Assembly: GCA_964615905.1 (NCBI GenBank)
Contig: CAZTUB010000002.1
Location: 154,538 to 218,537, forward strand
Direction: 5' to 3'
DNA from: an uncultured Clostridia bacterium
GTDB lineage: Bacteria; Acidobacteriota; Blastocatellia; UBA7656
Length of the DNA stretch: 64,000 bases
Part shown: positions 1-64,000 of the stretch, piece by piece
Numbering within the stretch: the first letter of the stretch is position 1
Layout: every line of letters starts with the position of its first letter
Program-made: the position numbers and the translations under genes
The notes under the pieces: model-generated
Seen by the model: the letters and a program-made list of their open reading frames with translations, nothing else
Told to the model about the DNA's origin: nothing
The model's database searches: none

Positions 1-2
1 AG

Positions 3-242
3 CACGACACAAAACCCGTCTGGGAGCAGGCTGTTGCGGAGATAGCCGAAACGCGCGCCGAGATGCGCGAGCGTTTCGCGGAACTTCACACAGAGATGCG
101 CGACGGCTTTAAGGAGTTGAACAAAGAGGTCAAGCAGACGAACCGTTTGATACGGACTCTTTCTGATAACTCGTTAAAGATGCAATCCGACATTCGCGAC
201 CTTGATGATCGCCTGGGCGATCTGGGAACCAAGGCCACCTGA
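3..242 (+). CDS. Small coiled-coil hypothetical protein, 5'-truncated by the window edge
   Basis: Open frame from nt 3 to TGA at 240-242: HDTKPVWEQAVAEIAETRAEMRERFAELHTEMRDGFKELNKEVKQTNRLIRTLSDNSLKMQSDIRDLDDRLGDLGTKAT. Heptad-like pattern. Not in the ORF track because its start is outside the window. Confidence 0.7.
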   Translation, partial: HDTKPVWEQAVAEIAETRAEMRERFAELHTEMRDGFKELNKEVKQTNRLIRTLSDNSLKMQSDIRDLDDRLGDLGTKAT

Positions 243-381
243 TTCTTTGCGATCTCGCCCGGTTTATACAGATGGCTGGAAAGTCTTGCGCAAACCATCG
301 AGTATTGTGCTAGCATGAGTCCGCCTCAATCGAAGCTTCTATCAGCGTGGCAGATGGGACCGAGCGCCTGGAAGATAGCAC

Positions 382-1347
382 ATGACAGTGGAAGAGTTCC
401 AAAAAGCGTTCAAAAAAGAGATTGCCCTGACGCTCGCGCGCATCGAGCGTCGATACAACGTCACAGACGACGAGATGGCGGCCGCGCTTCACTCCTCTCT
501 AAAGAAATACCTCTCGTATGAGCCGGGTCAGGCTCAGAGCAAGCTTCAGGAGCGCAAGGCGGTTCGAGAGTTGTTAGACTCGCTCAACCTCGAAGACCTT
601 TGCCTTGCCGTTGCTTGCGCGAAGGGAGACGAAGCGGCCTGGACATATTTCTTTCAGGACTATCGCAGTTATCTTGTAAACATAGCGCGCGCGATGACGC
701 AGGACGCGGGCGCGGCAGAGCAGCTTGCCGACTCCACTTTCGCAGAGCTATACGGGCTGCGCGAGTCCAACGGCGCGCGCGTCAGCAAGTTCTCTTTCTA
801 TTCGGGGCGCGGCTCGCTTCGCGGCTGGCTGCGCGCTGTGGTCTTTCAGCTTTCGGCCGACTCGCACCGCCAGTCGAGCCGTTTCGTCCAGACCGAAGAG
901 CCTGAGGATATGGACAGGCTCGTGCAGAACGCTTCGACGATGGACCGCGCACCCGCGAATGAACTGGGCTTTATCGGCGAGCGCTATCGCGCGGCGGTCA
1001 AAGACGCCCTGGGCCGCGCCATCGCCGAGCTTGAGCCGCGCGAGCGGCTGCTTCTGGCTTACTACTATTATGACGAGCTCACGTTGCGCGAGATCGGGCG
1101 CATGTTCGAGGTTCACGAGGCCACGATAAGCCGCTGGCTCACAAAGGTTCAAAAACGGCTGCGCAAGCTCGTCGAAAAAAGCCTCGCCCGCGACCACGGC
1201 TTTAACCGCCGCGAGGTGAGCGAAGCCATAGAGCTGGCGGCGGAGAAGATGGATATAAACGTCCGCGAATATCTCTACGAAGCCGCGCCGGAGCGCGAGC
1301 GCGACCCGGCTGCCAAGAGCGCGGAAGGCGCTGTTGCGCCGCGCTAG
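382..1347 (+). CDS. ECF-type sigma-70 family RNA polymerase sigma factor with N-terminal extension
   Basis: Region 2 (GDEAAWTYF...YSGRGSLRGWLRAV) and region 4 HTH (LEPRERLLLAYYYYDELTLREIGRMFEVHEATISRWL). Followed by an anti-sigma gene. Confidence 0.9.
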   Translation: MTVEEFQKAFKKEIALTLARIERRYNVTDDEMAAALHSSLKKYLSYEPGQAQSKLQERKAVRELLDSLNLEDLCLAVACAKGDEAAWTYFFQDYRSYLVNIARAMTQDAGAAEQLADSTFAELYGLRESNGARVSKFSFYSGRGSLRGWLRAVVFQLSADSHRQSSRFVQTEEPEDMDRLVQNASTMDRAPANELGFIGERYRAAVKDALGRAIAELEPRERLLLAYYYYDELTLREIGRMFEVHEATISRWLTKVQKRLRKLVEKSLARDHGFNRREVSEAIELAAEKMDINVREYLYEAAPERERDPAAKSAEGAVAPR

Positions 1348-1447
1348 TTAAAAGATAGATAAAGATGACTGGAAGCCGAACAAAAAGTGAAAAAAGGCGC
1401 AAGCAAGACGCCCACGGACGTTCATTTGGAGGAGAAGACCCTGAAGG

Positions 1448-2725
1448 ATGAAGATGTTCTCAAAAACAGAAGACGGGGAAATTGATAATCTGCTCCGCGC
1501 CCATGCGGGGGCGCGGAGCCAAAAGGTTCCGACTTGTTGTGAGTTTGATCCTGATCTGGCCAATGCCTTTGTCGAGCGCCGCTTGAACTCCGTGGAGCGT
1601 GCGCGTTACGAGCGCCATCTGGCAGATTGTTCCCCTTGCCGGAAAAATACCGTACTGCTCGCGCGGATGGCGGACGCCGAAGCTGCGCCCGTCGCCGCCG
1701 GGTTCGCTGCGGCTACCGCCGCGCCTGCTGCGACAGGGGTGCGAACAGGCCTTAGCGCGTTGCTGGCCGGACTCTTCACGCCGCGAGTCGCCATTGGAGC
1801 GGCGGCGGCAATAGTGCTTTTTGCCGTGGCCCTTCCGCTTCTGCTTTCGCGCCAGAGCTTGCCCGGAAACGACGCGGCGAGCCCGGCTGAGATCGCATCG
1901 GCAAAACAGCCAGAAGGTGCGCCTGTGGTTGCTAGTGCTAAAGCAGGCCAGCCCGCGTCTGAACCGACTGCGACCGCCTCGCGCGATACGACAGAGGTCG
2001 CCAGGCAACAGCCCGCAGAATCGTCAACTGTCGAAGAGCCGTCACAGCAGGCGTCCGAAGCCCGCGCTTCCGGCCCGGCTCCTCCGCAGGTTGCGGTAGT
2101 CAATCAGCCTGCGCCTGCCGACGCCGAGCGCTCAGATGTGGTAGCTCAGTTTCCGCCCGCAGCCGCGCCGCCTGCGCCTGAGCCTGTGGCTGAGTCCGCA
2201 GGGACCGAGACGAAGCTTGCCAGGATCGATCCGAAAGAGACGCTTCAGTTGCCGAAAGACGGGCAGGGTTCGGCGGAGGTGAAGGTGCTCAAGCCCGGCG
2301 TCTACATGGGCGAAAAGCGTGAGACCGATACAGGGGGAACGATAAGGCCGCAGGATTCTATCGCGCCGCCTGCTCAATCATCGAGCGATGGCGGTCGCGC
2401 GCGTCGCGGGATTGCGGCGCTGCGGTCATCGGAGTCCGAGCGCAGCGAGCGCAACAAGGCTGAAGCTTCACGCGAGCGCGCGCCCGTGACTCGCAGGGTC
2501 GCCGGCAAAAAGTTCGGGCTGCTCAGAGATGTCTGGACCGATACGGATTATAACCGTAAGAAAGAGCGCCCCGAAGTGACTGTCGTTCGAGGCAGCGACG
2601 TTTACACGGCGTTGCTTGCGAAGCATAGCGGGTTGAAGGTCTACTTCACGAGCTTTGCCGCAGACGAGATGGTCACGGTCGTCTATAAAGACACGGTCTA
2701 TAAGCTCGTCCCTCCAAAAAAATAA
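1448..2725 (+). CDS. Anti-sigma factor: N-terminal zinc finger (zf-HC2-like), one TM helix, Ala/Pro-rich linker, small C-terminal domain
   Basis: C...ERHLADCSPC (HxxxCxxC) motif and hydrophobic segment VAIGAAAAIVLFAVALPLLL. Directly downstream of the ECF sigma gene. Confidence 0.85.
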   Translation: MKMFSKTEDGEIDNLLRAHAGARSQKVPTCCEFDPDLANAFVERRLNSVERARYERHLADCSPCRKNTVLLARMADAEAAPVAAGFAAATAAPAATGVRTGLSALLAGLFTPRVAIGAAAAIVLFAVALPLLLSRQSLPGNDAASPAEIASAKQPEGAPVVASAKAGQPASEPTATASRDTTEVARQQPAESSTVEEPSQQASEARASGPAPPQVAVVNQPAPADAERSDVVAQFPPAAAPPAPEPVAESAGTETKLARIDPKETLQLPKDGQGSAEVKVLKPGVYMGEKRETDTGGTIRPQDSIAPPAQSSSDGGRARRGIAALRSSESERSERNKAEASRERAPVTRRVAGKKFGLLRDVWTDTDYNRKKERPEVTVVRGSDVYTALLAKHSGLKVYFTSFAADEMVTVVYKDTVYKLVPPKK

Positions 2726-2742
2726 GAGCGTGCGAGAGAGAT

Positions 2743-2780
2743 TTCAGGGGGCATAGCTCATATGGGCTATGCCCCCTGAA
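2743..2780 (+). terminator. Intrinsic terminator-like hairpin after the anti-sigma gene
   Basis: Perfect 15-bp inverted repeat TTCAGGGGGCATAGC / GCTATGCCCCCTGAA followed by a T-rich tract. Confidence 0.75.
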
Positions 2781-2832
2781 TCATTTCTTACCGCTTTTGC
2801 TTTCCTCCCTCCGTTTCCATAAGATAATCGAG

Positions 2833-5511
2833 ATGATTAGCTACCCGGCTCGTTATGAATCCGACATCCTGCTACGCGACGGCTCGACTCTTCGTTTAAG
2901 ACCGATCAAGACGGACGACCTCGATGCGTTTATCGCGCTACACAATCGCCTCTCTCCAAAGAGCGTCTACTTCCGTTTCTTCGCCCCTATCCCTGAGCTG
3001 ACTAAAGAGAGCGCGCGCGAGCTTGTCGCGGTTGATTACCAGGACAGCTTTGCGCTGGTTGGCGAGCTTGCCGGGAGGCTCGTCGCCGTGGCTCACTACT
3101 TTCGAAATAAAGAAGCTCCCGACCGCGCCGAAGTCTCTTTCGTGACCGAAGACGCTTTGCAGGGTCGCGGCATCGCGAGCCGCATGCTCGAACGGCTCGC
3201 AGAGATAGCCAGAGAGCACGACATAACAACCTTTGAGGCTTATGTGCTCGGCGACAACCGTAAGATGATGGATGTCTTCATACGGTCGGGCTTTTCGGTC
3301 GAGCGGCGGCTCGACGGCGGCGTTTTTATAGTCACCTTCCCGATCACGCTCACGCCGGAGTTTGAAGAGCGGGCCGCCACGCGGTCCATAGCGGCGGCCA
3401 GCGCGTCGATGAAGGTCTTTTTTGAGCCGAAGGCCATAGCGGTCGTCGGCGCAGGCCGCCGTCGCGGGTCGATAGGCGCGGAGGTATTTCATAACCTCGT
3501 CTCGGCCGGTTTTCAGGGGGTCGTCTACCCTGTCAACGAGCGCGCAAACGTCGTCGGCTCGGTCCACGCATACAAGCGCGTCACAGAGATCCCGGCAGAG
3601 ATAGACCTCGCCGTCATCATAGTCCCCGCCGCACAGGTCGAGCACGTAGTCGAAGACTGCATATCGAAAGGCGTTCGCGGCATCATCATCATCAGCGCGG
3701 GTTTTGCCGAGACCGGGGCCGAAGGCCGCGCGCGCGAAGCCGCGATACTTGATCGCGCGCGCGCGGCGGGCGTCCGTTTGATCGGCCCGAACTGCATGGG
3801 CGTGATAAACACAGACCCCCGCGTTCAGCTTAACGCGACTTTCTCGCCCGTCTACCCGCCCTCGGGCTCCGTAGCGATGTTGACGCAAAGCGGCGCGCTG
3901 GGGCTTGCGATCCTCGACTACGCGCGGCGGTTAAACCTGGGAATTTCGACGTTCGTCTCCGTCGGAAATAAGGCCGACGTGTCGAGCAACGATCTCATTC
4001 AATACTGGGCCGACGACCCTCGCACGGAAGTGATACTCCTTTACCTTGAAAGCTTCGGCAACCCGCGCAAGTTCGGCACGATTGCTCGCAGGATCTCGCG
4101 CGCAAAACCTATTGTCGCGGTCAAGTCGGGCCGGTCGCGGGCCGGTGCGCGCGCCGCGTCTTCGCATTCGGGCGCGCTTGCTTCGACAGAGACGGCGGTG
4201 AATGCGTTGTTTCGACAGGCGGGCGTCATCCGCACAGACACTCTTGAAGAACTCTTCGACGTGGCGAACCTGCTCGCGCACCAGCCCGTGCCTCAAGGCA
4301 GGCGCGTCGCTATTCTTACGAACGCGGGCGGGCCAGGCATCCTCGCCGCCGACGCTTGCGAAGCGCACGGGCTGGAATTGCCTGCCCTGACAGACGCGAC
4401 CATAACAGAGCTGAGGTCGTTCCTTCCCGCCGCCGCGAGCGTCGCCAACCCGGTCGATATGATCGCGTCGGCTACCGACAAGCATTACCTTCGAGCGACG
4501 CGCGCGCTCCTGGCCGATGAGAACATCGATAGTGTCGTGGTGATCTTCATCCCGCCGCTTGCCACGCAGCCCGAAGCGGTCGCCGCCGCGATAGTCGAAG
4601 GCGCGCGCGAAGCCAACGGCAAGCCTGTGCTTGCAAACTTCATGAGCGCCAGAGGCATACCGGAAATTCTATCGAGCATACCGAGCTTCATCTTTCCCGA
4701 AGCCGCCGCAACGGCGCTCGCGCGGGTGACCGCCTACGGCGAATGGCGCGCGCGCGACTTGGGAACGGTCCCTGTGCTCGACCGTATACGCATGCGGGAG
4801 GCCCGCGCCTGTGTCGAGCAGGCGCTCAGTCGAGGCGGCGGCTGGCTCGACGCGCTTGAGGTCGAGCGCCTGCTCGGCGCGGTCGGCATTCCGGTCGCCC
4901 GCACGCGCTCTGTCAGCGATATGGACGGAGCCGTGGCCGCATCCGTAAGCGCAGGCTTTCCGGTTGCGCTCAAAGCTGTAGGTCCGGGCCTGCTGCACAA
5001 AACGGAAGTGGGTGGAGTCGCGCTCAGGCTGGGGACGGAAGAGGCCGTGCGCGCCGCATATGCGGATATGCGCGGCAGGCTCGGCGAGAGCATGACCGGC
5101 GCGGTTGTACAGGAGATGGTCGAAGGCGGCGTCGAGGTGATAGTGGGTGCGACGCTCGACGCGACCTTCGGCCCTCTTATCGTTTACGGCAGCGGCGGAA
5201 TACTGGTCGAGCTACAGAATGACGTGGCGTTTCGCATGCACCCGGTCACGGAAACAGATGTGCGCGAGATGATGGACGAGGTGAAAGGCACGCAATTGCT
5301 CAGGGGTTATCGCGGAGCGCCCCCGGCTGACGAGCCTGCGCTCGTAGACGTAATCCTGCGAGTCTCGGCCTTGCTCGAAATATGCCCGCAGATTCAGGAG
5401 ATAGACGCCAACCCGGTCAAGATATTAGAGAAAGGCGCTAAAGTCGTCGACGCACGCGTGCGAGTAGGCCGCCTTGTCGACCCGGCCCCGACCCGGCGCA
5501 TAGCCTATTGA
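2833..5511 (+). CDS. GNAT N-acetyltransferase fused to ADP-forming acyl-CoA ligase-like domains (Pat-type protein lysine acetyltransferase)
   Basis: N-terminal GNAT (LQGRGIASRML), CoA-binding domain (IAVVGA...IGPNCMG), SQSG-like TQSGALG, GNKADV, and C-terminal ATP-grasp (LHKTEVGGV; IDANPV). Start placed at ATG 2833; the track uses TTG 2797. Confidence 0.88.
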   Translation: MISYPARYESDILLRDGSTLRLRPIKTDDLDAFIALHNRLSPKSVYFRFFAPIPELTKESARELVAVDYQDSFALVGELAGRLVAVAHYFRNKEAPDRAEVSFVTEDALQGRGIASRMLERLAEIAREHDITTFEAYVLGDNRKMMDVFIRSGFSVERRLDGGVFIVTFPITLTPEFEERAATRSIAAASASMKVFFEPKAIAVVGAGRRRGSIGAEVFHNLVSAGFQGVVYPVNERANVVGSVHAYKRVTEIPAEIDLAVIIVPAAQVEHVVEDCISKGVRGIIIISAGFAETGAEGRAREAAILDRARAAGVRLIGPNCMGVINTDPRVQLNATFSPVYPPSGSVAMLTQSGALGLAILDYARRLNLGISTFVSVGNKADVSSNDLIQYWADDPRTEVILLYLESFGNPRKFGTIARRISRAKPIVAVKSGRSRAGARAASSHSGALASTETAVNALFRQAGVIRTDTLEELFDVANLLAHQPVPQGRRVAILTNAGGPGILAADACEAHGLELPALTDATITELRSFLPAAASVANPVDMIASATDKHYLRATRALLADENIDSVVVIFIPPLATQPEAVAAAIVEGAREANGKPVLANFMSARGIPEILSSIPSFIFPEAAATALARVTAYGEWRARDLGTVPVLDRIRMREARACVEQALSRGGGWLDALEVERLLGAVGIPVARTRSVSDMDGAVAASVSAGFPVALKAVGPGLLHKTEVGGVALRLGTEEAVRAAYADMRGRLGESMTGAVVQEMVEGGVEVIVGATLDATFGPLIVYGSGGILVELQNDVAFRMHPVTETDVREMMDEVKGTQLLRGYRGAPPADEPALVDVILRVSALLEICPQIQEIDANPVKILEKGAKVVDARVRVGRLVDPAPTRRIAY

Positions 5512-5542
5512 AGGAACGTAAACCGTGATAAGAAAGAAGAGA

Positions 5543-5634
5543 GTGACAAGTAACAAGTGACAAGTGACAAGAAAGACGGGAGCGGGGCTTAATCGGTTCC
5601 TCTCTCTTGTCACTTGTCACTTGTTACTTGTCAC
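5543..5634. repeat. REP-like long inverted repeat built from ACAAGTG heptamers between convergent genes
   Basis: GTGACAAGTAACAAGTGACAAGTGACAAG (5543-5571) is the perfect reverse complement of 5606-5634. Confidence 0.85.
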
Positions 5635-5644
5635 CTTCCTACTC

Positions 5645-6043
5645 TTATCCCATCGAGCTTGTGCGTTGAGGCTCGATCTTGTAGAGAACGCGCCGCTCGC
5701 CCGGACGACGCCAGGGGTACTTGTCTTTGTCTATATACTTTTTAGCCATCTTGTCTATGTGTTCTTCCGCGCCTTCTTCGGTTATCTCTTTGACGCGGCC
5801 TCTGACTTCGAGATAGCGGTAGGGGTTGTCCGGGTCCATGATCGAAAGCGAAACGGCAGGGTTGCGCTCCATGTTCTTGTCCTTCTGACGACCGCGCGCA
5901 GAGTTCACCAGCACGTATTCGCCGTCATAGTCAATCCACACAGGCGTCACCTGCGGCGTGCCGTCAGGCATCATCGTAGCCAGGTTCGCGAAGGCCTTCT
6001 TCTCAAACAGATCTCGATATTTTTCAGGTATTGCTTCCGCCAT
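5645..6043 (-). CDS. PPOX class (split-barrel) F420/FMN-dependent oxidoreductase
   Basis: LATMMPDGTPQVTPVW...KDKNMERNPAVSLSI...YRYLEVRG. AGGAGG RBS upstream of ATG 6043. Confidence 0.88.
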   Translation of the reverse strand: MAEAIPEKYRDLFEKKAFANLATMMPDGTPQVTPVWIDYDGEYVLVNSARGRQKDKNMERNPAVSLSIMDPDNPYRYLEVRGRVKEITEEGAEEHIDKMAKKYIDKDKYPWRRPGERRVLYKIEPQRTSSMG

Positions 6044-6111
6044 AAGTCCTCCTTGAAGATCGTCTGTCATTATCTGGAATTGTGACTCACAAGTGAAATT
6101 TTGTGAAGCTG

Positions 6112-6435
6112 CTAATCGAGGGAAATCTCGACGGGGAGCCCTTCGCCCCAGCCGTATTTCTCTCGCGCCGCCGATTGAGTCGCTTCCCATAGCGCGCGGT
6201 CGCCTTCGGGGTCGAGCACACGAGCGGTGGCGGTCGATTCCACCTCGCCCACGCGCACCCTCACGCGCGGATCTTGTAAGACGTTTTTCACCCACTGCGT
6301 TTTATGGAAGTGTTCGGCGAAGATATAGAACTTACCTTCACTTCGGATAAACCATATCTCGATCTGGCGCGGCTGGCCCGTCTTGCGCCCGGTGGTCGTC
6401 AGGTAAAGATATTGCTCCTCGGCTCGCTCGGTCAT
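6112..6435 (-). CDS. Deazaflavin-dependent nitroreductase (DUF385/Ddn-like) family protein
   Basis: LYLTTTGRKTGQPRQIEIWF and WVKNVLQDPRVRVRVG motifs. Confidence 0.85.
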   Translation of the reverse strand: MTERAEEQYLYLTTTGRKTGQPRQIEIWFIRSEGKFYIFAEHFHKTQWVKNVLQDPRVRVRVGEVESTATARVLDPEGDRALWEATQSAAREKYGWGEGLPVEISLD

Positions 6436-6529
6436 GAAAATATCATCGGGCAACAGCCGACAAGTGCGCAAGCGGCTGCTTGACGGCAGCGGCGCGCGGC
6501 TCGTAACCTGAGCGGTGAGGGTTCCAACG

Positions 6530-7273
6530 ATGGATCAAGATATAAGACTCGACGCGCTCGGCATCGGCGCGCATCCTGACGACACGGAGTTCTCGTGCGG
6601 CGGCACGCTCGTAAAGCTCGCCGCGCTCGGATACCGTGTAGGCATACTCGACATGGCGCGCGGCGAGCTTGGCACGCGCGGGTCTGCGGAGATTCGCGCT
6701 CGCGAAGCAGAGGCGGCCGCCTCCGCTTTAGGGCTTGCGGTGCGCGATAACCTTGAGCTGCCCGACGGTCATATCTGGCTCACGCTGGAGTCGCGCCTTC
6801 GCATGGTGCGAAAGATTCGGCAGTACCGGCCCCGCGTGATCTTCACGCATTACTGGGAAGACCCGCACCCTGACCACGTTCATACCTGCCAGATAGTCCG
6901 CGAAGCGGCGCACGTCGCAGGGCTTGCCAAGTACGACGGCGATTATGGGCAGGAACGATTCCGGCCTTCGGCTGTCGCACATTTCATGTTCCCGCGCACG
7001 GTCGTTCCCAGCTTTGTCGTCGATATAACCGATCACGCGAAGCAGAAGTGGGAAGCCGTCGCTTGCTACCGCTCGCAGCTTTACGACCCCGCAAGCCAGG
7101 AGCCCGAAACCGCCATAAGCAACGAAGCATTCCTGGGCCGCCTGGAATCCCGCGAGCGGTTTTACGGCTCACTCATCGCGGTCGAACGCGCCGAAGCGTT
7201 CGTCGTGCGCGAAGCGCTCAACGTTGGCGACCCGGTCGAGCTTCTGACTCGGCGGATGAATATGTACTCCTGA
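6530..7273 (+). CDS. bshB1: Bacillithiol biosynthesis deacetylase BshB1 (PIG-L family)
   Basis: AHPDDTE, GELGTRG and HPDH motifs. TGATG-coupled to bshA. Confidence 0.9.
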   Translation: MDQDIRLDALGIGAHPDDTEFSCGGTLVKLAALGYRVGILDMARGELGTRGSAEIRAREAEAAASALGLAVRDNLELPDGHIWLTLESRLRMVRKIRQYRPRVIFTHYWEDPHPDHVHTCQIVREAAHVAGLAKYDGDYGQERFRPSAVAHFMFPRTVVPSFVVDITDHAKQKWEAVACYRSQLYDPASQEPETAISNEAFLGRLESRERFYGSLIAVERAEAFVVREALNVGDPVELLTRRMNMYS

Positions 7274-8424
7274 TGAAGATCGGCATAACCTGTTACCCGT
7301 CATACGGCGGCAGCGGCATAGTCGGCGCGGAGCTGGGGCTTGAGCTTGCCCGTCGCGGCCACGAGATCCATTTCGTAAGCTACGCCCCGCCGATGCGACT
7401 CGGAAACGCGGCGCTGCGCGAACGCATACAGTTTCACTCGGTCGATATGCTGAGCTACCCGCTGTTCGACTACCCGCCCTACACCGACGCGCTCGCGTCG
7501 AAGCTGTGCGAGGTCGCGCGCTCGCACTCGCTTGACCTGCTGCACGTGCATTATGCGATACCGCACGCCGTCAGCGCGTATCTCGCGCGCGAGATGCTCA
7601 AGCCTGAGCGATACCTGCCCGTAGTCACGACGCTGCACGGGACAGATATAACGCTTGTCGGGCGCGACCCCTCGTTCCTGTCGATCACGCGGTTCGGCAT
7701 AGAGCAGTCGGACGCGGTTACGGCGATCTCCAGCTACCTGCGCGAAGCCACTATGGATACGTTCTGCGCCTCTTGCTCGATAGATGTTATCTACAACTTC
7801 ATCGACGCAGGTTTTTATAAGCGCGCCCCCGACCTGTCGCTCAAGCGGGAATTTGTTCCCGACCATGAAAAGCTCATACTGCACATATCGACCTTTCGCC
7901 CCGTAAAACGGATCATGGATTGCCTTGAGGTCATGGCGCGCATTCGTGTGAGCGAGAGCGTGCGCGCGCGCCTTGTCATGTGCGGCGACGGTCCTGAGCG
8001 GGCCGAAGCCGAAGCGATGGCCGAACGGCTCGGCGTGGCCGACTCGGTCGTTTTCGTCGGCAAGCAACCGCAATCGCAGATACGCGATTATCTTTCGGTC
8101 GCGGATTTGCTGCTGCTGCCGAGCCAGACAGAGTCGTTCGGGCTGGTCGCGCTCGAAGCTATGGCCTGCGAAGTCCCTGTCATCGCCACGCGCGTAGGCG
8201 GGCTGCCTGAAGTCGTGATCGACGGCGAAACCGGGTTTCTGTTTGATGTAGGCGACGTGGATCAGATGGCCGGGGCGGCGCTCCGCATTCTTTCCGATAC
8301 GGGCGAAGCCGAGCGGCTCGGCAAGCAAGGCCGCACGCGGGCCGTCACCCATTTCACAACCGATAAGATAATCCCTCAGTACGAAAAGCTGTACTCAGAT
8401 GTCCTGAACAGGCGCGCTGGCTGA
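7273..8424 (+). CDS. bshA: N-acetyl-alpha-D-glucosaminyl L-malate synthase BshA (GT4)
   Basis: [48 protein letters not shown] and [13 protein letters not shown]. Start is ATG 7273, not the longer track ORF. Confidence 0.93.
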
Positions 8425-8500
8425 TCTCAGGTCAGGTGACCGAACACCCGGTCGTCTATGCGGCGGTTGAACGACTACAAAAGCCCTAAGGAGAGGACGC

Positions 8501-10381
8501 ATGCGTTTAAGAAAGCAAATATCAAATAAGACACATCTCGCGGCGCGGCTTTCGGTGGCGCTCGCCGCGCTCGCGGTCCTGTTGAGCTTGAGCCTGTCGC
8601 CGTCTCAGGCTCACATGGCAAAGCAAGAAAAGACCCTGGTATTTAAGAACGTGCGAATCTTTGACGGCGAGAAGGTGATTTCGCGCGGGGCGGTTGTCGT
8701 CCGTGGCGGCCGTATCGCGTCTGTAGGAAGAACTGCAATCGTTCCTGTTGACGCCGAGGTTATCGATGCAATGGGGCAGACGCTATTGCCCGGTTTTATC
8801 GATTCACACACGCACACGTTCGGCCCCGTCTTGAAACAGGCCCTGGTCTTTGGCGTGACGACCCAGCTCGATATGTTTACCGATCACAACTTTGCCGCTC
8901 AGATGAGAAAAGAGCAGGCGGCCGGGCAAGCAAACGACCGGGCAGACCTTTTTTCAGCCGGGACTCTTGTTACTGCGCCGCGCGGGCACGGAACCCAGTT
9001 CGGTCTGCGGATTCCCACTATCACTTCGCCTGAAGAGGCCGAAGCCTTTGTCGATGCGCGCATCAAAGAGGGCTCGGATTATATAAAGATCGTCTACGAC
9101 AACGGCAGCTCATACGGCAGAACTAGCTCAACCTTAAGCAAAGCGACGATGCAGGCCGTAATAGCCGCCGCTCACAAGCGGGGCAAGCTTGCGGTCGTTC
9201 ATATACACTCGCTCGGCGAAGCGCGCGAAGCGGTTGAAGCAGGCGCAGACGGGCTCGTCCATCTCTTTATCGACCGCGCAGCCGACGAGCAGTTTATCAA
9301 TTTAGTAACCTCTCGCCGCGTCTTTGTGATACCCACGCTCACGGTTATAGATAGCGTCGCGGGTCGCGCTTCGGGCGCAATGCTCGCTCAGGATGCGAGT
9401 CTTGCGGCTGCGTTGTCTGCCGAAAATACGACCGCTCTGAACACGGGTTTTCCGGCCAACCCGAAAACGGCCGAAGGGCTCAAGGTGGCTCAGGGCGCGG
9501 TGCGCGCGCTTAAAGCCGCGCGAGTCCCGATCCTTGCCGGTACCGACGCGCCCAACCCCGGCACGGCGCACGGCGTAAGCATGCACCGCGAGCTTGAGCT
9601 GCTGGTCGAAGCAGGGCTCACTCCTGCCGAAGCTCTCGCTTCCGCGACATCGATACCGGCGAAGCATTTTCAGTTGAATGACAGGGGCCGCATAGCGACC
9701 GGGCTCAGAGCCGACCTCGTGCTCGTCAAAGGCGACCCGACCGCCGACATAAAAGCTGCACGCAACATCGTCGGCGTGTGGAAGCAGGGCGTTCGCATGG
9801 ACCGCGAGGGCTACATCTCCGCTATAGCCTCGGCCAGAGCCGAAACGGCACGCTTGCGCGAAGCGCCCGCGCCCGCCGGGTCCGAATCGGGGCTTGTAAG
9901 CGATTTCGAGCAGGAAAAACCTGTAAGCAAATTCGGTTCGGGCTGGGAGGTCTCGACCGATAGTGTCGCAGGCGGAAAATCGGTTGGCGAGATAAAGATC
10001 AGCCCCGAAGGCGCTGCGGGCAGTCGCGGCTCGCTTTTGATAAGCGGCGAAGTTATGACCGGCTTTTCATTCCCGTGGGCGGGCGCGATGTTTTTCCCCG
10101 GTCCCGCGCCGATGGAGCCCGCGAACCTGTCGTCAAAAAAAGAGATCAGCTTCTGGGCGAAAGGCGACAACAAGACATACCGCGTCATGATCTTCTCCAG
10201 GAGCCGTGGATTCAGACCCGGAACCCGAACCTTTGTCGCGGGGCCGGAATGGAAGCGGTATAGTTTTCGGCTTTCAGAATTCGACGGCCTCGACGGGCAC
10301 GATGTGACAGGGGTAACCTTCGCGGGCGGCCCTGCGCCGGGCAAGTTCGCGCTTCAGATAGACGATCTCAGATTTCACTGA
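8501..10381 (+). CDS. Exported amidohydrolase fused to a C-terminal CIA30/CBM11-like domain
   Basis: Signal peptide, PGFIDSHTH metal motif, LAGTDA, and C-terminal DFE...W...SDSVAGGKS...ISFWAKGD...W...F galactose-binding-like domain. Confidence 0.85.
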
Positions 10382-10400
10382 GCGTCGAAATAATCGAACG

Positions 10401-11480
10401 CTATACCTGATCGAAGCCTGCGAAAACCGGTTCGGGTGCAAGCGAGACATTGAAAGCCTCGCTCACCCGACCCTTTATTATTTCGGCAAGCTCTCTGATT
10501 TCGCGCGCGGTCCCGCCGCCGCGATTGATTATCGCCAGCGAGTGCTTTGTCGAAGTGCCGACGTTGCCGTAGACGTAGCCGCGCCGAATGCCTGCGCGCT
10601 CGATCAGCCACGCGGCCGATAGCTTCACATTACCGCCGGGCGCTGGAAACGACGGTATGGCCTGGCCGTCTTTTAAAAACTCGCTCGCGCGCTGCTTGAT
10701 CGTCTCGAACTGTTCGGGCGACACGACGGGGTTTACAAAAAAAGAGCCGACGCTTCGCGAGTCCGGGTCCGCCGGGTCGATCACCATAGCCTTTCGCTTG
10801 CGCAGGCGTATGACCGATTCGCGCACCTCGGATAAATCCGGGTCCTGTTTCTCTTGCTCATCCAGATACCGCTTCAATTCTGCGTAGCGAACCGCCGGGC
10901 TGCCGCCCGCTCGAAGCCTGTAGCTCACCTCCGTGATGATGAATCGCTCGCGGTCTTGATGCTTGAACCGGCTGGCGCGGTACCCGAACTCGCACTCTGC
11001 GGCGGTCAGCCTTACAAGCCTGCGTGTCGAAAGATCGAATGCCTCGACAGAGACAAGCGACTCGCTCGTCTCCTGCCCGTACGCGCCGACGTTTTGCACG
11101 GGCGTAGCGCCGACGCGACCTGGAATACCCGACAGGCATTCGAACCCTGCCCACCCCCTATCGACCGCTAGCTCGACAAGCGGGTCCCACTCTTCGCCCG
11201 CGCCGACTCGCAACGAGACCTGATCCGCTTTCGTATCGCTTTCTATGCCCCGAATGCTTATGCGAAGCGCGAGGCCGGGCCAGCCGCTGTCTGCTATTAC
11301 AAGGTTGCTTCCGCCGCCGAGCACGAGCAGAGCGATACCGCGCGCGGCGGCCCACGAGACCGCTTCGCTTAGAGCGTCTGCCGAAGTGATCTCGGCAAAG
11401 AAGCGCGCCGGGCCGCCTATGCCGAGAGTCGTCATCTGTGCGAGCGGTACGTTCTGCTTTAATGAATCTTCGAATCCCAT
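10401..11480 (-). CDS. murB: UDP-N-acetylmuramate dehydrogenase
   Basis: TTLGIGGPA, LGGGSN, GIPGRVGATPVQNVGAYG, FGYRASRFK, SVGSFFVNP, KHSLAIINRG and EP motifs. Confidence 0.95.
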   Translation of the reverse strand: MGFEDSLKQNVPLAQMTTLGIGGPARFFAEITSADALSEAVSWAAARGIALLVLGGGSNLVIADSGWPGLALRISIRGIESDTKADQVSLRVGAGEEWDPLVELAVDRGWAGFECLSGIPGRVGATPVQNVGAYGQETSESLVSVEAFDLSTRRLVRLTAAECEFGYRASRFKHQDRERFIITEVSYRLRAGGSPAVRYAELKRYLDEQEKQDPDLSEVRESVIRLRKRKAMVIDPADPDSRSVGSFFVNPVVSPEQFETIKQRASEFLKDGQAIPSFPAPGGNVKLSAAWLIERAGIRRGYVYGNVGTSTKHSLAIINRGGGTAREIRELAEIIKGRVSEAFNVSLAPEPVFAGFDQV

Positions 11481-11784
11481 GGCTCAATCAAATCTCATGG
11501 CTCAATGGCAAGCTCAAAGCCTAACCTGCGAGGCGACGGGCAGTCTACCGCTTTTCGCCCGTCGGCTCACAAAAAAATACTTGTCACAGGAAGCCTGCTG
11601 GGAGTAGGATGTAGCCACAAGCGGAGGCCGCCCTTAAAAGCGATTGGTTGCGGCATCCACAGGAGAAGCGAATGCAACTCGTAATACGAATTCGATAACT
11701 ACCCTGCTACGTTAACGTCTGGTGTTCGCCTGCGCCGCCAGGCCGTATTGACCTGCGCCTTTTAACCCAATTTAAGCGACGATT

Positions 11785-12747
11785 ATGACTTCAACAAAGA
11801 CAGGAGTCGGCCCGACTGTGCCGGATAGGGCCGCGCTCAAATGTTCCGGCTTGATAAAGCGGTTCGTGGACGTGACGGCCGTAAACGGCCTCGACCTCGA
11901 AGTTCGCACGGGTGAATGTTTCGGCTTGCTCGGTCCGAATGGAGCGGGCAAAACCACAACCATCGAGATTCTCGAAGGGCTGACGCCGGCCGACGGGGGC
12001 ACGGTCGAAGTCCTCGGCGAAAGCTGGGGCAAGGGGCGCGACCGCGCGCTCCGCGAGCGTATAGGCGTTCAGCTCCAGGAAACACAGTTTGGCGAGAAGC
12101 TGAGCGTTGAAGAGACGGTCAGGCTCTTTCGCAGCTTTAACAAACGCGGGCGAAGCGTTGACGAAGTGATACAAACGGTCGAGCTTGAAGAGAAACGCCG
12201 CGCGCGCGTCGGCAAACTTTCGGGCGGCCAGAAACAGAGGCTCGCCATCGCCTGCGCGCTTGTCAGCAGCCCCGACCTGCTCTTTCTCGACGAGCCCACT
12301 ACCGGGCTCGACCCGCAGGCGCGGTTGAAGCTGTGGGAGATAGTCGAGCACTTCAAGGCAGGCGGCGGGACCATTCTGCTGACGACGCATTATATGGAAG
12401 AAGCGGCGCGGCTGTGCGACCGCGTGGCCATTATGGATCACGGTCGCATGATCGCGCTCGGCACGCCGAATGACCTCATACAGTCGCTCGGCGCTGACCA
12501 GATCATAGAGTTCACCGTAAAAGGCGAGCTTGACCCGGCGACGCTTGCGCGGCTTTCCGGCGTGCGCGGCGTGAATAAACGCGAGCGCGGGCACGCGCTC
12601 ACCGTTTCAGAGATCGCATCGGCGCTGCCTGCTCTGCTCGCGGAGCTGAAGCGCCAGCAGGTCGAGCTTGTTACCCTGACCACGCACCAGGCAACGCTTG
12701 AGGACGTGTTTGTCAATTTAACCGGGAGGAAGTTACGCGATGGCTGA
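11785..12747 (+). CDS. ABC exporter ATP-binding protein (DrrA-like)
   Basis: GPNGAGKTT, LSGGQKQR, LFLDEPT and TTHYMEE motifs. Confidence 0.93.
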   Translation: MTSTKTGVGPTVPDRAALKCSGLIKRFVDVTAVNGLDLEVRTGECFGLLGPNGAGKTTTIEILEGLTPADGGTVEVLGESWGKGRDRALRERIGVQLQETQFGEKLSVEETVRLFRSFNKRGRSVDEVIQTVELEEKRRARVGKLSGGQKQRLAIACALVSSPDLLFLDEPTTGLDPQARLKLWEIVEHFKAGGGTILLTTHYMEEAARLCDRVAIMDHGRMIALGTPNDLIQSLGADQIIEFTVKGELDPATLARLSGVRGVNKRERGHALTVSEIASALPALLAELKRQQVELVTLTTHQATLEDVFVNLTGRKLRDG

Positions 12748-13903
12748 AGCTAGAAAAGATTTTAGAGGCGGTGCCGAACTCGACGTGCGCGAACGCTCGG
12801 CGCCAGCGAAGCGAAGCGGTCAGGCGGGCGGCGAGCGGCTCAACCCGCTTGTCGAGCTCACGCTCGTCAGGATGCGTGAGTTTTTTCGCGAGCCGGAGGT
12901 CGTCTTCTGGGTATTCTTCTTTCCAGTGGTGCTCGCGCTCGTGCTCGGTATCGCATTCCGCAACACCGCGCCCGAGCAGACTCGCGTCGCGGTCGTAACC
13001 GGAGACAGCGGCGACACGGCCGAGGTTTCGCGAATAACGACCGCGCTCACGAGGTCAGACTCGACGGGGTTGTGGGCCGAGCCGCTCTCGCGCGATGAGG
13101 CGGCCCTCGCGCTCCGCACGGGCAAGGTGGCTGTCGTGATAAGCCCCGTCAATACCACCGAGGGCAAGCCTGGGATCGAGTACCGCTATGACCCCACGCG
13201 CCCGGAAAGCCGCACGGCGCGGCTCGCGGTCGATGACGCGCTGCAACGCGAGTTCGGGCGCGCGGACATCGTGAGCGTGCGCGAGGAGACGACCACAGAG
13301 CCGGGCGCGCGGTACATAGACTTTTTGATACCGGGGCTCATCGGCTTGAACCTTATGGGCAGCGGCATGTGGGGGCTGGGGTTTTCGGTCGTGCAGGCGC
13401 GAAACCGCAAGCTGTTAAAGCGGCTCGCGGCAACGCCCATGCGCCGGTCCGATTACCTGCTCTCGTTTATGTTCTCGCGGCTGGTTATCCTTATAGGCGA
13501 AGTGGCGGTGGTCGTCTTCTCGGCCTGGCTGATCTTCGACGTAAAGATGCAAGGCTCGCTTATCAACTTCACCGTCTTGTCACTTGTCGGGGCGGCGACG
13601 TTCGCGGGAGTAGGCCTTCTGGTCGCGGCGCGGCCCAAGACTATCGAAGGCGTGTCGGGGTTGATGAACCTTGTGATGGTCCCGATGTGGCTCTTTTCGG
13701 GGACGTTCTTTTCGGCCACGCGGTTCCCGGAGTTCCTGCTCCCGTTCATAAACGCGCTGCCGTTGACCGCGTTGAACTCTTCGCTCAGGGCGGTGATGAA
13801 CGAAGGCGCGTCGCTCAGCTCGAACTGGCCGCAGATATGCATCATGACCGCGTGGGCGGTTGCGAGCTTTATCCTTGCGCTGAAGCTGTTCCGCTGGCAG
13901 TAG
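12740..13903 (+). CDS. ABC-2 type permease
   Basis: RYIDFLIPGLIG, multiple TM helices, PMWLFSGTFF. Overlaps the ATPase gene. Confidence 0.9.
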   Translation: MAEARKDFRGGAELDVRERSAPAKRSGQAGGERLNPLVELTLVRMREFFREPEVVFWVFFFPVVLALVLGIAFRNTAPEQTRVAVVTGDSGDTAEVSRITTALTRSDSTGLWAEPLSRDEAALALRTGKVAVVISPVNTTEGKPGIEYRYDPTRPESRTARLAVDDALQREFGRADIVSVREETTTEPGARYIDFLIPGLIGLNLMGSGMWGLGFSVVQARNRKLLKRLAATPMRRSDYLLSFMFSRLVILIGEVAVVVFSAWLIFDVKMQGSLINFTVLSLVGAATFAGVGLLVAARPKTIEGVSGLMNLVMVPMWLFSGTFFSATRFPEFLLPFINALPLTALNSSLRAVMNEGASLSSNWPQICIMTAWAVASFILALKLFRWQ

Positions 13904-13911
13904 TGCTTTAA

Positions 13912-13942
13912 GGAGGGCGAAGGTCGAGAGCCTTCGCCCTCC
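13912..13942 (+). terminator. Intrinsic terminator-like hairpin
   Basis: GGAGGGCGAAGG / CCTTCGCCCTCC 12-bp perfect stem with a 7-nt loop, just after the permease stop. Confidence 0.7.
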
Positions 13943-14033
13943 CAATTTCGATTTACATATAAACTTTGTCGAATTAAAATGTCCGCGCTTTCCAGTTGTC
14001 GCTTTCAAGCCATAATCAGGACCCAGATCAAGC

Positions 14034-15857
14034 ATGAAAAACCGCACGCCACAGACACTTGTCGAGTTGCTAAAGCGAGCCGTCTCGGTGCGTCCTGAAA
14101 GCGAGCTGCTCAGGTACAAGCAGAACAAAGAGTGGACGGGCATAACGGGCCGCGCGCTGTCGGAACGCGTGCGCAATGTCGCTCTGGGGCTTTACAACCT
14201 CGGCGTGCGCAAAGGCGACCGGATCGCTGTGCTTGCCGAAAGCGGGCCGCTGTGGTCGATAACCGATTATGCCATCCTGTCTACGGGCGCGGTCAACGTG
14301 CCCATCTACCCGACGCAGCCTGCGCATCAGGTCGAGTACATACTCCGCGAGTCTGAGCCTCGATTGCTCTTCATATCGACCGCGCGGCAGATGGCAAGGG
14401 TCCGAGATGCGCTCGAAAAATTCCCGGACCTGAGGATAATCCCTTTTCAAGCTTCGGTGACGGGCGAAACGGTACTCCCGTTTGCGAAGCTCGAACAGGA
14501 CGGCGCGCGGCTGGCTGCCGAACGCCCTGAGCTTTATGACCTAATCTCGTCGGACGTAGCGCCGACCGATCTGGCTTCTATAATCTACACGTCCGGGACG
14601 ACCGGAGAACCGAAGGGCGCGCTGCTCACACATTCGAATATAGTCTTTAACGCGCTACAGTCGGCGCGCCATCTTCAGATAGAGCCGGACAATCTTATGC
14701 TCTCGTTTCTGCCGCTCTCGCACATATTCGAGCGGATGGTGCTCTATCTCTGCCTGCACTCGGGCGTGCAGATAAACTACGCGGGCGGCATAGAGACGGT
14801 CGCCGCAGATATTCAGGAAGTGAACCCGACCCTGATGTCGTGTGTTCCGCGACTGCTCGAAAAGATTTACGCGCGGGTGCAAAAGACCGCGACCGACAGA
14901 GGCGGCTTGAGCGAGAAGATATTCCGGTGGTCTGCCCGCGTGGCGCGCCGCTCGGCCGAGTTTCAAACGCGCGGAGAGGGCATGCCGCCGCTGCTCGCGC
15001 TCCAGCACGAGATAGCCGACAGCCTCGTCTACGCAAAACTTCGCAGCGCCGTCGGCGGAAAGATGAAGCGCATGGTGTCGGGCGGCGCGGCGCTTTCGCC
15101 TGAAATCGCGACCTTCTTCATCGGCGCAGGGATACCCGTGCTTCAAGGCTACGGGCTGACGGAAACCTCGCCGGTCATCGCCGTCAATACGCTCGAAGCC
15201 AATCGCATTGGGTCGGTGGGGTTGCCGCTGCCGGGTCTTGAAGTCAAGATAGCCGAAGACGGCGAGATACTGACGCGCGGGCCGCACGTATTCGAGGGCT
15301 ACTTCAAAAAGCCGCAAGATACCGAGCAGGTCTTTGCCGAGAACGGCTCGCCGGGCCAGCAGAAGTGGTTCAAGACCGGAGACATCGGGCGCATAGACGA
15401 GGAAGGCTTCCTCTTTATCACCGACCGCAAGAAAGATTTGATAAAGACTTCGTCCGGGAAGTACGTCGCGCCGCAGGTGATCGAGGGGCTTATCAGCCAG
15501 AGCGATTTTGTCGAGCAAGCGGTCATCATCGGCGACAGGCGAAAGTACGTGAGCGCGCTCATCGTCCCCGATTTCGAGCGGCTGCGCGGCTGGGCAACGC
15601 AGCACAACGTCTCGACCGATAAGCGCGAGATGGTAGCCGACAAACGGACAATCGATATGATTCGCGAAGAGGTCAAGCGGCTGACGCCCGACCTTGCCGA
15701 TTACGAAAAGGTCAAACGGGTCGCGCTTCTCCCTTCGGAATTCACCATAGACGGCGGCGAGCTTACCCCGACGCTCAAGGTGCGCCGCCGGATAGTCGAA
15801 GAGAAATACCGCGATTTGATCGAATCTCTATATACGGGCGGCGAGGCGTTATCATAG
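14034..15857 (+). CDS. Long-chain fatty acid--CoA ligase (AMP-forming)
   Basis: YTSGTTGEPKG, GYGLTETSP, WFKTGDIG and TDRKKDLIKTSSGKYVAPQ motifs. Confidence 0.92.
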   Translation: MKNRTPQTLVELLKRAVSVRPESELLRYKQNKEWTGITGRALSERVRNVALGLYNLGVRKGDRIAVLAESGPLWSITDYAILSTGAVNVPIYPTQPAHQVEYILRESEPRLLFISTARQMARVRDALEKFPDLRIIPFQASVTGETVLPFAKLEQDGARLAAERPELYDLISSDVAPTDLASIIYTSGTTGEPKGALLTHSNIVFNALQSARHLQIEPDNLMLSFLPLSHIFERMVLYLCLHSGVQINYAGGIETVAADIQEVNPTLMSCVPRLLEKIYARVQKTATDRGGLSEKIFRWSARVARRSAEFQTRGEGMPPLLALQHEIADSLVYAKLRSAVGGKMKRMVSGGAALSPEIATFFIGAGIPVLQGYGLTETSPVIAVNTLEANRIGSVGLPLPGLEVKIAEDGEILTRGPHVFEGYFKKPQDTEQVFAENGSPGQQKWFKTGDIGRIDEEGFLFITDRKKDLIKTSSGKYVAPQVIEGLISQSDFVEQAVIIGDRRKYVSALIVPDFERLRGWATQHNVSTDKREMVADKRTIDMIREEVKRLTPDLADYEKVKRVALLPSEFTIDGGELTPTLKVRRRIVEEKYRDLIESLYTGGEALS

Positions 15858-15923
15858 AGCGTGTGAGAGGGACCGCCTTTCTCTTCTCGCCCGCCCGCGC
15901 CGTATGATAGGCTTTATCTCCTT

Positions 15924-17675
15924 ATGTGGTGGACGGCCCCAAGAAGTCCAGCCGTTTTTCTCGCCCTGGTGCTCACAGGCGCAATCACCGTCTGCGCCCA
16001 GACTTCGCAGAAGCCTCATGCGGTAGAGAACTCTCAGAACACGCGGATAAAATGGCTGCTCGCGCAGCTCGCAGAGAACGCGCGCCAGTCCACGGACGCC
16101 GCGTTTCGAGCGCGCGCGCAATGGCAGGCCGCAAGCTTGCTGTGGCCTCACGACCGCGAGCGAGCGCGCGCAATCTTTCGCCGGGTCTTCGAGTCGTTGA
16201 ATGCGCCCGCGCCGAGCGAGCGCGAACGAATCGAGCAGGACGCGACTTTGTCCTCGGCTGAAAGATACAGGCTTCGGTATGAGTTGCTCAATCAGGTAGC
16301 GGGCCGTGACTCGGAGCTTGCAGAAGAGTTCGCGCGGTCGCTTGCGGACACTGCGGCTGCTAGCGTTTCAGCCCCGCAAGAGGCTGAAAACATGGCTTCC
16401 TCAAGGGGCGACGGGCGAGAGCGCCGCGAGCTTCTGGTGAGCGTCGCGTTGCAGGTGGTCGAGCGCAACCCGTATCGCGCTATGGCTCTGGGCCAGCTCA
16501 GCCTCGGCTCGGCAGGCGACGGCGATCAGGCTCACTCCCCCGTATCGCCCAATTTTGCGCGACTGTTGACATTGATGCGCGCGGCAGACCCTGTGCTTGC
16601 AGACCTGCTCTTTTCGAGCGCGGTCGCGCGGCTTGAGCACATCTCGACGGTCGATCTGGCGGACATTCGCACGCTCGGCTCGTACCTGGTGTCGTCCGGG
16701 ACCTCGACGCTCAGTAAATCGGAAATAGTAAAGTTTCTTACGCTGGCATCGGACCAGATAAACCGCCACGTCGAGGCCGCGCAAGGGGCCGAAACAGACA
16801 GGGACGATTCGACCTCGATCTATTTCATACAGCGACAGCTTTCGGACCTGTTCGCGCGCTACCTTCCGGGAAGGCTTGCGTCGTTAAAGACCAGGGCCGT
16901 CACGGCCTCCGACACCGCCGTGGCAATCGTGCCCGGCTCGGCTGAATCTATGAGCCCTTCCGACGTCGCTCGCGCGGCGCGCGAATCGACGGACGCGCGG
17001 GCGCGCGACTCGCTCAATGCGCGGGCCGCGCTCGCATTTCTTGGCAGGGAAGAGGTGAGCGAAGCGCGCTCGCTCGCTTCCAAGGTTTCGAGCGACGAGA
17101 TGCGCGACCGCGTGCTGGTGCAGATAGCGAGGCGGCAGATGCAGGCGGGCGAGCTTGAAGAGGCAGTCGAGGTCGCGCGCTCAATCTGCGACCTTACGAC
17201 GCAGGTCGGCGTGATGGTGAGGCTGGCGGGCGCTGCGCTCGTGGCGAAAGATCAAACGCGCGCTGCGGAGCTTCTGAACGAAGCGGAATCTGTCGTTTCA
17301 AAATCGGAGGCTTCACCCGCCCGCGCGCAATCGCTGCTTTCGATTGCTGCGAGCTTTTCGAGCTTTGATACGCTGCGCGCTTTTGAAGTCACGCAGTCGG
17401 CTGTCAAAGCCATAAATGCCCTGCTCGATAGTACTGAAGACAAGGCCCGCGAGTATTCGGCGTCGCACATCAGCATAGACGACCTCTCCAATCTGAGCTT
17501 CAAAGAGACGCTCGCGGCGCTTGCGCGAACCGATTTCGACAGAGCGTTGCTGCTCGCGCAGCAGCTCTCTACAAGAGAAGCGACGGTGCTCGCTCAACTG
17601 GCGGTATGTCGCGGCGGCCTTACCGCGCAGCCGTCAGGCCGACAGGCGATCAAAGGCGAGACGGAAACTCACTAA
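15924..17675 (+). CDS. Exported all-alpha (TPR/ARM-like) hypothetical protein
   Basis: Signal peptide and long amphipathic helical repeats. Stop lies 9 nt before the kinase start. Confidence 0.7.
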   Translation: MWWTAPRSPAVFLALVLTGAITVCAQTSQKPHAVENSQNTRIKWLLAQLAENARQSTDAAFRARAQWQAASLLWPHDRERARAIFRRVFESLNAPAPSERERIEQDATLSSAERYRLRYELLNQVAGRDSELAEEFARSLADTAAASVSAPQEAENMASSRGDGRERRELLVSVALQVVERNPYRAMALGQLSLGSAGDGDQAHSPVSPNFARLLTLMRAADPVLADLLFSSAVARLEHISTVDLADIRTLGSYLVSSGTSTLSKSEIVKFLTLASDQINRHVEAAQGAETDRDDSTSIYFIQRQLSDLFARYLPGRLASLKTRAVTASDTAVAIVPGSAESMSPSDVARAARESTDARARDSLNARAALAFLGREEVSEARSLASKVSSDEMRDRVLVQIARRQMQAGELEEAVEVARSICDLTTQVGVMVRLAGAALVAKDQTRAAELLNEAESVVSKSEASPARAQSLLSIAASFSSFDTLRAFEVTQSAVKAINALLDSTEDKAREYSASHISIDDLSNLSFKETLAALARTDFDRALLLAQQLSTREATVLAQLAVCRGGLTAQPSGRQAIKGETETH

Positions 17676-17684
17676 AGGACTCGG

Positions 17685-19733
17685 ATGGCTTTAGGGCAAT
17701 TGATCGGCGAGGTGCTTGACGAGAAGTACCGTATAGAGAAAGAGCTTGGCCGTGGCGGCATGGGCGCGGTCTATCTCGCCACACATCTCGGCACGGACCG
17801 CCCGGTCGCGCTCAAAGTCATAACCCCGCAGTTTATGATGGAGGGCGAGTTTGTCGAGCGGTTCCGCCGCGAAGCCAAAGCGGCCGGTCGCCTTCGCCAT
17901 CCGAACGTCGTCGATGTTACGGACTTCGGGTTTGCGGGCCACGGCGCGGGGCGAGTCGCTTATCTCGTTATGGAATACCTGGACGGCTGCACGCTCGCGG
18001 AAGTGTTGAAGGAAGAGTCGCGGCTGCCGCTTGCGTGGGTCGTAGATATTTTGGAGCAGGTCTGCTCGGCTGTGGACGAAGCGCACCGTCAGGGAATAAT
18101 TCATCGCGACCTGAAGCCGGATAACATATGGCTTGAGCCGAACCAGCGCGGCGGGTACACGATAAAGGTTCTGGATTTCGGGCTGGCGAAGCTTGCCGAT
18201 TCGCCTGTTCAGGAGGAGAGCGGAGATGACCTGCCGCTTTTGCCCGCGTCCACTCAATTTCCCCGCACTCTGGCGCTCGGCCAGGGCGCGACGAGCACGC
18301 ACGACCACGACTTTTTAGAGTCGGCCACACGGATTCAAACGCCCGGCCCGGACATTACAGTCGATCTCGAACAAGAGCAAACCCGCATCTACACTCCGCC
18401 GGTCCCGGATGACGAATCGAACGGGTCCCAGGCGATGCCTCTCGAAGCCGCGACACAGATACAGACGGGCAGTTTAGACCATGACGATCCTGAAGACGGC
18501 GGCGGCACGCAGCGTATAGGCCAGCTTACGACCAACGAGAACCTGCAAGACGGCACGCGGGCCGACGACGGACTTACAAGAGTTGGCTCGATACTGGGAA
18601 CGCCCGCATACATGTCGCCCGAACAATGTCTCGGTCAGCCTCCCAGCGCGCGCTCAGACATCTATAGCCTTGGCGTGATCGCGTACCAGATGCTTGCGGG
18701 CCGTCCGCCGTTTTCGGGCGATATGGCAACCGTGATGCATCACCACGTCGAGACAGCGCCGCCGCCGCTCGAAGCGAAGAAACTGCCGAAGAGGGTCGCG
18801 GAGCTTGTTATGTCCGCGCTGGCAAAGGACCCTTCCGCGCGGCCCGAAACCGCCGCCGCTTTCGCAAGCGCGCTTCGCGCAAGGTCGGAAGGCGCGGGCA
18901 CGCTGCTTCGCCGGACCATGTCGCTTTACAGCGAGCACTTCCCGCTCTTTCTGCGGCTGTCGGTGATCGGCCACATCCCTTTGATCATCATTGCAGTTCT
19001 GGTTGCCATGAATACCGCGCTTGGGGCTTTGAACCTGATACCCGTCGAGCCGGGCTTGATAGTACTGGCGCTGTTGGGCTCGATCAGCAACATGTTCATC
19101 ACGCCCGTGATCGTCGCGGTCACCGCCTGGATGGTGACTCAGTTGATGACCGCCCCGCTTCGCCCGCTCAGGATTCGCTCGGCTTTCATGGCGCTCAGGA
19201 AAAAGCGGCTGTGGGCCTTTATGGGCACTGTCGTGGCCATGGCCTTGATGGTTGTGGTCGGCATCGGGCTGTTATTGATCGGCGCGATATATGTAATGAT
19301 CAACTACTCGCTGTACGTGCCCGTGATGATGATAGAAGGCAAGTACGGGCGTGCGGCATTCAGGCGCGCGAAAGAGCTGGTTAAGCGGGCCAGGGGTACG
19401 GTGGCGATGATCGTCTTCATACAGTTTGTGCTGCCTGCCGCGACCGGCGGCATCCTGGGAATGATGCTCCAATCTGTCGCCAGGAACCTCAATCTGAGCG
19501 TCACGTCGGGCGCGATAGAGATAGTCGGCGGGTTGATACGACTGGTGATTCTCATCCTGATCACTCCGCTCATCGCCGTCTTGACGTCGCTGCTCTATTT
19601 GAAGATGCGGCAAGCCGGGGGCGAGTCTCTCAAAGAGGCGCTCGGCATGGTCGAAGCAGACGACAAGGCTTCGAGCAAATGGGAACAGCGCATGCGGGAG
19701 CGGCTGTCGATGTCGTCGCATTCGACCCGGTAA
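17685..19733 (+). CDS. Hanks-type Ser/Thr protein kinase with long activation-loop insertion and C-terminal multi-TM domain
   Basis: LGRGGMGAVY, VALK, HRDLKPDN, DFG...GTPAYMSPE and SDIYSLG motifs. Hydrophobic C-terminal third. Confidence 0.93.
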   Translation: MALGQLIGEVLDEKYRIEKELGRGGMGAVYLATHLGTDRPVALKVITPQFMMEGEFVERFRREAKAAGRLRHPNVVDVTDFGFAGHGAGRVAYLVMEYLDGCTLAEVLKEESRLPLAWVVDILEQVCSAVDEAHRQGIIHRDLKPDNIWLEPNQRGGYTIKVLDFGLAKLADSPVQEESGDDLPLLPASTQFPRTLALGQGATSTHDHDFLESATRIQTPGPDITVDLEQEQTRIYTPPVPDDESNGSQAMPLEAATQIQTGSLDHDDPEDGGGTQRIGQLTTNENLQDGTRADDGLTRVGSILGTPAYMSPEQCLGQPPSARSDIYSLGVIAYQMLAGRPPFSGDMATVMHHHVETAPPPLEAKKLPKRVAELVMSALAKDPSARPETAAAFASALRARSEGAGTLLRRTMSLYSEHFPLFLRLSVIGHIPLIIIAVLVAMNTALGALNLIPVEPGLIVLALLGSISNMFITPVIVAVTAWMVTQLMTAPLRPLRIRSAFMALRKKRLWAFMGTVVAMALMVVVGIGLLLIGAIYVMINYSLYVPVMMIEGKYGRAAFRRAKELVKRARGTVAMIVFIQFVLPAATGGILGMMLQSVARNLNLSVTSGAIEIVGGLIRLVILILITPLIAVLTSLLYLKMRQAGGESLKEALGMVEADDKASSKWEQRMRERLSMSSHSTR

Positions 19734-19738
19734 TCAAC

Positions 19739-21091
19739 TCACTTATTTGTATCCTGAGCGTTTGTATCCTGAGCGTTTGTATCCTGGGCGTTTATATTCT
19801 GAGCAAGGGGGTCGTCTTCCTTTTCGTCTGGCGCTAGAAGCTCGTCGCCGGTCTCGCTCGCGACCTGTTCGGCCAGCACGACCTCTGCGGCGTCCGCGAG
19901 CCTCTCTTCGAGCACTTCACTGGGAGCTTCGGCCGGGTGTATGTCTCCGGCGTGATAAAAGTAAGAGCCTTTATAAAGCTCTCGAACAAATTTGAGAAAG
20001 ACCTTGGTCACGGCTATCGTGGGAACCGCCAGAATCACGCCGAGCAGGCCGAAGAGTTTGCCGCCTATCAACAGGCCGAGAAAGACCGCCATCGGGTGCA
20101 GGCTCAGCCGTGTGCCGAGTATGCGCGGCGTCAGGTAGTAGCCTTCGATTGTCTGTACGACGACGAATACTCCTACTACGCCGGCCACCTGCCAGAACCC
20201 GCCTCCGTCAGCAATCGTGAAGCCTGTCGCGAGCACAAGTCCGAGCAACGTCCCGACGTAAGGGATCGCATTTAAGAACCCCGAAAGCGCCGCGATGCCC
20301 GCCCACGCAGGCACTCTTAGAATGGCGAACCCTATCGCGTAAAGCACAGCCATAATCATGGCTATCAGCAACTGGCCGCGCACATAGGATTCGAGTATGC
20401 GGCCCACTTCGTCGAACAGGCGGCTGAAGGTATCGCGGAATCGCGGAGGGATCAAGTCCTCCAGGGAGCCTCGCCAGTTGCCGAAGTCGACGAGGATATA
20501 AAAGACGAAGAAGGGGATCACCAGCAGATCGAGCGATGCCGCAGCGCTGGCAAGAAAACCCGTAAGCCCGCCCGCGAACCAGTTGCTTGTAGACTCCCGC
20601 AGTTCTGCCGACGGGTCGGTTAAAAACTTCTGGACCCGGTCCCCGGCCACGCGGTCAAGAAGCGGCGAATACCTGCGGAGCGCGGCGCGCTGGCGCGCGG
20701 CAGACTCAGGCGTGAAATACTTTGCGATCTTTTGTCCGGCGTTAGCGCCTTGCTCCCACAGGTCGGGGATGATGAAGGCGAGAAAGAGAGTGATCATAAC
20801 CCCGACCAGAAGCATTGCCAGAACTGCTGCTAAGGGCCGCGAGACGCCGCGATCCGCGCCCCACTGAACGAGCGGGTTGAGCAGGTAAGCGAGCGCGAAT
20901 GATGCAAGTACGGGGATTATAGCTACGCTGCCGAGTATGTAGATCAGGTCGAGAATCAGCAGGACGAAGATTACGGTTGGGACCCATCGCAGCCACCAGA
21001 AGGGCGAGCGCTCCGGCGGAGGCGCGGGTGATGATAACGGCGCGGTGACGGTCGGCTTCTGCATAGATGACGCGAGTCGATCAAGACTCAA
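19739..21091 (-). CDS. AI-2E family transporter
   Basis: LAYLLNPLV, YVRGQLLIA, IPYVG and QTIEGYYLTPRILG...LHP motifs. Confidence 0.9.
   Translation of the reverse strand: MSLDRLASSMQKPTVTAPLSSPAPPPERSPFWWLRWVPTVIFVLLILDLIYILGSVAIIPVLASFALAYLLNPLVQWGADRGVSRPLAAVLAMLLVGVMITLFLAFIIPDLWEQGANAGQKIAKYFTPESAARQRAALRRYSPLLDRVAGDRVQKFLTDPSAELRESTSNWFAGGLTGFLASAAASLDLLVIPFFVFYILVDFGNWRGSLEDLIPPRFRDTFSRLFDEVGRILESYVRGQLLIAMIMAVLYAIGFAILRVPAWAGIAALSGFLNAIPYVGTLLGLVLATGFTIADGGGFWQVAGVVGVFVVVQTIEGYYLTPRILGTRLSLHPMAVFLGLLIGGKLFGLLGVILAVPTIAVTKVFLKFVRELYKGSYFYHAGDIHPAEAPSEVLEERLADAAEVVLAEQVASETGDELLAPDEKEDDPLAQNINAQDTNAQDTNAQDTNK
19746..19805. repeat. 15-bp tandem repeat (3 near-perfect copies plus 1 degenerate) encoding NAQDT at the AI-2E C-terminus
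   Basis: TTTGTATCCTGAGCG x2, TTTGTATCCTGGGCG, TTTATATTCTGAGCA. Confidence 0.85.
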
Positions 21092-21115
21092 GTTCGAGCG
21101 GGCTTACCCTCAACC

Positions 21116-22138
21116 CTACTCTTCTTTTAACGGGCGGCCCATAAGCTCGCTTGCGGCCTCAAGCGCAGGCTTATCTTCATAAAGCAGCGCGTGTATGCTC
21201 GCAGTGATCGGCATATCGACTCCGGCCCTCCGGCCAAGATCATAGATAGCGCGGGTGGTCTTGACCCCTTCGGCCACTTCGCGCATGTCGTTTAGAATGT
21301 CTGCGAGTTTGCGGCCCCGGCCAAGCTCTATGCCGACGTAGCGGTTGCGGGAAAGGTCGCCCGTGCAGGTGAGCACGAGGTCGCCAAGCCCCGCAAGCCC
21401 CGCAAGCGTCTCGACCCGCGCGCCCTCAGATAGCGCGAGCCTTGTCATCTCCGCAAGCCCGCGCGTGACTATTGCTGCGACGGAGTTCGTGCCCATGCCA
21501 AGCCCGCGCACTACGCCTGCGGCGATGGCGACGACGTTTTTTACCGCGCCGCCAAGCTCTACGCCTATCGTGTCGCTGTTTGTGTAGACGCGAAAGACAG
21601 CGCAGCTCAGTTCTTGCTGTATGGTCTCGCTCGCGCGCGAATTCTTACTCGCCGCGACGATAGCGGTCGGGTCGCCCTGCGCGACTTCGCGGGCAAAGCT
21701 CGGCCCGGAAAGAACGACAAAACGCGTGTCGAAGTCCGGGCCTAAAACGTCTGCGACCACTTCGGACATTCGCATGAGAGTGCCGTTTTCGACCCCTTTT
21801 GTCGCGCTCACAAGGAGCGTCTCAGGTCGCAGGTGATCGCGCAGGCTCTGTGTCACTTCTCTAAAGACGTGCGACGGGACGACAAGGATCACCGAGTTCG
21901 CCTCTGCGAGCGCCTGTTCTAAGGATGTGGTGGCGGTGATGTTTTGAGAGAGCTCGAAATCTGAAAGATGAGCTGGGTTTTTATGCCACCGGTTTATCTC
22001 GTCGGTTACGCGCCGGTCACGACCCCACAGGCTGACGGTGTGGTTATTGCGCGCGGCGACCAGGGCCAGCGCAGTGCCCCAGCTTCCCGCCCCGATCACG
22101 GCTATCTTCTTTCGCTCGGCGCGCGAGGTTTCAGCCAT
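21116..22138 (-). CDS. gpsA: NAD(P)H-dependent glycerol-3-phosphate dehydrogenase
   Basis: GAGSWGTALA, LSGPSFA, GGAVKNVVAIAAG, GLAGLGDLVLTC...SRN and AEGVKT motifs. Confidence 0.95.
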   Translation of the reverse strand: MAETSRAERKKIAVIGAGSWGTALALVAARNNHTVSLWGRDRRVTDEINRWHKNPAHLSDFELSQNITATTSLEQALAEANSVILVVPSHVFREVTQSLRDHLRPETLLVSATKGVENGTLMRMSEVVADVLGPDFDTRFVVLSGPSFAREVAQGDPTAIVAASKNSRASETIQQELSCAVFRVYTNSDTIGVELGGAVKNVVAIAAGVVRGLGMGTNSVAAIVTRGLAEMTRLALSEGARVETLAGLAGLGDLVLTCTGDLSRNRYVGIELGRGRKLADILNDMREVAEGVKTTRAIYDLGRRAGVDMPITASIHALLYEDKPALEAASELMGRPLKEE

Positions 22139-22790
22139 CGGCTTCGGCCCTCGCTGACACGGCCTCTTTGGCGCGGCTGCCGATCTTGTTCTCGGTGCCG
22201 TGAATCAACCGTGCGATATTCTGTTGGTGCTTGGCGACGATCAACGCGCAACCGGCGAAGGCGATGACGACCAGCGAGACGAGGTGCGGGCTTGGCCACA
22301 GCCATCCGTAGTAAAGCAGCGTCCAGAGCGGGACAGCCGAGGTGGCGATGATCGAGCCGAGCGAGACGTAGCGGGTGAGGTAAACGATAACCGACCATAA
22401 AACGAGCGTCGAAAGCACCGAGTAAGGAGCGAGCGCGAGGTAGACTCCAACGCCTGTGGCCACGCCCTTGCCGCCGCGAAAATTGAGGAAGACGGGGAAG
22501 ATATGACCGATTATCGCGGCGATGGCCGCAGCGCCTATCCAGAGATAATCATCGCCCGCAATCTGCTTCATGATAAGGACGGCGGCCAATCCTTTTGCCA
22601 CGTCAAAAGCGTATGTCAGAAGGCCCGCCTTCAGGCCCGCGCGCCGCGTGACGTTTGTGGCTCCCGTCCCGCCCGACCCGATCTTGCGAACATCCTCGCC
22701 GCCCGTGAAGACGTGCTTGACCAGCAGGTAACCGAAAGGGATCGAGCCAAGCAGGTATGCAACCGCCACGACGATGATCTTGAGGAGCAT
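22131..22790 (-). CDS. plsY: Glycerol-3-phosphate acyltransferase PlsY
   Basis: YLLGSIPFG, GSGGTGATN, GHIFPVF...GGKGVAT and HQQNIARL motifs. Start ATG 22790. Confidence 0.93.
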   Translation of the reverse strand: MLLKIIVVAVAYLLGSIPFGYLLVKHVFTGGEDVRKIGSGGTGATNVTRRAGLKAGLLTYAFDVAKGLAAVLIMKQIAGDDYLWIGAAAIAAIIGHIFPVFLNFRGGKGVATGVGVYLALAPYSVLSTLVLWSVIVYLTRYVSLGSIIATSAVPLWTLLYYGWLWPSPHLVSLVVIAFAGCALIVAKHQQNIARLIHGTENKIGSRAKEAVSARAEADG

Positions 22791-23150
22791 CGGATAAAAT
22801 CTCCACTGATTAATAAAAGCCAGGAGCAACGAATATAGCAGAGGCATGTGAGGCGCACAACTTGAGCCATCTCCGCGTTGAGCCGCCGCGCTTTGCTTCA
22901 TTGATTCGTCGTGGAGCTTATAATATTTCAGTGGAAATTATTATTACTAAATGATACTCTCCGCGCGTGGGCTGACCGCCCATCGACAGCAGTCATGCCA
23001 TTCGCCTTTATTCGACAGTCAGCTCTCATAACCGTCCGATGTGGGAAAGAGCAAATGTCTCTTGTGGAGCAAGTGTAGAGCGCGGCGGGCTCTACGGCAC
23101 GAAGCAGCCCCTGGCTGCCGATTTAACTCTTTAACTTAAAAGGAGAGATC

Positions 23151-23537
23151 ATGGCAAAAACCATTGCAACACTGGTCGGCGCGGTTTTCATTCTGGTCGG
23201 GATCGCTGGGTTCGTCAGTCACGACCTGCTGGGAGCGCATCTAAGCATGACGCATAATATTGTGCACCTGGTGTCGGGCGCGGCCTCGCTTTACATCGGG
23301 TTGAAAGGCACGCTCGCGCAGGCGCGCACGTTCTGTCTCATCTTCGGCATCGTCTACGGTCTGCTCGGTGTAGTCGGATTTATCGTCGGGACCGGCGAGA
23401 ACCGCCTGCTCGACATCAACGCCATCGGTCTGACGCTTGGGACCGTGGACCACATAATTCATATAGTGGTCGGCGCTCTTTACCTGATCGGGGCGCTCTC
23501 GACAAAAGCTGGCGTGGTCGAGGCTGACGCCCGATAA
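23151..23537 (+). CDS. DUF4383-like membrane protein
   Basis: Four TM segments with HNIVHLVSG and DHIIHIVVG. AGGAG RBS. Confidence 0.75.
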   Translation: MAKTIATLVGAVFILVGIAGFVSHDLLGAHLSMTHNIVHLVSGAASLYIGLKGTLAQARTFCLIFGIVYGLLGVVGFIVGTGENRLLDINAIGLTLGTVDHIIHIVVGALYLIGALSTKAGVVEADAR

Positions 23538-23579
23538 TCTCGGACTCAGGCGGGCAGCCGGTAGATGATTTGCTGCCCG

Positions 23580-24803
23580 CTATGCCTTGTTCGATTTCCC
23601 GTTCGTGCTGAGAAGCTTTAACAGCGCTTGTTCTTCCGGTTCATATTCGGGCTGGAGGCGACGTATCAACCGTTGAGCCTTCGGCCTGAACTCGTCGATA
23701 GTCAGACCGGCAAGGTAGCGATCAAAGACTGCCGGGTGTATATAACAGCTCCGGCAGACTGTAGGAGTGTTGCCCAGCCGCTCGGCCACCTGTTTGACCG
23801 CGCGCACGATATTACGATTCGCCTCTTTTTCGCTCTCCGCCCTACCGGTCTCCGCCAGATTTATTGCGGCAAGCAGCGAGCCGCCCCATGTGCGAAAGTC
23901 CTTAGCGGAAAACTCGTACGATGTCGCCTTCTTTATATAGTCGTTTACGTCGCGCGGCGTCACAGGGCGCACGCGCCCATCTTCGTCCAGGAACTCAAAG
24001 AGTTTTGGGCCGCCCAGCGCCTTCAGGTCGCGCATGACCATGGCCATCTCTTGATCGACTACGATCCTGCGGTGGCGAATGTGGTGTTTACCGACAAAGC
24101 TGAAGATGAGCTTGCCGCCGCGTTTTATCTCAAGATGCCGATTGCGAAGCGTCGTGACCCCGTATGTGCGGTAACGCTTCACGCTCGATTCACTCCCGAT
24201 GCGAAAATAGAGATCGTTGATCAGCCGTATGACAAGGGCTAAGACGCGCTCGCGCGGAAAACCTTCCAAAGCGAGGTGCTCGTTTGTGATCCGCCGCAAA
24301 GAGGGAAGGTGACGGCCGAACCGCTCGATCTTTTCAAATTTCTTTTGCTGCTGTCGCGCGGCAAAAGTCGGATGATACTTGTATTGTATGCGGCCACTCG
24401 TATCGATTCCCACGGCCTGAAGCGGCGAGCGCGGTCGCGGGCTGATGCGCACATGCGTCCAGGCGGGGGGGATGACGAGCGATCTTATACGCTCAAGGTC
24501 CGCCTCGTTCGTTATGGCCTTGCCGGCGGGATCCTCGTACCTGAACCCGCGCTTCTTTGACCCGAGCCTGCGCCACCACCGCGCCCGCCCGCCACACTCG
24601 ACCACGGCAAGCGCGGTTTTTTCGCACATTTCGGTGTCGCTCGTCGCGCTCGCGTTTGGCTCGGTTTGCCCGGACGCGCCTTTTTTAGGGCCCGCTTTTT
24701 GCGAAGCCCCTTCCGGTGGCGTTACTTTTTTCGGAACTGGCGATGCGCTCATTCGGTCTTTTACCCCTCGAACGGTTTCATAAATCGCTTGCCCAAAGGT
24801 CAT
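23580..24803 (-). CDS. DNA topoisomerase IB (bacterial, poxvirus-like)
   Basis: IPPAWTHV, GRIQYKY, RIGSE, FVGKH, KDFRTWGG, LGNTPTVCRSCYIHP (catalytic R, K, R and Y). Confidence 0.93.
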   Translation of the reverse strand: MTFGQAIYETVRGVKDRMSASPVPKKVTPPEGASQKAGPKKGASGQTEPNASATSDTEMCEKTALAVVECGGRARWWRRLGSKKRGFRYEDPAGKAITNEADLERIRSLVIPPAWTHVRISPRPRSPLQAVGIDTSGRIQYKYHPTFAARQQQKKFEKIERFGRHLPSLRRITNEHLALEGFPRERVLALVIRLINDLYFRIGSESSVKRYRTYGVTTLRNRHLEIKRGGKLIFSFVGKHHIRHRRIVVDQEMAMVMRDLKALGGPKLFEFLDEDGRVRPVTPRDVNDYIKKATSYEFSAKDFRTWGGSLLAAINLAETGRAESEKEANRNIVRAVKQVAERLGNTPTVCRSCYIHPAVFDRYLAGLTIDEFRPKAQRLIRRLQPEYEPEEQALLKLLSTNGKSNKA

Positions 24804-25031
24804 CTTACTTCAGCGACAAGCTCATTACGCGAGAGCAACGACCGTGCCAGCGGCGCACAAGCGTATATGCGCGCGAGCGCAGCCGCTTTTTTGTAGCGAC
24901 AAGCACAACGCGAGCTTGATTCTCTCGGTCCAAGTGCGTATTCTGATCAGCACAACGGCAATAACCCTTTTTGATTACTTTGCAATAAATTTAAGACTCT
25001 CAAAGTAAATCGAGCGGACGGTAGGAGAGAG

Positions 25032-25208
25032 ATGCCGAAAGATGAAAACCTGCCACTCACCCTTGACCGGTTAAAGCAAATGACGATGAGCGAAAAACAG
25101 GCCAGGCTTATAAAGGTGATCTGCGATGACCAGATCACGGACCAACAGATAGACAGGTTGCTGGCAATTGCCGAAGGGATTGAGCTTGATGAAACGGGCA
25201 AGTCTTAG
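25032..25208 (+). CDS. 58-aa hypothetical protein convergent with the XRE regulator
   Basis: AGGAGAG RBS; MPKDENLPLTLDRLKQMTMSEKQARLIKVICDDQITDQQIDRLLAIAEGIELDETGKS*. Below the ORF-track length cutoff. Confidence 0.65.
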   Translation: MPKDENLPLTLDRLKQMTMSEKQARLIKVICDDQITDQQIDRLLAIAEGIELDETGKS

Positions 25209-25234
25209 ATGGCCGGGTTTAGACTCCTTGCCTA

Positions 25235-25660
25235 TTAGCTCGCGGATTGTTTGGCCTTGTTTAAGATCCTGGCTGACTTGAGCAGCAACGCGCGCTCGTC
25301 ATCGGTCATGCTTAAAACCTCTTCAAGAATCTGCGCAACGCTTGGGCTGACAAGCACCTTCTGAATTATCTCAAGGACGACAAGCGGGTCAGAGCGGTAG
25401 CTTGCCTGGGAATCGCCTTGCTGGCCGTTTGTCTGCCCCAGAGCTACGTGAAATAGCTCGTCGGCTTCCACACCAAGCCCCAGTGCGAGCGCTTTGAGCT
25501 TTTCGACAGAGAGGTTCTTTGCCCTCCCCGTCAAAATGCTCGCGACATAGGCGCTCGTTATGGTTCCGCCGGATAGGTCCTCTATGTCCCGCTGCGTTAA
25601 AGACTTCAGACCCATAATCCGCCTGACGTACTCTGCCAGTCCCTTCTGATCGTCAGCCAT
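25235..25660 (-). CDS. XRE/Cro-CI family HTH transcriptional regulator
   Basis: LTQRDIEDLSGGTITSAYVASILTGRAKNLSVEKLKALALGLGV HTH. GGAG RBS. Confidence 0.88.
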   Translation of the reverse strand: MADDQKGLAEYVRRIMGLKSLTQRDIEDLSGGTITSAYVASILTGRAKNLSVEKLKALALGLGVEADELFHVALGQTNGQQGDSQASYRSDPLVVLEIIQKVLVSPSVAQILEEVLSMTDDERALLLKSARILNKAKQSAS

Positions 25661-25712
25661 TTTGCTGCTCTCCTGGTTTCTGATTATTTTTTAACCCAGC
25701 ATAAAATAATAC

Positions 25713-25741
25713 TTGACAACCGTAATTAATCATTCTAATAT
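25713..25741 (+). promoter_or_regulatory. Sigma70-type promoter divergent from the XRE gene
   Basis: TTGACA-17 nt-TAATAT in an AT-rich intergenic region. Confidence 0.6.
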
Positions 25742-26011
25742 CACCCTGCTGAAAATAGTCAGAAAGTTGATAATATAATATATTCGAGCAATAGGTCATC
25801 ATTCTAACACAAGATGCAAGACTTTAAAGCAGGGTAATTGATTTTGGCCGAGGTGCGATTACAACCCTATATTCGCGGGAGATTTATTAGTTTTTTGGGC
25901 TCTTATAGAAAAGCGCCCTGGATTTAGACATTGGATGAAGGAAAGCTCGGCCGAAAGAACTGGCCGCAAGTATGCGGTCCGGTGATTTGTGGTTCCTCCT
26001 TATAGCGGCTG

Positions 26012-26083
26012 GAGAGGGACGTACGTAGTGTAGTTTGTTAGACCTGGGGAAACCGCCCTACGCTGCGCTCCCTCTCTTTTTTT
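26012..26083 (+). terminator. Long hairpin followed by T7 (intrinsic terminator or structured RNA 3' end)
   Basis: GAGAGGGA / TCCCTCTC outer stem, CGTA-CGTAG / CTACG-C-TGCG inner stem, then TTTTTTT. Confidence 0.7.
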
Positions 26084-26162
26084 GCCTGATGCCTTAACTA
26101 CCCTTTGTCCGTATCCGTCAGACCGGGTAAAGCCGGCAATTGTAATTGCAGATCATCCAGCG

Positions 26163-26432
26163 ATGGCAAATTCTACCAAGCAGCCAGAAGCAGCCGGGTA
26201 TATCTCTGCGGGGTTGAAAGAGCAAGGAGTCGAGCTTGCCCCGGAGACCGAGCATATTGCGAACGAGCAGTGGCTCGTATTCAGGCGTGGGACGCGCTCG
26301 GCCGGGGTCGATCCGCAGTCGGGCATCTGGATAGCGCTCGCGGGCGGCGAATGGCGCTGTCTGTCGGAAAAATGCACTGTTAGCGCAGTTTTAGAGGCTG
26401 TTGAGTTTCTTGTGGGCGTCGATACTCCATGA
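26163..26432 (+). CDS. Hypothetical protein (~89 aa)
   Basis: ORF with host-like codon usage. ATG 26163 is preferred because the track's upstream TTG start (26082) overlaps the terminator T-tract. Confidence 0.6.
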   Translation: MANSTKQPEAAGYISAGLKEQGVELAPETEHIANEQWLVFRRGTRSAGVDPQSGIWIALAGGEWRCLSEKCTVSAVLEAVEFLVGVDTP

Positions 26433-26482
26433 CATATCGCCCGATCAACAGGCTGACGTGCGCCGCCAGCCCCAGATGTGGC

Positions 26483-27394
26483 TTAACGGCTGAGCCTATC
26501 GTCGAGATCGTCCAGATCGCGAATGAGAACCCATCCGGCGCTGTCTATAATTTTTCGATAACCCGTAGCCTCAGCTCCGCCGACCCATACGCGTGTTGAT
26601 GGGTGTATCGACCTTGCCAGCGCTTCCATCTCTTCTTCGAATTCGCGTGTCGGGCCCGTGACCATGCTCAAGGCAAGAAATCTAGAGTTGGTGAGCTGTA
26701 AGGCGTGTGCTATCTCAAGGGCAGGGAGGTCTGTCCCAAGATAGACTACGCGCCAGCCGCGACTTGTCGCAAGCAGCGCCGTCAGCAGCAGCCCGAATTC
26801 GTGCCGCTCTCCCTGGATCGTCGAAAGAACGATGGTGTCGGACTGTTTGGTTGGCGGGTATAGTCGTATGAGCGAGTTGAGCAGGCTGCGAATTAGCCCC
26901 GATGCCACATGCTCCTGTGCAACTCCAAGCTCTTTGTGCGCCCATCGCTCGCCCACTTGTTCAAGGATAGGCGCTATAACTTGCGTTACCAGCGTCTTTA
27001 CAGGAAAAAGCGTAGCAGCGCGGCTCAATTCCATGTCCGCAGAGGCCACATCCATTCGCTCTATGGCCTCAAGAAATCGCTCTTGCGCCGTCGAATAGGG
27101 GTCCTCGGCAACCGCGCTGTCAGGCTGGCTGCCGAGTAGATGTTCCAGTTCCTCAGCCGGTAGCTTTGCCGCCTGACCGATGCTGTGCCCTTTGTCGATA
27201 GCCTGGCGTAACTGTCTTAAGCGGGATATATCAGCTTCCGAATAGAGACGGCTGCCGCCTTCGCTGCGCACTGGTCGTATAACGCCGTACCGCCTCTCCC
27301 AGACCCTTATCACGTCGGCAGAAAGCCCCGTCAGCCTTGTAACCGCCCCTATGCGATACCGTGGTGTTCCAGACGCGTTTTCGTTTATCGTCAT
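26483..27394 (-). CDS. carH: CarH/LitR-type MerR regulator with cobalamin-binding domain (AdoB12 photoreceptor)
   Basis: MerR HTH (YRIGAVTRLTGLSADVIRVWERRY), Wx9EH (WAHKELGVAQEH) and ExHxxG (ERHEFG) B12 motifs, YLGTDLP. Start ATG 27394. Confidence 0.88.
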   Translation of the reverse strand: MTINENASGTPRYRIGAVTRLTGLSADVIRVWERRYGVIRPVRSEGGSRLYSEADISRLRQLRQAIDKGHSIGQAAKLPAEELEHLLGSQPDSAVAEDPYSTAQERFLEAIERMDVASADMELSRAATLFPVKTLVTQVIAPILEQVGERWAHKELGVAQEHVASGLIRSLLNSLIRLYPPTKQSDTIVLSTIQGERHEFGLLLTALLATSRGWRVVYLGTDLPALEIAHALQLTNSRFLALSMVTGPTREFEEEMEALARSIHPSTRVWVGGAEATGYRKIIDSAGWVLIRDLDDLDDRLSR

Positions 27395-27403
27395 ATCTCG
27401 CCA

Positions 27404-27523
27404 ATTCTGACCGTCTGTCCTGGGTTTGTCAAGATTATACCTGAACAAGCTTGTAGTATACGCTTCGATGTCTAAGATAAATCCAGGATAAATCTTGACA
27501 GAGGTCTCCTGGCTGTCTAAGCT
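27404..27523. promoter_or_regulatory. Divergent sigma70 promoters overlapped by 11-bp-periodic repeats (putative CarH operators)
   Basis: Plus strand TTGACA(27495)-17-TAAGCT with TCTAAGATAAA / TCCAGGATAAA / TCTTGACAGAG repeats. Minus strand TTGACA(27432)-17-CAGAAT with CTTGACAAACC / CAGGACAGACG. Confidence 0.65.
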
Positions 27524-27580
27524 TGGGGTGAATGTAATGTCGTCAGGTTCAAAGAATCGGTCGGGCAAAGGAGAGCGAAC

Positions 27581-28486
27581 GTGAAGATATTGATGACAGG
27601 AGCAACAGGGTTGATCGGGCAAAATCTCTGTCAAGCATTGACGGGTGAAGGTCACACTGTTGTGGCGCTCTCGCGTTCGCCCTCGGCTAATGGGGTTGCC
27701 GCCGAAGCTGTTTACGCGTGGGAGCCGCAGGCGGGGCCGCCGCCTGTTGAGGCTTTCGAGGGGGCTGAAGTGGTTGTCCATCTCGCGGGCGAGTCTATTG
27801 CCGCGCGGCGCTGGACTGACGAGCAGAAACGCCTCATAAGGGATTCGCGCATAATCGGCACGAGAAACCTTGTCGAAGGTATAATCAGGGCCAATCCTCG
27901 CCCGGCAGTATTTGTCAGCAGCTCGGCCGTCGGGTTTTATGGAGATCGCGGCGACGAAGTTCTCGACGAAAGCTCTCCGGCGGGCGCAGGGTTCCTGCCC
28001 GAAGTCTGCCAATCCTGGGAAGCCGAAGCGTTGCGAGCCGAGGGGGCAGGCGTTCGCGTCGCGCTCATCCGCACCGGCGTAGTTTTGAGCTCTGAAGGCG
28101 GCGCTCTCGAAAAGATGCTCCCGCCTTTCAAGCTCGGCGTAGCTGGACCGCTCGGCAGCGGACGCCAGTGGTTTCCCTGGATTCATATTGACGACATTGT
28201 CGGGATATTTCGCGAGGCGATCTTTTCAGCGAAACTTCGAGGCGCTGTAAACGGCGCTGCGCCCGGCATTGTGACCAACCGCAAGTTCACGCGCCAGCTT
28301 GCGGGCGTGCTTAACCGGCCCGCTTTTATACCCGCGCCGGAATTCGCGCTGCGGCTGATGATGGGGGAGATGGCCCAGATCGTCCTCGACAGCATGCGTG
28401 TTGTGCCCAGGGCGGCCAGCGCTGCGGGATACAGCTTCAAGTTTGCAGACCTTGAGCATGCACTGAGAAATCTCTTAAAAAAATAG
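27581..28486 (+). CDS. TIGR01777-type NAD-dependent epimerase/oxidoreductase
   Basis: TGATGLIG, VVHLAGE...RRWT, SRIIGTRNL, LGSGRQWFPWIHIDD and GAAPGIVTN motifs. Confidence 0.9.
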   Translation: MKILMTGATGLIGQNLCQALTGEGHTVVALSRSPSANGVAAEAVYAWEPQAGPPPVEAFEGAEVVVHLAGESIAARRWTDEQKRLIRDSRIIGTRNLVEGIIRANPRPAVFVSSSAVGFYGDRGDEVLDESSPAGAGFLPEVCQSWEAEALRAEGAGVRVALIRTGVVLSSEGGALEKMLPPFKLGVAGPLGSGRQWFPWIHIDDIVGIFREAIFSAKLRGAVNGAAPGIVTNRKFTRQLAGVLNRPAFIPAPEFALRLMMGEMAQIVLDSMRVVPRAASAAGYSFKFADLEHALRNLLKK

Positions 28487-28497
28487 AGCGAGAAGAA

Positions 28498-28968
28498 ATG
28501 AACGGGAATTACATACTCGAAAGGTCGCAGGTGATAAGCAGACCGCGCCGTGAGACGTTCGCCTTCTTCGGGGACGCTTTCAATCTCGAACGCATAACGC
28601 CTGCCCTGCTGCGCTTTCGCATTTTGAGCAGTCGCCCTGTAAAGATGGAAGAAGGGACTCTTCTTGAATACCGTCTGGCGCTGTTCGGAATACCTTTCTA
28701 CTGGAAGACGCTCATAGAGAAGTGGTCGCCCGAAACCTGTTTCGTCGATGTCCAGTTGAAGGGGCCTTACAAGCTATGGCGGCATACGCACTCGTTTGAA
28801 GAGATGGGCCCTTCCCGCACGATCATGCGTGACAGGGTCGAGTACCAGATAGGCTTTGGGGCGCTTGGGCGGCTGGCGCACTTTCTGTTTGTCGGCCGTA
28901 TGCTCAGAAAGATATTCGATTACCGCGCAGAGATGACCGCTCGGCTTTTAGCACAGTCGGCAGAGTAA
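28498..28968 (+). CDS. SRPBCC family protein
   Basis: FAFFGDAFNLERITP, FVDVQLKGPYKLWRHTHSF and IFDYR motifs. Confidence 0.88.
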   Translation: MNGNYILERSQVISRPRRETFAFFGDAFNLERITPALLRFRILSSRPVKMEEGTLLEYRLALFGIPFYWKTLIEKWSPETCFVDVQLKGPYKLWRHTHSFEEMGPSRTIMRDRVEYQIGFGALGRLAHFLFVGRMLRKIFDYRAEMTARLLAQSAE

Positions 28969-29161
28969 TCAGCAGCAAACCGGGCGCGATTAATTTGAAT
29001 AAGACCGCCGAGCCGCTCCGTCCCGGTTCTCCAATCAGCCGGGCGTATTTGCGCCGCTCGCGCGCATAACTTTGTTGGATGGTTCGGGGTGAGCCTGTTA
29101 ATCTTTGGACTCGCCGTTTTGCGCTGGCGAACCGGAAAGCTAAAACCACCGAGGCGATTTT

Positions 29162-31369
29162 ATGCCCGACTTGAATGAGATGGATGGGCCTGTATCTGAA
29201 GGCTCTGAGTGGCCCGAAGTAAAGGGGCTACTTGTGACCGCGATCATCCTTGTGTTGGTCCAGGTCATGTTTCGCGCCGGGTTCTACATACAAAACCCGG
29301 CTCCGTTCTATCTTGTAGCCGTCGTCTTCGCGGTTTCGAGCGGCGGGCTGCGCTCCGGTTTTATAAGCGCGGCGCTTGTGCTTGGCCACGCGCTCTACTT
29401 CTTCTCAACCCACGGCAGGCTTTTTAATTACACGAACTATAACCTCTGGAATCTGGTGCTGCTCGCCGTGGCCGTTCCAATCGTGACGCTGATTGTAGGG
29501 TCGCTCAGGCAGCGCAAGCAGGCCGACCAGGCTCCAGAAGGCCTCTTGGCCCGCGAGCAGGCGGCGCGCGCCGAGGCTGAATCCGCTTATCGTCGCTCGG
29601 CTTTTCTGGCCGAAGCGAGCCAGGTGCTTTCGGGCTCGCTCGATTACGAAACGACGCTAAAGACGCTCGCGCGGTTCGCCGTGCCTCAATTTGCCGATTA
29701 CTGCATTGTCGAGCTGATCGAAGATGACAAGTCGCTGAGGCAAGTAGCTGTCGCTCACGTCGATCAGACACAGGAAGAGGCTCTCAGAGAGTTCCGCCGC
29801 CGCTACCCGTTCGATCCTGGTCTTCCGTACGGCTCGGCCAAAGTGGTGAGGACGGGCCAGCCCGACATTGTGTTTGATGTCAATCGCCCGTGGCTTGAGA
29901 CGTCCGCGCGTTCGCCTGAAAACCTCGACGACATGGCGCGTATCGGAATCGCCTCTTACATCTGCCTCCCGCTTAAAGCGCGCGGTCGATTGCTCGGCGT
30001 GATCTCAATGGCGATGAGCGTGTCGGGCCGCCACTATCAGCCTGAAGACCTATCGCTTGCCGAAGAGATGGCGCGGCGCGCGGCGCTCGCGGTCGATAAC
30101 GCGCGGCTCTACAGCGAAGCGCAGGAGGCCAACCGCGCAAAGGACGAGTTTTTGGCCACCGTATCGCACGAGCTGCGCACCCCGCTTAACGCCATACTCG
30201 GATGGACGCAGATTCTGCTCAGTCGCGAGCAAGACCCTGTCGCTCGCAGGGCGCTTGAGATCATGGAGCGCAACGCGAAAGCGCAGGCTCAGTTGATCGA
30301 AGATATACTCGACGCTTCGCGAGTCATCACAGGCAGGCTCAGGCTTGACATACGACCGGTCGATCTCACATCGATCACCCGCGCGGCTATCGAGACAGTG
30401 CGCCCGGCTGCTCGCGCTCAGGGAGTAGACCTTCAAACGAAGATCGACCCATCGGATTACACGGTGAACGGCGATGCGAATCGCTTGCAGCAGGTCTTCT
30501 GGAACCTGCTGACGAACGCCTTGAAGTTCACGCCGCCCGGCGGGACCGTCGAAGTAACGCTTCGTTCCTCGGATAGCGCGGACAGCCCGCAAGCGCAGCT
30601 TGTCATAACAGACACTGGCGACGGGATAAGCGCGCACTTTTTGCCTCACGTCTTTGACAGGTTCAGCCAGGCCGATTCCACAACCACAAGGCGGCACGGC
30701 GGCCTCGGGCTGGGGCTTGCGATAGTGCGCCATCTGGTAGAGATGCACGGGGGAACGGTCGAGGCCCACAGCGAGGGCGAAGGGCAGGGGGCGACCTTTA
30801 TAATCAACCTTCCTCTAGCTCAAGGCGAGAGCGGCGGCGACGGCGCGCGCGCGCAGGTTGCGCAAGATACTTATATGCTCGCTCAGTCGCAGGCGGCAGA
30901 GGACCGCAGCGCTGCTGAGCCCGGCGCAACCCCGAATGGCAACCCGGATATAGCCAGCGATAACGGGGAACGCTCCCGGTTGAAAGGTCTGAGCATACTC
31001 CTTGTTGATGACGACTCGGACACGCTTGAAATGCTTACGATGGTGCTTGAGCGTGCGGGCGCGGAAGTGATTCCTGCGCGGTCCGCACGCGAGGCGCTCG
31101 CCTCGTTTCAGCTATTGAAGCCAGGCGTGATCGTTTGCGACATAGGCATGCCGGACGAGGACGGCTACGAGTTGCTGTGCAAAATTCGAGAGGTCGAATC
31201 GGCTCAAGGCGAACGTGTGCCCGCCGTCGCGCTGACTGCTTATGCTCGTGCCGAAGACGGCGCTCGCGCGGCGCAGGCAGGGTTCGACAGGCACGTAGCC
31301 AAGCCTGTAGAGCCTGACGACCTGGTTTCGATAATCGCGAGCCTTGCAGACCGTGCTACCATCGCTTAG
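29162..31369 (+). CDS. Membrane GAF hybrid sensor histidine kinase/response regulator
   Basis: TM sensor, [32 protein letters not shown] and receiver (DD...D...K) motifs. Confidence 0.92.
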
Positions 31370-31380
31370 CTTCCAATTAC

Positions 31381-34137
31381 ATGAAGGTTATGTCCGAAAA
31401 CAGCCTGTTTAAACGCTACGGCGCGGCAGTCCTGGCCGTTATCCTGGCAACCGTGATTCGGCTGGCGCTCAACCCCGTGCTGGGAAACAGAATACCCTTT
31501 GCGACATATTTTCTGGCGATGGTCTTTGCGGCGTGGTACGCGGGGCTCGGCCCCGCGCTGGTGGCCCTAGCGCTTGGCACACTGGTCGGGGCGTACTTTT
31601 TCGTCCCCCCGGCAGATTCTCTTCTAATCACAGACGTTGCGGATCAAATATCCATATTCACCTTTGCGGTCATCGGCGTTGTGATAGCGCTGTTGAGCGA
31701 GGGGATGAACAGGGCGAGGGGCCGCATCGAGGAAGCCAATCGCGCGCTTGAGAGCAACAGGCAATGGCTCGCAACAACGCTGGCGAGCATCGGAGACGCC
31801 GTGATAGCTACGGACGCTCAGGGGGAGATCATTTTCATGAACCCCGTTGCCGAAGCCGCGACCGGGTGGAGGAGGGAAGAGGCCGCAGGGATGCCGCTTG
31901 ACGAGGTATTCAAGATCGTCAACGAGCAGTCGCGCGCGACGGTCGAAAGCCCCATATCAAAAGTCTTGCGCGAAGGGCGCGTGGTCGGGCTTGCGAACCA
32001 CACAGTCCTGCTGACCAAAGACGGGCGCGAGATACCGATAGACGACAGCGGCGCACCCATCAGGGATAAGGCCGGGAATATAAGCGGCGTCGTTTTAATC
32101 TTCCGCGATATTCAAGAGCGCAGGCGGGCCGAAGAAGCCGCCCGCGAGAGCGAAGAGCGTTTCCGCACGCTGGCAAACTCGGCCCCTGTGCTCGTGTGGA
32201 TGGCCGACCCTGAAGGGCAGCGCAACTTCTTCAACAAGCCGTGGCTTGAGTTCACGGGGCGCACGGTTGAACAGGAGGTAGGCAACGGATGGGTGGAACT
32301 GGTCCACCCTGATGATGCCGAGCGCGTGCTGGCCACATACAAGGAATCGTTTGGCTCGCGGTCGAGCTTCAATATGGAGTACCGGTTGAAGCGCAAAGAC
32401 GGCCAGTACCGGTGGATGCTCGTCCACGGCGTCCCGCTCTACAAGCCCGACGGGAGGTTCACAGGGTTCATAGGCTCGTGCATGGACATGACCGAGATCA
32501 AGGAGACCGAAGACGAGAGGTCGCGGTTGATCTCGGAGCTTCAAAACGAGCGGCAGCGCGTAAACAACATCGTGGCTACCGTGCCGGGCGTGGTATGGGA
32601 GGCATGGGGGCAGCCGGATGAAAAAGGGCAGCGGATAAATTTTGTTAGCGATTATGTCGAGCCCATGCTCGGTTACAGCGTCAAAGAATGGCTTGCAACG
32701 CCGAACTTCTGGCTGGCGATAGTCCACCAGGACGACCGCGAGCGGGCCGCCGGCGAAGCCTCTGCGATATTCGCGGGCAAGAAGCAGGGCACGAGCGAGT
32801 TCCGATGGGTCGCAAAAGACGGCCGCGTTCTCTGGGTGGAATCGCAATCGATAGTCGTCTTGGACGACGCGGGGGACCCTGTCGGTATGCGCGGCGTCAG
32901 CATCGACGTGACCAAGCGCAAGCAGGTGGAGGAAGAGCTTGAACGGCTTCTCGTGCGCGAGCAGGCGGCCCGCGCTCAGGCCGAAGCCGCCAACCGCGCA
33001 AAGGACGAGTTTTTGGCCACCGTATCGCACGAGCTGCGCACCCCGCTTAACGCCATACTCGGATGGACGCGCATGCTCAGAATGGGGACGCTCGATGAAG
33101 CGACCTCCCGCCGCGCGCTTGAGACTGTCGAGCGCAACGCGAAATCTCAGACACAGTTGATCGAAGATATACTCGACGTTTCGCGCATCATCACAGGGCA
33201 ATTGCGACTCGATGTTTACAGCATCGATCTTCGTTCGGTGATTGAGGAGGCGGTCGATTCCGTGCGCCCGGCCGCCGAAGCAAAAGATATAAAGATCAAG
33301 TTGATGCTCGATCCGAGCGCAGGCCCGGTGCTCGGCGATGCCAGCCGTTTGCAGCAGATCGTCTGGAACCTTGTCTCAAACGCCGTGAAATTCACCCCCA
33401 GGGGCGGGCGCGTAGAGGTCGGGCTCGAAAGGGCCAACTCACAAGTGCAGATCATCGTAAGCGACACGGGTCGCGGGATAAGCGCGGAGTTTTTGCCTTT
33501 CGTCTTTGACAGGTTCCGGCAGGCCGACTCCACGACTACAAGAAAGTTTGGCGGCCTCGGGCTGGGGCTTGCGATAGTGCGCCATCTGGTAGAGATGCAC
33601 GGGGGAACGGTCGAGGCCCGCAGCGAGGGCGAAGATCGAGGCGCGACTTTCATAGCCAAGCTGCCGTTGATGGCAGTCCGAAACAGGCCCGACGTGAACA
33701 ATCAATACGTGCAGCACGCTCAGCCAGTCCTCTCGCTGCGCCTTGACGGGTTGCGCGTGCTCGCCGTAGACGACGAGCCCGATGCGCGCGACCTGCTGGC
33801 CGTAGCGCTCGCGCAGTACGGCGCGCGGGTGCGAGTCTCTGCGTCGGCCGACGAGGCGCTCGCGGTTTTAGACGAGTGGAATCCTGATGTGCTCGTGTCG
33901 GATATAGAGATGCCCGGCCAGGACGGTTACCAGTTGATACGCGCGGTCAGGGCTCGCGACCGTCAGCGCGGCGGCGAGACCCCTGCCATTGCGCTCACGG
34001 CCTACGCGCACACCTCCGACCGCATTCGCGCGCTGGCCTCGGGCTTTCAACAATACGTCGCCAAGCCGGTTGATATAACCGAGCTGATCACGGTGATAGC
34101 AGCGGTCGCCGCAGACGGGAACGGTCGCGAGGTCTAA
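31381..34137 (+). CDS. DUF4118/PAS-PAC x3 hybrid sensor histidine kinase/response regulator
   Basis: N-terminal TM helices, three PAS/PAC segments (IGDAVIATD; WVELVHPDD; IVHQDD), HisKA, HATPase and receiver. Confidence 0.92.
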
Positions 34138-34880
34138 CGCTTCTGGTCGCCTTGTCGAAAGTCGGCGACGAGCGGGAGGTGGTCGCTCGCGATGAGCGCC
34201 GTGCGGCTCTTGTGCAGGTGGAGTTTTTCCATTTCGAGCGACTCGTCAAAATAGATGTGATCGAGGTGCAGGAAAGGCAGCACTCCCGGATATGTCTTTG
34301 TACGTTGCAGGTGGATCTTTACGTCCGCGCTTCGCATGTGAGCCGCCAGAAGCTTTGTCGCAAGCCCGCGAGTCCACTCGTTAAAATCGCCGAGCATGAT
34401 GCGCGGCCCGCGCAGCTCTTCGTTATGAAGTATGGCCGTGTCTATCAACCTGCGCGCCTGGTAGCGGCGCTCAAGAAAGGCCGTCCCCAGGTGCACATTA
34501 AAGACGTGGACGAGGCCAATCGGGCCTGCCTCAACGTCGGCGCGCAGGCAGCCGCGTTGCTCGCGCCCGCGAATGCTTATGTCGTAATTGCGCGCAGATT
34601 GCACGGGGAAGCGGCTTAACAAGATGTTGCCGTAATCGCCGCCTTTGTGTTTTCGATTCACCCCCAGCGAGAGGTTGAGCCCCATCTCCTCGGCTATGAA
34701 CCGGGCCTGGTCATGTTCGCGCGGGCCTTCGCCTACGCTCAAGACCTCTTGAAGCGCGATGATGTCTGCGTCAAGCTCGCGCAAGACCTCTACTATGCGA
34801 TCAGGCCGCACGCGGCGGTCCAGCCCGCGACACCTGTGAATGTTATAAGTGACTACCCGTACCCTTTGACCGTTGTTCAT
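34134..34880 (-). CDS. Endonuclease/exonuclease/phosphatase family protein (YbhP-like)
   Basis: TYNIH, IALQEV, GDFNEW, LDHIY and ASDHLP motifs. Paired with clsB as in the known ybhP-clsB arrangement. Confidence 0.9.
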
Positions 34881-34909
34881 GGCTTTAAAATCTCAATCGC
34901 CGAACCCGC

Positions 34910-36190
34910 TCATTGCTGGCGCTCAAGTATGCGGCCAAGCCATTCGTGTATGCGCTCGAATATAGAGCGGCTGCTCCACTTTCGATAAGTCACCTTTCGG
35001 CTCACAGCCAGGTCTGTCGCAAAGTCTTCCGCGAGCCGCGCGGCCAGCCCCTTGTCATTTGCGGCAAGGTTGACCTCGTCATTTATGCTGAACGAGCGAT
35101 GATCGAAGTTTGTCGAGCCTACGACGCTCCACACATCGTCTATGACCATAGACTTTGTGTGGATCATGCCGCGCTGGTACTCGTAAATCTCCGCGCCCGC
35201 GCGCAGTAGCGAGCCGAAAAGCCTGCGGCTCGACCGCCGCGTGAGCAGGTGATCCGAATGCTTGCCGGGGGTGATGATCTTGACCGCCACCCCGCGCTCT
35301 TTCATCGCCTTCACAAGTTCCTTGCGCACGGATGCGTCGGGCAGAAAGTAAGGCGTCGTGATGAGTATGCTCTTGCGCGCCGAAGCCATCAGCGTTTGAT
35401 AAAGCATTCGAGCGCGGGTCGATTGGCCGGCCGAGGGCGAGCTGTCGATCACAAGCGTCTTTATATCACCGGCGCGCTCGCAAAAAGGGAAGTACGATTC
35501 GTCGACCAGCACGCAGCCCGACGCTTCGACCCAGTTCTCGACGAACGCAGATTGCAAGCTCGTGACCGACCCGCCTTCGACCCGGAACATGGTGTCGCGC
35601 CAGCGCGGGCGTTTGCCCTGCGCTTTGTACCAGTGGTCGGCTATCCCCGACCCGCCTGTGAACCCTATGCGCCCGTCTATGACAATAATCTCGCGGTGCG
35701 TGCGGTTGTTGATGCGCGGAAAGGTATGCAGGCGAAACGGGTGATACCAGGCGATCTGGCCGCCCGCATCCGTCAACGGTTTGAAGAAGCTGTTCCAGGT
35801 CGCGAAGCTTCCGATAGCGTCGACGGTGACGTGGACGCGAACGCCCGCGCGCGCGCGTTCGGCGAGCGCCTCGACGAAACGGCTGCCGATCTCGCCTTTC
35901 TGAAAGATATAAGCTTCGATATGGATGCTGGACCGAGCGTTGCGTATCGCTTCGAGCTCCGCCTCGTAATAGACCTCGCTGTTGGTCAGCACCTCGACCT
36001 TGTCGTGCCTGTGAATCTGCGCGTCGGCCAGCGCGCCCAGTATGCAGAGAAACTCGTCCGAATCGATGGGAACGTCAGGCGGCCTTTCGATCTTGTAAGG
36101 CAGATGCGGCTCGAACAGCGCCAGAAAGAGCGTTAGACTCAAAAATGCAATCGCTATCAGTGATATGACTTGATACCACGTTGAATCCAT
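34910..36190 (-). CDS. clsB: Cardiolipin synthase (phospholipase D family, ClsB-like)
   Basis: Two HKD-type motifs (RTHREIIVIDG, which is variant, and MIHTKSMVIDD), GSTNFD, TTPYFLP. Confidence 0.85.
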   Translation of the reverse strand: MDSTWYQVISLIAIAFLSLTLFLALFEPHLPYKIERPPDVPIDSDEFLCILGALADAQIHRHDKVEVLTNSEVYYEAELEAIRNARSSIHIEAYIFQKGEIGSRFVEALAERARAGVRVHVTVDAIGSFATWNSFFKPLTDAGGQIAWYHPFRLHTFPRINNRTHREIIVIDGRIGFTGGSGIADHWYKAQGKRPRWRDTMFRVEGGSVTSLQSAFVENWVEASGCVLVDESYFPFCERAGDIKTLVIDSSPSAGQSTRARMLYQTLMASARKSILITTPYFLPDASVRKELVKAMKERGVAVKIITPGKHSDHLLTRRSSRRLFGSLLRAGAEIYEYQRGMIHTKSMVIDDVWSVVGSTNFDHRSFSINDEVNLAANDKGLAARLAEDFATDLAVSRKVTYRKWSSRSIFERIHEWLGRILERQQ

Positions 36191-36258
36191 TCTGGTTATA
36201 GATTACCCAACATCGGCCGTTTAATCCACCCTTTTACATTTCGCCGCCGGGGAAATGG

Positions 36259-38691
36259 TTATTCGTGACGCAAAGCCTCCATCGGGTCAACCCTTGTCGC
36301 GCGGCGAGCCGGAACGTAGCAGGCCACGAGCGCCACGACCGCGAGCAGGAGCGAGACGCTCGTAAACGTGACGGGGTCTGTCGCTGAGATTCCGAATATC
36401 ATCTCCGACATCACGCGCGTCAACGCAAAGGCCCCCGCGAGCCCGAACGCGACGCCCGCGATTATCAAGGTCGCCCCCTGTCCGACGACGAGCTTGAATA
36501 TGTCGCGCGGGCTGGCGCCTAACGCCATGCGAATGCCGATCTCGTGCGTCCGCTGCGCGACCGCATAAGAGATCACCGCGTAGATTCCTACGGCTGCCAG
36601 CAGCAGCGCTATCAGCGCAAAGATTGCGAGCACCCAGGTCATCAGCCGTTTCGTCGAGCTGCGCTCGTCTATGACCTGGGTCATCGTCTTGATGTCGGAG
36701 ATCGGCTGGTCCGGGTCGAGCCCGGCGACGTAACCGCGCACCGCCGCCGCCACCTGCTCGGAATCCGACTCCGCGCGGATTATAAGCATCATCGAGCGCG
36801 CGGGATTCTGCGCGTAAGGTAGATAGACGTACGGCTCGGCCGGATCGTCCAGGTCTTCGTTCATAACATTTGCCACGACGCCTATGACTTCGGGCGGATG
36901 ATCGTTGTCAATCACGATCCGCTGCCCAATCGCGTCACGGTCGGCAAGAAAGCGGCTGGCGAAGGCTTCATTGACCAGAATGACGCGCGACGACTGCTCG
37001 TTGTCCTGTTCGGTAAAGAGTCGCCCCCTGCGGAGCGGCGTGCCGATGGCGGCGAAGTATTCGTGCGTGACTACGCGTGTTTGAGTTAGCGGCTGCGAGC
37101 CCTTGGGGTAAGGCGGCTGGCCCGCGATTTGAAAGGAGCTGATCTGGTTTGTGCCGCTCATCGGCAGCAGGTTGATCGCCCCGGCAGAGACTACGCCGGG
37201 AGACGCTTTTACACCCGCGAGCAGTTCACTATAAAAATTGATTCGCTGTTTCGCCTCAGGGTACTTGTCGCGCGCAAGGGCAACCTTCATGCTCACGACG
37301 TTGTCAGGGTTGATTCCGAAATCGGTTCGGAATATTTCGATAAAGCTGCGGATCATAAGCCCCGCGCCTACGAGCAAGACTAGCGACAGCGCGACCTCTG
37401 AGACTACGAGCGCGCTCCGCAGCCATGAGCGCGACGCTTGCCCGGCAGCAGCTTTACCGCCCTCTTTCAACGCGTCGTTGAAGTTTGTCCTTGTCGCCTG
37501 CCACGCAGGCACAAGGCCGAACAGTATGCCCGTAAAGACGGACATAATCAGCGTAAAGACCAGCCCCGACCGGTTGATCGCAAAATGGCTCCAGCCGGGT
37601 ATAAATTTAGAGAAGTCTTCCGGGATGCTGTTGGCCAGCAGTTCGACGCTCCAGATTGAAATCACAAACCCTAAAGCTCCGCCTGCAAGCGCGAGCAACA
37701 CGCTCTCTGTTAGAAGCTGGCGGGCGAGACGACCGCGAGTCGCTCCGAGCGCCAACCGCACGGCGATCTCCTTTTGACGCGACGAAGCGCGAATGAGCAG
37801 CAGGTTTGCGACGTTTGCGCAGGCGATCAGCAGTACGAACAGGACCGCTCCGCTGGCTATCGGCAGACCCATACGAGCGCCGCGCGTCGCATCGGCGTTT
37901 AGCGAGACTACGGCTGCGGTCCTGCCTCCATTCGTATCGGGGTAGATTTGCTGCAAGCGGTCGGCGAGGGCTCGAATCTCCGCGTCGGCCTGCTCAATAG
38001 CGACGCCGGGTTTGAGCAAGCCTAAAACCTGCAAGTAGTGGTTGCCGCGATTTGCGGCCGCCTGCTGATCGAATACAAGCGGCGTCCACAGCTCACCGCC
38101 GTTGTAAGGGAACTGAAAATCCTCCGGCATCACTCCTATCACGGTGAAGCTCTTGCCGTTGAGCGTGACAACCTGGCCCAGGACGTTCGGGTCGGAACCG
38201 AAGCGGCGCTGCCACAGGCTATGTTTTAAGACAACTACCTGCTCGCGGCCCGCGCCGCTCTCGTCACGCTGGAACGTGCGGCCAAGCGCCGCTTTCACTC
38301 CGAGCGTGTCAAAGAAACCCGCAGAGACTTCATAGCCCGCAAACCTTTCGGGCCTGTCGCCGCCGGTCAGATCGAAGTCGCGTGTATTTATCGCCGCAAA
38401 CTCTTCGATGGTGCTGCTCTGCTCGCTCCAATCTTTGAGGTTGCCGGGCGAAACCGACCCGCGCCTGATGCCGAACTCGGGGTTGCGCTCCCAGATTATC
38501 ACCAGGCGGTCCTGGTTGGGGAACGAGAACGGCCGAAGCATCAGCGTGTCGACCGCGCTGAAGATCGTCGTGTTCGCGCCGATGCCCAGCGCAAGCGTTA
38601 CCACAATCACGAAAGTAACGCCCGGATTTTTCAACAGCATTCGCACGCCGTAGCGCAGGTCTTGACCGAGGGTTTCCAGATAATTGCCCAT
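36259..38691 (-). CDS. ADOP-type duplicated ABC (MacB/FtsX-like) permease
   Basis: QDLRYGVRMLLKNPG, LLIACANVANLLL, EIAVRLALGA, QRTHEIGIRMALGA and PARRATRVDPMEALRHE motifs. Confidence 0.92.
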   Translation of the reverse strand: MGNYLETLGQDLRYGVRMLLKNPGVTFVIVVTLALGIGANTTIFSAVDTLMLRPFSFPNQDRLVIIWERNPEFGIRRGSVSPGNLKDWSEQSSTIEEFAAINTRDFDLTGGDRPERFAGYEVSAGFFDTLGVKAALGRTFQRDESGAGREQVVVLKHSLWQRRFGSDPNVLGQVVTLNGKSFTVIGVMPEDFQFPYNGGELWTPLVFDQQAAANRGNHYLQVLGLLKPGVAIEQADAEIRALADRLQQIYPDTNGGRTAAVVSLNADATRGARMGLPIASGAVLFVLLIACANVANLLLIRASSRQKEIAVRLALGATRGRLARQLLTESVLLALAGGALGFVISIWSVELLANSIPEDFSKFIPGWSHFAINRSGLVFTLIMSVFTGILFGLVPAWQATRTNFNDALKEGGKAAAGQASRSWLRSALVVSEVALSLVLLVGAGLMIRSFIEIFRTDFGINPDNVVSMKVALARDKYPEAKQRINFYSELLAGVKASPGVVSAGAINLLPMSGTNQISSFQIAGQPPYPKGSQPLTQTRVVTHEYFAAIGTPLRRGRLFTEQDNEQSSRVILVNEAFASRFLADRDAIGQRIVIDNDHPPEVIGVVANVMNEDLDDPAEPYVYLPYAQNPARSMMLIIRAESDSEQVAAAVRGYVAGLDPDQPISDIKTMTQVIDERSSTKRLMTWVLAIFALIALLLAAVGIYAVISYAVAQRTHEIGIRMALGASPRDIFKLVVGQGATLIIAGVAFGLAGAFALTRVMSEMIFGISATDPVTFTSVSLLLAVVALVACYVPARRATRVDPMEALRHE

Positions 38692-38873
38692 CCTGACCTC
38701 CCGAACTGTCTCTTTATCTTCTCTACGCCATCCCTGTGGCCAAGGTTGCGCCGCAGGCCGAAAAAATAGACCGGCCGCAGATTGCTGTCGCGCGGCGATC
38801 ATAGAATCAGGCAGCTTCAAGCCTCGCGCCTCGTCGCGTGTGATCGATACGGGTATGCTCTTGTTTTAATCTG

Positions 38874-39623
38874 TTAGAAGCCGATCACTGTATAGAGCGC
38901 CGCGCCGATAATGCCGCCGATAATCGGGGCGATCACCGGTATCCAGAAATAGCCCCAATCGGCAGCGCCTTTGCCGGCGATAGGCAGGAGCGCATATGCC
39001 AGGCGCGGCCCAAGGTCGCGCGCAGGGTTGATGGCATAACCGGTCGGGCCTCCCAGTGACAGGCCTATGCTCCACACGAGACAGCCGACAAGGATTGGTT
39101 GCAGACCGTGGCTGAAGACGACCGAGAGGTTTACATCGCCGGGCGTGGCAAGTTTTTGCGCATTGGCCGCGATTGCCAGCACGCCGAAAAGGAATAACGC
39201 CGTGCCGATCACTTCCGAGATAAAGTTAGAGAACGGGCGGCGGATCGCAGGCCCTGTTGCAAAGACCGCTAGCTTTACACCGGGGTCTTCCGTCTCGGCC
39301 CAGTGCGGCAGATATGCTACCCAAACGACCACGGCGCCGAGAAACGCTCCCACAAGTTGCGCAAGCAAATAACCCGGCACCTCCGACCAGGGGAACGCGC
39401 CGATGGTAGCAAGCGACACGGTCACGGCCGGGTTGAGGTGCGCGCCGCTTATCCGCCCGACGCAGAAGACTGCGATGATGACGGCAAGCGCCCAGCCGGT
39501 CGTGATTGCCATCCACCCTGCGTTCTGGCCTTTCGATTTATTGAGCAAGACGTTGGCAACGACCCCGTCGCCCAGAATTAACAGGATCATCGTCCCGACA
39601 GCTTCAGCAAGATAGTTTGTCAT
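38874..39623 (-). CDS. glpF: MIP family glycerol uptake facilitator
   Basis: Two NPA motifs (HLNPAVT; AINPARD) and glycerol-type GPTGY. Confidence 0.9.
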   Translation of the reverse strand: MTNYLAEAVGTMILLILGDGVVANVLLNKSKGQNAGWMAITTGWALAVIIAVFCVGRISGAHLNPAVTVSLATIGAFPWSEVPGYLLAQLVGAFLGAVVVWVAYLPHWAETEDPGVKLAVFATGPAIRRPFSNFISEVIGTALFLFGVLAIAANAQKLATPGDVNLSVVFSHGLQPILVGCLVWSIGLSLGGPTGYAINPARDLGPRLAYALLPIAGKGAADWGYFWIPVIAPIIGGIIGAALYTVIGF

Positions 39624-39749
39624 TTCGCCAGTTAGGTTGCAGCCCGCAGCCGCGCTCAGACCGGCGACCGCTTTGAAGGCTCGGTTGTAGGGCCAAACGT
39701 CAAGTCAAACTAAGTGAAGTTAAACAAAGGCGCGGGCGCGCTCTGCCTT

Positions 39750-40106
39750 CTACTTCGTATAAGTGTCTGCGCCAAGAAAGTGTATAGAGATATAAGGCTC
39801 ATCTCCCACCACCCAGCTGTCGTGCGCTTCGGGTGGAACGTAAAAGATAGTTCCTGGGCCGAATTCGTAGGTTTCGCCGTCCCGCATTGCCGCTGTTGCT
39901 CTTCCAGATACAACCATCCCGACGTGCTCCACCTCGCAGAAGGCCGTCCCTGCGATGGGGCTCACGTGTTCCGACCATCTCCACCCCGGCTCGTATGTCG
40001 CGCGCCCGATGGTGACGGGGCCGACCCGCACGATTTCGAACCTCCCCTTCTCGAACACGCGCACCTCGTCGGGGTTCTCGAACCGCTTCAAGACCACTTC
40101 AAGCAT
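39750..40106 (-). CDS. Cupin domain protein
   Basis: PGWRWSEHV...CEVEHVG...PPEAHDSWVVG motifs. Confidence 0.85.
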   Translation of the reverse strand: MLEVVLKRFENPDEVRVFEKGRFEIVRVGPVTIGRATYEPGWRWSEHVSPIAGTAFCEVEHVGMVVSGRATAAMRDGETYEFGPGTIFYVPPEAHDSWVVGDEPYISIHFLGADTYTK

Positions 40107-40202
40107 GGGGCCTCTCCGTTTGCAGTAGATTGCTCGTCCGTGATCTTATACTCGGAACCGGTGAAATCATCAACCGGCCAGGAGCCGCTTCTCTTGAATT
40201 AC

Positions 40203-40667
40203 TCAGCAGCCGCACAGACCCGTGGCGTTGACTTTGCCTATCGTCCCGTCGTGCGTAACCGTGATGACTGCGGAATAATGTGCGACCTCGCACGCCTCAT
40301 CATCGGGGTCGCAGACTTTCGTTACGACGTATTCGACCTCGACCTTAGTCTTCGCGGCTTCATAGACCTCTTTCCACTTCGCGCCGACTTTCAAGCTCTC
40401 TTGCGGCAGGTTGTTTGTGGTCTGCTTCAAGGTCATGTCTTTGCCGTTTATATTTACCTGCGCGCTGCCGTCCACGTCGGCAACGAAGACGTATTTTTCG
40501 TTCTTCAGCTTGGTATCCTTAGGCAATTGCAGATAGCACCCGCACCCGTCCGAGATCGGCTTTTTGATGACGCCAATCGTCAAAGGCCTGCCCGCATCGG
40601 CGGTTGATCCATACGCCAGCAACGCGACCATCGACAGTAAGAATGTTCTTTTCGCCATGTTCTTCAT
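40203..40667 (-). CDS. Exported Cys-containing hypothetical protein
   Basis: Signal peptide; CGC, CDPDDEAC and terminal LCGC motifs. Confidence 0.7.
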   Translation of the reverse strand: MKNMAKRTFLLSMVALLAYGSTADAGRPLTIGVIKKPISDGCGCYLQLPKDTKLKNEKYVFVADVDGSAQVNINGKDMTLKQTTNNLPQESLKVGAKWKEVYEAAKTKVEVEYVVTKVCDPDDEACEVAHYSAVITVTHDGTIGKVNATGLCGC

Positions 40668-40941
40668 AACTTTGATCTACTTCCTTATAAAATCCGCCCA
40701 GTAAATCTTGCGACCCGGCTCGTAGCTCTTACAAGCCGGGCATCTGCTTCATCAGCACAACGCGAAGTTTAACCTGAGCGGCCTTGATCTGCCAATTAAG
40801 AGAGATTGTCGGTGTAGCAGGCGTGGTCTCGCTCATCGAGCAGGGATTCAAAGCGTTTAAACACAACCTCGGCAAGCTCCTTCATATCGAACGCCCCACG
40901 ACACTCGAAAAAGCTGCATATACGGTAAAGCGCGATCCGGC

Positions 40942-41787
40942 TCATTTTGCCGTCGAGTCACCCCGGCCCGTATGCATCGCGACGGCCTTCCACGCGCCGT
41001 CCGTGTTGATAAAGGTAAGGGCATAAGAAGCTGTGGTGCGAGCGTTGTTATCGCTGCCGGGCTTATCGCCTCGCACAATTGCGGTGTCGCCGTACAGGTC
41101 TATTGTCGCCCGACCCGTGTTGAGCTTTGGATAGTTCAGCTTTCCTGTCCTTAACTCGTCGAGCAACTGCTGCCGCGTCAATTGCTCTCCTCCCCCGTGC
41201 GTCCAGACGAAGCTTTTATCCGTCAGCGATTCTACGCTCTTTAGATCGGCGGCCAGCATAGCTTTATGAAAAGCGGCCTCAGTTGCCGCCACTTCTTTCT
41301 TGTCTTCTTCCGCGGACCGCCCCATCTTTGTCGCCTGCCAGTTCACGACTTGCCATATACCTTTGCGCTTGAGAAAAGTCCCGGAGTTGAGATATCTCGC
41401 GGTGCTGGTCCTCCCGTCTCTCTCTGTCGTGGCCACAAGGCGGAAAGCCACTATCGCCGTATCGCCGTATTGCTGGATGCGAATATCTTCGGCGCCGTAA
41501 ACGGTTGTCGGAGCGCCGGGCGTCGGGGCAGACGGCGAGCGCAGCCCGCGCATAATGTCGGCCTTGCCTGTTCGCCTCCCGGCTGAGCCTGTGTAGATAA
41601 GGTCTTCAGCCCAGAAGCGGTCGTGAATCGCGGCATCGTTGCGCGAAGCGCCGTCCAGGAACTCTTTTAGCAGCTTTGTCAGCTCGGCCGCATCCGGTGA
41701 CGACTGCGCGTGCAGCCCGAACGCAAGCATCAATATCACGACCGCAGATGAAAGGCCTCGTCTCATATCATCCCTCCTTCTTTGCAT
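40942..41787 (-). CDS. Exported tandem NTF2-like (DUF4440) protein
   Basis: Signal peptide and two repeats containing YGDTAIV. Confidence 0.82.
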   Translation of the reverse strand: MQRRRDDMRRGLSSAVVILMLAFGLHAQSSPDAAELTKLLKEFLDGASRNDAAIHDRFWAEDLIYTGSAGRRTGKADIMRGLRSPSAPTPGAPTTVYGAEDIRIQQYGDTAIVAFRLVATTERDGRTSTARYLNSGTFLKRKGIWQVVNWQATKMGRSAEEDKKEVAATEAAFHKAMLAADLKSVESLTDKSFVWTHGGGEQLTRQQLLDELRTGKLNYPKLNTGRATIDLYGDTAIVRGDKPGSDNNARTTASYALTFINTDGAWKAVAMHTGRGDSTAK

Positions 41788-41865
41788 CTCTCCTTATAAC
41801 ACTGCTCAAAAGAATTTTATAAATCAAAACACGTATGGACCGCCGGTCTGGCGAAAAAACAATTG

Positions 41866-41894
41866 TTGACAGGCTCGCCGCGCCTCTGTATTAA
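41866..41894 (+). promoter_or_regulatory. Sigma70-type promoter of the sulfate transport operon
   Basis: TTGACA-17 nt-TATTAA, about 175 nt upstream of the sbp start. Confidence 0.65.
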
Positions 41895-42068
41895 TTTGTG
41901 AGTGTACGCCAGCCAGCCTGTAAAACCCGGTTGGCAGCAGTCCGCCTCAAGACGAGAATCCAGGCTTTCAATGAAGCACGCCCTTTAAGCTCAGGCAGTA
42001 CTTTATCCCGATTTACCTTAACCTAAGCCGGTCGCAATAATCGAAAGATCACACGGAGATCAACTCAG

Positions 42069-43133
42069 ATGAGAATAGTGAGAGATAGCCTTATAAAAAC
42101 CCTGGCGGCGGTATCTTTATCTTTGGCTGTACTGGTTATCCCCGCGTTGCTTCAAGGCTGCGGCGGCGGTGCTGCGCCGGGCGACAGGGTGACGCTGATA
42201 CTTGGCGCGTACACCACGCCGCGCGAGGCTTACGGCAAAGCGATACTCCCCGCTTTTCAAAAGTACTGGAAAGAGAAGACCGGTAAGACCGTCGAGTTCC
42301 AGGAGTCCTACCAGGGCAGCGGCGCTCAATCGCGCGCGATAATCGGCGGGTTCGAAGCCGACATCGCCGCGCTCTCGCTCGCAGGCGACATAGACAAGAT
42401 CGCCGAGGCCGGGCTAATCACTCACGATTGGAAAAGCAAGCCTAACGGCGGGATGGTTTCGGATTCGATAGTCGTAATCGCCGTCCGAGAAGGCAACCCT
42501 AAGGGGATAAAAGACTGGCCCGACCTCACCCGGCAAGGGCTGAACATACTGACGCCCGACCCGAAGACGTCGGGCGGCGCGATGTGGAATATCAACGCCC
42601 TTTACGGCGCTGCGCTGCGCGGGTACGCGGGCGTTCCCAAAGATGACACGGCTGCTGCCGAGGAGTTTCTCAAGAGCGTATTTCGCAACGTCTCGATCAT
42701 GGATAAAGGCGCTCGCGAATCGATTACAAACTTTGAAAAGGGCGTAGGCGACGTTGCCTTGACCTACGAGAACGAAGTGCTCGTAGGGCGCGAGTCGGGC
42801 CAGAAGTACGAGTACGTCATCCCGCGCTCGACCATCTTGATAGAAAACCCTGTTGCGATCATCGACAAGAACGCCGACAAGCACGGCGTTCGCGAAGCGG
42901 CCGAAGGCTTTATCGAGTTCCTGTTCAGCAAAGAGGCGCAGCGAGCCTATGCCAAACACGGGCTCAGGCCTGTCGATAAGGATGTGGCGCGCGAAGTCGA
43001 GGCCCAGTACCCGCGCGTCGAAGACCTGTGGAAGATAGATTATCTCGGCGGCTGGGACAAAGTGATCAAAGAGATATACGGCCCGCAGGGAATCTATACG
43101 CGCATGTACGAGAGCTTGCACACATCAAGATGA
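42069..43133 (+). CDS. sbp: Sulfate/thiosulfate ABC transporter substrate-binding lipoprotein
   Basis: Lipobox LQGC, SYQGSGAQSRAIIGG, TPDPKTSGGA, GDVALTYENE and ILIENP motifs. Confidence 0.9.
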   Translation: MRIVRDSLIKTLAAVSLSLAVLVIPALLQGCGGGAAPGDRVTLILGAYTTPREAYGKAILPAFQKYWKEKTGKTVEFQESYQGSGAQSRAIIGGFEADIAALSLAGDIDKIAEAGLITHDWKSKPNGGMVSDSIVVIAVREGNPKGIKDWPDLTRQGLNILTPDPKTSGGAMWNINALYGAALRGYAGVPKDDTAAAEEFLKSVFRNVSIMDKGARESITNFEKGVGDVALTYENEVLVGRESGQKYEYVIPRSTILIENPVAIIDKNADKHGVREAAEGFIEFLFSKEAQRAYAKHGLRPVDKDVAREVEAQYPRVEDLWKIDYLGGWDKVIKEIYGPQGIYTRMYESLHTSR

Positions 43134-43999
43134 GCGCCAAACCTGTAGAGCTAAGACCCGAAAAGACCCCCGCCGCCCGCAATGTCGTCAGGCCGTGGGG
43201 CAGGTGGGGATTGCGCGCGGTCGCCATCAGCTATCTCGGATTGATGATCGTTCTGCCGCTTTCGGCGATCTTTGCCAAAGGGCTCGAGGCCGGGCTGACA
43301 GGGTTCGTCGCAGACATAACGAGCCCCATTGCGTTTGCCGCGCTGAAATTGACCCTTGTGACGGCGATCATCACCACCGTTATCAACGTGGTTATGGGGA
43401 CGCTGACGGCATTCGTGCTGGTGCGGTACGAGTTTCCGGGGCGCGGGCTGTTAAACGGGCTGATCGACATGCCTTTCGCCATACCGACTCTTGTGACAGG
43501 CGTGATGCTTGTCGTGCTCTACGGCCCGGCGGGTGTGCTTGGCGGCTGGTTCGAAGCGCGCGGAATAAAGATCATCTTCGCAACTCCGGGGATAGTCCTT
43601 GCGCTGCTGCTCGTAACATACCCGTTCGTCGTTCGCGCGATCCAGCCAGTCCTTATGGATATGCAGAGCGATCAGGAAGAGGCCGCCTATACGCTTGGGG
43701 CGACGAAGTGGATCGCGTTTTATCGCATAGTGCTTCCGACGATCATGCCTGCGGTTATCACGGCGGCGCTGCTCACGTTCGCCCGCGCCATCGGCGAGTT
43801 CGGGTCGATAGTGATCGTTGCGGGCAACATACCGGGGCTGACGCTTACAGCGCCGGTCCACGTCTACGGCCAGATCGAATCGCAGAACGTGCGAGGCGCA
43901 AGCGCGATGTCCGTTCTGTTGCTGGCCATCTCGTTCACTTTGATGATTACAATCGACTGGATGCAGCGGCGCAGAGAGGTCTCCGATGCAACAGGCTGA
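43130..43999 (+). CDS. cysT: Sulfate ABC transporter permease CysT
   Basis: IDMPFAIPTLVTG, QEEAAYTLGA and FARAIGEFGS motifs. ATGA-coupled start at 43130. Confidence 0.9.
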   Translation: MSAKPVELRPEKTPAARNVVRPWGRWGLRAVAISYLGLMIVLPLSAIFAKGLEAGLTGFVADITSPIAFAALKLTLVTAIITTVINVVMGTLTAFVLVRYEFPGRGLLNGLIDMPFAIPTLVTGVMLVVLYGPAGVLGGWFEARGIKIIFATPGIVLALLLVTYPFVVRAIQPVLMDMQSDQEEAAYTLGATKWIAFYRIVLPTIMPAVITAALLTFARAIGEFGSIVIVAGNIPGLTLTAPVHVYGQIESQNVRGASAMSVLLLAISFTLMITIDWMQRRREVSDATG

Positions 44000-44858
44000 A
44001 CCGTCAAGCCCGCTCGAATTCGGATTGATGTCGGGCAAGCCCGCGCGGGTCAAAAAGAAGCACAGCCCCGTCGAATGGCTCTTGATAGCGGTGGTTGTGA
44101 TCTATGCCTCCGCGCTGCTGATCGGCCCGCTCGCGGCCGTTTTCTGGGGAGCTTTAGAGAAGGGGGCGGGCACGTTTATAGCCGAGGTCACTTCGCCGAA
44201 CGCGTTGAACGCGCTAAAGCTGACGCTGATCGTGGGAGTGTGCGCTACGGCGATAAACGCGGTCTTCGGTCTTTTGGTGGCGTGGGTGCTTGTCCGCGAC
44301 AACTTCCGGGGACGGCAGCTAGTCAACGGGCTTGTCGATTTGCCGTTCGCCGTTTCGCCGGTCATCGCAGGGCTGATGCTGATACTGCTATTCGGGCGGG
44401 GCGGGTGGTTCACACCGCTCACGGACGCGGCAGGCATAAAGATGGTCTTTGCGCTGCCGGGTATGCTTATCGCCACGACCTTTGTGTCCATACCGTTCGT
44501 CATTCGCGAAGTCATGCCGGTGCTTTCTCAGATAGGCACGCAACAGGAGAGCGCGGCATATACGATGGGGGCGAGCGCGTGGCAGACGTTCTGGCATGTC
44601 ACGCTGCCTTCGATCCGCTGGGGCCTCTTTTACGGCATCTCGCTCACGCTTGCGCGCACGCTGGGCGAGTTCGGCGCAGTGCTTGTGGTCAGCGGCGGGG
44701 TGAGCGGGCTGACCGAAACCTCGACGCTGTTTATCTTCCGCTCGCTTGACGACCGCAACTACGTCGGAGCCTATGCGATGGCTATGGTGCTGGCTCTGAT
44801 CTCTTTCAGCATCCTGATGTTTATGGAGTTTATAAAAAAGCGCACGCAGGATAGCTAG
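43986..44858 (+). CDS. cysW: Sulfate ABC transporter permease CysW
   Basis: DLPFAVSPVIAG, FVSIPFVIREV and ARTLGEFGAV motifs. Confidence 0.9.
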   Translation: MQQAEPSSPLEFGLMSGKPARVKKKHSPVEWLLIAVVVIYASALLIGPLAAVFWGALEKGAGTFIAEVTSPNALNALKLTLIVGVCATAINAVFGLLVAWVLVRDNFRGRQLVNGLVDLPFAVSPVIAGLMLILLFGRGGWFTPLTDAAGIKMVFALPGMLIATTFVSIPFVIREVMPVLSQIGTQQESAAYTMGASAWQTFWHVTLPSIRWGLFYGISLTLARTLGEFGAVLVVSGGVSGLTETSTLFIFRSLDDRNYVGAYAMAMVLALISFSILMFMEFIKKRTQDS

Positions 44859-44894
44859 ACCTGACTTACTTTCCCTCGACAAACAGGAGGTTTC

Positions 44895-46463
44895 ATGAAG
44901 CTTGAAAAGGTATCATTTTACTCTCTATTGTTTCCGGCGCTCGTTCTGATTTTGCTTCCGAGCGCGGTCGCGCTGGCAAATGACGGCGGCAACTCCCCTA
45001 AGGCGGCAGCCGCGAGCGCAAAGGCCGCGTCTCAAAACAGTAGCGGCCAACCGGGAGCCAAACCTGAGAGCGGATCAGAGGATCAGGTCAAGCAGCTTGC
45101 CGAAAAAGTCGAACGGCTACAGGCTTTGATCGAGCAGCAGCAGCGGGCGCTTGCTGCGCTTGAGCGCAGGCTTGAGGGCAGAGACGCGAAGCCAGAGCCC
45201 GCCTCGCTCGACACAAGAGTGGCGACGAGCACCGGGGTCGAGCCGTCCACAGAGCCTGTCACTGCAACAAAACCTACAGATGCTGCCCGCGCGCAGAGCC
45301 AGCCCGCCGCGCCTGACAAACCCGCGCTTCTTGCAGGGTGGGACAAAGGCCGGGCCTTTTTGCGCTCAAGCGACGGCAGTTTCGAGACGTTCATAGGCGG
45401 CTACGGCCAGCTCGATTTTCGCGGCTACCAGTCCGGCCCCGTCGCCCCGGCGAACACTTTTCTTCTGAGGCGCGCGCGGCTCATCGTCGAAGGAAAGGTC
45501 CAGCGCTATTACGACTTCAAGATCGAAGGCGATTTTGCCGACAGGACCGGCATCATCCTCCGCGACCTGTTCGTCAGGGTCCACCGCATAGACGAACTCC
45601 AGCTGACCTTCGGCCAGTTCCGCGTGCCTTACAGCCAGGAAGAGATTCGCTCGGACGCCGTGCAGGATTTTGTCGAGCGCTCGCTGGTCAACAACCTTGC
45701 GCCCAGCCGCAGCCCCGGCATACAGGCGTCGGGCGTCGTGGGCGGGGGCGTCTTTGAATATCAGGTCGGCGCGTTCAACGGCAAAGGGCTGCTGGTCCCG
45801 AACGATAACGACACGCCAGAAGGCGCGATACGTTTGCGCTTCACGCCGTGGCGTAACGGCAGCGCCTTCTGGCTCAAGGGGCTCAGCTTCGGCGGGGCGT
45901 ACACGCAGGGTCGAAGCCGGGGCGGCCTGAGCGTTATCGGGCAGACCGAAAGCCGCAGCGTCACTTTCTACGAGGCAGACAGGATCAACGGCAAGGTCCA
46001 GCGCGCAAACGGCGAGCTGACATGGATGCTCGGGCCCGCCGCCATTCGCGCGGAGTACGACCAGACAAACCAGGAGCGGCTGAGAATGGGCGCGGGCGGG
46101 ACAGACCTGCCGGGAGTTGTCGCCAAAGGCTACATGGCGCAATTCACTTACCTGTTGACCGGCGAGACCAAGCCCGAAGCGGGCGCGGTCGTTCCCAAAC
46201 ATAGCCTGTTTGAAGAAGGCAGCGGCACAGGGTTAGGCGCGTGGGAGGTGAAATTCCGGTACTCGAATCTTCAAATCTCCAACGGCACGCCGAAGGCGAA
46301 CCGCGCAGAGACTTTCTATTTCGGGCCTAACTGGTATCTGAACCGCTTCGTTCGTTACACGCTCGATCTTGGCGTGGAGCGGTTCAAAGACCCTTTGCGC
46401 ACGCCCAACCCCGGAGACAAGAATTTCTTCGTAGTGCTCAGCCGTGTTCAGATCGTCTTCTAG
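44895..46463 (+). CDS. OprO/OprP-like anion-selective outer-membrane porin with N-terminal coiled coil
   Basis: Signal peptide, coiled coil, FLLRRARL, GQFRVPYSQE, FVERSL, beta-strand alternation and terminal Phe. Confidence 0.8.
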   Translation: MKLEKVSFYSLLFPALVLILLPSAVALANDGGNSPKAAAASAKAASQNSSGQPGAKPESGSEDQVKQLAEKVERLQALIEQQQRALAALERRLEGRDAKPEPASLDTRVATSTGVEPSTEPVTATKPTDAARAQSQPAAPDKPALLAGWDKGRAFLRSSDGSFETFIGGYGQLDFRGYQSGPVAPANTFLLRRARLIVEGKVQRYYDFKIEGDFADRTGIILRDLFVRVHRIDELQLTFGQFRVPYSQEEIRSDAVQDFVERSLVNNLAPSRSPGIQASGVVGGGVFEYQVGAFNGKGLLVPNDNDTPEGAIRLRFTPWRNGSAFWLKGLSFGGAYTQGRSRGGLSVIGQTESRSVTFYEADRINGKVQRANGELTWMLGPAAIRAEYDQTNQERLRMGAGGTDLPGVVAKGYMAQFTYLLTGETKPEAGAVVPKHSLFEEGSGTGLGAWEVKFRYSNLQISNGTPKANRAETFYFGPNWYLNRFVRYTLDLGVERFKDPLRTPNPGDKNFFVVLSRVQIVF

Positions 46464-46515
46464 GGAGAACTTTCTGAAATTCGTTCTCGGAAATCGGACT
46501 GGATGAGGTAATCTA

Positions 46516-48381
46516 TTGAGCAATACGATTATGCAAGACCTTGTCAGTCGAAAACCGAGCGCAGTGCTGCGCGATCTCAACGTCTTGGTTCCCGCCGAAG
46601 AGGTGGCGGCAGCAGAGCGCATATTGCCGCTTGCGGTCAGCCTGAGCGGCTCGGCAAAATCGACCATCTCGCTGATAGGCGTGACGCCTATCGGGCGCGA
46701 CGTGTCGCTCAGCGAAGGCGCAATCTCGGCCCAGCGCTTGCGCAACGACCTTGAGACTCTTGCGAGCGAAAGCCCGCGCATAAACCGGCTGGCCGGCAGC
46801 TTCGTCTCTCATCAACCCTGGGAAGACATCGAAGCGTTGATCGACGAGCGCATGCAGGACAACGACCTGCTGCTGCTCGCCTGGCAGCAAGACAAGACAT
46901 ATTTTCAAGCGGACCTGGCGGAAGTCTTGCGCGACCCTCCCTGTAATGTCGCGGTCGTAAACCCGATGGTCGACCCGCGCGACATACGCCGGATATTGCT
47001 GCCGGTTCGCGGCGGCCCTTACGCGAACCTGTCGCTCCAGCTGGCGATACGGCTCGCGCGGTCTGCCAACGCCGAAGTCACGCTCCTTCGCGTGGTCTCA
47101 AGCGACGACGACCCGATGAGCCAGGTGCTCAGAGAGAAGTTCACCGGGCTTTCGGACGCCTTCCCGGAGATCACCACCGAGCTACAGATCGTCGGCGACG
47201 CGGGAACGGCGGTCGTCCGCGCGCTGAAAGATCATCAAGCGATTATTCTCGGAGCGAGCGCCGCGCACGACGGCCCGCCCATAGGGTTGATGGCCAGCAT
47301 AATCCTTCAGCGCAAGGACGTGACGACGCTGCTCGTAAAGACCAAAGAGCCGTTTCGCCTGCCCGCTTCGACCGCGCGGCGGGCCAACCTGCCCGTGCTC
47401 GTGCGCGTAGAGAAATGGTTCGCCGAGAATACATTTCACAGCAAAGAGTTTTCAGACATCGACCGCCTCATCGACTTAAAGAGGCAGCAGAACCTTCGCA
47501 TAAGCCTCGGTCTTCCCGCGCTCAACCAGGAATCGACCATAGGAAACCTGATTCACTCGATCAAGCGAAAGCTCATGGACGACGCGCCGCTCCTTGATGA
47601 GATCGTGTTGATCGACGGCAACTCGACAGACTTCACGCGGAAGATTGCCGCAGAGCTTGGCGTCCCCCCATACATCCATCAAGAGATACTGCCGAGGCTC
47701 GGCAGCGTACGAGGCAAGGGCGAATCGCTGTGGAAAAGCCTCTACCTTTTGAAAGGCGATCTGATCGTCTGGCTGGACACGGACATCGTGAACCCTCACG
47801 CGCGAATCGTCTACGGCATACTTGGGCCGCTGTTGATGAATTCGCACATACAGTACGTCAAAGGATTTTATAAGCGGACGATCAGGTCGAGCGGCGAAGT
47901 TCTCAGCGCCGGAGCGGGCACGGTGACTGAGCTTCTGGCGCGGCCGATGATAAACCTCTTCTTCCCGGACCTGTCTGGGGTGATAGAGCCGCTCGCGGGT
48001 ATTTACGGCGGGCGGCGCTCCGCGCTCGAACAGGTCCCGTTCTACACAGGCCCCGGAGTCGAGGCAGGGTTGCTGCTCGACTTGCTTGATAAATTCGGGT
48101 TGAAGTCTTTAGCTCAGGTCGACCTTGAGGATGTAGAGTATCGCAGCCAGGATGAGCGCGCCTTTGGTAAGATGTCGTTTGCGATCTTGCAGGTCTTCGC
48201 GCAGCATCTGAAGCAGAAAGGTTTGATGGACGCGGGGGCGCAGATGGAGCGAACCATGAAGCGGCTGCGCGTTGAAGATGACCGCTTCTACCTGGAAGAG
48301 ATTGACGTTCACGAACAACAACGCCCGCCGATAATCGAAGTGACGGAGTATCGCGGTCGCTACCGCCCGCGACTTTCGTAA
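46516..48381 (+). CDS. gpgS: Fusion of two USP-like domains to glucosyl-3-phosphoglycerate synthase (GT-A)
   Basis: N-terminal USP-like segments (RILPLAVSL; RRILLPVRGGP...LAIRLA). C-terminal LPALN..TIG, IDGNSTD, GKGESLWKSL, DTD, YVKGFYKR, GTVTELLARP, EPLAG. Start is uncertain (TTG 46516 or ATG 46531). Confidence 0.82.
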   Translation: MSNTIMQDLVSRKPSAVLRDLNVLVPAEEVAAAERILPLAVSLSGSAKSTISLIGVTPIGRDVSLSEGAISAQRLRNDLETLASESPRINRLAGSFVSHQPWEDIEALIDERMQDNDLLLLAWQQDKTYFQADLAEVLRDPPCNVAVVNPMVDPRDIRRILLPVRGGPYANLSLQLAIRLARSANAEVTLLRVVSSDDDPMSQVLREKFTGLSDAFPEITTELQIVGDAGTAVVRALKDHQAIILGASAAHDGPPIGLMASIILQRKDVTTLLVKTKEPFRLPASTARRANLPVLVRVEKWFAENTFHSKEFSDIDRLIDLKRQQNLRISLGLPALNQESTIGNLIHSIKRKLMDDAPLLDEIVLIDGNSTDFTRKIAAELGVPPYIHQEILPRLGSVRGKGESLWKSLYLLKGDLIVWLDTDIVNPHARIVYGILGPLLMNSHIQYVKGFYKRTIRSSGEVLSAGAGTVTELLARPMINLFFPDLSGVIEPLAGIYGGRRSALEQVPFYTGPGVEAGLLLDLLDKFGLKSLAQVDLEDVEYRSQDERAFGKMSFAILQVFAQHLKQKGLMDAGAQMERTMKRLRVEDDRFYLEEIDVHEQQRPPIIEVTEYRGRYRPRLS

Positions 48382-48412
48382 GGCAGGGGCCGGGGAGGCT
48401 TGAGGCCGAGGC

Positions 48413-50284
48413 ATGTCTATTGTCCTGGACCAGATAACAAAACGCTACGGCAACCAGCTCATCGTCGATAGGGTTTCGCTCGAAGTATCGGACGGGGAGC
48501 TGTTCGTGCTGCTGGGCGCATCGGGCAGCGGCAAGAGCACGATCCTCAGAATGATCGCGGGCCTTGTAACGCCCGACAGCGGGCGTATACACCTTCACGG
48601 GCGCGACGTTACTGAGCTTCAGCCGCAACAGCGCGGGACCGGTTTTGTCTTCCAGAACTACTCGATCTTCCGTCACATGAGCGTCGCGGAAAATATCGAG
48701 TTCGGCTTGAAGATAAGAAAGATGACCGCCGCCGACCGAAAACAGCGCCGCGAGAGATTGCTCGACCTCGTAGGGCTAGGCGGGCTGGGCAATCGTTACG
48801 CGAGCCAGCTTTCGGGCGGCCAGCAGCAGCGCGTCGCGCTCGCCCGCGCGCTCGCATACGAGCCGGGCGTGCTGCTTCTAGACGAGCCTTTCGGCGCGCT
48901 CGACGTGAAGATTCGCGCGCAGCTGCGCCGCAGCCTCAAAGAGATTCAACGAAACCTCGGCGTCACCACGATACTAGTCACACACGATCAAGAAGAGGCG
49001 TTCGAGCTGGCCGACCGCATCGCCGTTCTTGAGCGCGGCCGGTTGCTCGAAGTCGGTGAAGGCGAGGCGCTATACTCGCGCCCGCGCTCGCTGTTTGTCG
49101 CGACCTTTCTGGGAGCGGGGACAGTCCTCGTAGGCCACGCGGACAAAGGGCAGGCGCGGTTCGGCCCTCTGTCGATGCCCATACCCGATACTGTGCCGCA
49201 CGAAGACGGGGCGCAGGTCCAGTTGCTCTTCAGGCCGGAGCAGGTCACGTTGAGCGAAGAGAAGCCGCCTGATGGCGCGATGGTTTTAGGGCAGGGCACG
49301 ATCATCGAGCAGAGCTTTACGGGGTCGAGCCAGCGAGTGCGGCTGAGAGTGCCGCGCATAGCGGCCACGCGCCAGGTCGCTCCCTCGGTCCCGTTTGGTG
49401 AAGAGGGCTTGCTCATAGACGCTATTGTGCCGCCGGGCCTGGAACTCTATACCAAACCGCTATGGGTTTCTATACGCGGCTGGCATATTCTCAAACAGCC
49501 GCCGCCGCGCCTTATGGTCTTTGATAACGGCTCGGAATCGAGCGCGACGCTCGGCATGGCTCGCTGGCTGGTCGAGCGGCTGCGGGCTTCGGCCACACTA
49601 CTCACGGTCGCAGAGAGCCCCGAAGCGGCCGAGCGCTTGCGCGAAAAGCTAAAACAGCGACAACAGCAGACAGGGCTTACAGATGCCGAGCTGAGAATCC
49701 GATTCGGCGACGCCGCAGAGCAGATAGCCGCTGAGCAGAACGAGACGCTTTACGAGGTGATAATGCTTGCGCCGAAGATCAAACGATTCTCGGTGCAGGA
49801 CAGGCGCACGGACGGGCTCGGCACGACCACTGCAAAGGTGTTGAAGCACGCGGAAGTGCCCGTGCTCCTGGTAAAAGGGGCAGAGCGCGAGGTGCGGCGC
49901 ATATTGATCTGCACGGCGGCGGGCGAGCCGGGCAAAAGCGATGTGAGGGTGGGAGGCCGTCTCGCGCGGCGGCTTGGCGCGGCGGTGACGCTGCTTTATA
50001 TCACCAAGAACACCTTAGAGCCGGGCAGCCTTGCGCGCACGCATCTTGATCGCGCGGTCGCTACGCTCAGGGCGGGCGATATAAACGGCGAGGTGCGCGT
50101 GCGCGAGGCGGCGGCCCCGGCCGACGGCATACTTGCCGAAGCGAGCGAAGGCGATTACGACCTGATAGTCGTCGGCGGCCACGTCCCAAAATCGCGCTCG
50201 GTCTTTCGCATAGACAACGTGACCATGCAGGTCATGACAGGGGCCGACCGCCCGGTGCTGGTCGTGCCCACGGCCGATAGTTAG
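48413..50284 (+). CDS. cysA: CysA-type ABC ATPase fused to two C-terminal USP domains
   Basis: [30 protein letters not shown] and LDEPFGALD, then TOBE-like region and two USP repeats ending in PVLLV / PVLVVP. Confidence 0.85.
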
Positions 50285-50351
50285 CCGATAGTTAAATTTA
50301 TGAGGATTGAGGGCCGCGCCAGTCGGGCCTGTCTTCGCAACCGGCTTTCAT

Positions 50352-51248
50352 ATGAAAGATGATCGCGACACGAACTCCGCCCGGTCCTCAGTCCTCAACC
50401 CCCAGTCCTATGCTCTAAGTCTTACTTTCAATAGCCGAGCCAACAAGAAATTCGGGGTGGGGCTGATGCGGGCATTCGGCGGGGCCATCATCTTCTCGCT
50501 CCCCATGCTTATGACGATGGAGATGTGGTACCTGGGTTTCTACATGGCTCCCGAAAGATTCGCTCTGTTTAGCGCGCTCATAATCCCGCTGCTTGTCGGG
50601 CTTTCACACTTCCTGGGGTTCGAAGAGACATTCTGCTGGCAGGATGACATTATCGACGCGTTCGTAGCGTACGCCGTGGGGTTCGTCACTTCGGCTGCGA
50701 TCCTGTTCCTGCTCGGCATACTTGGGCCGGGCATGTCGCCGGGCGAGGTCATCGGCAAGATCGGCTTGCAGGCCGTATCGGGAAGCATAGGCGCGTTGCT
50801 TGCCCAATCCGAGCTTGGGAGCGACAAGGAAGAAGAACACGAGAAGATATGGGAGGCGGGCTATTTTGGCGAGCTGTTTCTCATGTCTGTGGGAGCAGTC
50901 TTTCTGGCTCTCAACCTCGCGCCGACCGAAGAGATGATACTGATCGGGTACAAGATGACCCCGTGGCACGCAACGGCGCTTATCATATTCTCGCTCGTAG
51001 TGATGCACAGCTTCGTTTACATGGCCGAGTTCGGAGGGCAGGCGTCGATTGCCGAGGGCGATTCTGCGTGGGGCGTCTTTCTGCGCTTCACGGTTGTCGG
51101 CTACGCTATGGCGTTGCTGATAAGCTTCTACATACTATGGGTTTTCGGCAGGACCGATGACGTGGCATTTGTCGAAACCATTATGGCGGTCATAGTCCTG
51201 AGCTTTCCCGCTGCGGTAGGCGCAGCGGCGGCGCGATTGATCTTGTGA
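50352..51248 (+). CDS. TIGR02587-type integral membrane protein
   Basis: RAFGGAIIFSLPMLMTMEMW, LAPTEEM and FPAAVGAAAARLIL. Paired with a TIGR02588-type gene. Start uncertain. Confidence 0.82.
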   Translation: MKDDRDTNSARSSVLNPQSYALSLTFNSRANKKFGVGLMRAFGGAIIFSLPMLMTMEMWYLGFYMAPERFALFSALIIPLLVGLSHFLGFEETFCWQDDIIDAFVAYAVGFVTSAAILFLLGILGPGMSPGEVIGKIGLQAVSGSIGALLAQSELGSDKEEEHEKIWEAGYFGELFLMSVGAVFLALNLAPTEEMILIGYKMTPWHATALIIFSLVVMHSFVYMAEFGGQASIAEGDSAWGVFLRFTVVGYAMALLISFYILWVFGRTDDVAFVETIMAVIVLSFPAAVGAAAARLIL

Positions 51249-51261
51249 GAGTGGAGGGTCG

Positions 51262-51690
51262 ATGCGAGAGCGACCGAATAATTCGGGCGGCAAGGACCGT
51301 GACCGGGACATAAGCAGAAAAACGCCCTTTTTGGAGCTTGTTGTCGCCGTGATAGGTCTTTTGCTCATAGCGGCAACCATGGGCTTTATGGTTTATAGAG
51401 CCGTGTGGGGCAGCCAATCGCCGCCCGACATAGTGGTCACTATAGATTCGATACAACCGGTCAGCAACGGCTACCTCGTAAACATCAATACGGTCAATAA
51501 CGGCGGCATGACCGCGCAAGGGCTGACCATAGAAGCCGAGTTGAGCAGCAACAGCGAGAGCGTCGAGACGAGCGAGATCACCATCGAGTACCTGCCTTCG
51601 TATTCGGAACGAAAGGGCGGAATTTTCTTTACAAACAACCCGGGGGATTTCGAGCTGAAAGTCCGCCCTAAAGGTTACGAGCAACCCTGA
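51262..51690 (+). CDS. TIGR02588-type protein
   Basis: TM helix, PPDIVV, N.GG.TA, YLPSYSERKGGIFF and GYEQP motifs. Confidence 0.8.
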   Translation: MRERPNNSGGKDRDRDISRKTPFLELVVAVIGLLLIAATMGFMVYRAVWGSQSPPDIVVTIDSIQPVSNGYLVNINTVNNGGMTAQGLTIEAELSSNSESVETSEITIEYLPSYSERKGGIFFTNNPGDFELKVRPKGYEQP

Positions 51691-51700
51691 TGCGGGCTCG

Positions 51701-52354
51701 TCAGTCCTTAGAAAAGGCTGTGGTCTTTATCATCAGCACTCCGAGCAGCGAATTCCAAATAGCCTGCGCGAAGACCAGAATGCCAAAGCCGTGCACGTTC
51801 AAGCGGAGGTGACCGGAGAAAAACGCCGCGAGGCTGACTAACCCGATGACCAGACCCAGCAGCCCGACGATCTTTGCGAACGTCCCGGCTCTCAGTATCA
51901 AGATCGACCAGAAGACCACCGCGAACGACGAAGCTACAACAAAGACCTTCGCGAACGCCTGGTTGAGAAGCAGGTTGTAATCCAATACGAGATGCAACAT
52001 CTCTTGCGACGGCCCTTCGCTTGTCAGTATGTCTCGCGTAAGCGTGGGCGCGACCAGACCGTTGAGCGTCGCCGCGCACAGGACGGCCACAGCGCCGAAG
52101 CTGTAGACGACGAAGGCCGCCCAGGCGAGCGCGTGATCTGAAAGACGGCGGGTCAGACCTAGAAGCCCAAACGTCACGACGGGAGTGCTTGCGAGCGCGA
52201 GCGAGTGCGTCAGCACCGTGATCATCTCAAATCTTCGAGCGACCTCGTCAGGCTGGCCGAGCAGGTCGCGGCCCGTGGGGTGAAAGATCATCGTCGCGAC
52301 CATCCCCAGCGAACCGGCGATGAGCGCAAGTCCGTAGATAGACCGGTGCTTCAT
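51701..52354 (-). CDS. Multi-pass membrane protein (possible TetR-regulated target)
   Basis: About six TM segments and conserved-looking FHPTG. Divergent from tetR. Confidence 0.7.
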   Translation of the reverse strand: MKHRSIYGLALIAGSLGMVATMIFHPTGRDLLGQPDEVARRFEMITVLTHSLALASTPVVTFGLLGLTRRLSDHALAWAAFVVYSFGAVAVLCAATLNGLVAPTLTRDILTSEGPSQEMLHLVLDYNLLLNQAFAKVFVVASSFAVVFWSILILRAGTFAKIVGLLGLVIGLVSLAAFFSGHLRLNVHGFGILVFAQAIWNSLLGVLMIKTTAFSKD

Positions 52355-52484
52355 TAACAGTCTCCCTTTCAACCTAAGAATATCCCTTGAGTCTATTAAA
52401 AGCGGCGCAGGCTGTCAGCAGATAAGCCCGCGCCGAATGTTTCATAATGGACAAATCGACCGACTTTGTTTGAAAATGTGAGCC

Positions 52485-53081
52485 ATGACCGCCGAAAGTA
52501 AGAAAGCTGACCGCAGGTCGTCGCGCACGCGGCGCTCTTTGCGAGATGCCTTGATCGAGCTGATCCTTGAGAAGCGCTACGACTCTATCACAGTGCAGAA
52601 CGTAATCGACCGGGCGGACGTCGGGCGGTCGACCTTCTATGCTCATTACCGCGACAAAGAAGACCTCTTTTTAAGCGACTGGGAAGCGATGCTCGACCGG
52701 TTCGCCCGGCGCATAGAATGGCATGATGCAAGCGCGCACAGCATTGTCCCGATAGCCGGTCTGTTTAGCCACGTGCAGGAGGCGCACCATTTTTACCTGG
52801 CGATGGCCAGGTCGAGAAAGACCGATTGGCTCTTTAAGACAGGACAGAGTTACCTGAAGCAGAGCATAGAGAATTCGCTCGCGCCGTTCCTTGCGGACAA
52901 GCCCCGTCCGTCGGTGCCGAAGCCTCTCCTGGCGAACTATCTTGCGAGCGAGATACTGGCGCTGCTCAGGTGGTGGCTCGATAACAATATGCCTTACACG
53001 CCTGAGCGGATGGACGAGATTTTTCACGAGCTGGTGATGCCAGGGTTTCGCGCAAGCTTAGGAGCCGGGCAGGATGATTAG
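52485..53081 (+). CDS. TetR/AcrR family transcriptional regulator
   Basis: RTRRSLRDALIEL...ITVQNVIDRADVGRSTFYAHYRDKEDL HTH. Confidence 0.92.
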   Translation: MTAESKKADRRSSRTRRSLRDALIELILEKRYDSITVQNVIDRADVGRSTFYAHYRDKEDLFLSDWEAMLDRFARRIEWHDASAHSIVPIAGLFSHVQEAHHFYLAMARSRKTDWLFKTGQSYLKQSIENSLAPFLADKPRPSVPKPLLANYLASEILALLRWWLDNNMPYTPERMDEIFHELVMPGFRASLGAGQDD

Positions 53082-54314
53082 CACAGACGGCGTGTTTTGA
53101 GGGTCGTGAAGCCGCAGGTAATAGTATCCGATTCCGGCGAGGCCGAGCATGAGATTTGGCGCTTCGCCGCCCCCGTTGACGCCGCAAGGCCAGGCAAACC
53201 TGTTCTTCATAAATTGCTCGGCTCCAAGCACGCCTATCTGATCGGCGACCGCCCTGTGCTCGCCGTTTTCAAGCACCGCGCTCGCATATATCAACAGGTC
53301 CGCGTTGCCCGCGTTTCCATGACAGAGCGAAAAATTATTATGGTTATGATAGGTCAGGTTCCTTGTCGTGGTTCTGATAGCTGCTTCCGCTTCGTCGCGG
53401 TAAGACTGGTCGCCGGTCAGCTCAAAGAGCCTCAATCGCGAAAGCCCTATGCCGGGCGCTCCGTGACACCAGGCGACCATATAGCTGAGCGATTGAGCGG
53501 ATGATTCCGAAGTCGCGGTGTAGTTGCGAAGGTCCGGCCAGTTCTCCTGTTCGGGGTTGTACCAGCGCCTTTCATAATAGATGGCCTGCTCGGCTGCGAC
53601 GCGGAACTTCTGCTGCTCGGTTTTCTTGTACAGCTCGAATAACGCCCACGCTATGCCGGCCGTGCCGTGCGAAAAGCCTGTCAGGTCGGGTTGCTGCAAC
53701 TCGGCCGGGGTATTGAATGTGTTCCAGGACCAACCGGCGGCGGTCTTTCTCGCGGCAGCGATGAGGTGCTCTCCGTGCCTGATCGCTTCGTCCAGCAGAT
53801 AATCGTGCCGGTACTTCTGATGGATATTCAGCAGCACGGGAATCACGCCCGCGCTGCCCGCGATAATATCGAGGCCGCTTGCTGATACCTCTTCTTTGGC
53901 TAGGTTTTTAAGGATGCGCAAACCCTTCTCTACAAGCTTTGCGTCGTCGAGTACCTCGCCGATCTTGATAAATGCGTACGCGACGCCTGCGCGCCCGGTG
54001 TAAAACGCCCCGCGAGTTATCTGAGGGATGTCGTCCAATCTCGACGAGCTTTGCCGCAAGGCGGCCTCGGCGGTGAGGCGAAACATCCTCTCGCCCGTCG
54101 CCCGGTACAGGTACGTAAGGTAATAAGCGATCCCGCTCGTGCCGTTATAAAACTCGGGGCCGAATGCGCGGTGTACGAGCGTCCAGGCATTACCCACCGG
54201 CTCGAAAGAATCGCCGAGCCAGTTACACCGGTCTCCTGACCACATGGCGTCGCGGCACAACCTCGCGCCTATGTAATCGGCCGTCTCAATAAATATATCG
54301 CTCGGTTTACTCAT
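53058..54314 (-). CDS. lanC: Stand-alone LanC-like lanthionine cyclase
   Basis: YNGTSGI, DIIAGSAG, GFSHGTAGI (catalytic His), WCHGAPGI and LCHGNAG (Cys/Cys-His Zn ligands), LMLGLAGIG. Confidence 0.9.
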   Translation of the reverse strand: MSKPSDIFIETADYIGARLCRDAMWSGDRCNWLGDSFEPVGNAWTLVHRAFGPEFYNGTSGIAYYLTYLYRATGERMFRLTAEAALRQSSSRLDDIPQITRGAFYTGRAGVAYAFIKIGEVLDDAKLVEKGLRILKNLAKEEVSASGLDIIAGSAGVIPVLLNIHQKYRHDYLLDEAIRHGEHLIAAARKTAAGWSWNTFNTPAELQQPDLTGFSHGTAGIAWALFELYKKTEQQKFRVAAEQAIYYERRWYNPEQENWPDLRNYTATSESSAQSLSYMVAWCHGAPGIGLSRLRLFELTGDQSYRDEAEAAIRTTTRNLTYHNHNNFSLCHGNAGNADLLIYASAVLENGEHRAVADQIGVLGAEQFMKNRFAWPCGVNGGGEAPNLMLGLAGIGYYYLRLHDPQNTPSVLIILPGS

Positions 54315-54320
54315 CGTTGT

Positions 54321-55358
54321 TCAAGCCTGGACGCCTGGGAATGTGTAGACGTTTTGCGACCCCGGATTCAGGTAAGCCCGTTCGAGGTCGATCCGGTAAT
54401 CTTGAAACTGCTTTACCACCTCCTGCAAACGCGCGTGCTCTGTCTTCGCGTCGTGGTTGTGAGCGCGAACTATCCCTTCCGCGAGTATCCGCGAGCGCTG
54501 CGTGCCGAAGCTGTCTTTGTCGCCGGGGTCTTCGGCGAACCCCAGCCCTCGCGCGAGCCGTTTGGCAAAGAGCGGCGTGTCGGGCAACAGGTGCTGCCGG
54601 ACGCTTCTGTGCACGTCTGTCAAAAGCTCCGTCGTTATTCGATAATACCGCTTGCTGACATACAAGACTGCGGAATCGAGCCGCGTGTAAGAATCGGGCG
54701 TCGTCAAACACTTAAACCGAAACGGCAGCTGAAAGCGATTGAGAGATCGGGTAACATGCCGCATCAATTCGGGCGCGCCTGCGGCCTCGACGTTCCAGTA
54801 AAAACGGACAAGGTTGTAATCGTTGGCGTCGTCGATCATCGCCTCGCTAAAGGCCATGTAAAAACCCGGCTGTAGAGTCCTCGACTCTTTCGGGGAAAAG
54901 ACCCTTATGGTTGCGCCGACTCTCAAGGGCATGCCGGGGCCGTCGAGCGTGATAAATTCACCCGCCCAAAAGCTGCGGCTCACACCGTTTTTTTGTGCGG
55001 CTACCTGGCCCGACGGAAGGATTTGAACGACCTGCCACCCAAAATCCCACCGCTCGCGGCTGGCGTTAGCGTCGGACAGAAGCTCGATGAAATCGTTGTC
55101 GGGCGAAGCGCCGGGCCGGTCATCGGGAAGGTCGCCGGTAAACTTATGACAGAAGCAGTAGAAGTACAGATAGTTCGTCAGCAGCGCGACGAGCGGGCTT
55201 TCGGTCTCGACAGGGATAGAGATATTAGCAGGCATGGCCGACTGGTCTATGACGCGGCCACCGAAAGAGAACGAAGTCGGCGACAGGATCGTAACGGCCT
55301 TCAGAATCTTGCGTATCTCTGTGACTACCTGACTTGCCATCCTTACCTCGTCGCTCAC
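54321..55358 (-). CDS. HopA1-like protein (putative phospho-Ser/Thr lyase, LanY-type)
   Basis: RFYWN, FRFKCL, RLDSAVLY, GLGFAEDPG and SFGTQRSRILAEG. Translationally coupled to an APH kinase and a LanC. Confidence 0.8.
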   Translation of the reverse strand: MSDEVRMASQVVTEIRKILKAVTILSPTSFSFGGRVIDQSAMPANISIPVETESPLVALLTNYLYFYCFCHKFTGDLPDDRPGASPDNDFIELLSDANASRERWDFGWQVVQILPSGQVAAQKNGVSRSFWAGEFITLDGPGMPLRVGATIRVFSPKESRTLQPGFYMAFSEAMIDDANDYNLVRFYWNVEAAGAPELMRHVTRSLNRFQLPFRFKCLTTPDSYTRLDSAVLYVSKRYYRITTELLTDVHRSVRQHLLPDTPLFAKRLARGLGFAEDPGDKDSFGTQRSRILAEGIVRAHNHDAKTEHARLQEVVKQFQDYRIDLERAYLNPGSQNVYTFPGVQA

Positions 55359-56449
55359 AAACCCAGCAGCTCGGTTATCGCCTCGTCCGGGCTTTCGAGA
55401 ATATTTAAGCTGACCTGAAGAAGAGAGATCGCGTTGGGCGTTATATGCGGCGACGGGCTCATGTGCTCGTAAACGGTCTGGATCATCCGCGCCGCGCCGT
55501 ACCGCACGCTTTTTTTAAGCAACTCCCTCAGGGTTTTGTTGTCGGCGTCCAGGGACTCCGTGTATGACATCCAGAAAGCTTTTATCGCGGGCTGCATGTC
55601 GTCGATAGGATACTTTGCCTGGTCCATAAGCTGTGAAGGCGGAACGCCAGCGACTGACGGGATAGACAAAAGCCAGCAGGTGATATACGCCTGGAAGATC
55701 GCGCCCGCGTCCCAGCACGCGTCGCCTATGTCGGCCAGCTCCCAATCGACAATCTTTAAGCCCGGCTGCTGGTCGCCGTTCTTGTACAAAACGCAATTCT
55801 CCCATTTTATGTCGCCGTGGATTAAGCAGTTGAACTCGTACTGGTTTTGAAGCCCGTTTAACATCTCGTGGAATTCGGGGAAGCTCTTGACTATGTTGAT
55901 AACCTCGGAATTAGCCGCGCTTATCGGCTCTAAAAAATTCGGGTTCAGCTGGTGCAGTTGCAGAATCCACGGCATGCGCTTCTGAAACAGGGAGATTTTG
56001 GCACTGCCCTTGATCTTCTCGGTTATGTCGCGATGAAACCGGCCCAGGAGCTTGCCGACTTGCGCGGCCGTATCGGCGGGAAATTTGCCGAGCCGCGCGT
56101 GGTAATCGGCAAGATTTTCTCCGTCCTTTAACAACTCCACGACAAGTATATGCCTGCTCGCGTCGTAATCGTGATAACGAGGCATAAGCGGAACGAGCGG
56201 CGCGAACTCTTCGTCCGATTGCGAGAGCTGGTATGTGGTGGCTTCATACTGCAATGTGATGATGGCTTGCTGATCCCACGTCTTGATCTGCTTTAAGAAA
56301 AGGCCGGGGCTGTGGTCTCTCAGGACCATAAAGTTTCGATTGCGGAGCGATTTTTCGACCACGCGGAAGTCGCCGTCGACAACCGATTCGTAAGTTATCA
56401 GCCCGCGCCCCAAAAGATAATGCGCGATGTTTGCCGCCGTCAGTATCAT
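55355..56449 (-). CDS. Aminoglycoside phosphotransferase-fold kinase (putative LanK-type peptide kinase)
   Basis: RNRNF, LFLKQ, LIHGDIKWEN (Brenner motif) and VDWELADIGD motifs. Confidence 0.85.
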   Translation of the reverse strand: MILTAANIAHYLLGRGLITYESVVDGDFRVVEKSLRNRNFMVLRDHSPGLFLKQIKTWDQQAIITLQYEATTYQLSQSDEEFAPLVPLMPRYHDYDASRHILVVELLKDGENLADYHARLGKFPADTAAQVGKLLGRFHRDITEKIKGSAKISLFQKRMPWILQLHQLNPNFLEPISAANSEVINIVKSFPEFHEMLNGLQNQYEFNCLIHGDIKWENCVLYKNGDQQPGLKIVDWELADIGDACWDAGAIFQAYITCWLLSIPSVAGVPPSQLMDQAKYPIDDMQPAIKAFWMSYTESLDADNKTLRELLKKSVRYGAARMIQTVYEHMSPSPHITPNAISLLQVSLNILESPDEAITELLGL

Positions 56450-56613
56450 AAAATCTCAGGCTATCGGATGTTATTCCACTTACTCTCGCCTATGCGCACT
56501 TTTGTGGGAAGCCTTCCGGTATGGAAAGCGGGTATATGTCTTTCTAACGAGATTAATCGCAACCTTGATCGTCTGCGGTTATATCAGAAGTTGAACCCCC
56601 ACAGCAAGAAGTC

Positions 56614-56649
56614 GGCAAGTCTCACTATCGCGAAATAGCGAGACTTGCC
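56614..56649 (-). terminator. Stem-loop between precursor and modification genes (attenuator or RNA-stabilising hairpin)
   Basis: GGCAAGTCTC-A-CTAT / ATAG-C-GAGACTTGCC, 21 nt downstream of the precursor stop. Confidence 0.7.
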
Positions 56650-56669
56650 TTGACGAGGTTACACGGCTG

Positions 56670-57896
56670 CTAATAGCAGCACGCGGTGTGAATGCCCGAA
56701 CAGGGTTGCTGTGCCGTGGGCGGGCAGCACTGAGTGTAGACGCCTGAGCAAGGCGGTTGAGTGATTATGCAGCACTGCGTGCGAATGCCGGAGCAGGGTT
56801 GGTGCGAAATCGGCCCCGGGTCAGGACAGCACGCCGTGTGAATACCAGAGCACGGCTGTTGCGCCGTGGGTGGACAGCAAGCCGTGTAGATGCCTGAACA
56901 AGGAACCTGCGCTGTCGGCGGGCAGCACTGCGTGCGGATGCCCGAACATGGCTGGTGCGAAATCGGCCCTGGGTCAGGACAGCACGCGGTGTGAATGCCC
57001 GAACAGGGTTGCTGTGCCGTGGGCGGGCAGCACTGAGTGTAGACGCCTGAGCAAGGCGGTTGAGTGATTATGCAGCACTGCGTGTGAATGCCGGAGCACG
57101 GCGGCCGCGAGATCGGTGCGGCAGCCTGCAAAGCGTCAGCCTGCAAGCAGCACTGCGTCTGTATGCCTGAGCAGGGCTGGTGCGATACCGGGCTGGGGCA
57201 GCATTGGGTCTGGACCCCTGAACACGGCGGGGCCGAGACGAGGGCCTGTCCCTGCGGGCAACATTGCGTCTGGACTCCCGAACAGGGAGGGTGCGAGACG
57301 ACGCAGCATTGCGTGTAAACGCCTGAGCAAGGCGGGGCGGAGACGAGAGGCCCGACCGCCTGTGCGCCCACTGCTCCCGCCGGACAGCACTGCGTCTGAA
57401 TACCTGAGCAGGGCTGGTGCGATACCGGGCTGGGGCAGCATTGGGTCTGGACCCCTGAACACGGCGGGTGCGAAATTACAGGGCCGGGACAGCACTGCGT
57501 CTGGACTCCTGAGCAGGGTGGAGCGGAGACGGGAGTGGCTGCCTGCGCGCCCGTGCCGGCTTGATACTGCTGCTGTATTCGGCCCTCCAGAAATTTGGCC
57601 TTCGGTCGGTCACCACCGGCTTTCCCATGCGTCACATCCGCGTCGCGATTTATCCAGACATAACTGCCGCCAAGCGGCGACTGCTCTGCCGGAAGCTCGA
57701 CGGTGTGCAAAACCGCATCCTGGGGAATCTCTACGTAATCGCTCAATTGCGGATCGAGGTAGAGCCTTATGTGGTCTTCCTCAGAAGAGGCCCCCAAATA
57801 CCCCTGTAATAGCAACGCATCCGGTGGATTATTCGGGTCCTTGACTATCTGATCAACGAAGCTGGCTGTTTTGTTATTTCCTGTTTGTCGAGGCAT
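56670..57896 (-). CDS. Giant multi-repeat RiPP (lanthipeptide-like) precursor: ~120-aa leader plus 16 Cys/Ser/Thr-rich units
   Basis: GGAGGA RBS. Cys-free leader followed by 16 copies of P-C-S-G-[V/I]-x-T-[Q/A]-C-C. First gene of the kinase-lyase-cyclase operon. Confidence 0.85.
   Translation of the reverse strand: MPRQTGNNKTASFVDQIVKDPNNPPDALLLQGYLGASSEEDHIRLYLDPQLSDYVEIPQDAVLHTVELPAEQSPLGGSYVWINRDADVTHGKAGGDRPKAKFLEGRIQQQYQAGTGAQAATPVSAPPCSGVQTQCCPGPVISHPPCSGVQTQCCPSPVSHQPCSGIQTQCCPAGAVGAQAVGPLVSAPPCSGVYTQCCVVSHPPCSGVQTQCCPQGQALVSAPPCSGVQTQCCPSPVSHQPCSGIQTQCCLQADALQAAAPISRPPCSGIHTQCCIITQPPCSGVYTQCCPPTAQQPCSGIHTACCPDPGPISHQPCSGIRTQCCPPTAQVPCSGIYTACCPPTAQQPCSGIHTACCPDPGPISHQPCSGIRTQCCIITQPPCSGVYTQCCPPTAQQPCSGIHTACCY
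56677..57468. repeat. Exact internal duplications in the precursor gene
   Basis: 105 bp identical at 56677-56781 and 56980-57084. 66 bp identical at 57166-57231 and 57403-57468. Confidence 0.85.
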
Positions 57897-58227
57897 GAGT
57901 CGATTCCTCCGTCGAAGTGATTAACACCATGGGTGAGGTTCTTATGCCAAAGAATCGCAGAAGGTAATAAGTCTTACTGCCTTTGTTTGTACGTGCTATC
58001 ATCCGCGTCTCTAGCAAGATGCCTGCCCGTATTGGGACGCTTGAACCCTTGAGATTGCTGCGATACTAACTGAGAGACGGGCATTATAATCCAAATCACC
58101 GAATCTGAGAAGTAATGTTCGTTTCTTTCGGTCGACAAGGGCAGATCACATTGGACCCTGTTGGCAAGTAGGCGACAGATTCTGTTATGATGCCCCGGAA
58201 TCTACGAGCTGCGGAGTAATAGGATCA

Positions 58228-60012
58228 ATGGGCGAACCCAACAGGAAACGGCGTTTCTGTCTCGTGCTAATCAAGCCGTCGCATTACGACGACGACGGCT
58301 ACGTCATACAGTGGTTCCGGTCTGCTATCCCCTCAAACTCGCTTGCGGTGCTCAACGGGCTGGCGCTCGAAGCTGCCAAACAGAACGCGCTTGGCGACGA
58401 TGTCCATATAGACATTCATGCCTTTGACGAGACGAACACGCATATACGCCCTGCCCGCATCGCGTCGCTCGTGAAACGGGCCGACGCCGGAATGGTCATG
58501 CTCGTCGGCGTCCAGTCCAACCAGTTCCCGCGAGCGCTCGACATTGCGGCCCCTTTGCGCCGCCAGGGGATTCAGGTCGCCATCGGCGGCTTCCACGTCT
58601 CAGGCACTATCGCGATGCTCAAAGAGCAAGACCCGGATGTTTGCCGCGCGCAGGAGATGGGCGTGTCGTTATTTGCAGGCGAAGCCGAAGGCCGCCTCGG
58701 CCAGGTGTTGCGCGACGCCTGGGACGGGAGGCTCAAGCCGCTCTACAATTTTATGAACGACCTGCCGGACCTCGAAGGCGCGGCCATGCCGTTGCTTCCG
58801 GCCGACCGCGTCAACAGGACCGCGGGCGCGAATACGAGCCTTGACGCGGGGCGCGGTTGTCCTTATCAATGCTCCTTCTGCACAATCATAAACGTCCAGG
58901 GACGCAAATCGCGCCACCGCTCGGCAGATGATGTGGAGCAGATCGTGCGGGCAAACCTCGCGCAGGGGCTTCACAGGTTCTTCATCACCGACGATAATTT
59001 TGCCCGCAACAAGGATTGGGAGGCGATACTGGACCGGCTCATATACCTGCGCGAGGTTGAACGCGTCGAGATGAGCCTCATCATTCAAGTGGACACGTTG
59101 TGCCACAAGCTCCCGAACTTCATCGAGAAAGCCGCCCGCGCAGGCGTCAAGCGAGTCTTCATAGGGCTTGAGAACATAAACCCTGAAAACCTTATCGGCG
59201 CAAAGAAGCGACAGAATAAGATTACCGAATACCGCAAGATGCTGCTTGCGTGGAAGCAGGCGGGGGTTGTGACATATTGCGGCTACATACTCGGCTTCCC
59301 AAATGATGAGCCGGAGACGATCCTGCGCGACATCCGAATCATCCAGAAAGAGCTGCCGGTCGACCTGCTTGAATTCTTCTACCTTACGCCATTGCCGGGT
59401 TCGGAAGACCATCGCAGGCTGCACGAATCGGGGGTGTGGATGGACCCCGATCTCAACAAGTATGACCTCAACCACATTACGACAGGCCACCGAAATATGA
59501 CGCGCGAGCAGTGGGAGCAAGTCTACCGTTCGGCCTGGCAGACGTACTACACGACAGAGCATATTGAAACGGTGCTCAGGCGGGCCATGGCCACTCGAAC
59601 TAGCCCCGGCAAGACGCTCTTCTTTATCGTATGGTTCAAGGGCTGCATCGACATCGAGAAGATACACCCGCTTGAGGGCGGGTTCCTGCGCCTGAAGTTC
59701 CGCACCGCGCGCAGGTCCGGCCTGCCGCTTGAACCTGTCTGGCTGTTCTACCCGAAATATATCGTCGAAGCGATGTGGAAGCAGGTCAGGTGGGTATCGC
59801 TTTATTTGCGCCTGCGGCTCATCTACCTCAAGATCAAACGCGACCCGCAGCGTTACGACTATATGGACCTCGCGCTTGAGCCTGTGGCCGATGACGAGAT
59901 CGAAACCAGAGAGATGTTCCAGTCCGAGGTCGCTCAAACATACGTAGGCCGGGTGCAGCAGATTGAGAGGATGCGCAGGGGCGCGGTCTCAACGCCGCGC
60001 GCAGAGCAGTGA
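58228..60012 (+). CDS. Cobalamin-binding radical SAM protein
   Basis: N-terminal B12-binding Rossmann-like domain (VGVQSNQ; IGGFHVSG), GRGCPYQCSFC (CxxxCxxC), FITDDNF and IGLEN motifs. Confidence 0.9.
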   Translation: MGEPNRKRRFCLVLIKPSHYDDDGYVIQWFRSAIPSNSLAVLNGLALEAAKQNALGDDVHIDIHAFDETNTHIRPARIASLVKRADAGMVMLVGVQSNQFPRALDIAAPLRRQGIQVAIGGFHVSGTIAMLKEQDPDVCRAQEMGVSLFAGEAEGRLGQVLRDAWDGRLKPLYNFMNDLPDLEGAAMPLLPADRVNRTAGANTSLDAGRGCPYQCSFCTIINVQGRKSRHRSADDVEQIVRANLAQGLHRFFITDDNFARNKDWEAILDRLIYLREVERVEMSLIIQVDTLCHKLPNFIEKAARAGVKRVFIGLENINPENLIGAKKRQNKITEYRKMLLAWKQAGVVTYCGYILGFPNDEPETILRDIRIIQKELPVDLLEFFYLTPLPGSEDHRRLHESGVWMDPDLNKYDLNHITTGHRNMTREQWEQVYRSAWQTYYTTEHIETVLRRAMATRTSPGKTLFFIVWFKGCIDIEKIHPLEGGFLRLKFRTARRSGLPLEPVWLFYPKYIVEAMWKQVRWVSLYLRLRLIYLKIKRDPQRYDYMDLALEPVADDEIETREMFQSEVAQTYVGRVQQIERMRRGAVSTPRAEQ

Positions 60013-60032
60013 CCGGCCCCTGCGAGGGGTGT

Positions 60033-60566
60033 TTACTTGGTCCTTAGGTGGAAGAGGTAACATCTACAGCCATTTCCTCCCAGGAAGCATACGCCGGGGC
60101 ATTCCCCATTACAGTCTTCGCAAGAAGGGTAGTTGAACCGTGCGGGGTTCTCGATCAGGTCGATTATCGCGCCAATTTTCGGAAGCACTTTCAGCTTCCC
60201 GGCGGCGTGGCTGACCGTTTCTTTTTGGAATCTACGCTGGTTTGTGCCTTCGATCATGATGGTAAAGGTCTTGAGCTTAGGGTCGACCGCCGTGACCTTG
60301 CCGGTCATGGGCTCGGAGTCGGGGCGTCGCGCGTAGGGGCCGACGCAAAAATATTCCTGGTCGGGTACTGAGCTGCCCGACCAGAATCCGGTTCCCTCGT
60401 TGTCCCAACAAAAATAACGGTGGGCGGAGGACCATTCCTTTGCGCGCTGTATCGCCTCGACACTCTTGGGCGGGTCCTTCTGCGCCCGATTGTGCTGCGC
60501 TACGCCAGGACTGCTAAAGCCAAGCAGGGCTACGAGAGTCAAAGCCGGAACGAGTAATTTCTTCAT
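60033..60566 (-). CDS. Exported hypothetical protein with Cys-rich C-terminal tail
   Basis: AAGGAG RBS, signal peptide MKKLLVPALTLVALLGFSSPGVA, tail CEDCNGECPGVCFLGGNGCRC. Confidence 0.75.
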   Translation of the reverse strand: MKKLLVPALTLVALLGFSSPGVAQHNRAQKDPPKSVEAIQRAKEWSSAHRYFCWDNEGTGFWSGSSVPDQEYFCVGPYARRPDSEPMTGKVTAVDPKLKTFTIMIEGTNQRRFQKETVSHAAGKLKVLPKIGAIIDLIENPARFNYPSCEDCNGECPGVCFLGGNGCRCYLFHLRTK

Positions 60567-61332
60567 GGGAATATCTCCTTTCTTACTTCGACAGTTAGTA
60601 AGCGTTACTATTTGTCGAGCAGAGTCTTGCGAAGGCGTTGTTGAATACAACAGCGAGTCTGGACTAATCTTCTCGGTTATATCAGCAGCAGCTTGCGTTA
60701 ATAAGCGATATAATTCCGAAGAATTTAATGCCATTGATAGTATTTTATCCCTTAAGGCTTTTTCCGGGGTCGGAGGTGTCATACGAACACTTTTTCTAGG
60801 CATATGATTTTTCCCAGGAACCTTTTCAAAGTATTTCCAGAATCATAAAAAGACTTAAAGCCAACTATATTATTAGCAACCCTGCATATGATCAAATCAG
60901 TTATAACTGCCAATTCCTTTTCCTCATCTTTCCCTCGTGTTAATCGGGGCAAGAAGTCTAAGCAACTACTCCCGACTTCCTCCCCCCACCCACACCCGCG
61001 CCGCCACAAAGCTAGACAGGACGTTTCACGTTCGGTAATGGCTTTCTTCTCTCCTTTTGCGCGTGGCCGCAGATTTTGAGACCAGGCAAGGCGGTTAAGC
61101 TGCGCCTTTTCTCCTTCCCCTTTGCGGGCGGTCAAAACGGGGCTGGCTATCGGCATATACCCCTTTGCTACAAGCCTCTTGTGAGCCTCTATCAGCAGCG
61201 CGATAGCCCGTAGTGAAGCCCTGACGCTAGATGCTGAGATGTCTCTTTGTACCCCCTAGTAATAGATAGAATGGTGATTTCTGATAGAACTAGGTCTTTC
61301 TGAAGCGGCCGCGCTGTAACCTGGCGCTGGCC

Positions 61333-61824
61333 TTATGAACTTACATTGAAGCCTCTTATACCTTTACATATCCACCGGCCTGACCTTCTTCTACACTCAT
61401 ACTCTGTACCGCTATAACCATCCTTGGTTGTATATTGGCCCAGAATAATTCGTACTCTCTGTCCCTTGACTTCGGGCTTTGAAAACCGGAGGTACGCAAG
61501 CCGTTCCCCCCGCAAGCCTACCCGCTGGATGTGTTCAGGAGTAAGTAGGACCAACTTGCTCGGCGTAAGCCCTGTCGTAAGCGCCTCAGCAATATTCTCT
61601 GTTGAAAGGTAAATCGTCTGGTTCACACGAGACTCCCCTTTGCCAGCAAGCTCTCGTTTCAATAAGAGGCTTATTATCGAAGCCTTGTCCGTGCCACTGA
61701 GGGTGATTTGTTTCCCCTGAGCCGTAACACCAAAACCAAATGTGGACGAACTGATCAAGATCAAGGCGATCAGAGAGACTCTTATAAGAAACAACCCATA
61801 TCTCCTTTTGCCTTTTGTGACCAT
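61333..61824 (-). CDS. Exported hypothetical protein
   Basis: Signal or anchor segment, terminal Cys pair (ECRRRSGRWIC), AT-richer codon usage. Confidence 0.7.
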   Translation of the reverse strand: MVTKGKRRYGLFLIRVSLIALILISSSTFGFGVTAQGKQITLSGTDKASIISLLLKRELAGKGESRVNQTIYLSTENIAEALTTGLTPSKLVLLTPEHIQRVGLRGERLAYLRFSKPEVKGQRVRIILGQYTTKDGYSGTEYECRRRSGRWICKGIRGFNVSS

Positions 61825-61848
61825 ACCTCAGCCCGCGAGTTTGTAAGC

Positions 61849-61878
61849 GTCTAGCGCCCCGCATCACCCGGCCCGCAC
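61849..61878 (-). other. Degenerate attC-like 3' half-site
   Basis: Minus strand GGGTGATGC-GGGGC-GCTAGAC (R' box GTTRRRY with one mismatch), 25 nt before the downstream ATG. No matching R'' box found. Confidence 0.4.
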
Positions 61879-61962
61879 GTGATATTGGAGGCATCATTCG
61901 AGCTTCGGTTGTGGGCTCGGATACGCGCGAAGCACGCTTTCACATTTCACCAGGTAAAGGTT

Positions 61963-63084
61963 TTAGAGTTCGAAGCCGAGCGTCAGCACCTTAAGCTCGC
62001 CTCCTTCCTCAATAAAATAAAAATCAAAAACGCCACGCCTTAGATTATAAACTTCTACTTCTTTTCCAACTCCATGCATTTGTAAGCCATCGACTATCCG
62101 AAAGCCACGAGAGTCTTTATTATGGTCCGCCAAATTGGTTCTGTACCTGACCGTGTTGAAGAGCTCCTGAGGGAGATGCTTACGGAACAATGACGAGACA
62201 GCATTAGCTTTCGCAATAAATGCCTTTACTGGTATCAGCCTCATGTATTTCTCATCCAGTTTTATGCTGTAAAGCTCCTCTAATCCCTTCGTCACATCCA
62301 CTGGAAGTGTGAAGTCGTCATCCTCGGATTGCCATGTAGCCAGCCCATACTCCTGTACCATATAAAATATGTTCCACCACGCCAGAGCTCCTTTTCGCAT
62401 TAGAGCCTCGTCTATCTCCTTTTCAACTCCAGGGTCATAACCCAATCCGGCGATGAATCTATATATACTACGAAAATGATATGCGTTACGTCGCCGTTGC
62501 TCAGGGTTCGACACATACATCTCTTCAAATAATAGATTCATATCTAAAGTTTCATGCCATCGCTCAATAAATCGGTCGGCAGCAGCCTCAGCGCGCTGAA
62601 GCTTCTGTTCCTCTTCAGGAGTAAGAGGCCTTTGCTTTTCTTCCTTATCTTCGCCCTGTTTAGTATCAGGTACAGGAGTATCCGGATCAAAAGCTAAGCT
62701 TATAACCCCTGTGACCTTCACAGGTATTCCTTCAAGCATTGTTGGCTTGAACTTCCATTTACGGGCTGCGGCGACTGCAGAATCTTTCAGCAAAGCATGC
62801 CCAGATAAAGCCCTCGCAGATATAACATTCCCGCTTTCATCAATCATGATTTCCACCTTCACTGTGGCGGAAACTCGGGCTGCTAGCGCAAGGGGAGGGT
62901 ACTGGGGTTGGATTCGAATGACAGCCTCGGATTGCAGTATATCCTCAGCCTTCTGAATAGTTCTCGCTGGGGATGGAGGCTGCTGCTGTTGAGCAGATAT
63001 AGGACTGGCAATCGAAAATGCGACGACGGTGATAATTATAAAAGCAACTTTAGCTTTGAACTTATCTAAATAATTCATTTTCAT
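61963..63084 (-). CDS. TonB C-terminal domain protein with additional C-terminal domain
   Basis: Signal peptide; IQPQYPPLA...V.V.IMIDESGNVISARALSGHALLKDSAVAAARKWKFKP...V.GV. Confidence 0.85.
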   Translation of the reverse strand: MKMNYLDKFKAKVAFIIITVVAFSIASPISAQQQQPPSPARTIQKAEDILQSEAVIRIQPQYPPLALAARVSATVKVEIMIDESGNVISARALSGHALLKDSAVAAARKWKFKPTMLEGIPVKVTGVISLAFDPDTPVPDTKQGEDKEEKQRPLTPEEEQKLQRAEAAADRFIERWHETLDMNLLFEEMYVSNPEQRRRNAYHFRSIYRFIAGLGYDPGVEKEIDEALMRKGALAWWNIFYMVQEYGLATWQSEDDDFTLPVDVTKGLEELYSIKLDEKYMRLIPVKAFIAKANAVSSLFRKHLPQELFNTVRYRTNLADHNKDSRGFRIVDGLQMHGVGKEVEVYNLRRGVFDFYFIEEGGELKVLTLGFEL

Positions 63085-63126
63085 AATTCAACTTCTTGAA
63101 ATGTTTTTGAACCACCGCGCCCCTGC

Positions 63127-63187
63127 GCCTAACTATTGAGTAGACCGGCTAAAGTCGGTAGTATTACCTTTTTTAGTCGGTCTAATC
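63127..63187 (-). other. Hairpin ending in a perfect GTTAGGC box (attC-like)
   Basis: GAGTAGACCGGCTAAA / TTTAGTCGGTCTAATC imperfect inverted repeat. GCCTAAC at 63127-63133 reads GTTAGGC on the minus strand, 43 nt before the TonB gene start. Confidence 0.4.
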
Positions 63188-63387
63188 CGATTCATAATCA
63201 CCTATACCATAGATTTAAACCCCTTTAGGTCTCCCTCAACCGGATTATACCGATACTTCTTACATCTGATTTTTCTTTTAGTTCCGTTTTCCCTGCACAC
63301 TCACCTGCTGCCCTCACAAGTAGGCAATCCCAGCATTTTGACCTGGGCAGACCACGCTTATATAATCGTCTCTCTAAGGAGACAAGC

Positions 63388-63675
63388 ATGTCAATTTCCG
63401 GGCTTATAGAGAAGATCAAAAAGTATCAGGGCTGCGTCTATTTTAATGGGCAGGATTATGACGCTACAGACTTCGCGGCAGCAATGGCAGATTGGGATGA
63501 GGCTACAAGGCGGAACTTAGAAGGTAAATTGGACTACATTCTCGGAACTGCAAAACTCTACGCGGATTGTTTAAGCATACCTACCTGTGTCGATCCGAAG
63601 TACCCTTACGCATCAGTCAATATCAGTATGGATGGCAGTATTAAGTACACCTGGAAGAAGACCGGCTGCAAATAG
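63388..63675 (+). CDS. Hypothetical protein (95 aa)
   Basis: AAGGAG RBS and a complete ORF. No recognisable family. Confidence 0.55.
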   Translation: MSISGLIEKIKKYQGCVYFNGQDYDATDFAAAMADWDEATRRNLEGKLDYILGTAKLYADCLSIPTCVDPKYPYASVNISMDGSIKYTWKKTGCK

Positions 63676-63759
63676 GCAGCAGCCCATCAAACGCGCTATG
63701 CCCCCCTCCCATCCTCATCGGCCGCGCTCAGGCTACAGGCAATTAGCTACCTCTATACA

Positions 63760-64000
63760 CTCTTTGTCACACGGGCTCCGTCAATGGGAACGCCCATTGA
63801 TCCACGTAATGTCAAACGCCGCTTTGACTCTCTTCTGAAAAAGGCCAAGTTGCCGCATCACCGAATACACGACCTCAGACACTTTTGCGCGTCGTCGCTG
63901 TTAGCTCAAGGCGTACCGCTTAAAGTAGTTTCAGACATTCTAGGGCATAGTCAGATCAGCACTACGGCCGACTTGTACACTCACGTACTCCCTTCATTAC
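63760..64000 (+). pseudogene. C-terminal fragment of a phage/ICE-type tyrosine integrase (N-terminus missing; runs off the window)
   Basis: Frame reads LFVT...GTPIDPRNVKRRFDSLLKKAKLPHHRIHDLRHFCASSLLAQGVPLKVVSDILGHSQISTTADLYTHVL (HxxR, H and Y catalytic residues). An in-frame TAG at 63673-63675 removes the N-terminal domains. Confidence 0.85.

Follow-up and report, generated by a model that had tools for sequence, protein, structure and literature searches.

The question raised by this locus is why the gene for a glycosyltransferase of the glucosyl-3-phosphoglycerate synthase (GpgS) type should lie inside an operon for sulfate uptake. Glucosylglycerate and mannosylglycerate are stress solutes, the regulation of which is poorly understood. 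A preliminary description of the locus had stated that GpgS has no known role in sulfate uptake, and our literature search found none: it returned no paper linking GpgS to USPs, or glucosylglycerate to sulfur or sulfate, no published study of a USP-fused form of GpgS, and no known reason for glycosyl-glycerate synthesis to track the uptake of sulfate. The window (the whole stretch of DNA analyzed, 64,000 nucleotides) comes from soil Acidobacteria, and the arrangement that it contains is old and often lost in its family of the Blastocatellia.

Sequence and profile searches confirmed the open reading frame at 46516-48381 (+ strand; 621 residues counted from its TTG) as a real gene, encoding a fusion of two USP-like domains with a glycosyltransferase domain of family GT81 (USP-GpgS). 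Counted from the TTG, its coordinates agree with the preliminary description, which placed it between the porin gene and cysA, all on the + strand, with gaps of 52 and 31 nucleotides, respectively. Translation probably begins at the ATG at 46531 instead, because the orthologs start at the position matching this ATG and because two of the five codons from TTG to ATG differ between the window and the 96%-identical L157; this comparison predicts a protein of 616 residues and a gap of 67 nucleotides to the porin gene. The spacer that separates the porin gene from gpgS (46470-46517, + strand; GAGG at 46506-46509) differs from that of L157/L158 at one position in 48 nucleotides, even though synonymous divergence (dS) is 0.38. 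This spacer has no significant RNA fold relative to shuffled sequence (z 0.63), and its conservation is absent in other genera.

The two USP-like domains that the preliminary description placed ahead of a GpgS-type glycosyltransferase are borne out by the profile score together with the AlphaFold and Foldseek results. Pfam gives Glycos_transf_2 and a single short Usp match (residues 157-208, 28.5 bits against a cut-off of 24), and sequence-only searches of the PDB and NCBIfam returned nothing for the 290 N-terminal residues; because the N-terminus is barely recognizable by sequence alone, its identity as USP rests on fold. In the AlphaFold model (pLDDT 85.7) it forms two alpha/beta domains, and Foldseek aligns the pair over approximately 300 columns with UspE (4R2J) and Rv2623 (3CIS) at E of about 1e-9 and a TM-score (target) of about 0.6, so that, as modeled, the N-terminus is two USP folds. 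Domain 1 (residues ~20-150; 46573-46965, + strand) is delimited by the AF2 secondary structure and by Foldseek matches to tandem USPs, and domain 2 (residues ~157-277; 46984-47346, + strand) by the Pfam Usp match, an LLPVRGGP loop, the AF2 model and Foldseek. On motif reading, the ATP-binding loop G-x2-G-x9-G-[ST] of the UspFG/MJ0577 class is absent from both domains: at the loop position domain 1 has LLLLAWQQDKTYF, without glycines, and the loop of domain 2 is degenerate (G246-A-S-A...G257-L-M-A-S, with the second Gly gone and the spacing wrong). The LLPVRGGP loop of domain 2 is invariant, P163, R165 and G166 being the same in all 78 sequences.

The genes flanking gpgS, all on the + strand, are a genuine sulfate-type ABC set, as the preliminary description had it. 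The sulfate-binding periplasmic protein (SBP, Sbp/CysP type; 42069-43133) scores 243 bits against TIGR00971 (cut-off 155.5) and matches PDB entries 1SBP and 5UM2 at E of about 1e-66. We take the sulfate-ligand positions of Salmonella Sbp to be Asp11, Ser45, Ser130, Gly131, Gly132, Ala173 and Trp192; on this list, six of the seven positions appear to be kept, with the GSG, SGG and GAR segments conserved, Asp11 (a main-chain contact) replaced by Thr, and Trp192 replaced by Tyr (TYENE), as it also is in five relatives, a trait shared by the family. The CysT permease (43028-43999 as the longest open reading frame, with translation probably beginning close to the end of the SBP gene, as in L001) passes the TIGR02139 CysT equivalog cut-off (273 bits against 246), and the CysW permease (43986-44858) passes that of TIGR00969 (306 bits against 240), scoring 306 against the CysW equivalog, under its cut-off of 329. 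The OprO/P-type anion porin (44895-46463; PF07396 Porin_O_P, 109 bits) occupies the same position in most operons of the Blastocatellia family. The CysA ATPase (48413-50284; ABC_tran 126 bits; TIGR00968 317 bits, under the cut-off of 342.75) carries a C-terminal tandem USP (Usp 69 bits, in two stretches). A recent duplication of the USP pair between GpgS and CysA was rejected, the sole match being local (48 residues, 35% identity, E 2e-5). Beginning 22 nucleotides past cysA, a TIGR02587/DUF2391 membrane protein (50307-51248; TIGR02587 314 bits, cut-off 184) forms a tail specific to the window, absent after cysA in L001, L123 and L124, and is followed by a TIGR02588-like partner protein (51262-51690; 91.6 bits, just under the cut-off of 95).

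The preliminary description had also raised the possibility that the substrate of the transporter is not sulfate, which we reject as the leading view. The SBP and permeases reach their profile cut-offs, and six of the seven Sbp positions appear to be kept. The genome yielded no SulP and just one sulfate-type ABC system, for which cysA is the sole ATPase gene; it also encodes Sat, a CysH-type reductase and a sulfite reductase, in keeping with sulfate assimilation and a need for an importer. Judged by sequence, then, the transporter appears to be a genuine importer of sulfate, and the sole one recognizable in the genome. It resembles the classical cysPTWA or sbpA-cysTWA systems in that SBP, CysT and CysW reach sulfate subfamily or equivalog cut-offs, and differs from them in the addition of genes for an OprO/P-type porin and a biosynthetic glycosyltransferase, in the two USPs at the C-terminus of its CysA, and in having Tyr for Trp192 of Sbp.

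A promoter-like site, TTGACA-17 nt-TATTAA (41866-41894, + strand), can be read approximately 175 nucleotides before the SBP start and is the likely promoter of the operon; a consensus scan gave weaker sites at 41931 and 42012, and an Rfam search for riboswitches and RNA elements in the operon leader and intergenic gaps gave nothing credible. A sequence scan of the 52- and 31-nucleotide gaps flanking gpgS detected no terminator-like site. Because there is no terminator before or after gpgS, and no room for a promoter of cysA's own, gpgS is most likely carried on the message of the importer, starting from the site at 41866-41894. A weak promoter-like site lies within the 3' end of gpgS (48308-48335), and in other genera the gap between gpgS and cysA is 100-150 nucleotides, which could hold a promoter.

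The catalytic domain is of the GT81 GT-A type (GpgS/MpgS; 47398-48351, + strand), as identified by NF010496, PDB matches, Foldseek and residue mapping. Residues 297-610 score 316.2 bits against NF010496, glucosyl-3-phosphoglycerate synthase (cut-off 262); a PDB search with the domain gave 201 bits to 3F1Y and 174 bits to M. tuberculosis GpgS, and Foldseek gave TM-scores (target) of 0.92 to 3KIA (Rubrobacter MpgS) and about 0.90 to 4DDZ/4Y6N (E 1e-22 to 1e-30). The actinobacterial GT81 enzymes (M. tuberculosis and M. hassiacum GpgS, Rv1208 type, 3E25, 4Y6N and 7P5L; and the dual-specificity MpgS/GpgS of Rubrobacter xylanophilus, 3F1Y) thus share the GT-A fold, with 32-35% identity over approximately 300 residues and TM-scores of 0.90-0.92. 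Unlike these enzymes, the window protein has approximately 290 extra N-terminal residues (the two USP folds), its genome has no recognizable GpgP, and its gene lies in a sulfate-uptake operon rather than in a solute or MGLP context. The 3F1Y enzyme, the nearest solved relative, accepts both GDP-mannose and NDP-glucose, and the donor of the window enzyme can therefore not be read from its sequence.

M. tuberculosis GpgS has an Asp-x-Asp metal motif and an Asp134-Lys114-Glu232 network, and contacts the acceptor carboxylate through Val186 (main chain) and Thr187 (PMC2581804, the sole source for residue roles here). The window protein keeps the metal motif (D421-T422-D423), K401 (Lys114), E516 (Glu232) and V470-T471 (Val186-Thr187), and of the 116 homologs compared, 115 have the Thr equivalent to Thr187. 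It carries replacements at E54 (Q338), S81 (G368), R185 (T469), Y229 (P513), R256 (V540), H258 (Y542) and N260 (S544); we take R185, R256 and N260 to have roles in phosphate binding. Among the changed sites, those of H258Y, Y229P, E54Q, R185T and N260S bind metal, donor or acceptor in the M. tuberculosis enzyme. The second metal ligand His258 and the donor-pocket residues Glu54 and Tyr229, present as H, E and Y in most homologs, are Y, Q and P in both the window and L157, which has K114R in addition; at the His258 position G171 has Ala and L123 has Gln. Because the aligned column of the active Rubrobacter MpgS is likewise without His, this residue is not obligatory in GT81, and the weight of the changes at these sites is uncertain. 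Blastocatellia clade A varies at sites where the Chloroflexota-type clade is approximately 94-97% conserved, and R256 is Val in 34 of the 38 clade A sequences. R256V also occurs in the stand-alone copy of G101 and is thus not linked to operon position, and the operon-embedded copies of G198 and G189 keep every listed residue but R256. Two deeper clade A members (P0040 and P0045) have lost the DXD motif or Glu232. Between the window and L157, dN/dS is 0.06 (0.066 for the USP part and 0.052 for the GT part, at dS 0.38), and within genus g7 it is about 0.09; by these sequence comparisons USP-GpgS is under strong purifying selection, despite the changed substrate-site and metal-site residues in the window lineage.

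The same architecture is found in Chloroflexota, in uncharacterized proteins named 'glucosyl-3-phosphoglycerate synthase' in the databases that are 41-47% identical to the window protein end to end and share both the invariant LLPVRGG loop of the second USP and the missing ATP-binding glycine motif. Among 80 USP-GpgS loci that we fetched, mostly from Chloroflexota, a GT4 gene lies directly upstream in 62, a His_Phos (GpgP-like) gene adjoins in 30 (nearly always directly downstream), a second GT4 is present in 36 and GH63 in eight. These clusters (GT4, USP-GpgS and His_Phos phosphatase, in some cases joined by a second GT4 and GH63) have partners that are absent from the window's genome. There, a profile of the Chloroflexota GpgP-like phosphatases (n = 30) gave generic matches of at most 43 bits, two of the generic His_Phos matches being secreted proteins; the HAD-IIB MPGP phosphatase profile (TIGR01486) had no match; and the GT4 and GH63 partner profiles gave generic matches only (a 'GH63-like' match on C5 is a trehalase-type protein). 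Because the GpgP/MPGP phosphatase and the GT4 partners have no ortholog, the canonical glucosylglycerate pathway cannot be completed on paper. A sulfate ABC operon surrounds USP-GpgS in none of the 80 loci, and a link to anion ABC transporters in other phyla was rejected on the same loci, where the CysA-like matches are to the generic ABC domain and not adjacent. What is new is the position of the gene inside a sulfate operon; the USP-GpgS fusion itself is common.

The arrangement is not unique to the window's genome, so that uniqueness, named in the preliminary description as a ground for refutation, does not hold. In the Blastocatellia family the sulfate operon has the order SBP-cysT-cysW-porin-cysA, and the order with USP-GpgS between the porin and the CysA-USP fusion occurs in G000, G041, G156, G198, G171, L123 and L124, at 65-71% protein identity in G041, G156, G198 and G171. 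L123, L124 and L157/L158 are metagenome contigs, and the short L157/L158 contigs show porin, GpgS and the next gene. G189 retains the GpgS-cysA pair, detached from the permease genes, and in G204 a decayed GpgS remnant lies at the porin-cysA junction. Altogether USP-GpgS is found directly 5' of cysA in nine contexts, from at least five lineages of the CysA tree, and it adjoins cysA-USP in every embedded case. The tree otherwise follows genera, with the GpgS-bearing operons scattered across it, and between genera GpgS is approximately 70% identical, similar to CysA (approximately 66%). About 30 of the 40 family operons are without gpgS, and in most genomes the porin gene is followed directly by cysA. 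In two congeners of the window's genus (G101 and G123) the gene adjoins phoH/ybeY, outside the operon, and in the clade A relative L125 it adjoins a sulfite-oxidase-type molybdoenzyme gene. These patterns of sequence and gene order fit an ancestral insertion at the porin-cysA junction, followed by repeated loss. The full-length CysA-USP fusion is present in approximately 40 of the 53 family genomes and in none outside the family; it accompanies GpgS in eight of eight genomes, an excess that is not significant (chance about 0.09 by hand calculation, in genomes that are phylogenetically non-independent).

The account that we favor, giving it about an even chance, is that of a GT81 glycosyl-3-phosphoglycerate synthase homolog that was inserted ancestrally, is co-transcribed with the importer and shares a USP-sensed signal with CysA. 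The gene for a GpgS/MpgS-type enzyme behind a tandem USP module without nucleotide motif would have come to lie at the porin-cysA junction of the sulfate operon in the family ancestor, and would later have been kept in some lineages, including that of the window, lost in most and relocated in a few. Whenever the sulfate-uptake operon is expressed, the enzyme would make an anionic glycosyl-(phospho)glycerate that contains neither nitrogen nor sulfur. The tandem USP modules of GpgS and CysA resemble one another and are both degenerate, and the two proteins are therefore probably under the same post-translational signal. There are precedents for USP folds encoded with, or fused to, transporter parts: TeaD is reportedly the USP of the TeaABC ectoine transporter operon. 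The tandem USP protein Rv2623 acts on the ABC transporter Rv1747 (PMC5549992). In the window, CysA itself bears the tandem USP; whereas Rv2623 and TeaD are free-standing and bind ATP through the canonical glycine motif, the window modules are motif-less and fused to an enzyme and an ATPase. The coupling of anion uptake to solute synthesis, proposed in the preliminary description, is plausible on this account, but the transporter can do without the gene, because in most family genomes the porin gene is followed directly by cysA.

That dispensability is also a point in favor of a neutral passenger, a gene that would have landed once between porin and cysA and would ride on the transcription of the operon with no link to sulfate, its scattered retention reflecting slow loss. 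The repeated losses (including the G204 pseudogene remnant), the other locus in G101 and G123, the completeness of the transporter in most of the family and the native context of the fusion in other phyla, unrelated to sulfate, all point this way. We nevertheless consider it unlikely: the exact position has been held over 30-35% protein divergence in at least five lineages, and the GpgS-cysA pair of G189 stayed joined when it was parted from the permease genes. The strong purifying selection also speaks against it, showing use of the gene but not a link to sulfate. Slightly less likely still is a changed chemistry, in which the GT81 domain of the embedded Blastocatellia clade, and most of all of the window lineage, would use another donor or acceptor and not make glucosyl-3-phosphoglycerate; candidates are free glycerate, a sulfonated or sulfated acceptor and a sulfo-sugar donor, which would need no glucosyl-3-phosphoglycerate phosphatase and would tie the product to sulfur supply. 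The different acceptor suggested in the preliminary description gains slight support from the active-site changes and the missing GpgP and HAD-IIB MPGP phosphatases. The sites conserved in Chloroflexota vary in clade A (R256 being mostly Val), the window and L157 share E54Q, S81G, R185T, Y229P, H258Y and N260S yet have a GT dN/dS of 0.05, and L125 lies beside its molybdoenzyme gene. Against this, the Val-Thr carboxylate site, the DXD motif and the donor-network Lys and Glu are retained, G198 and G189 are embedded yet keep all but R256, and R256V is found in stand-alone G101 as well. The operon has no sulfotransferase, and sulfolactate, the acceptor named in that description, is without genomic support because ComA was not found in the genome.

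The same residues bear on whether the protein is an enzyme at all. It is improbable, in our judgment, that catalysis has been lost and that the protein is a USP-bearing adaptor or sensor that modulates the USP module of CysA. Its position next to cysA-USP in every embedded case, the missing phosphatase partner, the Tyr, Ala or Gln in place of His258 (with K114R in L157) and the loss of DXD or Glu232 in P0040 and P0045 are consistent with such a role, but the DXD, Lys, Glu and Thr of the window protein are intact, the active Rubrobacter MpgS lacks the same His, and dN/dS is as low in the GT part as in the USP part. A more far-reaching reading, which we regard as a long shot, would have the USPs of GpgS pair with those of CysA and so dock the enzyme on the ATPase, with one ligand (either a phosphorylated metabolite or an adenine nucleotide that reports sulfur status, for example APS or PAPS) gating both sulfate import and glycoside synthesis, and with the remodeled pocket (H258Y, Y229P, E54Q, R185T and N260S) yielding a product other than glucosyl-3-phosphoglycerate that needs no phosphatase.

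The USP-fused form of the first enzyme for glucosylglycerate and mannosylglycerate, widespread among Chloroflexota and also present in Acidobacteriota, appears in the window in a second, unrelated setting, wedged among the subunit genes of an importer whose ATPase bears the same kind of USP module. With its changed active-site periphery under strong purifying selection, the enzyme lends itself directly to tests of what sets substrate specificity in GT81. Should the gene be a mere passenger, it would be a clean example of an accessory gene that is kept and lost inside an otherwise fixed operon. If it is true that the USP modules of GpgS and CysA share a signal or touch, then the locus would offer a compact natural system in which to ask what motif-less USPs sense, and it would reveal how abundant, little-studied Acidobacteria of dry soils coordinate the synthesis of solutes with the uptake of nutrients.

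The gene for the fusion enzyme USP-GpgS (46516-48381, 621 residues) lies within a tight string of genes on the forward strand, from 42069 to 51690, that encodes a sulfate-binding protein (SBP; TIGR00971, 243 bits, cut-off 155), CysT (TIGR02139, 273 bits, cut-off 246), CysW (TIGR00969, 306 bits, cut-off 240), an OprO/P-type porin (PF07396), USP-GpgS itself, a CysA of 623 residues in which two USP domains follow the ABC domain (48413-50284), and a TIGR02587/TIGR02588 pair (50307-51690). The gaps flanking gpgS measure 52 and 31 nt, the same values as in the preliminary description, and neither contains a terminator-like site. A good match to a promoter (TTGACA-17-TATTAA, 41866-41894) precedes the first gene of the operon, and a weak promoter-like site is found within the 3' end of gpgS. 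The place of this pair behind cysA is peculiar to our genome: a membrane protein of the TIGR02587 (DUF2391) type is encoded 22 nt after cysA and a TIGR02588-like protein 13 nt after that, and in relatives the site is taken by other genes, among them one for an HhH-GPD glycosylase. Upstream of the operon, the opposite strand carries genes for a MacB/FtsX-type permease (36259-38820), an aquaporin/MIP protein (38874-39623) and a tandem DUF4440/SnoaL-like protein (40942-41787); the proximity of a water channel to a solute-related operon could be either significant or fortuitous.

Orthologues of gpgS begin at the position of an ATG at 46531, not at the upstream TTG, and two of the five intervening codons differ from those of L157, a 96%-identical relative, so that the true start is probably 46531. 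The spacer between porin and gpgS (46470-46517) differs at only 1 of 48 nt from L157/L158 (dS of the flanking genes is approximately 0.38); it does not fold significantly, is not conserved in other genera, and could serve the binding of a protein or the control of translation.

Residues 297-610 of the product match the NCBI equivalog profile for GpgS (316 bits, cut-off 262), and the closest solved structures are GT81 enzymes (Rubrobacter MpgS, 201 bits; mycobacterial GpgS, approximately 175 bits). In an AlphaFold model built on a 78-sequence alignment (pLDDT 85.7), the carboxyl-terminal half superposes on MpgS and GpgS structures with TM scores of 0.90-0.92, and the amino-terminal half folds into a pair of alpha/beta domains; Foldseek matches these to UspE and Rv2623, both tandem USPs (E approximately 1e-9), although this part is nearly undetectable in searches based on sequence only. 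The nucleotide loop G-x2-G-x9-G-S/T is missing from both USP domains; the second has an invariant LLPVRGG loop instead.

A protein search returned more than 100 full-length homologues; the 80 loci that we retrieved come from species-representative genomes, of which almost all are Chloroflexota. A GT4 gene lies directly upstream in 62 of these loci, a histidine-phosphatase (GpgP-like) gene adjoins in 30 (nearly always directly downstream), and a second GT4 and a GH63 gene are present in 36 and 8, respectively; the GT4/phosphatase neighbourhood is the expected setting for a real glycosyl-glycerate pathway. None of the 80 lies within a sulfate operon: the fusion is common, its sulfate-operon location uncommon. 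Our genome has orthologues of none of these Chloroflexota partners (GT4s, phosphatase, GH63) and lacks a mannosyl/glucosyl-3-phosphoglycerate phosphatase of the HAD-IIB type.

Mapping the residue roles described for Mycobacterium tuberculosis GpgS (PMC2581804) onto the protein, we find the DXD motif (D421-T-D423), Lys114 (K401), Glu232 (E516) and the acceptor-carboxylate pair Val186-Thr187 (V470-T471) retained, and Glu54 (Q338), Ser81 (G368), Arg185 (T469), Tyr229 (P513), Arg256 (V540), His258 (Y542) and Asn260 (S544) replaced. Conservation at the replaced positions is about 94-97% in the Chloroflexota-type clade, but the Blastocatellia-type clade varies there, with Val at the Arg256 position in 34 of 38 sequences; L157 shares every replacement and also has Arg at Lys114. 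Given these replacements and the absent pathway partners, only the enzyme family (GT81 GpgS/MpgS) is certain, not the exact reaction. The gene is nevertheless in use and under selection, as its low dN/dS indicates: 0.061 against L157 (dS 0.38; USP part 0.066, GT part 0.052), and approximately 0.09 for pairs inside genus g7. A deeper relative (P0040, 56% identity; L125, 8001-11072) has VEPEI where the DXD motif was, lacks a counterpart of Glu232, and is followed after 85 nt by a sulfite-oxidase-type molybdoenzyme gene (Oxidored_molyb plus Mo-co_dimer), a second, independent sulfur-related neighbour. Other Blastocatellia families (L015-L024) encode a separate protein of approximately 474 residues that resembles only the GT81 domain (about 32% identity) and may be their stand-alone GpgS/MpgS-type enzyme.

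Profiles, fold and synteny thus bear out the observation of a GpgS fusion embedded in a sulfate ABC operon; the interpretation offered with it (coupling of uptake to solute synthesis, a different acceptor such as a sulfolactate-type compound, or a transported substrate other than sulfate) stands in part. A non-sulfate substrate is unlikely, because the SBP aligns with Salmonella and Xanthomonas Sbp (E approximately 1e-66) with its ligand segments conserved except for Trp192, replaced by Tyr, the 98.7%-complete genome contains no second sulfate-type ABC set and no SulP, and Sat, a CysH-type reductase and sulfite reductase are all present. The Tyr is a family-wide trait, found here and in five of five family relatives checked. 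Trp192 hydrogen-bonds sulfate in Salmonella Sbp; the Tyr lies in the motif TYENE (42741-42755, in the region of SBP residues 225-229). The sulfolactate idea gains no support from the genome, which has no ComA.

Named database hits place the organism in Blastocatellia. Among 301 genomes of this class searched, full-length USP-GpgS occurs in just eight, all within one family; of the 53 genomes in this family about 40 have a full-length CysA with two USP domains, a fusion absent from the rest of the class. Other families have an ordinary CysA of approximately 360-450 residues. The USP loops of the fused CysA, here and in loci L128-L156, lack the canonical ATP motif. The typical family operon is SBP-T-W-porin-CysAUSP, with cysA directly after the porin, and it is this junction that holds USP-GpgS in five genomes (G000, G041, G156, G198 and G171) and on metagenome contigs L123, L124 and L157/L158. 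In G189 the GpgS-cysA pair is intact with the permease genes elsewhere, and in the two other species of our genus the operon has no porin and USP-GpgS lies beside a phoH/ybeY cluster. The junction in G204 holds a decayed remnant (L014, G204:C115, approximately 1205-1843 of the locus), an open frame of about 104 residues in which the end of the first USP domain (LLLLPW...) is fused directly to the GT start (LVDLKKRQELRI...) before the frame is lost. Four genomes of genus g6 (L137, L138, L140 and L143) have cysA-USP apart from the permease and porin genes, preceded by a gene whose secreted product has about 230 residues. At L036 (G198:C10) gpgS is whole, and the SBP, CysW, porin and CysA frames each fall into at least two tblastn pieces, which could reflect indel errors of long-read assembly or the onset of operon decay.

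The CysA tree tracks genera, with the GpgS-containing operons dispersed across at least five lineages; GpgS and CysA copies have diverged similarly (approximately 70% and 66% identity); and the GpgS copies group in a single clade, nested next to Thermoflexales sequences. The simplest reading of these three observations is one old insertion at the porin-cysA junction, followed by many losses and occasional relocation. The arrangement is old, and gpgS is clearly dispensable for the transporter.

A tandem-USP GT81 gene under selection is flanked by genes for obligate subunits of the one sulfate importer recognisable in this cell, and the neighbouring ATPase gene encodes a similar motif-less tandem USP. 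Because cysA and cysTW need to be expressed together and a gap of 31 nt is too small for a promoter, gpgS would be transcribed on the operon message; co-transcription may not extend to every genus, since in some relatives gpgS is flanked by hairpins or by gaps of 100-150 nt. The product would be a glycosyl-(phospho)glycerate, and the USP modules of GpgS and CysA would answer one common signal; the action of Rv2623 on the ABC transporter Rv1747 is a precedent for USP-controlled transporters (PMC5549992). A literature search turned up nothing that connects glycosyl-glycerates with sulfur, and the functional connection between sulfate and the glycoside is one that we infer. The fusion enzyme itself is already widespread yet unstudied, and the novelty lies in its genomic setting and divergent active site; its conserved embedding beside a USP-fused CysA is unexpected and offers a concrete handle on the function of these USP modules.

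Follow-up and report, generated by a model that had tools for sequence, protein, structure and literature searches.

What do a lanthipeptide-type kinase, lyase and cyclase act on when the gene in front of them encodes a protein of 408 residues? The question is raised by four genes on the minus strand of a 64-kb stretch of DNA, here called the window, from a soil Acidobacteria genome. The enzyme trio itself is not new; co-occurrence of HopA1-like proteins with LanC was reported in 2021 (PMC8153245). The new part is the protein-sized repeat substrate, which belongs to a large and apparently undescribed family. The best explanation, which sequence comparisons make probable at roughly 0.8, is a class Vb-type lanthipeptide operon with a protein-sized, multi-repeat precursor as its substrate.

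Organization of the operon

The four ORFs follow the order precursor, kinase, lyase and LanC (Table 1). The kinase and lyase genes overlap by 4 nt (GTGA), and 6 nt separate the lyase stop from the LanC ATG. A sequence-only reading of this DNA had described this order and these junctions and had proposed a class V-type operon acting on the giant upstream ORF; all the ORFs are present, the junctions read as described, and the proposal agrees with all computed results. The same reading had noted that the HFCD decarboxylase and methyltransferase usual in actinobacterial class V clusters are lacking. A Pfam scan of the ORFs on both flanks, which covered 46.5 kb to 64 kb (the window end), likewise found no HFCD decarboxylase, LanX, second APH-type protein or SAM methyltransferase, and the cluster contains no protease. 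LanD (HFCD) and LanX are absent from the conserved module of the other loci compared as well. LanK/LanY/LanC is the class Vb arrangement, in which no HFCD is expected.

Table 1. Features of the operon and its flanks, in window coordinates
Feature	Coordinates	Strand	Details
Promoter candidate, sigma-70-like	58083..58111	-	TTCTCA-17-TATAAT, 10 of 12, consensus match only
Precursor ORF	57896..56670	-	408 aa
Conserved N-terminal "leader" domain	57576..57896	-	Residues 1-107, Cys-free, ends in F-L-E-G-R-I
Repeat region	56676..57527	-	Residues 124-407, 16 units, [S/T]-x2-3-P-C-S-G-[VI]-x-T-[QA]-C-C
Stem-loop, 16 bp	56614..56649	-	MFE -33.5 kcal/mol, z -3.8
LanK-type Ser/Thr kinase, APH fold	56449..55355	-	364 aa
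LanY-type phosphoSer/phosphoThr lyase, HopA1 family	55358..54321	-	345 aa, GTG start
Stand-alone LanC cyclase	54314..53058	-	418 aa
TetR-family regulator	52485..53081	+	Pfam TetR_N, TetR_C_8; convergent with LanC
B12-binding radical SAM gene	58228..60012	+	Pfam Radical_SAM; divergent from precursor

About 187 nt separate the promoter candidate from the precursor start downstream of it, and a GGAGGA ribosome-binding site stands 8 nt ahead of the precursor ATG. The stem-loop begins 20 nt past the precursor stop, within the 220-nt spacer that leads to the kinase gene. In 16 of 17 loci a hairpin of comparable strength is found behind the precursor stop. A terminator pattern scan did not report the hairpin because no T-run stands behind it; direct folding detects it. 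It is a putative attenuator or mRNA-stabilising element that would probably hold precursor mRNA in excess of enzyme mRNA.

The flanking genes do not appear to belong to the cluster. The TetR gene overlaps the LanC 3' end by 24 nt and its product is a possible local regulator; it was rejected as a member since L028, the nearest relative, is the only other locus where it accompanies the cluster. Membership of the radical SAM gene, on which the sequence-only reading was silent, is doubtful, since other clusters have no conserved copy next to them; the one relative is a homologue with 25% identity that lies 7 kb upstream in L003.

The three enzymes

In HMM searches each enzyme matched a Pfam family well above chance: the kinase APH (PF01636; 25.6 bits, cut-off 23.2 bits), the lyase HopA1 (PF17914; E 5e-41, 140.8 bits) and the cyclase LANC_like (PF05147; E 1e-69, 235 bits). 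The kinase in addition matches the NCBIfam LxmK model with an E of 6e-24, at 84.7 bits, below the 315-bit equivalog cut-off. Its AF2 model (pLDDT 91) has as top PDB fold LxmK 9dk3_A (E 1.7e-14, TM 0.72/0.76), a part of the LxmKY dehydratase complex, with 18% identity in the structural alignment. All 40 homologues compared share K53, E69, H211, D213, N218 and D235. The protein is a stand-alone LanK of the APH family, related to LxmK and CaoK.

The lyase finds its best PDB sequence match in LxmY (9dk1_B; E 1.2e-5, 27.6 bits), a similarity as remote as that of the kinase to LxmK. R185, K216 and R226 recur in at least 97% of 121 homologues, and the lyase also has Y233; these four residues are spaced like the catalytic R187, K219, R229 and Y236 of CaoY (PMC9486802). 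Encoded beside LanK, this is a stand-alone LanY of the HopA1 family.

The cyclase scores 314 bits against TIGR03897, the C-terminal region of LanM, and its best PDB match is the cyclase domain of LicM2 (E 6e-28). The human LANCL1/2 proteins also match, LANCL2 with an E of 4e-12. Its SHG, WCHG and CHG motifs align with those of LicM2, and all 13 loci compared keep H216, C283, H284, C331 and H332, among them the zinc ligands (Cys, Cys, His) and the catalytic His. By sequence, the stand-alone LanC most resembles the cyclase domain found in class II LanM enzymes. The active-site motifs named in the sequence-only reading were all located, HGDxxxxN and DWE of the kinase at H211-G-D213-x4-N218 and D235-W-E237, and GxxHG, WCHG and CHG of LanC as G-F-S-H216-G, W-C283-H-G and C331-H332-G.

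The precursor and its family

The precursor has no Cys in its N-terminal 124 residues; C-S-G-[VI]-x-T-[QA]-C-C then occurs in 16 copies, and Y408 and the stop codon (56670-56675) close the chain. Each unit has three Ser/Thr and three Cys. The region as a whole holds 48 Cys against 49 Ser/Thr at fixed spacing, with a Ser/Thr 4-5 residues ahead of Cys1 in all 16 units. The near-identical units are separated by variable spacers of 6-18 residues, each supplying one Ser/Thr that seems to be part of a ring. No cleavage motif is shared among the spacers of this precursor. At the DNA level the repeats have a higher-order period of 153 nt (TRF), and each of the six motif positions that never vary is encoded by 2-4 synonymous codons. 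Close relatives differ in copy number, having 6, 16 or 18 units. L028, whose enzymes are 87-90% identical, has the same motif and the same C-terminal end (...CSGIHTACCY); a gene caller picked a wrong frame in this locus.

The leader domain has no match in Pfam or NCBIfam at E values up to 1, whether the precursor or 29 aligned leader domains are used, and the NHLP (TIGR03793) and Nif11 (TIGR03798) models do not match it. The AF2 model of the leader contains a beta-rich core (residues 25-92, pLDDT 86-88). A fold search with this model against the PDB returned no significant match, the best E being 0.44; with a model of moderate quality (mean pLDDT 70), the null search is not taken as showing a new fold. 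The sequence-only reading had called the substrate architecture unfamiliar. This holds in that the leader has no relative in Pfam, NCBIfam or the PDB, but the protein is not a one-off: the full HMM search found the domain at the N-terminus in 2,695 representative protein clusters, and so overturned the impression of a tiny family left by a word-index search with its 10 mostly truncated matches.

Among 156 leader-domain proteins examined, lengths range from 115 to 816 aa. Toward the C-terminus they consist of hypervariable Cys/Pro/Thr repeats; the median Cys count is 27, and relatives reach up to 65 per precursor. Across the family, position -5 relative to Cys is occupied by Ser/Thr in 43% of cases, compared with 14% after shuffling; the most frequent Cys-Cys spacing is 7-8 residues, and the median (S+T)/C ratio is 1.29. 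The archetypal repeat is C-P-[ST]-x4-C. Giant repeat precursors also occur without the leader domain, in Pyrinomonadaceae and Cylindrospermum relatives.

Conservation of the four-gene module

The related loci, searched for with a 6-sequence alignment, can be approached from either end of the operon. Starting from the precursor, the kinase gene comes directly after it in 17 of the 18 loci with DNA downstream of the precursor stop, and the lyase and LanC genes come next wherever the contig is long enough, except in L024. Starting from the enzymes, a large Cys-rich repeat ORF was found immediately upstream of the trio in all seven loci. Altogether the order precursor-kinase-lyase-LanC recurs, with the precursor at the head, in about two dozen independent loci. 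The order is shared by Blastocatellia, Terriglobia, Thermoanaerobaculia and a cyanobacterium, whereas the DNA on either side is entirely different. The cyanobacterial cluster is that of a cultured strain, Cylindrospermum stagnale PCC 7417.

Two exceptions were seen. In L001/L017 a shortened precursor is followed by ORFs that, by eye, resemble a membrane protein and a transposase, and L024 has no plus-strand ORF past the kinase; these were treated as decayed or rearranged loci. As to the host, the nearest relative, L028, is a Blastocatellia MAG, and an acidobacterial origin of the window DNA, as had been suggested, is supported by this sequence similarity.

Proposed mechanism and alternative explanations

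Dehydration, ring formation, topology and ring number are inferred here from homology. The 107-residue N-terminal domain would dock the precursor to the enzymes; its role as a recognition element is a guess, given the relatives that lack it. LanK would phosphorylate Ser/Thr of the repeat region, and LanY, probably joined to it in an LxmKY-like complex, would eliminate the phosphate to give dehydroalanine or dehydrobutyrine. The zinc-dependent LanC would then add Cys thiols, forming (methyl)lanthionine rings. Within a unit the rings could plausibly link Ser(-4) to Cys1, Ser2 to Cys8 and Thr6 to Cys9; the last two rings would then overlap like rings D and E of nisin. Since each of the 16 units has three Ser/Thr and three Cys, up to about 48 rings are possible.

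That the 408-aa ORF might not be a gene at all, but a frame that tandem repeat DNA happens to leave open, is highly improbable. Repeat DNA is open in other frames here too (57116..57844 on the plus strand, 57136..57495 on the minus strand), and a wrong frame was chosen in L028. The precursor frame, however, runs on from a domain conserved in thousands of proteins and has a ribosome-binding site ahead of its ATG; Cys, Ser, Gly and Thr of the motif are invariant despite synonymous codon changes, and L028 shares both motif and C-terminal end. It is also unlikely that the ORF encodes a metallothionein-like, Cys-rich metal-binding or redox protein which merely neighbours the enzymes, these acting on something else or LanC, like LANCL proteins, adding glutathione to dehydro residues. 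Such a protein would fit the 17% Cys and the CC doublets of the repeat region and the match of LanC to human LANCL1/2, and the Eyles et al. 2020 preprint speculates that some HopA1-LanC systems modify larger proteins or unclustered substrates. A mere neighbour would not be expected to keep its place across all the lineages named above, with their differing flanks, nor to have Ser/Thr positions coupled to Cys positions. LanC is nearer to lanthipeptide cyclase domains (LicM2) than to LANCL2, and a precursor followed by a hairpin is the layout typical of peptide natural-product operons.

The remaining alternative uses the same enzymes and departs from the best explanation only in the end product: a protease might cut the modified chain into about 16 tricyclic lanthipeptides of roughly 13-15 residues, as with cyanobactin or multi-core microviridin precursors. 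This is a serious, if tentative, possibility. Near-identical units between variable spacers and the changing copy number among close relatives are what it would predict, and microviridins set a precedent for multi-core processing (PMC5934393). A peptidase adjoins the cluster in only two distant relatives: the Cylindrospermum homologue, with 6 cores and long spacers, lies beside a Peptidase_C1 gene, and an M36 peptidase gene lies upstream of one metagenomic cluster. Among the 14 loci compared, on the other hand, neither a protease nor a transporter is conserved beside the module. The spacers show no recurring cleavage motif and each gives a Ser/Thr apparently used in a ring. In relatives like L020, with about 30 copies of C-H-P-T-L-P-P-V, the units abut and leave no spacer to cut. 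From the lack of a protease or exporter in the conserved module and the abutting units we lean slightly toward a long polycyclic chain over 16 excised peptides.

Taken further, the class Vb-type reading would have these operons make intact "poly-lanthionine" chains of 200-700 residues with tens of thioether rings and not small antibiotics, a suggestion we offer with reserve. Such chains might carry up to about 48 rings here and, with similar reserve, about 65 in relatives; the C-P-[ST]-x4-C repeat would yield a near-continuous string of rings. If this is true, poly-lanthionine would be a new ribosomal material, a rigid polymer resistant to protease and redox, widespread in soil Acidobacteriota, with a possible role in envelope, matrix, metal handling or other functions.

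Significance

Both the definition of lanthipeptides and the mining for them assume short peptides. In the literature searched, with subscription journals outside its scope, the class V products characterised are all short peptides, Vb having a single studied member, and no description of giant or repeat precursors for LanK/LanY/LanC was found; Walker et al. 2020 do not mention them. Here the same enzymes regularly accompany substrates five- to tenfold longer, which carry a new leader domain together with dozens of sites open to cross-linking. Uncultured soil bacteria commonly have this pairing, the count of clusters for the leader domain alone being in the thousands. Giant substrates have probably been missed because mining tools seek short peptides, assemblies break within repeats and the leader domain has no HMM.

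If rings form as predicted, how one enzyme set handles about 48 sites per chain becomes testable, as do large polycyclic proteins as a product class of their own and their use by abundant soil Acidobacteria. The Cylindrospermum stagnale cluster provides an experimental entry point, and the system could serve the production of multiply stapled proteins.

Comparison with known systems

The HopA1-LanC clusters of Eyles et al. 2021 are proposed to use the same chemistry (PMC8153245). There, 20% of HopA1-like proteins adjoin or are fused with LanC, often with no detectable short precursor, and it was considered that this subgroup might modify larger proteins; neither a giant repeat precursor nor the leader domain is described in these papers (PMC8153245; 10.1101/2020.12.17.423248). 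The search was aimed at short peptides, so large precursors would go undetected, and the LanC-linked clusters came mostly from Proteobacteria, Bacteroidetes and Actinobacteria (PMC8153245).

The class Va pairs LxmK/LxmY (lexapeptide, PDB 9DK1-3) and CaoK/CaoY (cacaoidin) dehydrate Ser/Thr (PMC9486802, PMC12141560) by the phosphorylation-then-elimination chemistry proposed here, and the adjacent, translationally coupled kinase and lyase genes of the window are consistent with a class Va-like heterodimer. Class Va is however actinobacterial, with short precursors and low identity to the window kinase (about 18%); it has no LanC and needs LanD (HFCD) and LanX for AviMeCys, both lacking in the window. 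The class IV enzyme LanL follows the same logic of kinase, lyase and zinc LanC; here the activities reside on three proteins, with an APH-type kinase and a HopA1-type lyase in place of fused Ser/Thr-kinase and OspF-like domains. With class II LanM the likeness is in the cyclase domain, the one most similar to the window LanC.

Multi-core precursors or domain-length leaders, with conserved N-terminal and hypervariable C-terminal parts, are known from cyanobactin PatE and from the NHLP/Nif11 leaders. Microviridin MdnA also has several cores per polypeptide (PMC5934393). The precursor described here has no sequence relationship to these families in NCBIfam or Pfam, is modified by a different predicted chemistry, has no conserved protease and offers far more cores and cross-linkable residues.

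The closest known system is class Vb. Its arrangement is LanK/LanY/LanC, its sole characterised product is mSmoA (Pei et al., JACS 2022, as cited), and LanC is the enzyme that makes its (Me)Lan rings (PMC11186320, PMC12291118). The window operon agrees in its three stand-alone enzymes (PF01636 kinase, PF17914 lyase and zinc LanC), in having no LanD or LanX and in the prediction of (Me)Lan only. The three rings described for mSmoA, two of them overlapping, compare with the three Ser/Thr-Cys pairs per unit in the window. The mSmoA substrate is reportedly an ordinary short peptide with one core. In the window a precursor with Ser/Thr and Cys in its core stands at the head of the operon, but its size and repeats depart from all described members: the class Vb-type enzymes here face a 408-aa substrate whose 107-residue, folded-looking leader comes from an unrelated family and precedes 16 tandem cores.

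Organization of the operon

As the sequence-only reading had claimed, the precursor, kinase, lyase and cyclase genes follow one another in the same orientation, and all four ORFs were located on the minus strand. The 4-nt overlap (GTGA) of the kinase and lyase genes and the 6-nt gap between the lyase and LanC genes were both borne out at the junctions. A 220-nt spacer separates the precursor from the kinase gene, and a GGAGGA ribosome-binding site lies 5' of the precursor ATG. On the 3' side of the precursor stop the window has a hairpin with an MFE of -33.5 kcal/mol (z -3.8); a strong hairpin is found at this position in 16 of 17 loci.

Features of the four-gene operon and of other parts of the window
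Feature	Position	Strand	Basis or remark
Precursor, 408-aa ORF	57896..56670	-	ORF scan
Kinase, 364-aa ORF	56449..55355	-	Pfam APH, NCBIfam LxmK model
Lyase, 345-aa ORF, GTG start	55358..54321	-	Pfam HopA1
LanC cyclase, 418-aa ORF	54314..53058	-	Pfam LANC_like
B12-binding radical SAM gene	58228-60012	+	divergent from precursor, 331-nt gap
GNAT domain fused to ADP-forming acyl-CoA synthetase	2797-5511	+	
MerR regulator with B12-binding domains	26483-28186	-	
Duplicated MacB/FtsX permease	36259-38820	-	
Glycosyltransferase and ABC ATPase, both with fused universal stress protein domains	46516-50284	+	

The three enzymes

HMM searches matched each enzyme to its Pfam family, and every kinase and LanC motif named earlier was located in the sequences. 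The kinase match to APH is barely over the cut-off (25.6 bits), and the match to the NCBIfam model of LxmK, the lexapeptide kinase, has an E value of 6e-24 and is far under the equivalog cut-off. The AlphaFold model of the kinase, built on 40 homologues, has a pLDDT of 91, and its best PDB matches are three LxmK structures from the LxmKY complex (E 1.7e-14, TM 0.72/0.76), with methylthioribose and choline kinases ranking below them. Residues K53, E69, H211, D213, N218 and D235 show no variation in the homologue alignment.

The lyase matches HopA1 with an E value of 5e-41 and LxmY (9dk1_B) with 1.2e-5. Among 121 homologues, 97% or more keep its residues R185, K216 and R226, and the lyase also has Y233; the spacing of 31, 10 and 7 residues is nearly equal to that of R187, K219, R229 and Y236 in CaoY, the cacaoidin lyase, where mutagenesis of the first three showed a role in elimination (PMC9486802). 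The LanC matches LANC_like (E 1e-69) and, in NCBIfam, the C-terminal cyclase part of LanM. It is nearest to the LicM2 cyclase domain (E 6e-28), with which the SHG, WCHG and CHG motifs align, and H216, C283, H284, C331 and H332 are the same in 13 of 13 loci. Judged by these conserved residues and motifs and by the family and fold matches, all three enzymes look functional.

The precursor repeats

Residues 1-124 of the precursor contain no Cys, and residues 124-407 carry 16 copies of C-S-G-[VI]-x-T-[QA]-C-C. In each copy a Ser or Thr stands 4-5 residues ahead of the first Cys, which extends the actual unit to [S/T]-x2-3-P-C-S-G-[VI]-x-T-[QA]-C-C. Each unit has three Ser/Thr and three Cys, with totals of 49 Ser/Thr and 48 Cys in the repeat region. 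The six invariant motif positions use 2-4 synonymous codons apiece, and when all unit pairs are compared over the nine motif codons there are 411 synonymous versus 203 non-synonymous differences, an excess which argues that selection acts on the peptide and not on the repeat DNA. A higher-order period of 153 nt (three units, 51 aa; 2.5 copies at 56677-57056) points to recent tandem duplication. The CC-containing unit is common to three related loci, L007 (6 units), L023 (18 units, 65 Cys) and L028, and unit number in close relatives is 6, 16 or 18. The ORFs at 57116-57844 (+) and 57136-57495 (-) were rejected as genes, being by-products of the tandem repeats in other frames or on the other strand.

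A family of leader domains

The leader domain (residues 1-107, ending in F-L-E-G-R-I) matches no Pfam or NCBIfam model, even at E values up to 1 with 29 aligned members. A word-index search with the leader returned only 10 matches. An HMM of the domain, searched against 1.84 billion representatives, found 2,695 clusters at E <= 1e-3, of which 1,543 reach E <= 1e-10 and 224 reach E <= 1e-30. The 156 members examined are proteins of 115-816 aa with the domain at or near the N-terminus. Cys is almost absent from the domain itself; the region after the conserved F-L-E-G is hypervariable and repeat-rich, with 10% Cys, 18% Pro, 9% Thr and 4.5% Ser. The AlphaFold model has a beta-rich core at residues 25-92 (pLDDT 86-88; 70 overall), and a Foldseek search of the PDB with this model found no relative.

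Statistics were taken over the 122 cores with a length of 100 residues or more, which have a median of 27 Cys and a median (S+T)/C ratio of 1.29. The commonest Cys-Cys spacing is 7-8 residues. A Ser or Thr lies 5 residues ahead of Cys in 43% of cases, versus 14% in shuffles, and 2 residues past Cys in 41%. The family archetype is thus a head-to-tail repeat of C-P-[ST]-x4-C, of which the window's CC-containing unit is one variant.

Synteny from both directions

Starting from the leader, the related loci comprised 4 genome loci, all from Acidobacteriota MAGs (Terriglobia, Thermoanaerobaculia), 18 metagenome loci and three contigs obtained via protein look-ups. The kinase gene directly follows the precursor in 17 of the 18 loci with DNA 3' of the precursor stop, and the lyase and LanC genes come next wherever the contig is long enough, except in L024, where nothing follows the kinase. 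The sole locus with no kinase after the leader-bearing ORF, L001 (= L017) 179-2367, encodes a short protein (188 aa, 2 Cys), has neighbours that by eye resemble a membrane protein and a transposase, and is probably a decayed copy.

In the reverse direction, the search began with lyase or kinase homologues located on long contigs. In 7 of 7 such loci the ORF immediately 5' of APH-HopA1-LANC_like is large, Cys-rich and repetitive. The leader domain is present in three of them (L026, L033, L034), the L028 contig is cut within the repeats, and the other three are without the domain. Two of these are Pyrinomonadaceae contigs (L027 4285-5565, L025 4859-5566), in which a 27-residue N-terminus replaces the leader domain of a giant Cys/Pro/Thr repeat ORF (426 aa) upstream of the trio; the domain is thus not obligatory for such substrates. 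The third is the cultured cyanobacterium Cylindrospermum stagnale PCC 7417 (CP003642.1; L029 4158-11427), with the order Peptidase_C1, 527-aa ORF, APH, HopA1, LANC_like and enzymes that share 49-54% identity with the window's. Its 527-aa ORF, which adjoins the Peptidase_C1 gene and is without the acidobacterial leader, has six GSC[IY]G[VIL]FSCIA cores with long spacers between them. The co-occurrence of precursor and trio thus held from both starting points, and with the enzyme families and motifs in agreement, the reading of a class V-type operon that would act on a giant precursor is judged correct.

Comparison of the flanks of 14 loci showed nothing conserved beyond the four genes, neither protease nor transporter. 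Short-read assemblies often break in the precursor repeats: contigs end inside the precursor in six loci (L004, L005, L009, L013, L016, L021) and begin in or just past it in three (L028, L031, L032), and a gene caller put the L028 repeats in the wrong frame. As a result, databases contain too few full-length precursors and annotate them wrongly.

Genomic setting

The attribution to an acidobacterial genome holds. In L028, the nearest relative, the enzymes are 87-90% identical, the window's TetR neighbour is also present and the lyase is annotated to a Blastocatellia MAG. Further close homologues carry the names Pyrinomonadaceae, Terriglobia or Acidobacteria. The remainder of the window is ordinary Gram-negative chromosomal DNA, with porin, TonB, MacB/FtsX permease and sensor kinase genes.

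B12-binding radical SAM enzymes methylate some modified peptides. The radical SAM gene next to the precursor is not conserved beside other clusters; the only homologue near any of them, 25% identical, is 7 kb upstream in L003, another related locus. Between 60000 and 64000 the G+C content drops from about 0.58 to 0.51 to 0.46 toward the window end, and this segment may be foreign DNA. The ORF at 60033-60803 (-) has an internal signal-peptide-like stretch, a Cys-rich C-terminus and no Pfam match.

Proposed chemistry and end product

We infer that the leader domain presents the chain to the kinase-lyase pair, that Ser and Thr would be phosphorylated and the phosphate then eliminated, and that LanC would close thioether rings. 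Leaning on nisin ring sizes, the likeliest rings per unit would be Ser(-4) to Cys1 (i+4), Ser2 to Cys8 (i+6) and Thr6 to Cys9 (i+3). The second and third would overlap, and it is for rings of this kind that class Vb reportedly requires a cyclase.

The product might stay one whole polycyclic chain or be excised into many small peptides. A module without a protease, spacers that carry Ser/Thr and the abutting units of relatives argue for the whole chain; the varying copy number of the repeats and the peptidases present in two distant clusters argue for excision.

Relation to known systems

CaoK/CaoY is a demonstrated dehydratase (PMC9486802), and so is LxmK/LxmY (PMC12141560, with reference to Randall et al. 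2024). In the survey by Eyles et al., 20% of HopA1-like proteins adjoin or are fused with LanC, and the same chemistry was proposed (PMC8153245); their preprint noted that a short precursor often goes undetected in the HopA1-LanC subgroup, whose targets might be larger proteins. Subgroup Vb has since been defined as LanK + LanY + LanC (PMC11186320, May 2024; PMC12291118, June 2025), and the enzyme set of the window is therefore of a known kind, absence of the HFCD decarboxylase being a defining trait of Vb. Both papers name mSmoA, which has one more Lan ring besides an overlapping pair of (Me)Lan rings, as the sole Vb member. Searches of full-text literature outside the primary Vb paper found no account of protein-sized or tandem-repeat precursors for the trio and likewise none of the leader domain. 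The substrate side, in which giant repeat precursors that share a new leader domain form a large family, appears undescribed and, with its thioether chemistry predicted, changes the view of what this enzyme class acts on.

Follow-up and report, generated by a model that had tools for sequence, protein, structure and literature searches.

A probable class Vb-type lanthipeptide precursor with sixteen tandem cysteine-rich units and a conserved kinase-lyase-cyclase operon

Introduction

Lanthipeptides of class Vb are formed by LanK, LanY and LanC, with mSmoA as the characterised example (PMC11186320, PMC12328550, PMC12291118). As described there, the SmoA/SmoK/SmoY/SmoC system of Streptomyces possesses the same stand-alone PF01636 kinase, PF17914 lyase and LanC as a cassette identified in the 64,000-nucleotide stretch of DNA analysed here (the window); the kinase of the window is distant from characterised LanK. 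(Methyl)lanthionine cross-links alone are expected of both systems, with no LanD or LanX, and the Smo cyclase is reported to direct overlapping rings, as the S...T..CC arrangement of the window precursor would also require. SmoA is described there as a short actinomycete peptide of the ordinary single-core kind, whereas the window precursor has 408 residues, a leader of approximately 114 residues that is predicted to fold and 16 units, and its hosts are Acidobacteriota-like soil bacteria.

Dehydration by LanK and LanY has been reconstituted for cacaoidin (PMC9486802). This chemistry is common to the window and the class Va systems (cacaoidin CaoK/CaoY, lexapeptide LxmKYX, pristinin and triantimycins), but the latter lack LanC and use LanD and LanX to make AviMeCys, whereas the window has a zinc-type LanC and neither LanD nor LanX. 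Class IV LanL (venezuelin) and class II LanM share phosphorylation, elimination and a zinc-dependent LanC-fold cyclase with the window. However, these are fused polypeptides with Pkinase/OspF-type or LanM-type dehydratases, in contrast to the three genes of the window with their APH kinase and HopA1 lyase.

Cyanobactins and microviridins derive from multi-core RiPP precursors, in which spacers or recognition sequences lie between the tandem modifiable units and a protease gene is found nearby. The precursors of the cultured Cylindrospermum stagnale PCC 7417 and of Okeania sp. KiyG1 share a GxIQQ[DQ][FY] helix, the enzyme cassette and tandem units with the window. These two cyanobacterial LanKYC loci have long spacers between units and an adjacent protease gene (Peptidase_C1), whereas the window precursor has abutting units, no linked protease and a large leader domain predicted to be beta-rich. 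Proteusin and prochlorosin leaders (nitrile-hydratase-like and Nif11) are unusually long and conserved and precede hypervariable cores; the window leader is likewise long and conserved and precedes a variable core, but no sequence or fold similarity to them was found in Pfam, NCBIfam or the PDB. To our knowledge, characterised lanthipeptides contain fewer than about ten rings in cores of 20-40 residues. No description of the present precursor family or of multi-unit lanthipeptides was found in the full-text literature searched; an account in a subscription journal may exist. The window precursor, a member of this widespread and apparently undescribed family, most likely gives rise to an exceptionally large cross-linked peptide with up to 48 rings.

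Precursor gene and core repeat

The features of the locus are listed in Table 1.

Table 1. Features of the lanthipeptide-type locus, numbered from the first nucleotide of the window
Feature	Position	Strand	Details
lanA-like precursor gene	56670..57896	(-)	408 aa plus stop; homologs share the leader; first gene of the four-gene cassette
Leader domain, residues 1-114	57555..57896	(-)	Predicted small beta-rich fold, then C-terminal helix
Conserved helix K-A-K-F-L-E-G-R-I-Q-Q-Q-Y-Q, residues 99-112	57561..57602	(-)	End of leader; alignment A1
Core region, residues 121-408	56673..57536	(-)	16 units [S/T]-x2-3-P-C-S-G-[V/I]-X-T-[Q/A]-C-C
LanK-like kinase (APH family)	55355..56449	(-)	364 aa; PF01636 25.6 bits (cutoff 23.2)
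LanY-like phospho-Ser/Thr lyase (HopA1 family)	54321..55358	(-)	345 aa; PF17914 140.8 bits
LanC-type cyclase	53058..54314	(-)	418 aa; zinc ligands; PF05147 235 bits
Hairpin, perfect 16-bp stem	56611..56654	(-)	Approximately 16 nt past precursor stop; MFE -33.5 kcal/mol
Promoter-like site TTCTCA-17-TATAAT	58083..58111	(-)	Approximately 190 nt 5' of ATG; consensus scan 10/12, pattern match only

Translation showed that 56670..57536 (-) corresponds, in frame, to residues 121-408 and the stop codon of ORF 57896..56670. An earlier examination of this DNA without database searches (the sequence-only reading) had reported 16 copies of a repeat here, and the pattern PCSG[VI].T[QA]CC was indeed found exactly 16 times, giving 48 cysteines. 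An independent recount agreed with its statement that 13 of the 16 units contain exactly three Ser/Thr, with four in units 1, 3 and 7. The reported lack of Lys and Glu was also borne out, the only charged residues being three Asp and three Arg. The repeat region contains 51 Ser/Thr (28 Ser and 23 Thr) against the 48 Cys. In every unit, one Ser/Thr precedes the first Cys by 4-5 residues (position -3 in 12 units and -4 in four), and is accompanied by the CSG serine and the xTxCC threonine. Three longer Ala/Gly/Gln linkers were identified in the core, after units 3, 5 and 7.

Variation at position X within the precursor gene was upheld, with Gln in six units, Tyr in four, His in four and Arg in two. 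The accompanying description of a fixed scaffold with one hypervariable position was slightly simplified, because conservative variation occurs at two further positions (V in seven units and I in nine; Q in twelve and A in four). Alignment of the repeats at the codon level shows that the scaffold is under purifying selection and X under amino-acid change. Pairwise differences across nine scaffold codons were 498 synonymous versus 111 non-synonymous, while those of the X codon were 0 versus 92. At each of the invariant P, C, S, G, T, C and C residues, two to four synonymous codons are used. The repeat is far beyond chance and not the result of recent duplication alone, since scaffold codons vary synonymously. 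Units 11 and 14 differ by five synonymous changes and by nothing else, while units 9-10 and units 15-16 are almost identical at the DNA level. Higher-order periods of 153 and 51-54 nt were identified in the repeat region with TRF.

The precursor matched zero families in Pfam and NCBIfam at E<=0.01, and no signal peptide or hydrophobic N-terminus was identified when its sequence was inspected by eye. No second copy of the leader or the precursor was found within the window; ORF 23580..24803 is similar in size, yet unrelated.

Enzyme cassette and class assignment

The precursor gene is followed consecutively, on one strand, by the kinase, lyase and cyclase genes, with the LanY start overlapping the LanK stop by 4 nt and a gap of 6 nt between LanY and LanC. 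The precursor is most likely a substrate of lanthionine-forming enzymes, because its gene lies directly 5' of three genes for ring-making enzymes and its motif is repeated 16 times.

Sequence comparison found the catalytic motifs of all three enzymes to be intact. The kinase scored 84.7 bits (E 6e-24) against the NCBIfam LxmK model without reaching the equivalog cutoff of 315 and is therefore only distant kin of characterised LanK. Its H211-G-D213...N218 and D235-W-E motifs are invariant across 21 cassette kinases. The lyase matched PDB entry 9dk1_B ('Lyase', E 1e-5); R185, K216, R226 and D228 are retained by 18/18 lyase sequences, and Y233 by 15 of them. Judged by spacing and local context, R185, K216, R226 and Y233 appear to match CaoY R187, K219, R229 and Y236 (PMC9486802). 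The zinc ligands of the cyclase (H216, C283, C331 and H332) are invariant in 19/19 sequences. The cyclase aligns to LicM2 (E 6e-28), LanCL1/2 and NisC, with LanM C-terminal domains the most similar, and covers positions 547-932 (of 932) of the LanM model, which is the C-terminal cyclase part only. Source annotations of cyclase relatives as 'LanM' are therefore over-calls.

The stand-alone LanK, the LanY, the zinc LanC and a linked precursor with leader and Ser/Thr/Cys core correspond to class V, subgroup Vb. The marks of subgroup Va, LanD and LanX, were absent among the main ORFs scanned (40942-63084) and none was conserved in related loci, while no LanB-type dehydratase, the mark of class I, was found in the neighbourhood. 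Class II LanM was ruled out by the lack of a fused N-terminal dehydratase on the cyclase. [quoted passage not shown]

Leader domain

An AlphaFold2 model of the leader had a mean pLDDT of 75.7, with residues 21-90 at 79-88, and is of moderate confidence. The leader profile gave no match among PDB sequences, even at E<=10. Comparison of the model to the PDB with Foldseek gave a best E of 0.27 and TM scores of 0.15-0.28, so the leader has no meaningful fold match there. In the terminal helix, G105 is invariant and L103 nearly so (alignment A1), and the [FY][LF]xG anchor is present in 185 of 190 family members. A similar helix (FLKGKIQQDF, LAGKIQQDY) opens the multi-core precursors of the two cyanobacteria, in which the beta domain is missing. 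This conservation makes the terminal helix a candidate enzyme-recognition element. The leader domain with its terminal helix also provides a search handle (profile A1) for thousands of relatives that are unnamed in Pfam and NCBIfam.

Precursor family and related loci

Searching with the leader profile returned 3161 cluster representatives at E<=1e-3, mostly from soil metagenomes. GTDB representatives were scanned with a nine-sequence alignment, the best match being 70%. The four-gene order is kept in every related locus with sufficient downstream DNA, these loci deriving from metagenome-assembled genomes of Acidobacteriota, Chloroflexota, Dormibacterota and Proteobacteria. No further conserved neighbours, protease and exporter included, were found in the acidobacterial-type loci. 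The additional clusters returned by the neighbour-conservation analysis were antisense shadow ORFs.

The number of Cys per core across the leader family reaches 68. Ser plus Thr equals or exceeds Cys in 168/168 members (r = 0.91, median ratio 1.27). The ortholog L033 has 65 Cys versus 71 Ser/Thr, with a 3:3 ratio in 16 of 17 delimitable units. Its units abut with an exact 15-residue period, and variability at X (Q in 13 and H in five) is weaker than in the window precursor. The unit of the window precursor recurs in eight other proteins, where a Ser/Thr precedes the first Cys by 4-6 residues in 24/24 cases. Most family members carry CP[ST]xxxxC chains, in which the P-[S/T] of the next ring directly follows each Cys. 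The (methyl)lanthionine modification put forward by the sequence-only reading is supported by the conserved kinase-lyase-LanC operon, the 3:3 units of L033 and the Ser/Thr to Cys relation in all 168 members.

In the divergent-leader subfamily, the 923-aa neighbour at locus L029 was considered as a LanL and found to be a generic PknB-like kinase instead. As this neighbour is not demonstrably a LanL, the locus was treated as uninformative.

Proposed pathway and product

We infer the (methyl)lanthionine modification, the arrangement of the rings, the function of the helix and what becomes of the product as follows. The leader, chiefly through its FLEGRIQQQY helix, would dock the precursor on the LanK-LanY dehydratase. 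ATP-dependent phosphorylation of approximately 48-51 core Ser/Thr by LanK would then be followed by elimination of phosphate by LanY, giving dehydroalanine and dehydrobutyrine. The zinc-dependent LanC would direct Michael addition of the 48 Cys thiols to form (methyl)lanthionine rings. Within a unit (15-19 residues), the first Cys would pair with the upstream Ser/Thr in a ring of five to six residues, while the CC doublet would pair with the CSG Ser and the xTxCC Thr in two overlapping or nested rings; this topology is a guess from residue spacing. X (Q, Y, H or R) would be an exposed, diversifying residue. A single substrate undergoing 48 enzymatic cyclisations would have no precedent, and modification may be incomplete.

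ORF 57896..56670 is probably a class Vb-type (LanK, LanY and LanC) lanthipeptide precursor whose product is one chain or a few multi-unit blocks. Such a product is the most likely outcome given the abutting units, a core devoid of conserved cleavage motifs and the lack of a protease conserved with the cassette; the gene for a processing protease could lie at another site in the genome. With low confidence, the product may be guessed to be a protease-resistant peptide polymer, secreted or associated with the envelope, or an antimicrobial. That the core stays uncut altogether, as a ribosomal polymer of approximately 29 kDa with 16 consecutive tricyclic thioether knots and about 48 lanthionines (up to about 68 in relatives), is a tentative proposal, somewhat less probable than not. 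Were it correct, the product would be a lanthionine-stapled protein material and not a peptide antibiotic, its precursor family comprising more than 3,000 protein clusters of soil phyla, and the beta domain of the leader could have a role beyond enzyme recruitment, such as in solubilisation, assembly or export.

Alternatively, a protease whose gene lies outside the cassette could cut the modified core between units into about 16 small tricyclic lanthipeptides, with X as the main difference among them. X changes solely non-synonymously, as would be expected of diversified products, other RiPP classes have well-known multi-core precursors, and the Cylindrospermum and Okeania cassettes hold clear multi-core precursors beside their Peptidase_C1 genes. 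Against such a library, however, the abutting units of the almost uncharged core have no conserved flanking motif for recognition or cleavage, the CP[ST]xxxxC chains of most family members offer no spacer for cutting, and the acidobacterial-type loci lack a conserved protease, with none within approximately 10 kb in the window. This outcome is thus considered unlikely. A further alternative is that the precursor is a metallothionein-like protein for metal binding or redox buffering, with Cys as free thiols or thiolates and neighbouring enzymes that are unrelated or modify it only in part. Metal binding would be compatible with the high Cys content, the CC doublets and the His or Tyr residues at X, and a metallophore role has been proposed for other Cys-rich RiPP-like proteins (PMC8692599). 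However, the precursor has neither a metallothionein nor any other Pfam match, the strict co-linearity with kinase, lyase and cyclase extends across phyla, the invariant Ser and Thr of the unit are under purifying selection at the codon level, and metal binding gives no reason for Ser plus Thr never falling below Cys in the family, making this explanation very improbable.

A disulfide-rich secreted repeat protein would account for the even number of Cys and the repetitive architecture, but the missing signal peptide, the operon of cytoplasmic enzymes and the conservation of Ser/Thr speak so strongly against it that it hardly merits consideration. Equally slight is the chance of a spurious ORF in GC-rich DNA or of repeats that were expanded or collapsed during assembly. 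Near-identical copies such as units 9-10 and 15-16 do assemble poorly from short reads, and several antisense ORFs overlap the precursor region. However, thousands of proteins share the conserved leader, and the synonymous-only variation pattern reflects selection on the precursor reading frame. Furthermore, an independent contig of approximately 87% nucleotide identity has identical C-terminal units and likewise stops after ...CCY. The antisense ORFs lack support of this kind. The gene and its repeat were thus confirmed as real, the exact copy number, taken as assembled, being the sole reservation.

For a lanthipeptide precursor of this kind, 48 potential thioethers raise the question of how one kinase-lyase-cyclase set processes hundreds of residues faithfully. 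[quoted passage not shown] The 15-residue unit, with three fixed predicted rings and one variable exposed residue, would be an attractive minimal scaffold for peptide engineering.

Neighbourhood and regulatory elements

No exporter, immunity gene or leader protease was identified within the cassette. ORFs 42069-51248 encode a solute-binding protein, an ABC permease, an ABC ATPase, Usp fusions, a porin and DUF2391, with no dedicated exporter or protease candidate among them. The divergent B12/radical-SAM gene (58228..60012) was considered as a tailoring enzyme and left out of the system because it is absent from all related loci.

Operons of the lanA type typically have a hairpin that separates the precursor gene from the enzyme genes. 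That of the window (56611..56654) was not detected by a T-run terminator scan; it has a z of -3.5, and none of 200 shuffles folded equally well. At this position it is likely to act as an attenuator or terminator, or as a transcript stabiliser. Of 20 related loci, 14 have a comparable hairpin 3' of the precursor stop codon.

Precursor gene and core repeats

Translation of the precursor gene revealed an N-terminal part of approximately 120 residues followed by 16 copies of PCSG[V/I]xT[Q/A]CC, with the C-terminus being ...CCY. The core (residues 121-408) was found to contain 48 Cys, 28 Ser, 23 Thr and 49 Pro, with three Asp and three Arg as its only charged residues. The 16 units, the 48 Cys and the absence of Lys and Glu were the same as had been reported from the sequence-only reading. 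Three Ser/Thr positions recur in every unit, one 4-5 residues ahead of the first Cys, one within CSG (Ser) and one within xTxCC (Thr), and a recount agreed with the earlier figure of exactly three Ser/Thr in 13 of the 16 units and four in units 1, 3 and 7. The variable position, X, is indeed occupied by Q, Y, H or R (six, four, four and two units, respectively), but its earlier description as the one hypervariable position is slightly simplified, as V/I and Q/A also alternate at two others. Longer Ala/Gly/Gln linkers follow units 3, 5 and 7.

The unit repeat is more than the result of recent duplication, because each invariant residue is encoded by 2-4 synonymous codons and pairwise differences between units at the nine scaffold codons are predominantly synonymous (498, versus 111 non-synonymous). 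At the X codon, these differences were 0 synonymous versus 92 non-synonymous. Units 9-10 are near-identical to units 15-16 at the DNA level and are recent copies, with units 11 and 14, showing synonymous differences only, being older. TRF also identified higher-order periods in the core, at 153 nt and at about 51-54 nt. Long overlapping ORFs on the opposite strand or in other reading frames across the repeats (57116..57844, plus strand; 57136..57495, minus strand; and others) were rejected as genes, since no homologs support them and they shadow the GC-rich repeat; at L031, a related locus of about 87% nucleotide identity, one gene caller chose a wrong frame of this sort for a precursor fragment.

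Features of the window locus and of two cyanobacterial loci
Feature	Position	Strand	Details
Precursor gene	57896..56670	minus	ORF, 408 aa; 56670..57536 is its 3' two-thirds
Hairpin	56611..56654	minus	Perfect, 16 bp; about 16 nt past precursor stop codon; z = -3.5
APH-family kinase	56449..55355	minus	PF01636; best NCBIfam model LxmK (class V kinase), 84.7 bits, below equivalog cutoff
HopA1-family protein (lyase)	55358..54321	minus	PF17914, 140.8 bits
LanC-like cyclase	54314..53058	minus	PF05147, 235 bits
TetR-family regulator	52485..53081	plus	Converges on cyclase 3' end, 24-nt overlap
Promoter-like site	about 190 nt upstream of precursor ATG	minus	Pattern match
B12-binding radical-SAM protein	58228..60012	plus	594 aa; divergent from precursor, 331-bp intergenic region
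Peptidase_C1, ~530-aa multi-core precursor, APH, HopA1, LanC	L030 1997-9266		Cylindrospermum stagnale PCC 7417, CP003642.1
Peptidase_C1, ~530-aa multi-core precursor, APH, HopA1, LanC	L032 1852-8275		Okeania sp. KiyG1

Putative modification enzymes and probable class

The cyclase was found to cover only the cyclase part of the NCBIfam models for LanM, LanL and LanKC, and was alignable to LicM2, LanCL1/2 and NisC, with HG, WCHG and CHG motifs present. The lyase matched PDB entry 9dk1_B, named 'Lyase'. In enzyme alignments from about 20 related cassettes, cyclase residues H216, C283, C331 and H332, lyase residues R185, K216, R226 and D228, and the kinase motifs HGD...N and DWE were invariant, with lyase Y233 present in 15 of 18 sequences. 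Lyase residues R185, K216, R226 and Y233 could be matched, by spacing and local context, to R187, K219, R229 and Y236 of CaoY (PMC9486802). Stand-alone cassette cyclases of ~420 aa in other genomes are widely annotated at source as 'type 2 lanthipeptide synthetase LanM', yet possess no dehydratase domain; the mislabelling is systematic and conceals clusters of this kind.

Experiments have shown that LanK/LanY carry out dehydration in class V lanthipeptides (PMC9486802). PMC11186320, PMC12328550 and PMC12291118 define subgroup Vb by LanK, LanY and LanC, with the cyclase directing overlapping rings, and give mSmoA of Streptomyces as its sole characterised example. For these reasons the window locus, at which all three enzymes are encoded, is most likely a class Vb-type system. 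Classes I-IV were ruled out by enzyme architecture, and LanD and LanX were absent from the main ORFs scanned between 40942 and 63084, with neither being conserved in related loci.

Compared with the described systems that were found, the locus is distinguished by the ~114-residue leader, which is predicted to fold and for which no known relatives were found, by units that are in tandem and abut, by hosts mostly from soil phyla that are hard to culture, and by a potential number of thioethers several times that of known lanthipeptides. Eyles et al. (2021) found about 20% of HopA1-like genes near or fused to LanC genes, and left these uncharacterised. No description of the precursor family was found in a full-text literature search, the coverage of which excludes many subscription papers.

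Leader domain

The leader had no match in Pfam or NCBIfam, nor in the PDB by sequence or fold. In its AlphaFold2 model, a helix comes after a small beta-rich domain (mean pLDDT 75.7; block means of 79-88 for residues 21-90). Among 1.84 billion proteins, a profile of the 23-sequence leader alignment retrieved 3161 cluster representatives at E<=1e-3; with the threshold at E<=1e-10 there were 1901. A candidate recognition element is the helix that closes the leader, K-A-K-F-L-E-G-x-I-x-Q-x-[F/Y]; the [FY][LF]xG anchor of this helix occurs in 185 of 190 family members, the remaining positions are strongly conserved, and G105 is invariant in the alignment.

Related loci

Fifty-five word-indexed homologs of the precursor share the leader but differ greatly in their cores, which are repetitive and rich in Cys, Pro, Ser and Thr, typically as CP[S/T]xxxxC chains. 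GTDB species representatives with the family are exclusively MAGs, from Terriglobia, Pyrinomonadaceae, Bryobacteraceae, Thermoanaerobaculia, Chloroflexia/Caldilineaceae, Dormibacterota, and Alpha- and Betaproteobacteria. Wherever a locus extends far enough downstream, its genes run in the order precursor-kinase-lyase-cyclase. Ser plus Thr equalled or exceeded Cys in each of the 168 family members that have over 5 Cys (median ratio 1.27; r = 0.91; maximum 68 Cys), as is required if each Cys is to have a dehydro-residue partner.

Eight other proteins contain the window-type unit, with a Ser/Thr 4-6 residues ahead of the first Cys in 24 of 24 cases. The C-terminal units of L031 are as in the window, with R/H exchanges at X. 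The precursor of L033 has 18 units, 65 Cys and 71 Ser/Thr, with 16 of 17 delimitable units being exactly 3:3 and many following a strict 15-residue period, PIS[H/A]PPCSGVQTQCC. Gly-rich tracts (GGGGFGGFGG and similar), of which the window precursor has none, end or interrupt many family members, and were seen at the precursor C-termini of L002, L007, L010, L011, L012, L016, L019 and L020. Two tandem precursors at L029 (4824-9582) represent a subfamily whose leader is divergent (about 30% identical to that of the window); one of them, P0054, has a single PPCSGVHTQCC unit. These adjoin a 923-aa PknB-like Ser/Thr kinase on a contig that stops short of any cyclase position; a relative, P0049, has an APH kinase next downstream.

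Proposed modification and product

The leader would recruit the modifying enzymes, the kinase and lyase would convert about 48-51 Ser/Thr to Dha/Dhb, and the zinc cyclase would add the 48 Cys to these. Judging by spacing, one ring per unit would join the upstream Ser/Thr to the first Cys, with the Ser...Thr pair and CC doublet giving two overlapping or nested rings.

The product is probably kept as a single chain or as a small number of multi-unit blocks, because the units abut, the core is almost uncharged and contains no conserved cleavage motif, and neither a protease nor an exporter was found to be conserved with the cassette among the related loci compared. With the linkers that follow units 3, 5 and 7 as boundaries, the blocks would comprise 3, 2, 2 and 9 units. 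Excision of single units, for which a protease may be encoded elsewhere, is the less probable fate, with the abutting units and the same lack of a cleavage motif and cassette protease speaking against it. The Cylindrospermum and Okeania loci share the enzyme cassette, but their units are spaced and a Peptidase_C1 gene lies alongside, an arrangement suggestive of genuine multi-core processing, whereas no protease was found within about 10 kb of the cassette in the window. The Cylindrospermum precursor repeats QVGSCIG[V/I]FSCIAVSG and that of Okeania has about 12 copies of ...PVCPPTSPPYCPTINPTG...; both are without the beta leader domain, and at their very N-terminus carry a helix, FLKGKIQQDF or LAGKIQQDY, resembling FLEGRIQQQY of the window.

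Possible expression signals and neighbouring genes

Within the first 90 nt past the precursor stop codons of L001-L027, GC-rich hairpins (z < -2; stems of 9-27 bp) comparable to that of the window were identified at 14 of 20 related loci, some with a T-run (e.g. L006). These look like a conserved attenuator between precursor and enzyme genes, and suggest the usual surplus of precursor over enzyme transcript.

The radical-SAM protein had only weak best NCBIfam matches (BchE, HpnJ, KedN5-like), all far under cutoffs, and its gene is missing from all related cassettes examined; it could be a tailoring enzyme specific to this locus or could be unrelated. No other neighbour (TetR regulator, transport genes, TonB-domain protein) was conserved with the cassette in related loci. 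The TetR-family protein is a possible local regulator, and L031 shows the same TetR-cyclase arrangement. Elsewhere, the protein encoded at 26483..28186 (minus strand) combines a MerR HTH with B12-binding domains, the architecture of a CarH-like light- or B12-responsive regulator, and has an N-terminal extension of ~275 residues without a Pfam match. An unusual fusion cluster (46516..51248, plus strand) encodes a glycosyltransferase-2 that carries a Usp domain, an ABC ATPase in which Usp is matched twice, and DUF2391; ahead of it lie genes for a phosphate-selective porin and for components of ABC uptake.

Follow-up and report, generated by a model that had tools for sequence, protein, structure and literature searches.

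Ala/Gln-rich spacers in a 408-residue lanthipeptide-type precursor as probable copies of its leader-core junction

The precursor gene described here lies in a 64,000-nucleotide stretch of DNA from an uncultured Clostridia bacterium (the window) and encodes a Cys-rich repeat array that is broken into cassettes by Ala/Gln-rich spacers. On balance, sequence comparisons suggest that these spacers are probably copies of the leader-core junction, marking duplication and module borders in a precursor that a split lanthipeptide-type pathway would modify. We infer that they serve as flexible separators free of modification and as sites of cassette gain and loss; they bear little resemblance to motifs for specific recognition or cleavage.

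The precursor gene (positions 56670 to 57896, minus strand) was delimited by translation of its open reading frame, which gives 408 aa comprising a conserved N-terminal domain and 16 Cys/Ser/Thr-rich units of the form CSG[VI]xT[QA]CC. The tail carries 48 Cys, and a Ser or Thr stands 4 to 5 residues ahead of the first Cys in all 16 units. Ser/Thr and Cys are thus abundant and regularly patterned, as is generic for lanthipeptide precursors. No Pfam or NCBIfam model matched the precursor. An antisense open reading frame (57116 to 57844, plus strand) and one in an alternative frame (57136 to 57495, minus strand) had no Pfam match, other frames and strands of the precursor region had no family match, and an Rfam search of positions 52000 to 61000 returned no family.

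The leader domain spans residues 1 to 111 (57564 to 57896, minus strand), as judged by alignment of leader homologues, and ends in the KAKFLEGRIQQQY helix. An AlphaFold2 model of this domain (mean pLDDT, 79) is beta-rich with a helix at its C terminus. When the model was compared with PDB folds, nothing reached an E value of ≤0.001; the best match, Hcp (E = 0.27, TM 0.27), was rejected as noise. Sequence searches with the leader matched 1,878 clusters at 50% identity (E ≤ 0.001), the best match being 82% identical, and each of the 150 best matches carries a single leader copy. The leader was present in only 3 of 61 related genomes and in none of the same genus, and a scan of genome contigs yielded only 8 loci. 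Homologues of the precursor numbered 55 by a word-index search; a search with the repeat array alone matched only 3 proteins.

The precursor is followed, in order, by genes for a kinase, a lyase, and a cyclase, all on the minus strand. The kinase (55355 to 56449; 364 aa) has an APH fold (PF01636, 1.3e-5), carries a DWE motif found by regular expression and an HGDIKWEN motif read from the translation, and is 78% identical to the kinase that neighbors the homologous precursor P0001. The second product (54321 to 55358; 345 aa) is a putative phospho-Ser/Thr lyase of the HopA1 family (PF17914, 5.3e-41), and its gene and that of the kinase overlap by 4 nt. Six nucleotides farther downstream begins a gene for a stand-alone LanC-type cyclase (53058 to 54314; 418 aa; PF05147, 1.1e-69), which also matches the C-terminal part of LanM (1.5e-93) and retains the catalytic and zinc-ligand residues His213 (GFSHG), Cys283 (WCHG), and Cys331-His332 (SLCHG). 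Predicted machinery for Ser/Thr dehydration, an APH kinase and a HopA1 protein, therefore adjoins the precursor directly downstream. The same gene order was found in six other complete loci (L002, L003/L004, L005, L017, and L018); at L016 the contig ends within the third gene, so that locus confirms the precursor-kinase part only.

This set of predicted enzymes resembles known systems in part. Class V lanthipeptides (lexapeptide, cacaoidin, and pristinin) and the thioamitide TsaC/TsaD pair share with it predicted dehydration by a stand-alone APH-fold kinase together with a HopA1-family protein. The class V type (LxmK/LxmX/LxmY), however, lacks a LanC-like cyclase, whereas the cluster here includes a canonical LanC of the Zn type. 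With the LxmK model NF038156, the kinase reaches 84.7 bits, under the model's cut-off of 315, which makes it a relative of LxmK rather than an equivalog. The precursor also differs, being not a short peptide but a 408-aa protein with a folded leader of ~111 aa and 16 units; short-peptide mining as in PMC8153245 would miss such a gene as a precursor. [quoted passage not shown] Full-text literature searches turned up no description of the precursor family, the remark on HopA1 and LanC in PMC8153245 being the nearest.

Translation bore out the initial annotation in its central observation that Ala/Gln-rich segments precede units 1, 4, 6, and 8 and group the units 3+2+2+9. The region to which it assigned them, 57090 to 57560, corresponds to residues 113 to 269 and covers all four. 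What had been counted as the first spacer is the leader-core junction, QAGTGAQAATPVSAPP (57516 to 57563, minus strand; residues 112 to 127), which precedes unit 1. The internal spacers, all on the minus strand, are spacer 2, PAGAVGAQAVGPLVSAPP (57330 to 57383; residues 172 to 189), of 18 aa before unit 4; spacer 3, PQGQALVSAPP (57225 to 57257; residues 214 to 224), of 11 aa before unit 6; and spacer 4, LQADALQAAAPISRPP (57099 to 57146; residues 251 to 266), of 16 aa before unit 8. On the same strand, they delimit cassette 1 (units 1 to 3; 57384 to 57518; residues 127 to 171), cassette 2 (units 4 and 5; 57258 to 57332; residues 189 to 213), cassette 3 (units 6 and 7; 57147 to 57227; residues 224 to 250), and cassette 4 (units 8 to 16; 56673 to 57101; residues 266 to 408). 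Spacer 4 divides units of the VQ/IQ type from those of the IH/IR/VY type. Cassette 4 consists of higher-order repeats with a period of 153 nt (2.5 copies by Tandem Repeats Finder); within it, the identity of units 9 and 15 is 100%, and that of units 10 and 16 is 97%. Cassette 3 is a near-exact DNA copy of units 2 and 3, almost identical over ~85 nt. Because DNA identity collapses in both flanking spacers, the spacer was not carried along with this copy, and a recent duplication of units 2 and 3 into units 6 and 7 that brought a spacer with it was rejected.

Cys-free linkers between units measure 6 to 10 aa, save for the three long ones before units 4, 6, and 8. Spacer 3 exceeds the longest ordinary linker (PDPGPISHQP) by a single residue and is distinct by composition, not by length. 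Each spacer ends in [VI]S[AR]PP, five residues that are part of the repeat unit; since every unit has its Ser/Thr 4 to 5 residues ahead of its first Cys, the spacer proper excludes them. Spacers 2, 3, and 4 are thereby reduced to PAGAVGAQAVGPL, PQGQAL, and LQADALQAAAP. Ala makes up 10 of the 30 residues of the spacers proper versus 4 of 91 in the short linkers (Fisher P = 1e-4), and Ser, Thr, and Cys together make up 0 of 30 versus 14 of 91; the units duplicate each other, so these are not independent counts. The pattern [G/L]-x-Q-A-[A/V/L], which had been ascribed to all spacers, holds for the junction and spacer 2; the others share only its core, QA[AVL]. Each of the four segments contains this tripeptide once, the rest of the 408 aa has no further copy, and no other sequence is common to all four.

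The internal spacers resemble leader-core junctions. The precursor's own junction is homologous to those of P0056 (QGGTGAQAGGQPLVSAPP) and P0001. Spacer 2 aligned with the P0056 junction with a score of 66 including the unit part (P = 0.006 for the spacer proper) and with the precursor's own junction at P = 0.02 and a DNA identity of ~69%. Spacer 3 matched PGGQALVSAQP, which ends the P0001 junction, at 10/12 positions (P = 0.0055 for the spacer proper), and spacer 4 matched the end of the precursor's own junction, QAATPVSAPPC, at 8/11 (P = 0.03). When spacer-proper residues were shuffled with composition preserved, the combined test of internal spacers against junctions gave a P value of about 0.001. 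The precursor's own junction fits its spacers better than do 99% of other family junctions (z = 7.3). Global alignments to P0001 and P0056 showed residues 119 to 213 (95 aa) and 120 to 176 (57 aa) as insertions, and the borders of both are junction-like segments. The suggestion that the spacers are relics of duplicating a module of leader end plus core, raised in the initial annotation, gains support from these alignments and from the shuffle test.

The similarities between junction and spacers rest on short, low-complexity segments, and the single P values are modest.

Might the likeness carry no biological meaning, as a chance resemblance of low-complexity sequence or an assembly artifact of a repetitive gene? 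The segments are short and rich in Ala, the data had been seen before the pattern was defined, and repeat arrays are prone to misassembly. Nevertheless, shuffles that kept composition gave P = 0.001, the spacers are unique and in frame, and the gene architecture recurs in more than 100 homologues. The duplicated blocks are also either diverged (75 to 77% matches by Tandem Repeats Finder) or short enough (~85 nt) to assemble. We regard this reading as very improbable.

Under the explanation that we favor, duplication of the junction, the four segments would be one leader-core junction and three internal paralogous copies, produced by tandem duplication, inside the gene, of blocks made up of the junction and the first units. 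Each copy would retain what the first unit needs, namely, a stretch of Ala/Gln/Gly that cannot be modified and, after it, [VI]S[AR]PP-C, which would supply the Ser and the Cys of the first ring. By homology, phosphorylation of Ser/Thr would fall to the APH kinase and elimination of the phosphate to the HopA1 lyase, and the Zn-type LanC would form thioethers by addition of Cys, with the one N-terminal domain serving all cassettes. QA[AVL] stands once in each spacer, 4 to 7 residues ahead of the ring Ser, and this placement could be due to constraint and not simply to descent.

Spacer conservation across homologues, which had been put forward as a check, was not found for these specific spacers, which are absent from the closest relatives, P0001 and L020, whose arrays of 6 and 14 units are unbroken by any internal spacer. 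The P0001 gene, at locus L016, is complete and encodes 6 CSG units that match the pattern; the 14 units of L020 were counted in an alternative reading frame. The spacers of the window's precursor are therefore lineage specific.

Family-wide comparisons place the precursor, by its predicted features, in an unnamed family in which a leader of ~110 aa and Cys-rich cassettes are encoded beside APH, HopA1, and LanC genes. Lengths of Cys-free segments in this family peak at 4 to 9 aa, with a distinct tail of long segments; segments of ≥14 aa are present in 98 of 134 proteins. The three internal spacers of the window's precursor are shorter than is typical of the family and are without the Gly-rich first part. 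Long segments have a junction-like composition (17% A, 19% G, 9% Q, and 8% S+T) compared with short linkers (8% A, 22% P, and 20% S+T), and the long Ala/Gly/Gln-rich segments lie between blocks of different repeat type. Repeats shared 4-mers at 0.108 within a cassette versus 0.016 across a spacer, with within exceeding across in 43 proteins and the reverse in 5 (P = 2e-8). P0029 equals P0018 plus a 213-aa cassette, both breakpoints falling inside Ala-rich segments, and the pairs P0074/P0086 and P0060/P0076 show cassette differences of the same kind. These data suggest that long Ala/Gly/Gln-rich, Ser/Thr-poor segments have a border role throughout the family. Spacer-delimited cassettes are a general design of the family, and the cassette as the unit remains a live idea. 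The origin proposed for the window's spacers does not extend so far: significant similarity between a protein's own junction and its own spacers was found in only 14 of 90 family members, so junction duplication is not the general origin of spacers.

The length of the array raises a further reading, in which the enzymes bind the junction and its internal copies, as docking sites or mini-leaders, re-recruit them for the distant units of the 280-residue array. The spacers do copy the segment adjoining the first processed unit, such arrays are very long for one N-terminal leader, and comparable segments occur in the 98 of 134 family members noted above. However, a close relative has 14 units behind one junction and cassette 4 has 9, so long arrays need no spacers; the segments are of low complexity and not conserved in sequence; and duplication never extends to what is conserved in the leader, namely, the FLEG helix and the beta domain. 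A search for internal copies of the FLEG helix as evidence of mini-leaders found none. We judge docking quite improbable.

The initial annotation had favored recognition or cleavage, and an unlikely but not negligible version of that proposal has a protease acting in trans at or near QA[AVL], freeing the leader and four polycyclic lanthipeptides of 3, 2, 2, and 9 units. If the leader-removal site sits in the junction, its internal copies should be cut too; QA[AVL] occurs in each spacer once and nowhere else; and spacers free of Ser, Thr, and Cys would remain unmodified and accessible. In many homologues, the internal spacers combine a Gly-rich part that resembles the C-terminal tail of the protein with a junction-like part, as is expected if each cassette is an autonomous core for release, and cassettes differ in repeat type, like fused cores. 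L018 encodes two precursors separately rather than as a fusion, and a gene for an S8 peptidase lies upstream. Against cleavage, no sequence motif was common to the 209 family spacers, AQA occurring in 28 of them and the five-residue pattern being at chance level (6 observed versus 4.8 expected). Across eight contexts, neither a protease nor an exporter was a conserved neighbor of the operon, and no protease at all lay beside it in the window, L002, L003, or L017; the peptidase genes near L005 (M13 and M28) and L018 (S8-VWA) are not conserved. The spacer-free arrays of 6 and 14 units in the closest relatives also speak against it.

Multi-core RiPPs with repeats include the cyanobactin PatE type, microviridins, graspetides, and Kex2-processed fungal precursors such as ustiloxin UstA, and the sequences that flank their cores are conserved motifs matched to dedicated proteases. 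The precursor described here is alike in having a single leader followed by repeated core-like blocks parted by noncore sequence. It differs in that its spacers share only composition and QA[AVL] and that its closest relatives are without them; neither the conserved flanking recognition sequence nor the dedicated cluster protease of the cyanobactin type was found. Ala/Pro/Gly/Gln-rich interdomain linkers, for example, those between lipoyl domains in E2 chains of 2-oxo acid dehydrogenases, offer another comparison. Like the spacers, they are low-complexity, flexible, sequence-tolerant segments between modules, and domains are often gained or lost there; unlike them, the spacers would derive from a leader-core junction and separate predicted thioether-stapled, RiPP-like repeat blocks.

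The spacers of this single gene are probably young duplication scars and are ordinary in themselves. The close relatives offer natural arrays with and without spacers, which bears on whether the product is one stapled protein or several peptides. It is an improbable, though not negligible, conjecture that this precursor and the family's multi-cassette members in general are bacterial lanthipeptide polyproteins in which a folded leader guides the split synthetase and a trans-acting protease cuts at the spacers. If true, one gene would give rise to several polycyclic thioether peptides (here of 3, 2, 2, and 9 units), and cassette shuffling at spacers would be a built-in means of product diversification. 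The wider interest lies in the family, which comprises ~1,900 clusters at 50% identity with no Pfam or NCBIfam model and follows a plan of a folded leader and interchangeable Cys-rich cassettes edged by junction-like low-complexity segments. Its members may be the largest lanthipeptide-type substrates known, and the plan would provide a concrete design rule for such precursors.

The predicted precursor gene (positions 56670 to 57896, minus strand) encodes a 408-amino-acid translation product whose N-terminal ~111 residues contain no Cys and end in KAKFLEGRIQQQY. This leader is followed by 16 tandem units of the pattern CSG[VI]xT[QA]CC, separated by Cys-free linkers of 6 to 10 residues, save three long ones: spacer 2 (PAGAVGAQAVGPLVSAPP) before unit 4, spacer 3 (PQGQALVSAPP) before unit 6, and spacer 4 (LQADALQAAAPISRPP) before unit 8. 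The junction between leader and unit 1 (QAGTGAQAATPVSAPP) resembles all three, and the proposed 3+2+2+9 grouping of the units was borne out; the region assigned to these segments in the initial annotation, 57090 to 57560, corresponds to residues 113 to 269 and includes all four. A Ser or Thr lies 4 to 5 residues ahead of the first Cys of every unit ([VI]S[AHR][PQ]PC or T[AQ]Q[QV]PC); the repeat unit thus takes in the final five residues of each spacer, leaving PAGAVGAQAVGPL, PQGQAL, and LQADALQAAAP as spacers 2, 3, and 4 proper. The shared pattern [G/L]-[A/x]-Q-A-[A/V/L] held strictly in the junction and spacer 2 and in no other spacer, while QA[AVL] is common to the four segments and occurs four times in the whole protein, once in each. 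Spacer 3 is distinguished by composition, not length. The spacers proper contain 10 Ala and no Ser, Thr, or Cys in 30 residues, compared with 4 Ala and 14 Ser/Thr/Cys in the 91 residues of the short linkers. No protein-family match was found in the other frames or strand of the precursor region, and no Rfam family matched there. Within cassette 4 (units 8 to 16), units 9 and 15 share 100% DNA identity and units 10 and 16 share 97%, with a period of 153 nt (56673 to 57101, minus strand), which indicates a very recent higher-order duplication.

Directly downstream on the same strand lie genes for an APH-fold kinase (55355 to 56449; PF01636; LxmK-like score of 84.7 bits against an equivalog cutoff of 315), a HopA1-family protein (54321 to 55358; PF17914, 5e-41), with a 4-nt overlap between its gene and that of the kinase, and a stand-alone LanC (53058 to 54314; PF05147, 1e-69) starting 6 nt past the HopA1 gene and retaining the catalytic His and Cys-Cys-His zinc ligands. 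Their position beside the precursor identifies the locus, on gene content, as a lanthipeptide-type system. By homology, dehydration would take two enzymes, the kinase to phosphorylate Ser/Thr and HopA1 to remove the phosphate; LanC would form thioethers by adding Cys, with a single N-terminal domain serving the entire array. The order precursor-APH-HopA1-LanC recurs in unrelated metagenome or metagenome-assembled genome (MAG) contigs (L002, L003/L004, L005, L017, and L018). Contig L016 stops within the third gene, so only precursor and kinase are visible; the contig of homologue P0049 likewise ends after precursor and kinase, and that of P0054 (L019) ends after one unannotated gene, with no enzymes visible. 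In L018 (528 to 11705), two tandem precursor genes, P0004 (535 amino acids) and a 280-amino-acid gene at 7253 to 8095 that is probably P0006, precede the three enzyme genes; the 1,365-amino-acid Peptidase_S8-VWA gene immediately upstream of them is a possible, nonconserved protease candidate. In the window, precursor and kinase are separated by 220 untranslated nt (56450 to 56669), in which a search for terminator-like hairpins found none; upstream of the precursor, ~190 nt from its start, lies a promoter-like TTCTCA-17-TATAAT (58083 to 58111). A gene for a B12-binding radical SAM protein (58228 to 60012, plus strand) is divergent from the precursor and is probably outside the conserved system, because none of the other loci examined has a counterpart adjoining the operon.

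Each internal spacer could be aligned with a junction. Spacer 2 (GAVGAQAVG-PLVSAPPC) pairs with two junctions, that of the closest homologue, P0056 (GGTGAQAGGQPLVSAPPC; a truncated sequence), and the query's own; for spacer 3 (PQGQALVSAPPC) the counterpart is the end of the junction in homologue P0001 (PGGQALVSAQPC), and for spacer 4 (QAAAPISRPPC) it is the end of the query's own junction (QAATPVSAPPC). To guard against effects of low complexity and of the part shared with the repeat unit, only spacer-proper residues were shuffled and scored against junction-proper residues, giving P values of 0.006, 0.0055, and 0.03 for spacers 2, 3, and 4 and 0.001 for the sum of best scores. Among 90 spacer-bearing family members, the query junction matched its own spacers better than did 99% of foreign junctions (z = 7.3 versus shuffles). 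In global alignments to P0001 and P0056, query residues 119 to 213 and 120 to 176 are insertions with junction-like edges. These alignments, shuffles, and insertion boundaries support the alternative offered in the initial annotation, that the spacers would be relics of a duplicated leader-end-plus-core module. Chance or artefact as the source of the resemblance is very improbable in view of the shuffle tests and the family-wide pattern. The DNA identity of junction and spacer 2 (~69%) is similar to that of older unit pairs. The copying of units 2 and 3 onto units 6 and 7 is a much younger event, leaving ~85 nearly identical nt; identity collapses right at both flanking spacers, and transport of the spacers with this duplication is therefore ruled out.

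The spacers are not conserved across homologues, as the closest relatives have none; these particular spacers thus fail the conservation check set out in the initial annotation. P0001 (on L016), a complete 225-amino-acid gene product whose adjacent kinase shares 78% identity with that of the window, carries 6 pattern-matching CSG units, linkers of 7 to 9 residues, and no internal spacer. The low-coverage contig L020 carries a gene resembling P0001, with a frameshift in the called product; the gene's alternative frame contains 14 CSG-type units joined by linkers of only 7 to 9 residues, again with no internal spacer. The called product (P0005; L020, 377 to 1393) reads the GC-rich repeat in the wrong frame, which stays open over 240 codons, and the alternative frame has one in-frame stop; frameshift and stop are probably sequencing errors, since contig coverage is 2.5. 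Because a 14-unit array exists without them, the comparison argues that spacers would be dispensable for processing long arrays. It also makes it improbable that they are docking sites, as does the presence of nine units in cassette 4 of the query. Arrays of the query's CSG unit type are rare (3 proteins in an array-only search), and among 14 inter-unit linkers in other proteins the single long one is PVAAAVAVSAPP in P0049. The query's unit type (PPCSGVQTQCC) appears as one cassette among others in P0045, P0046, P0049, P0054, and P0055, whose leaders are only ~28% identical to the window's, which points to either an exchange of cassettes among distant precursors or strong conservation of the unit itself.

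In the 134 family members analyzed, all having 8 or more Cys downstream of the leader, the lengths of Cys-free segments formed a sharp peak at 4 to 9 residues and a separate long tail, with 209 segments of ≥14 residues and at least one in 98 proteins. Long segments (A, 17%; G, 19%; Q, 9%; S+T, 8%) are close in composition to junctions (A, 22%; G, 16%; Q, 9.5%; S+T, 8%), unlike short linkers (A, 8%; G, 6%; P, 22%; S+T, 20%), and they are polar: the first third is Gly rich like C-terminal tails, the middle is Ala rich, and the last third is Pro/Thr/hydrophobic like a junction end. They divide blocks of differing repeat type; adjacent 25-residue windows shared 4-mers at 0.108 within a block versus 0.016 across a spacer (within greater in 43 proteins, the reverse in 5; P = 2e-8). 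P0029 equals P0018 plus a 213-amino-acid cassette with both breakpoints inside long segments, and whole-cassette gain or loss in the pairs P0074/P0086 and P0060/P0076 follows the same rule; many smaller unit-number indels fall within arrays instead. P0142 (846 amino acids) takes the cassette-spacer design to an extreme: its short Cys blocks are separated by seven near-identical spacers of ~36 residues (GGQGGFGDIYGAAGGAAAAGVGA...SPQ...). Own junction-spacer similarity was significant in only 14 of the 90 spacer-bearing proteins.

We lean toward the view that the spacers are junction-derived, modification-free, flexible separators marking where blocks of junction plus units were duplicated and that, family-wide, such segments mark points of cassette exchange. 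Cleavage of the spacers as copies of a leader-removal site, releasing separate cores, appears unlikely. If the junction is that site, its copies would be cut as well, and the tail-plus-junction layout of family spacers resembles fused autonomous cores; however, no protease or exporter is conserved adjoining the operon, the closest relatives lack spacers, and no general motif is common to the 209 family spacers. The five-residue pattern put forward as a recognition sequence fell to chance level family-wide (6 observed versus 4.8 expected), and AQA, though enriched ~2-fold, occurs in only 28 of the 209.

A leader-only search matched 1,878 clusters (50% identity) at an E value of ≤0.001 and 942 at 1e-10, with a single leader match in each of the best 150 of the 1,878; no internal repeats of the leader's conserved helix were found in the family members examined. 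Named genome matches fall in Terriglobia and other Acidobacteriota, Dormibacterota, Ktedonobacteraceae, and one Burkholderiaceae MAG. Distribution within the window's lineage is patchy: of 61 genomes searched, 3 have the gene (the window's own and two relatives, neither in the same genus), and the window's genome has a single copy. No Pfam or NCBIfam model matches the leader or precursor. The AlphaFold2 model of the leader (57564 to 57896, minus strand; pLDDT, 79) is small and beta rich with a C-terminal helix; a PDB fold search gave no significant match.

The system shares its kinase/HopA1 dehydration pair with class V lanthipeptide pathways but differs in two class V membership features: its kinase falls short of LxmK equivalog status, and the cluster includes a LanC. 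The layout is similar to that of multi-core RiPP precursors but lacks their testable defining features, conserved recognition sequences flanking each core and proteases encoded within the cluster. A fifth of HopA1 proteins adjoin or are fused to LanC and are uncharacterized (PMC8153245), and no published description of these long precursors was found in the literature searched. As judged from gene content, the system would combine class V-kind dehydration genes with a classical LanC cyclase acting on a predicted substrate that is a very large, repeat-built precursor. The spacers of the query gene alone are of modest value; the more valuable result is that a large, undescribed family of precursors is built from cassettes and spacers.
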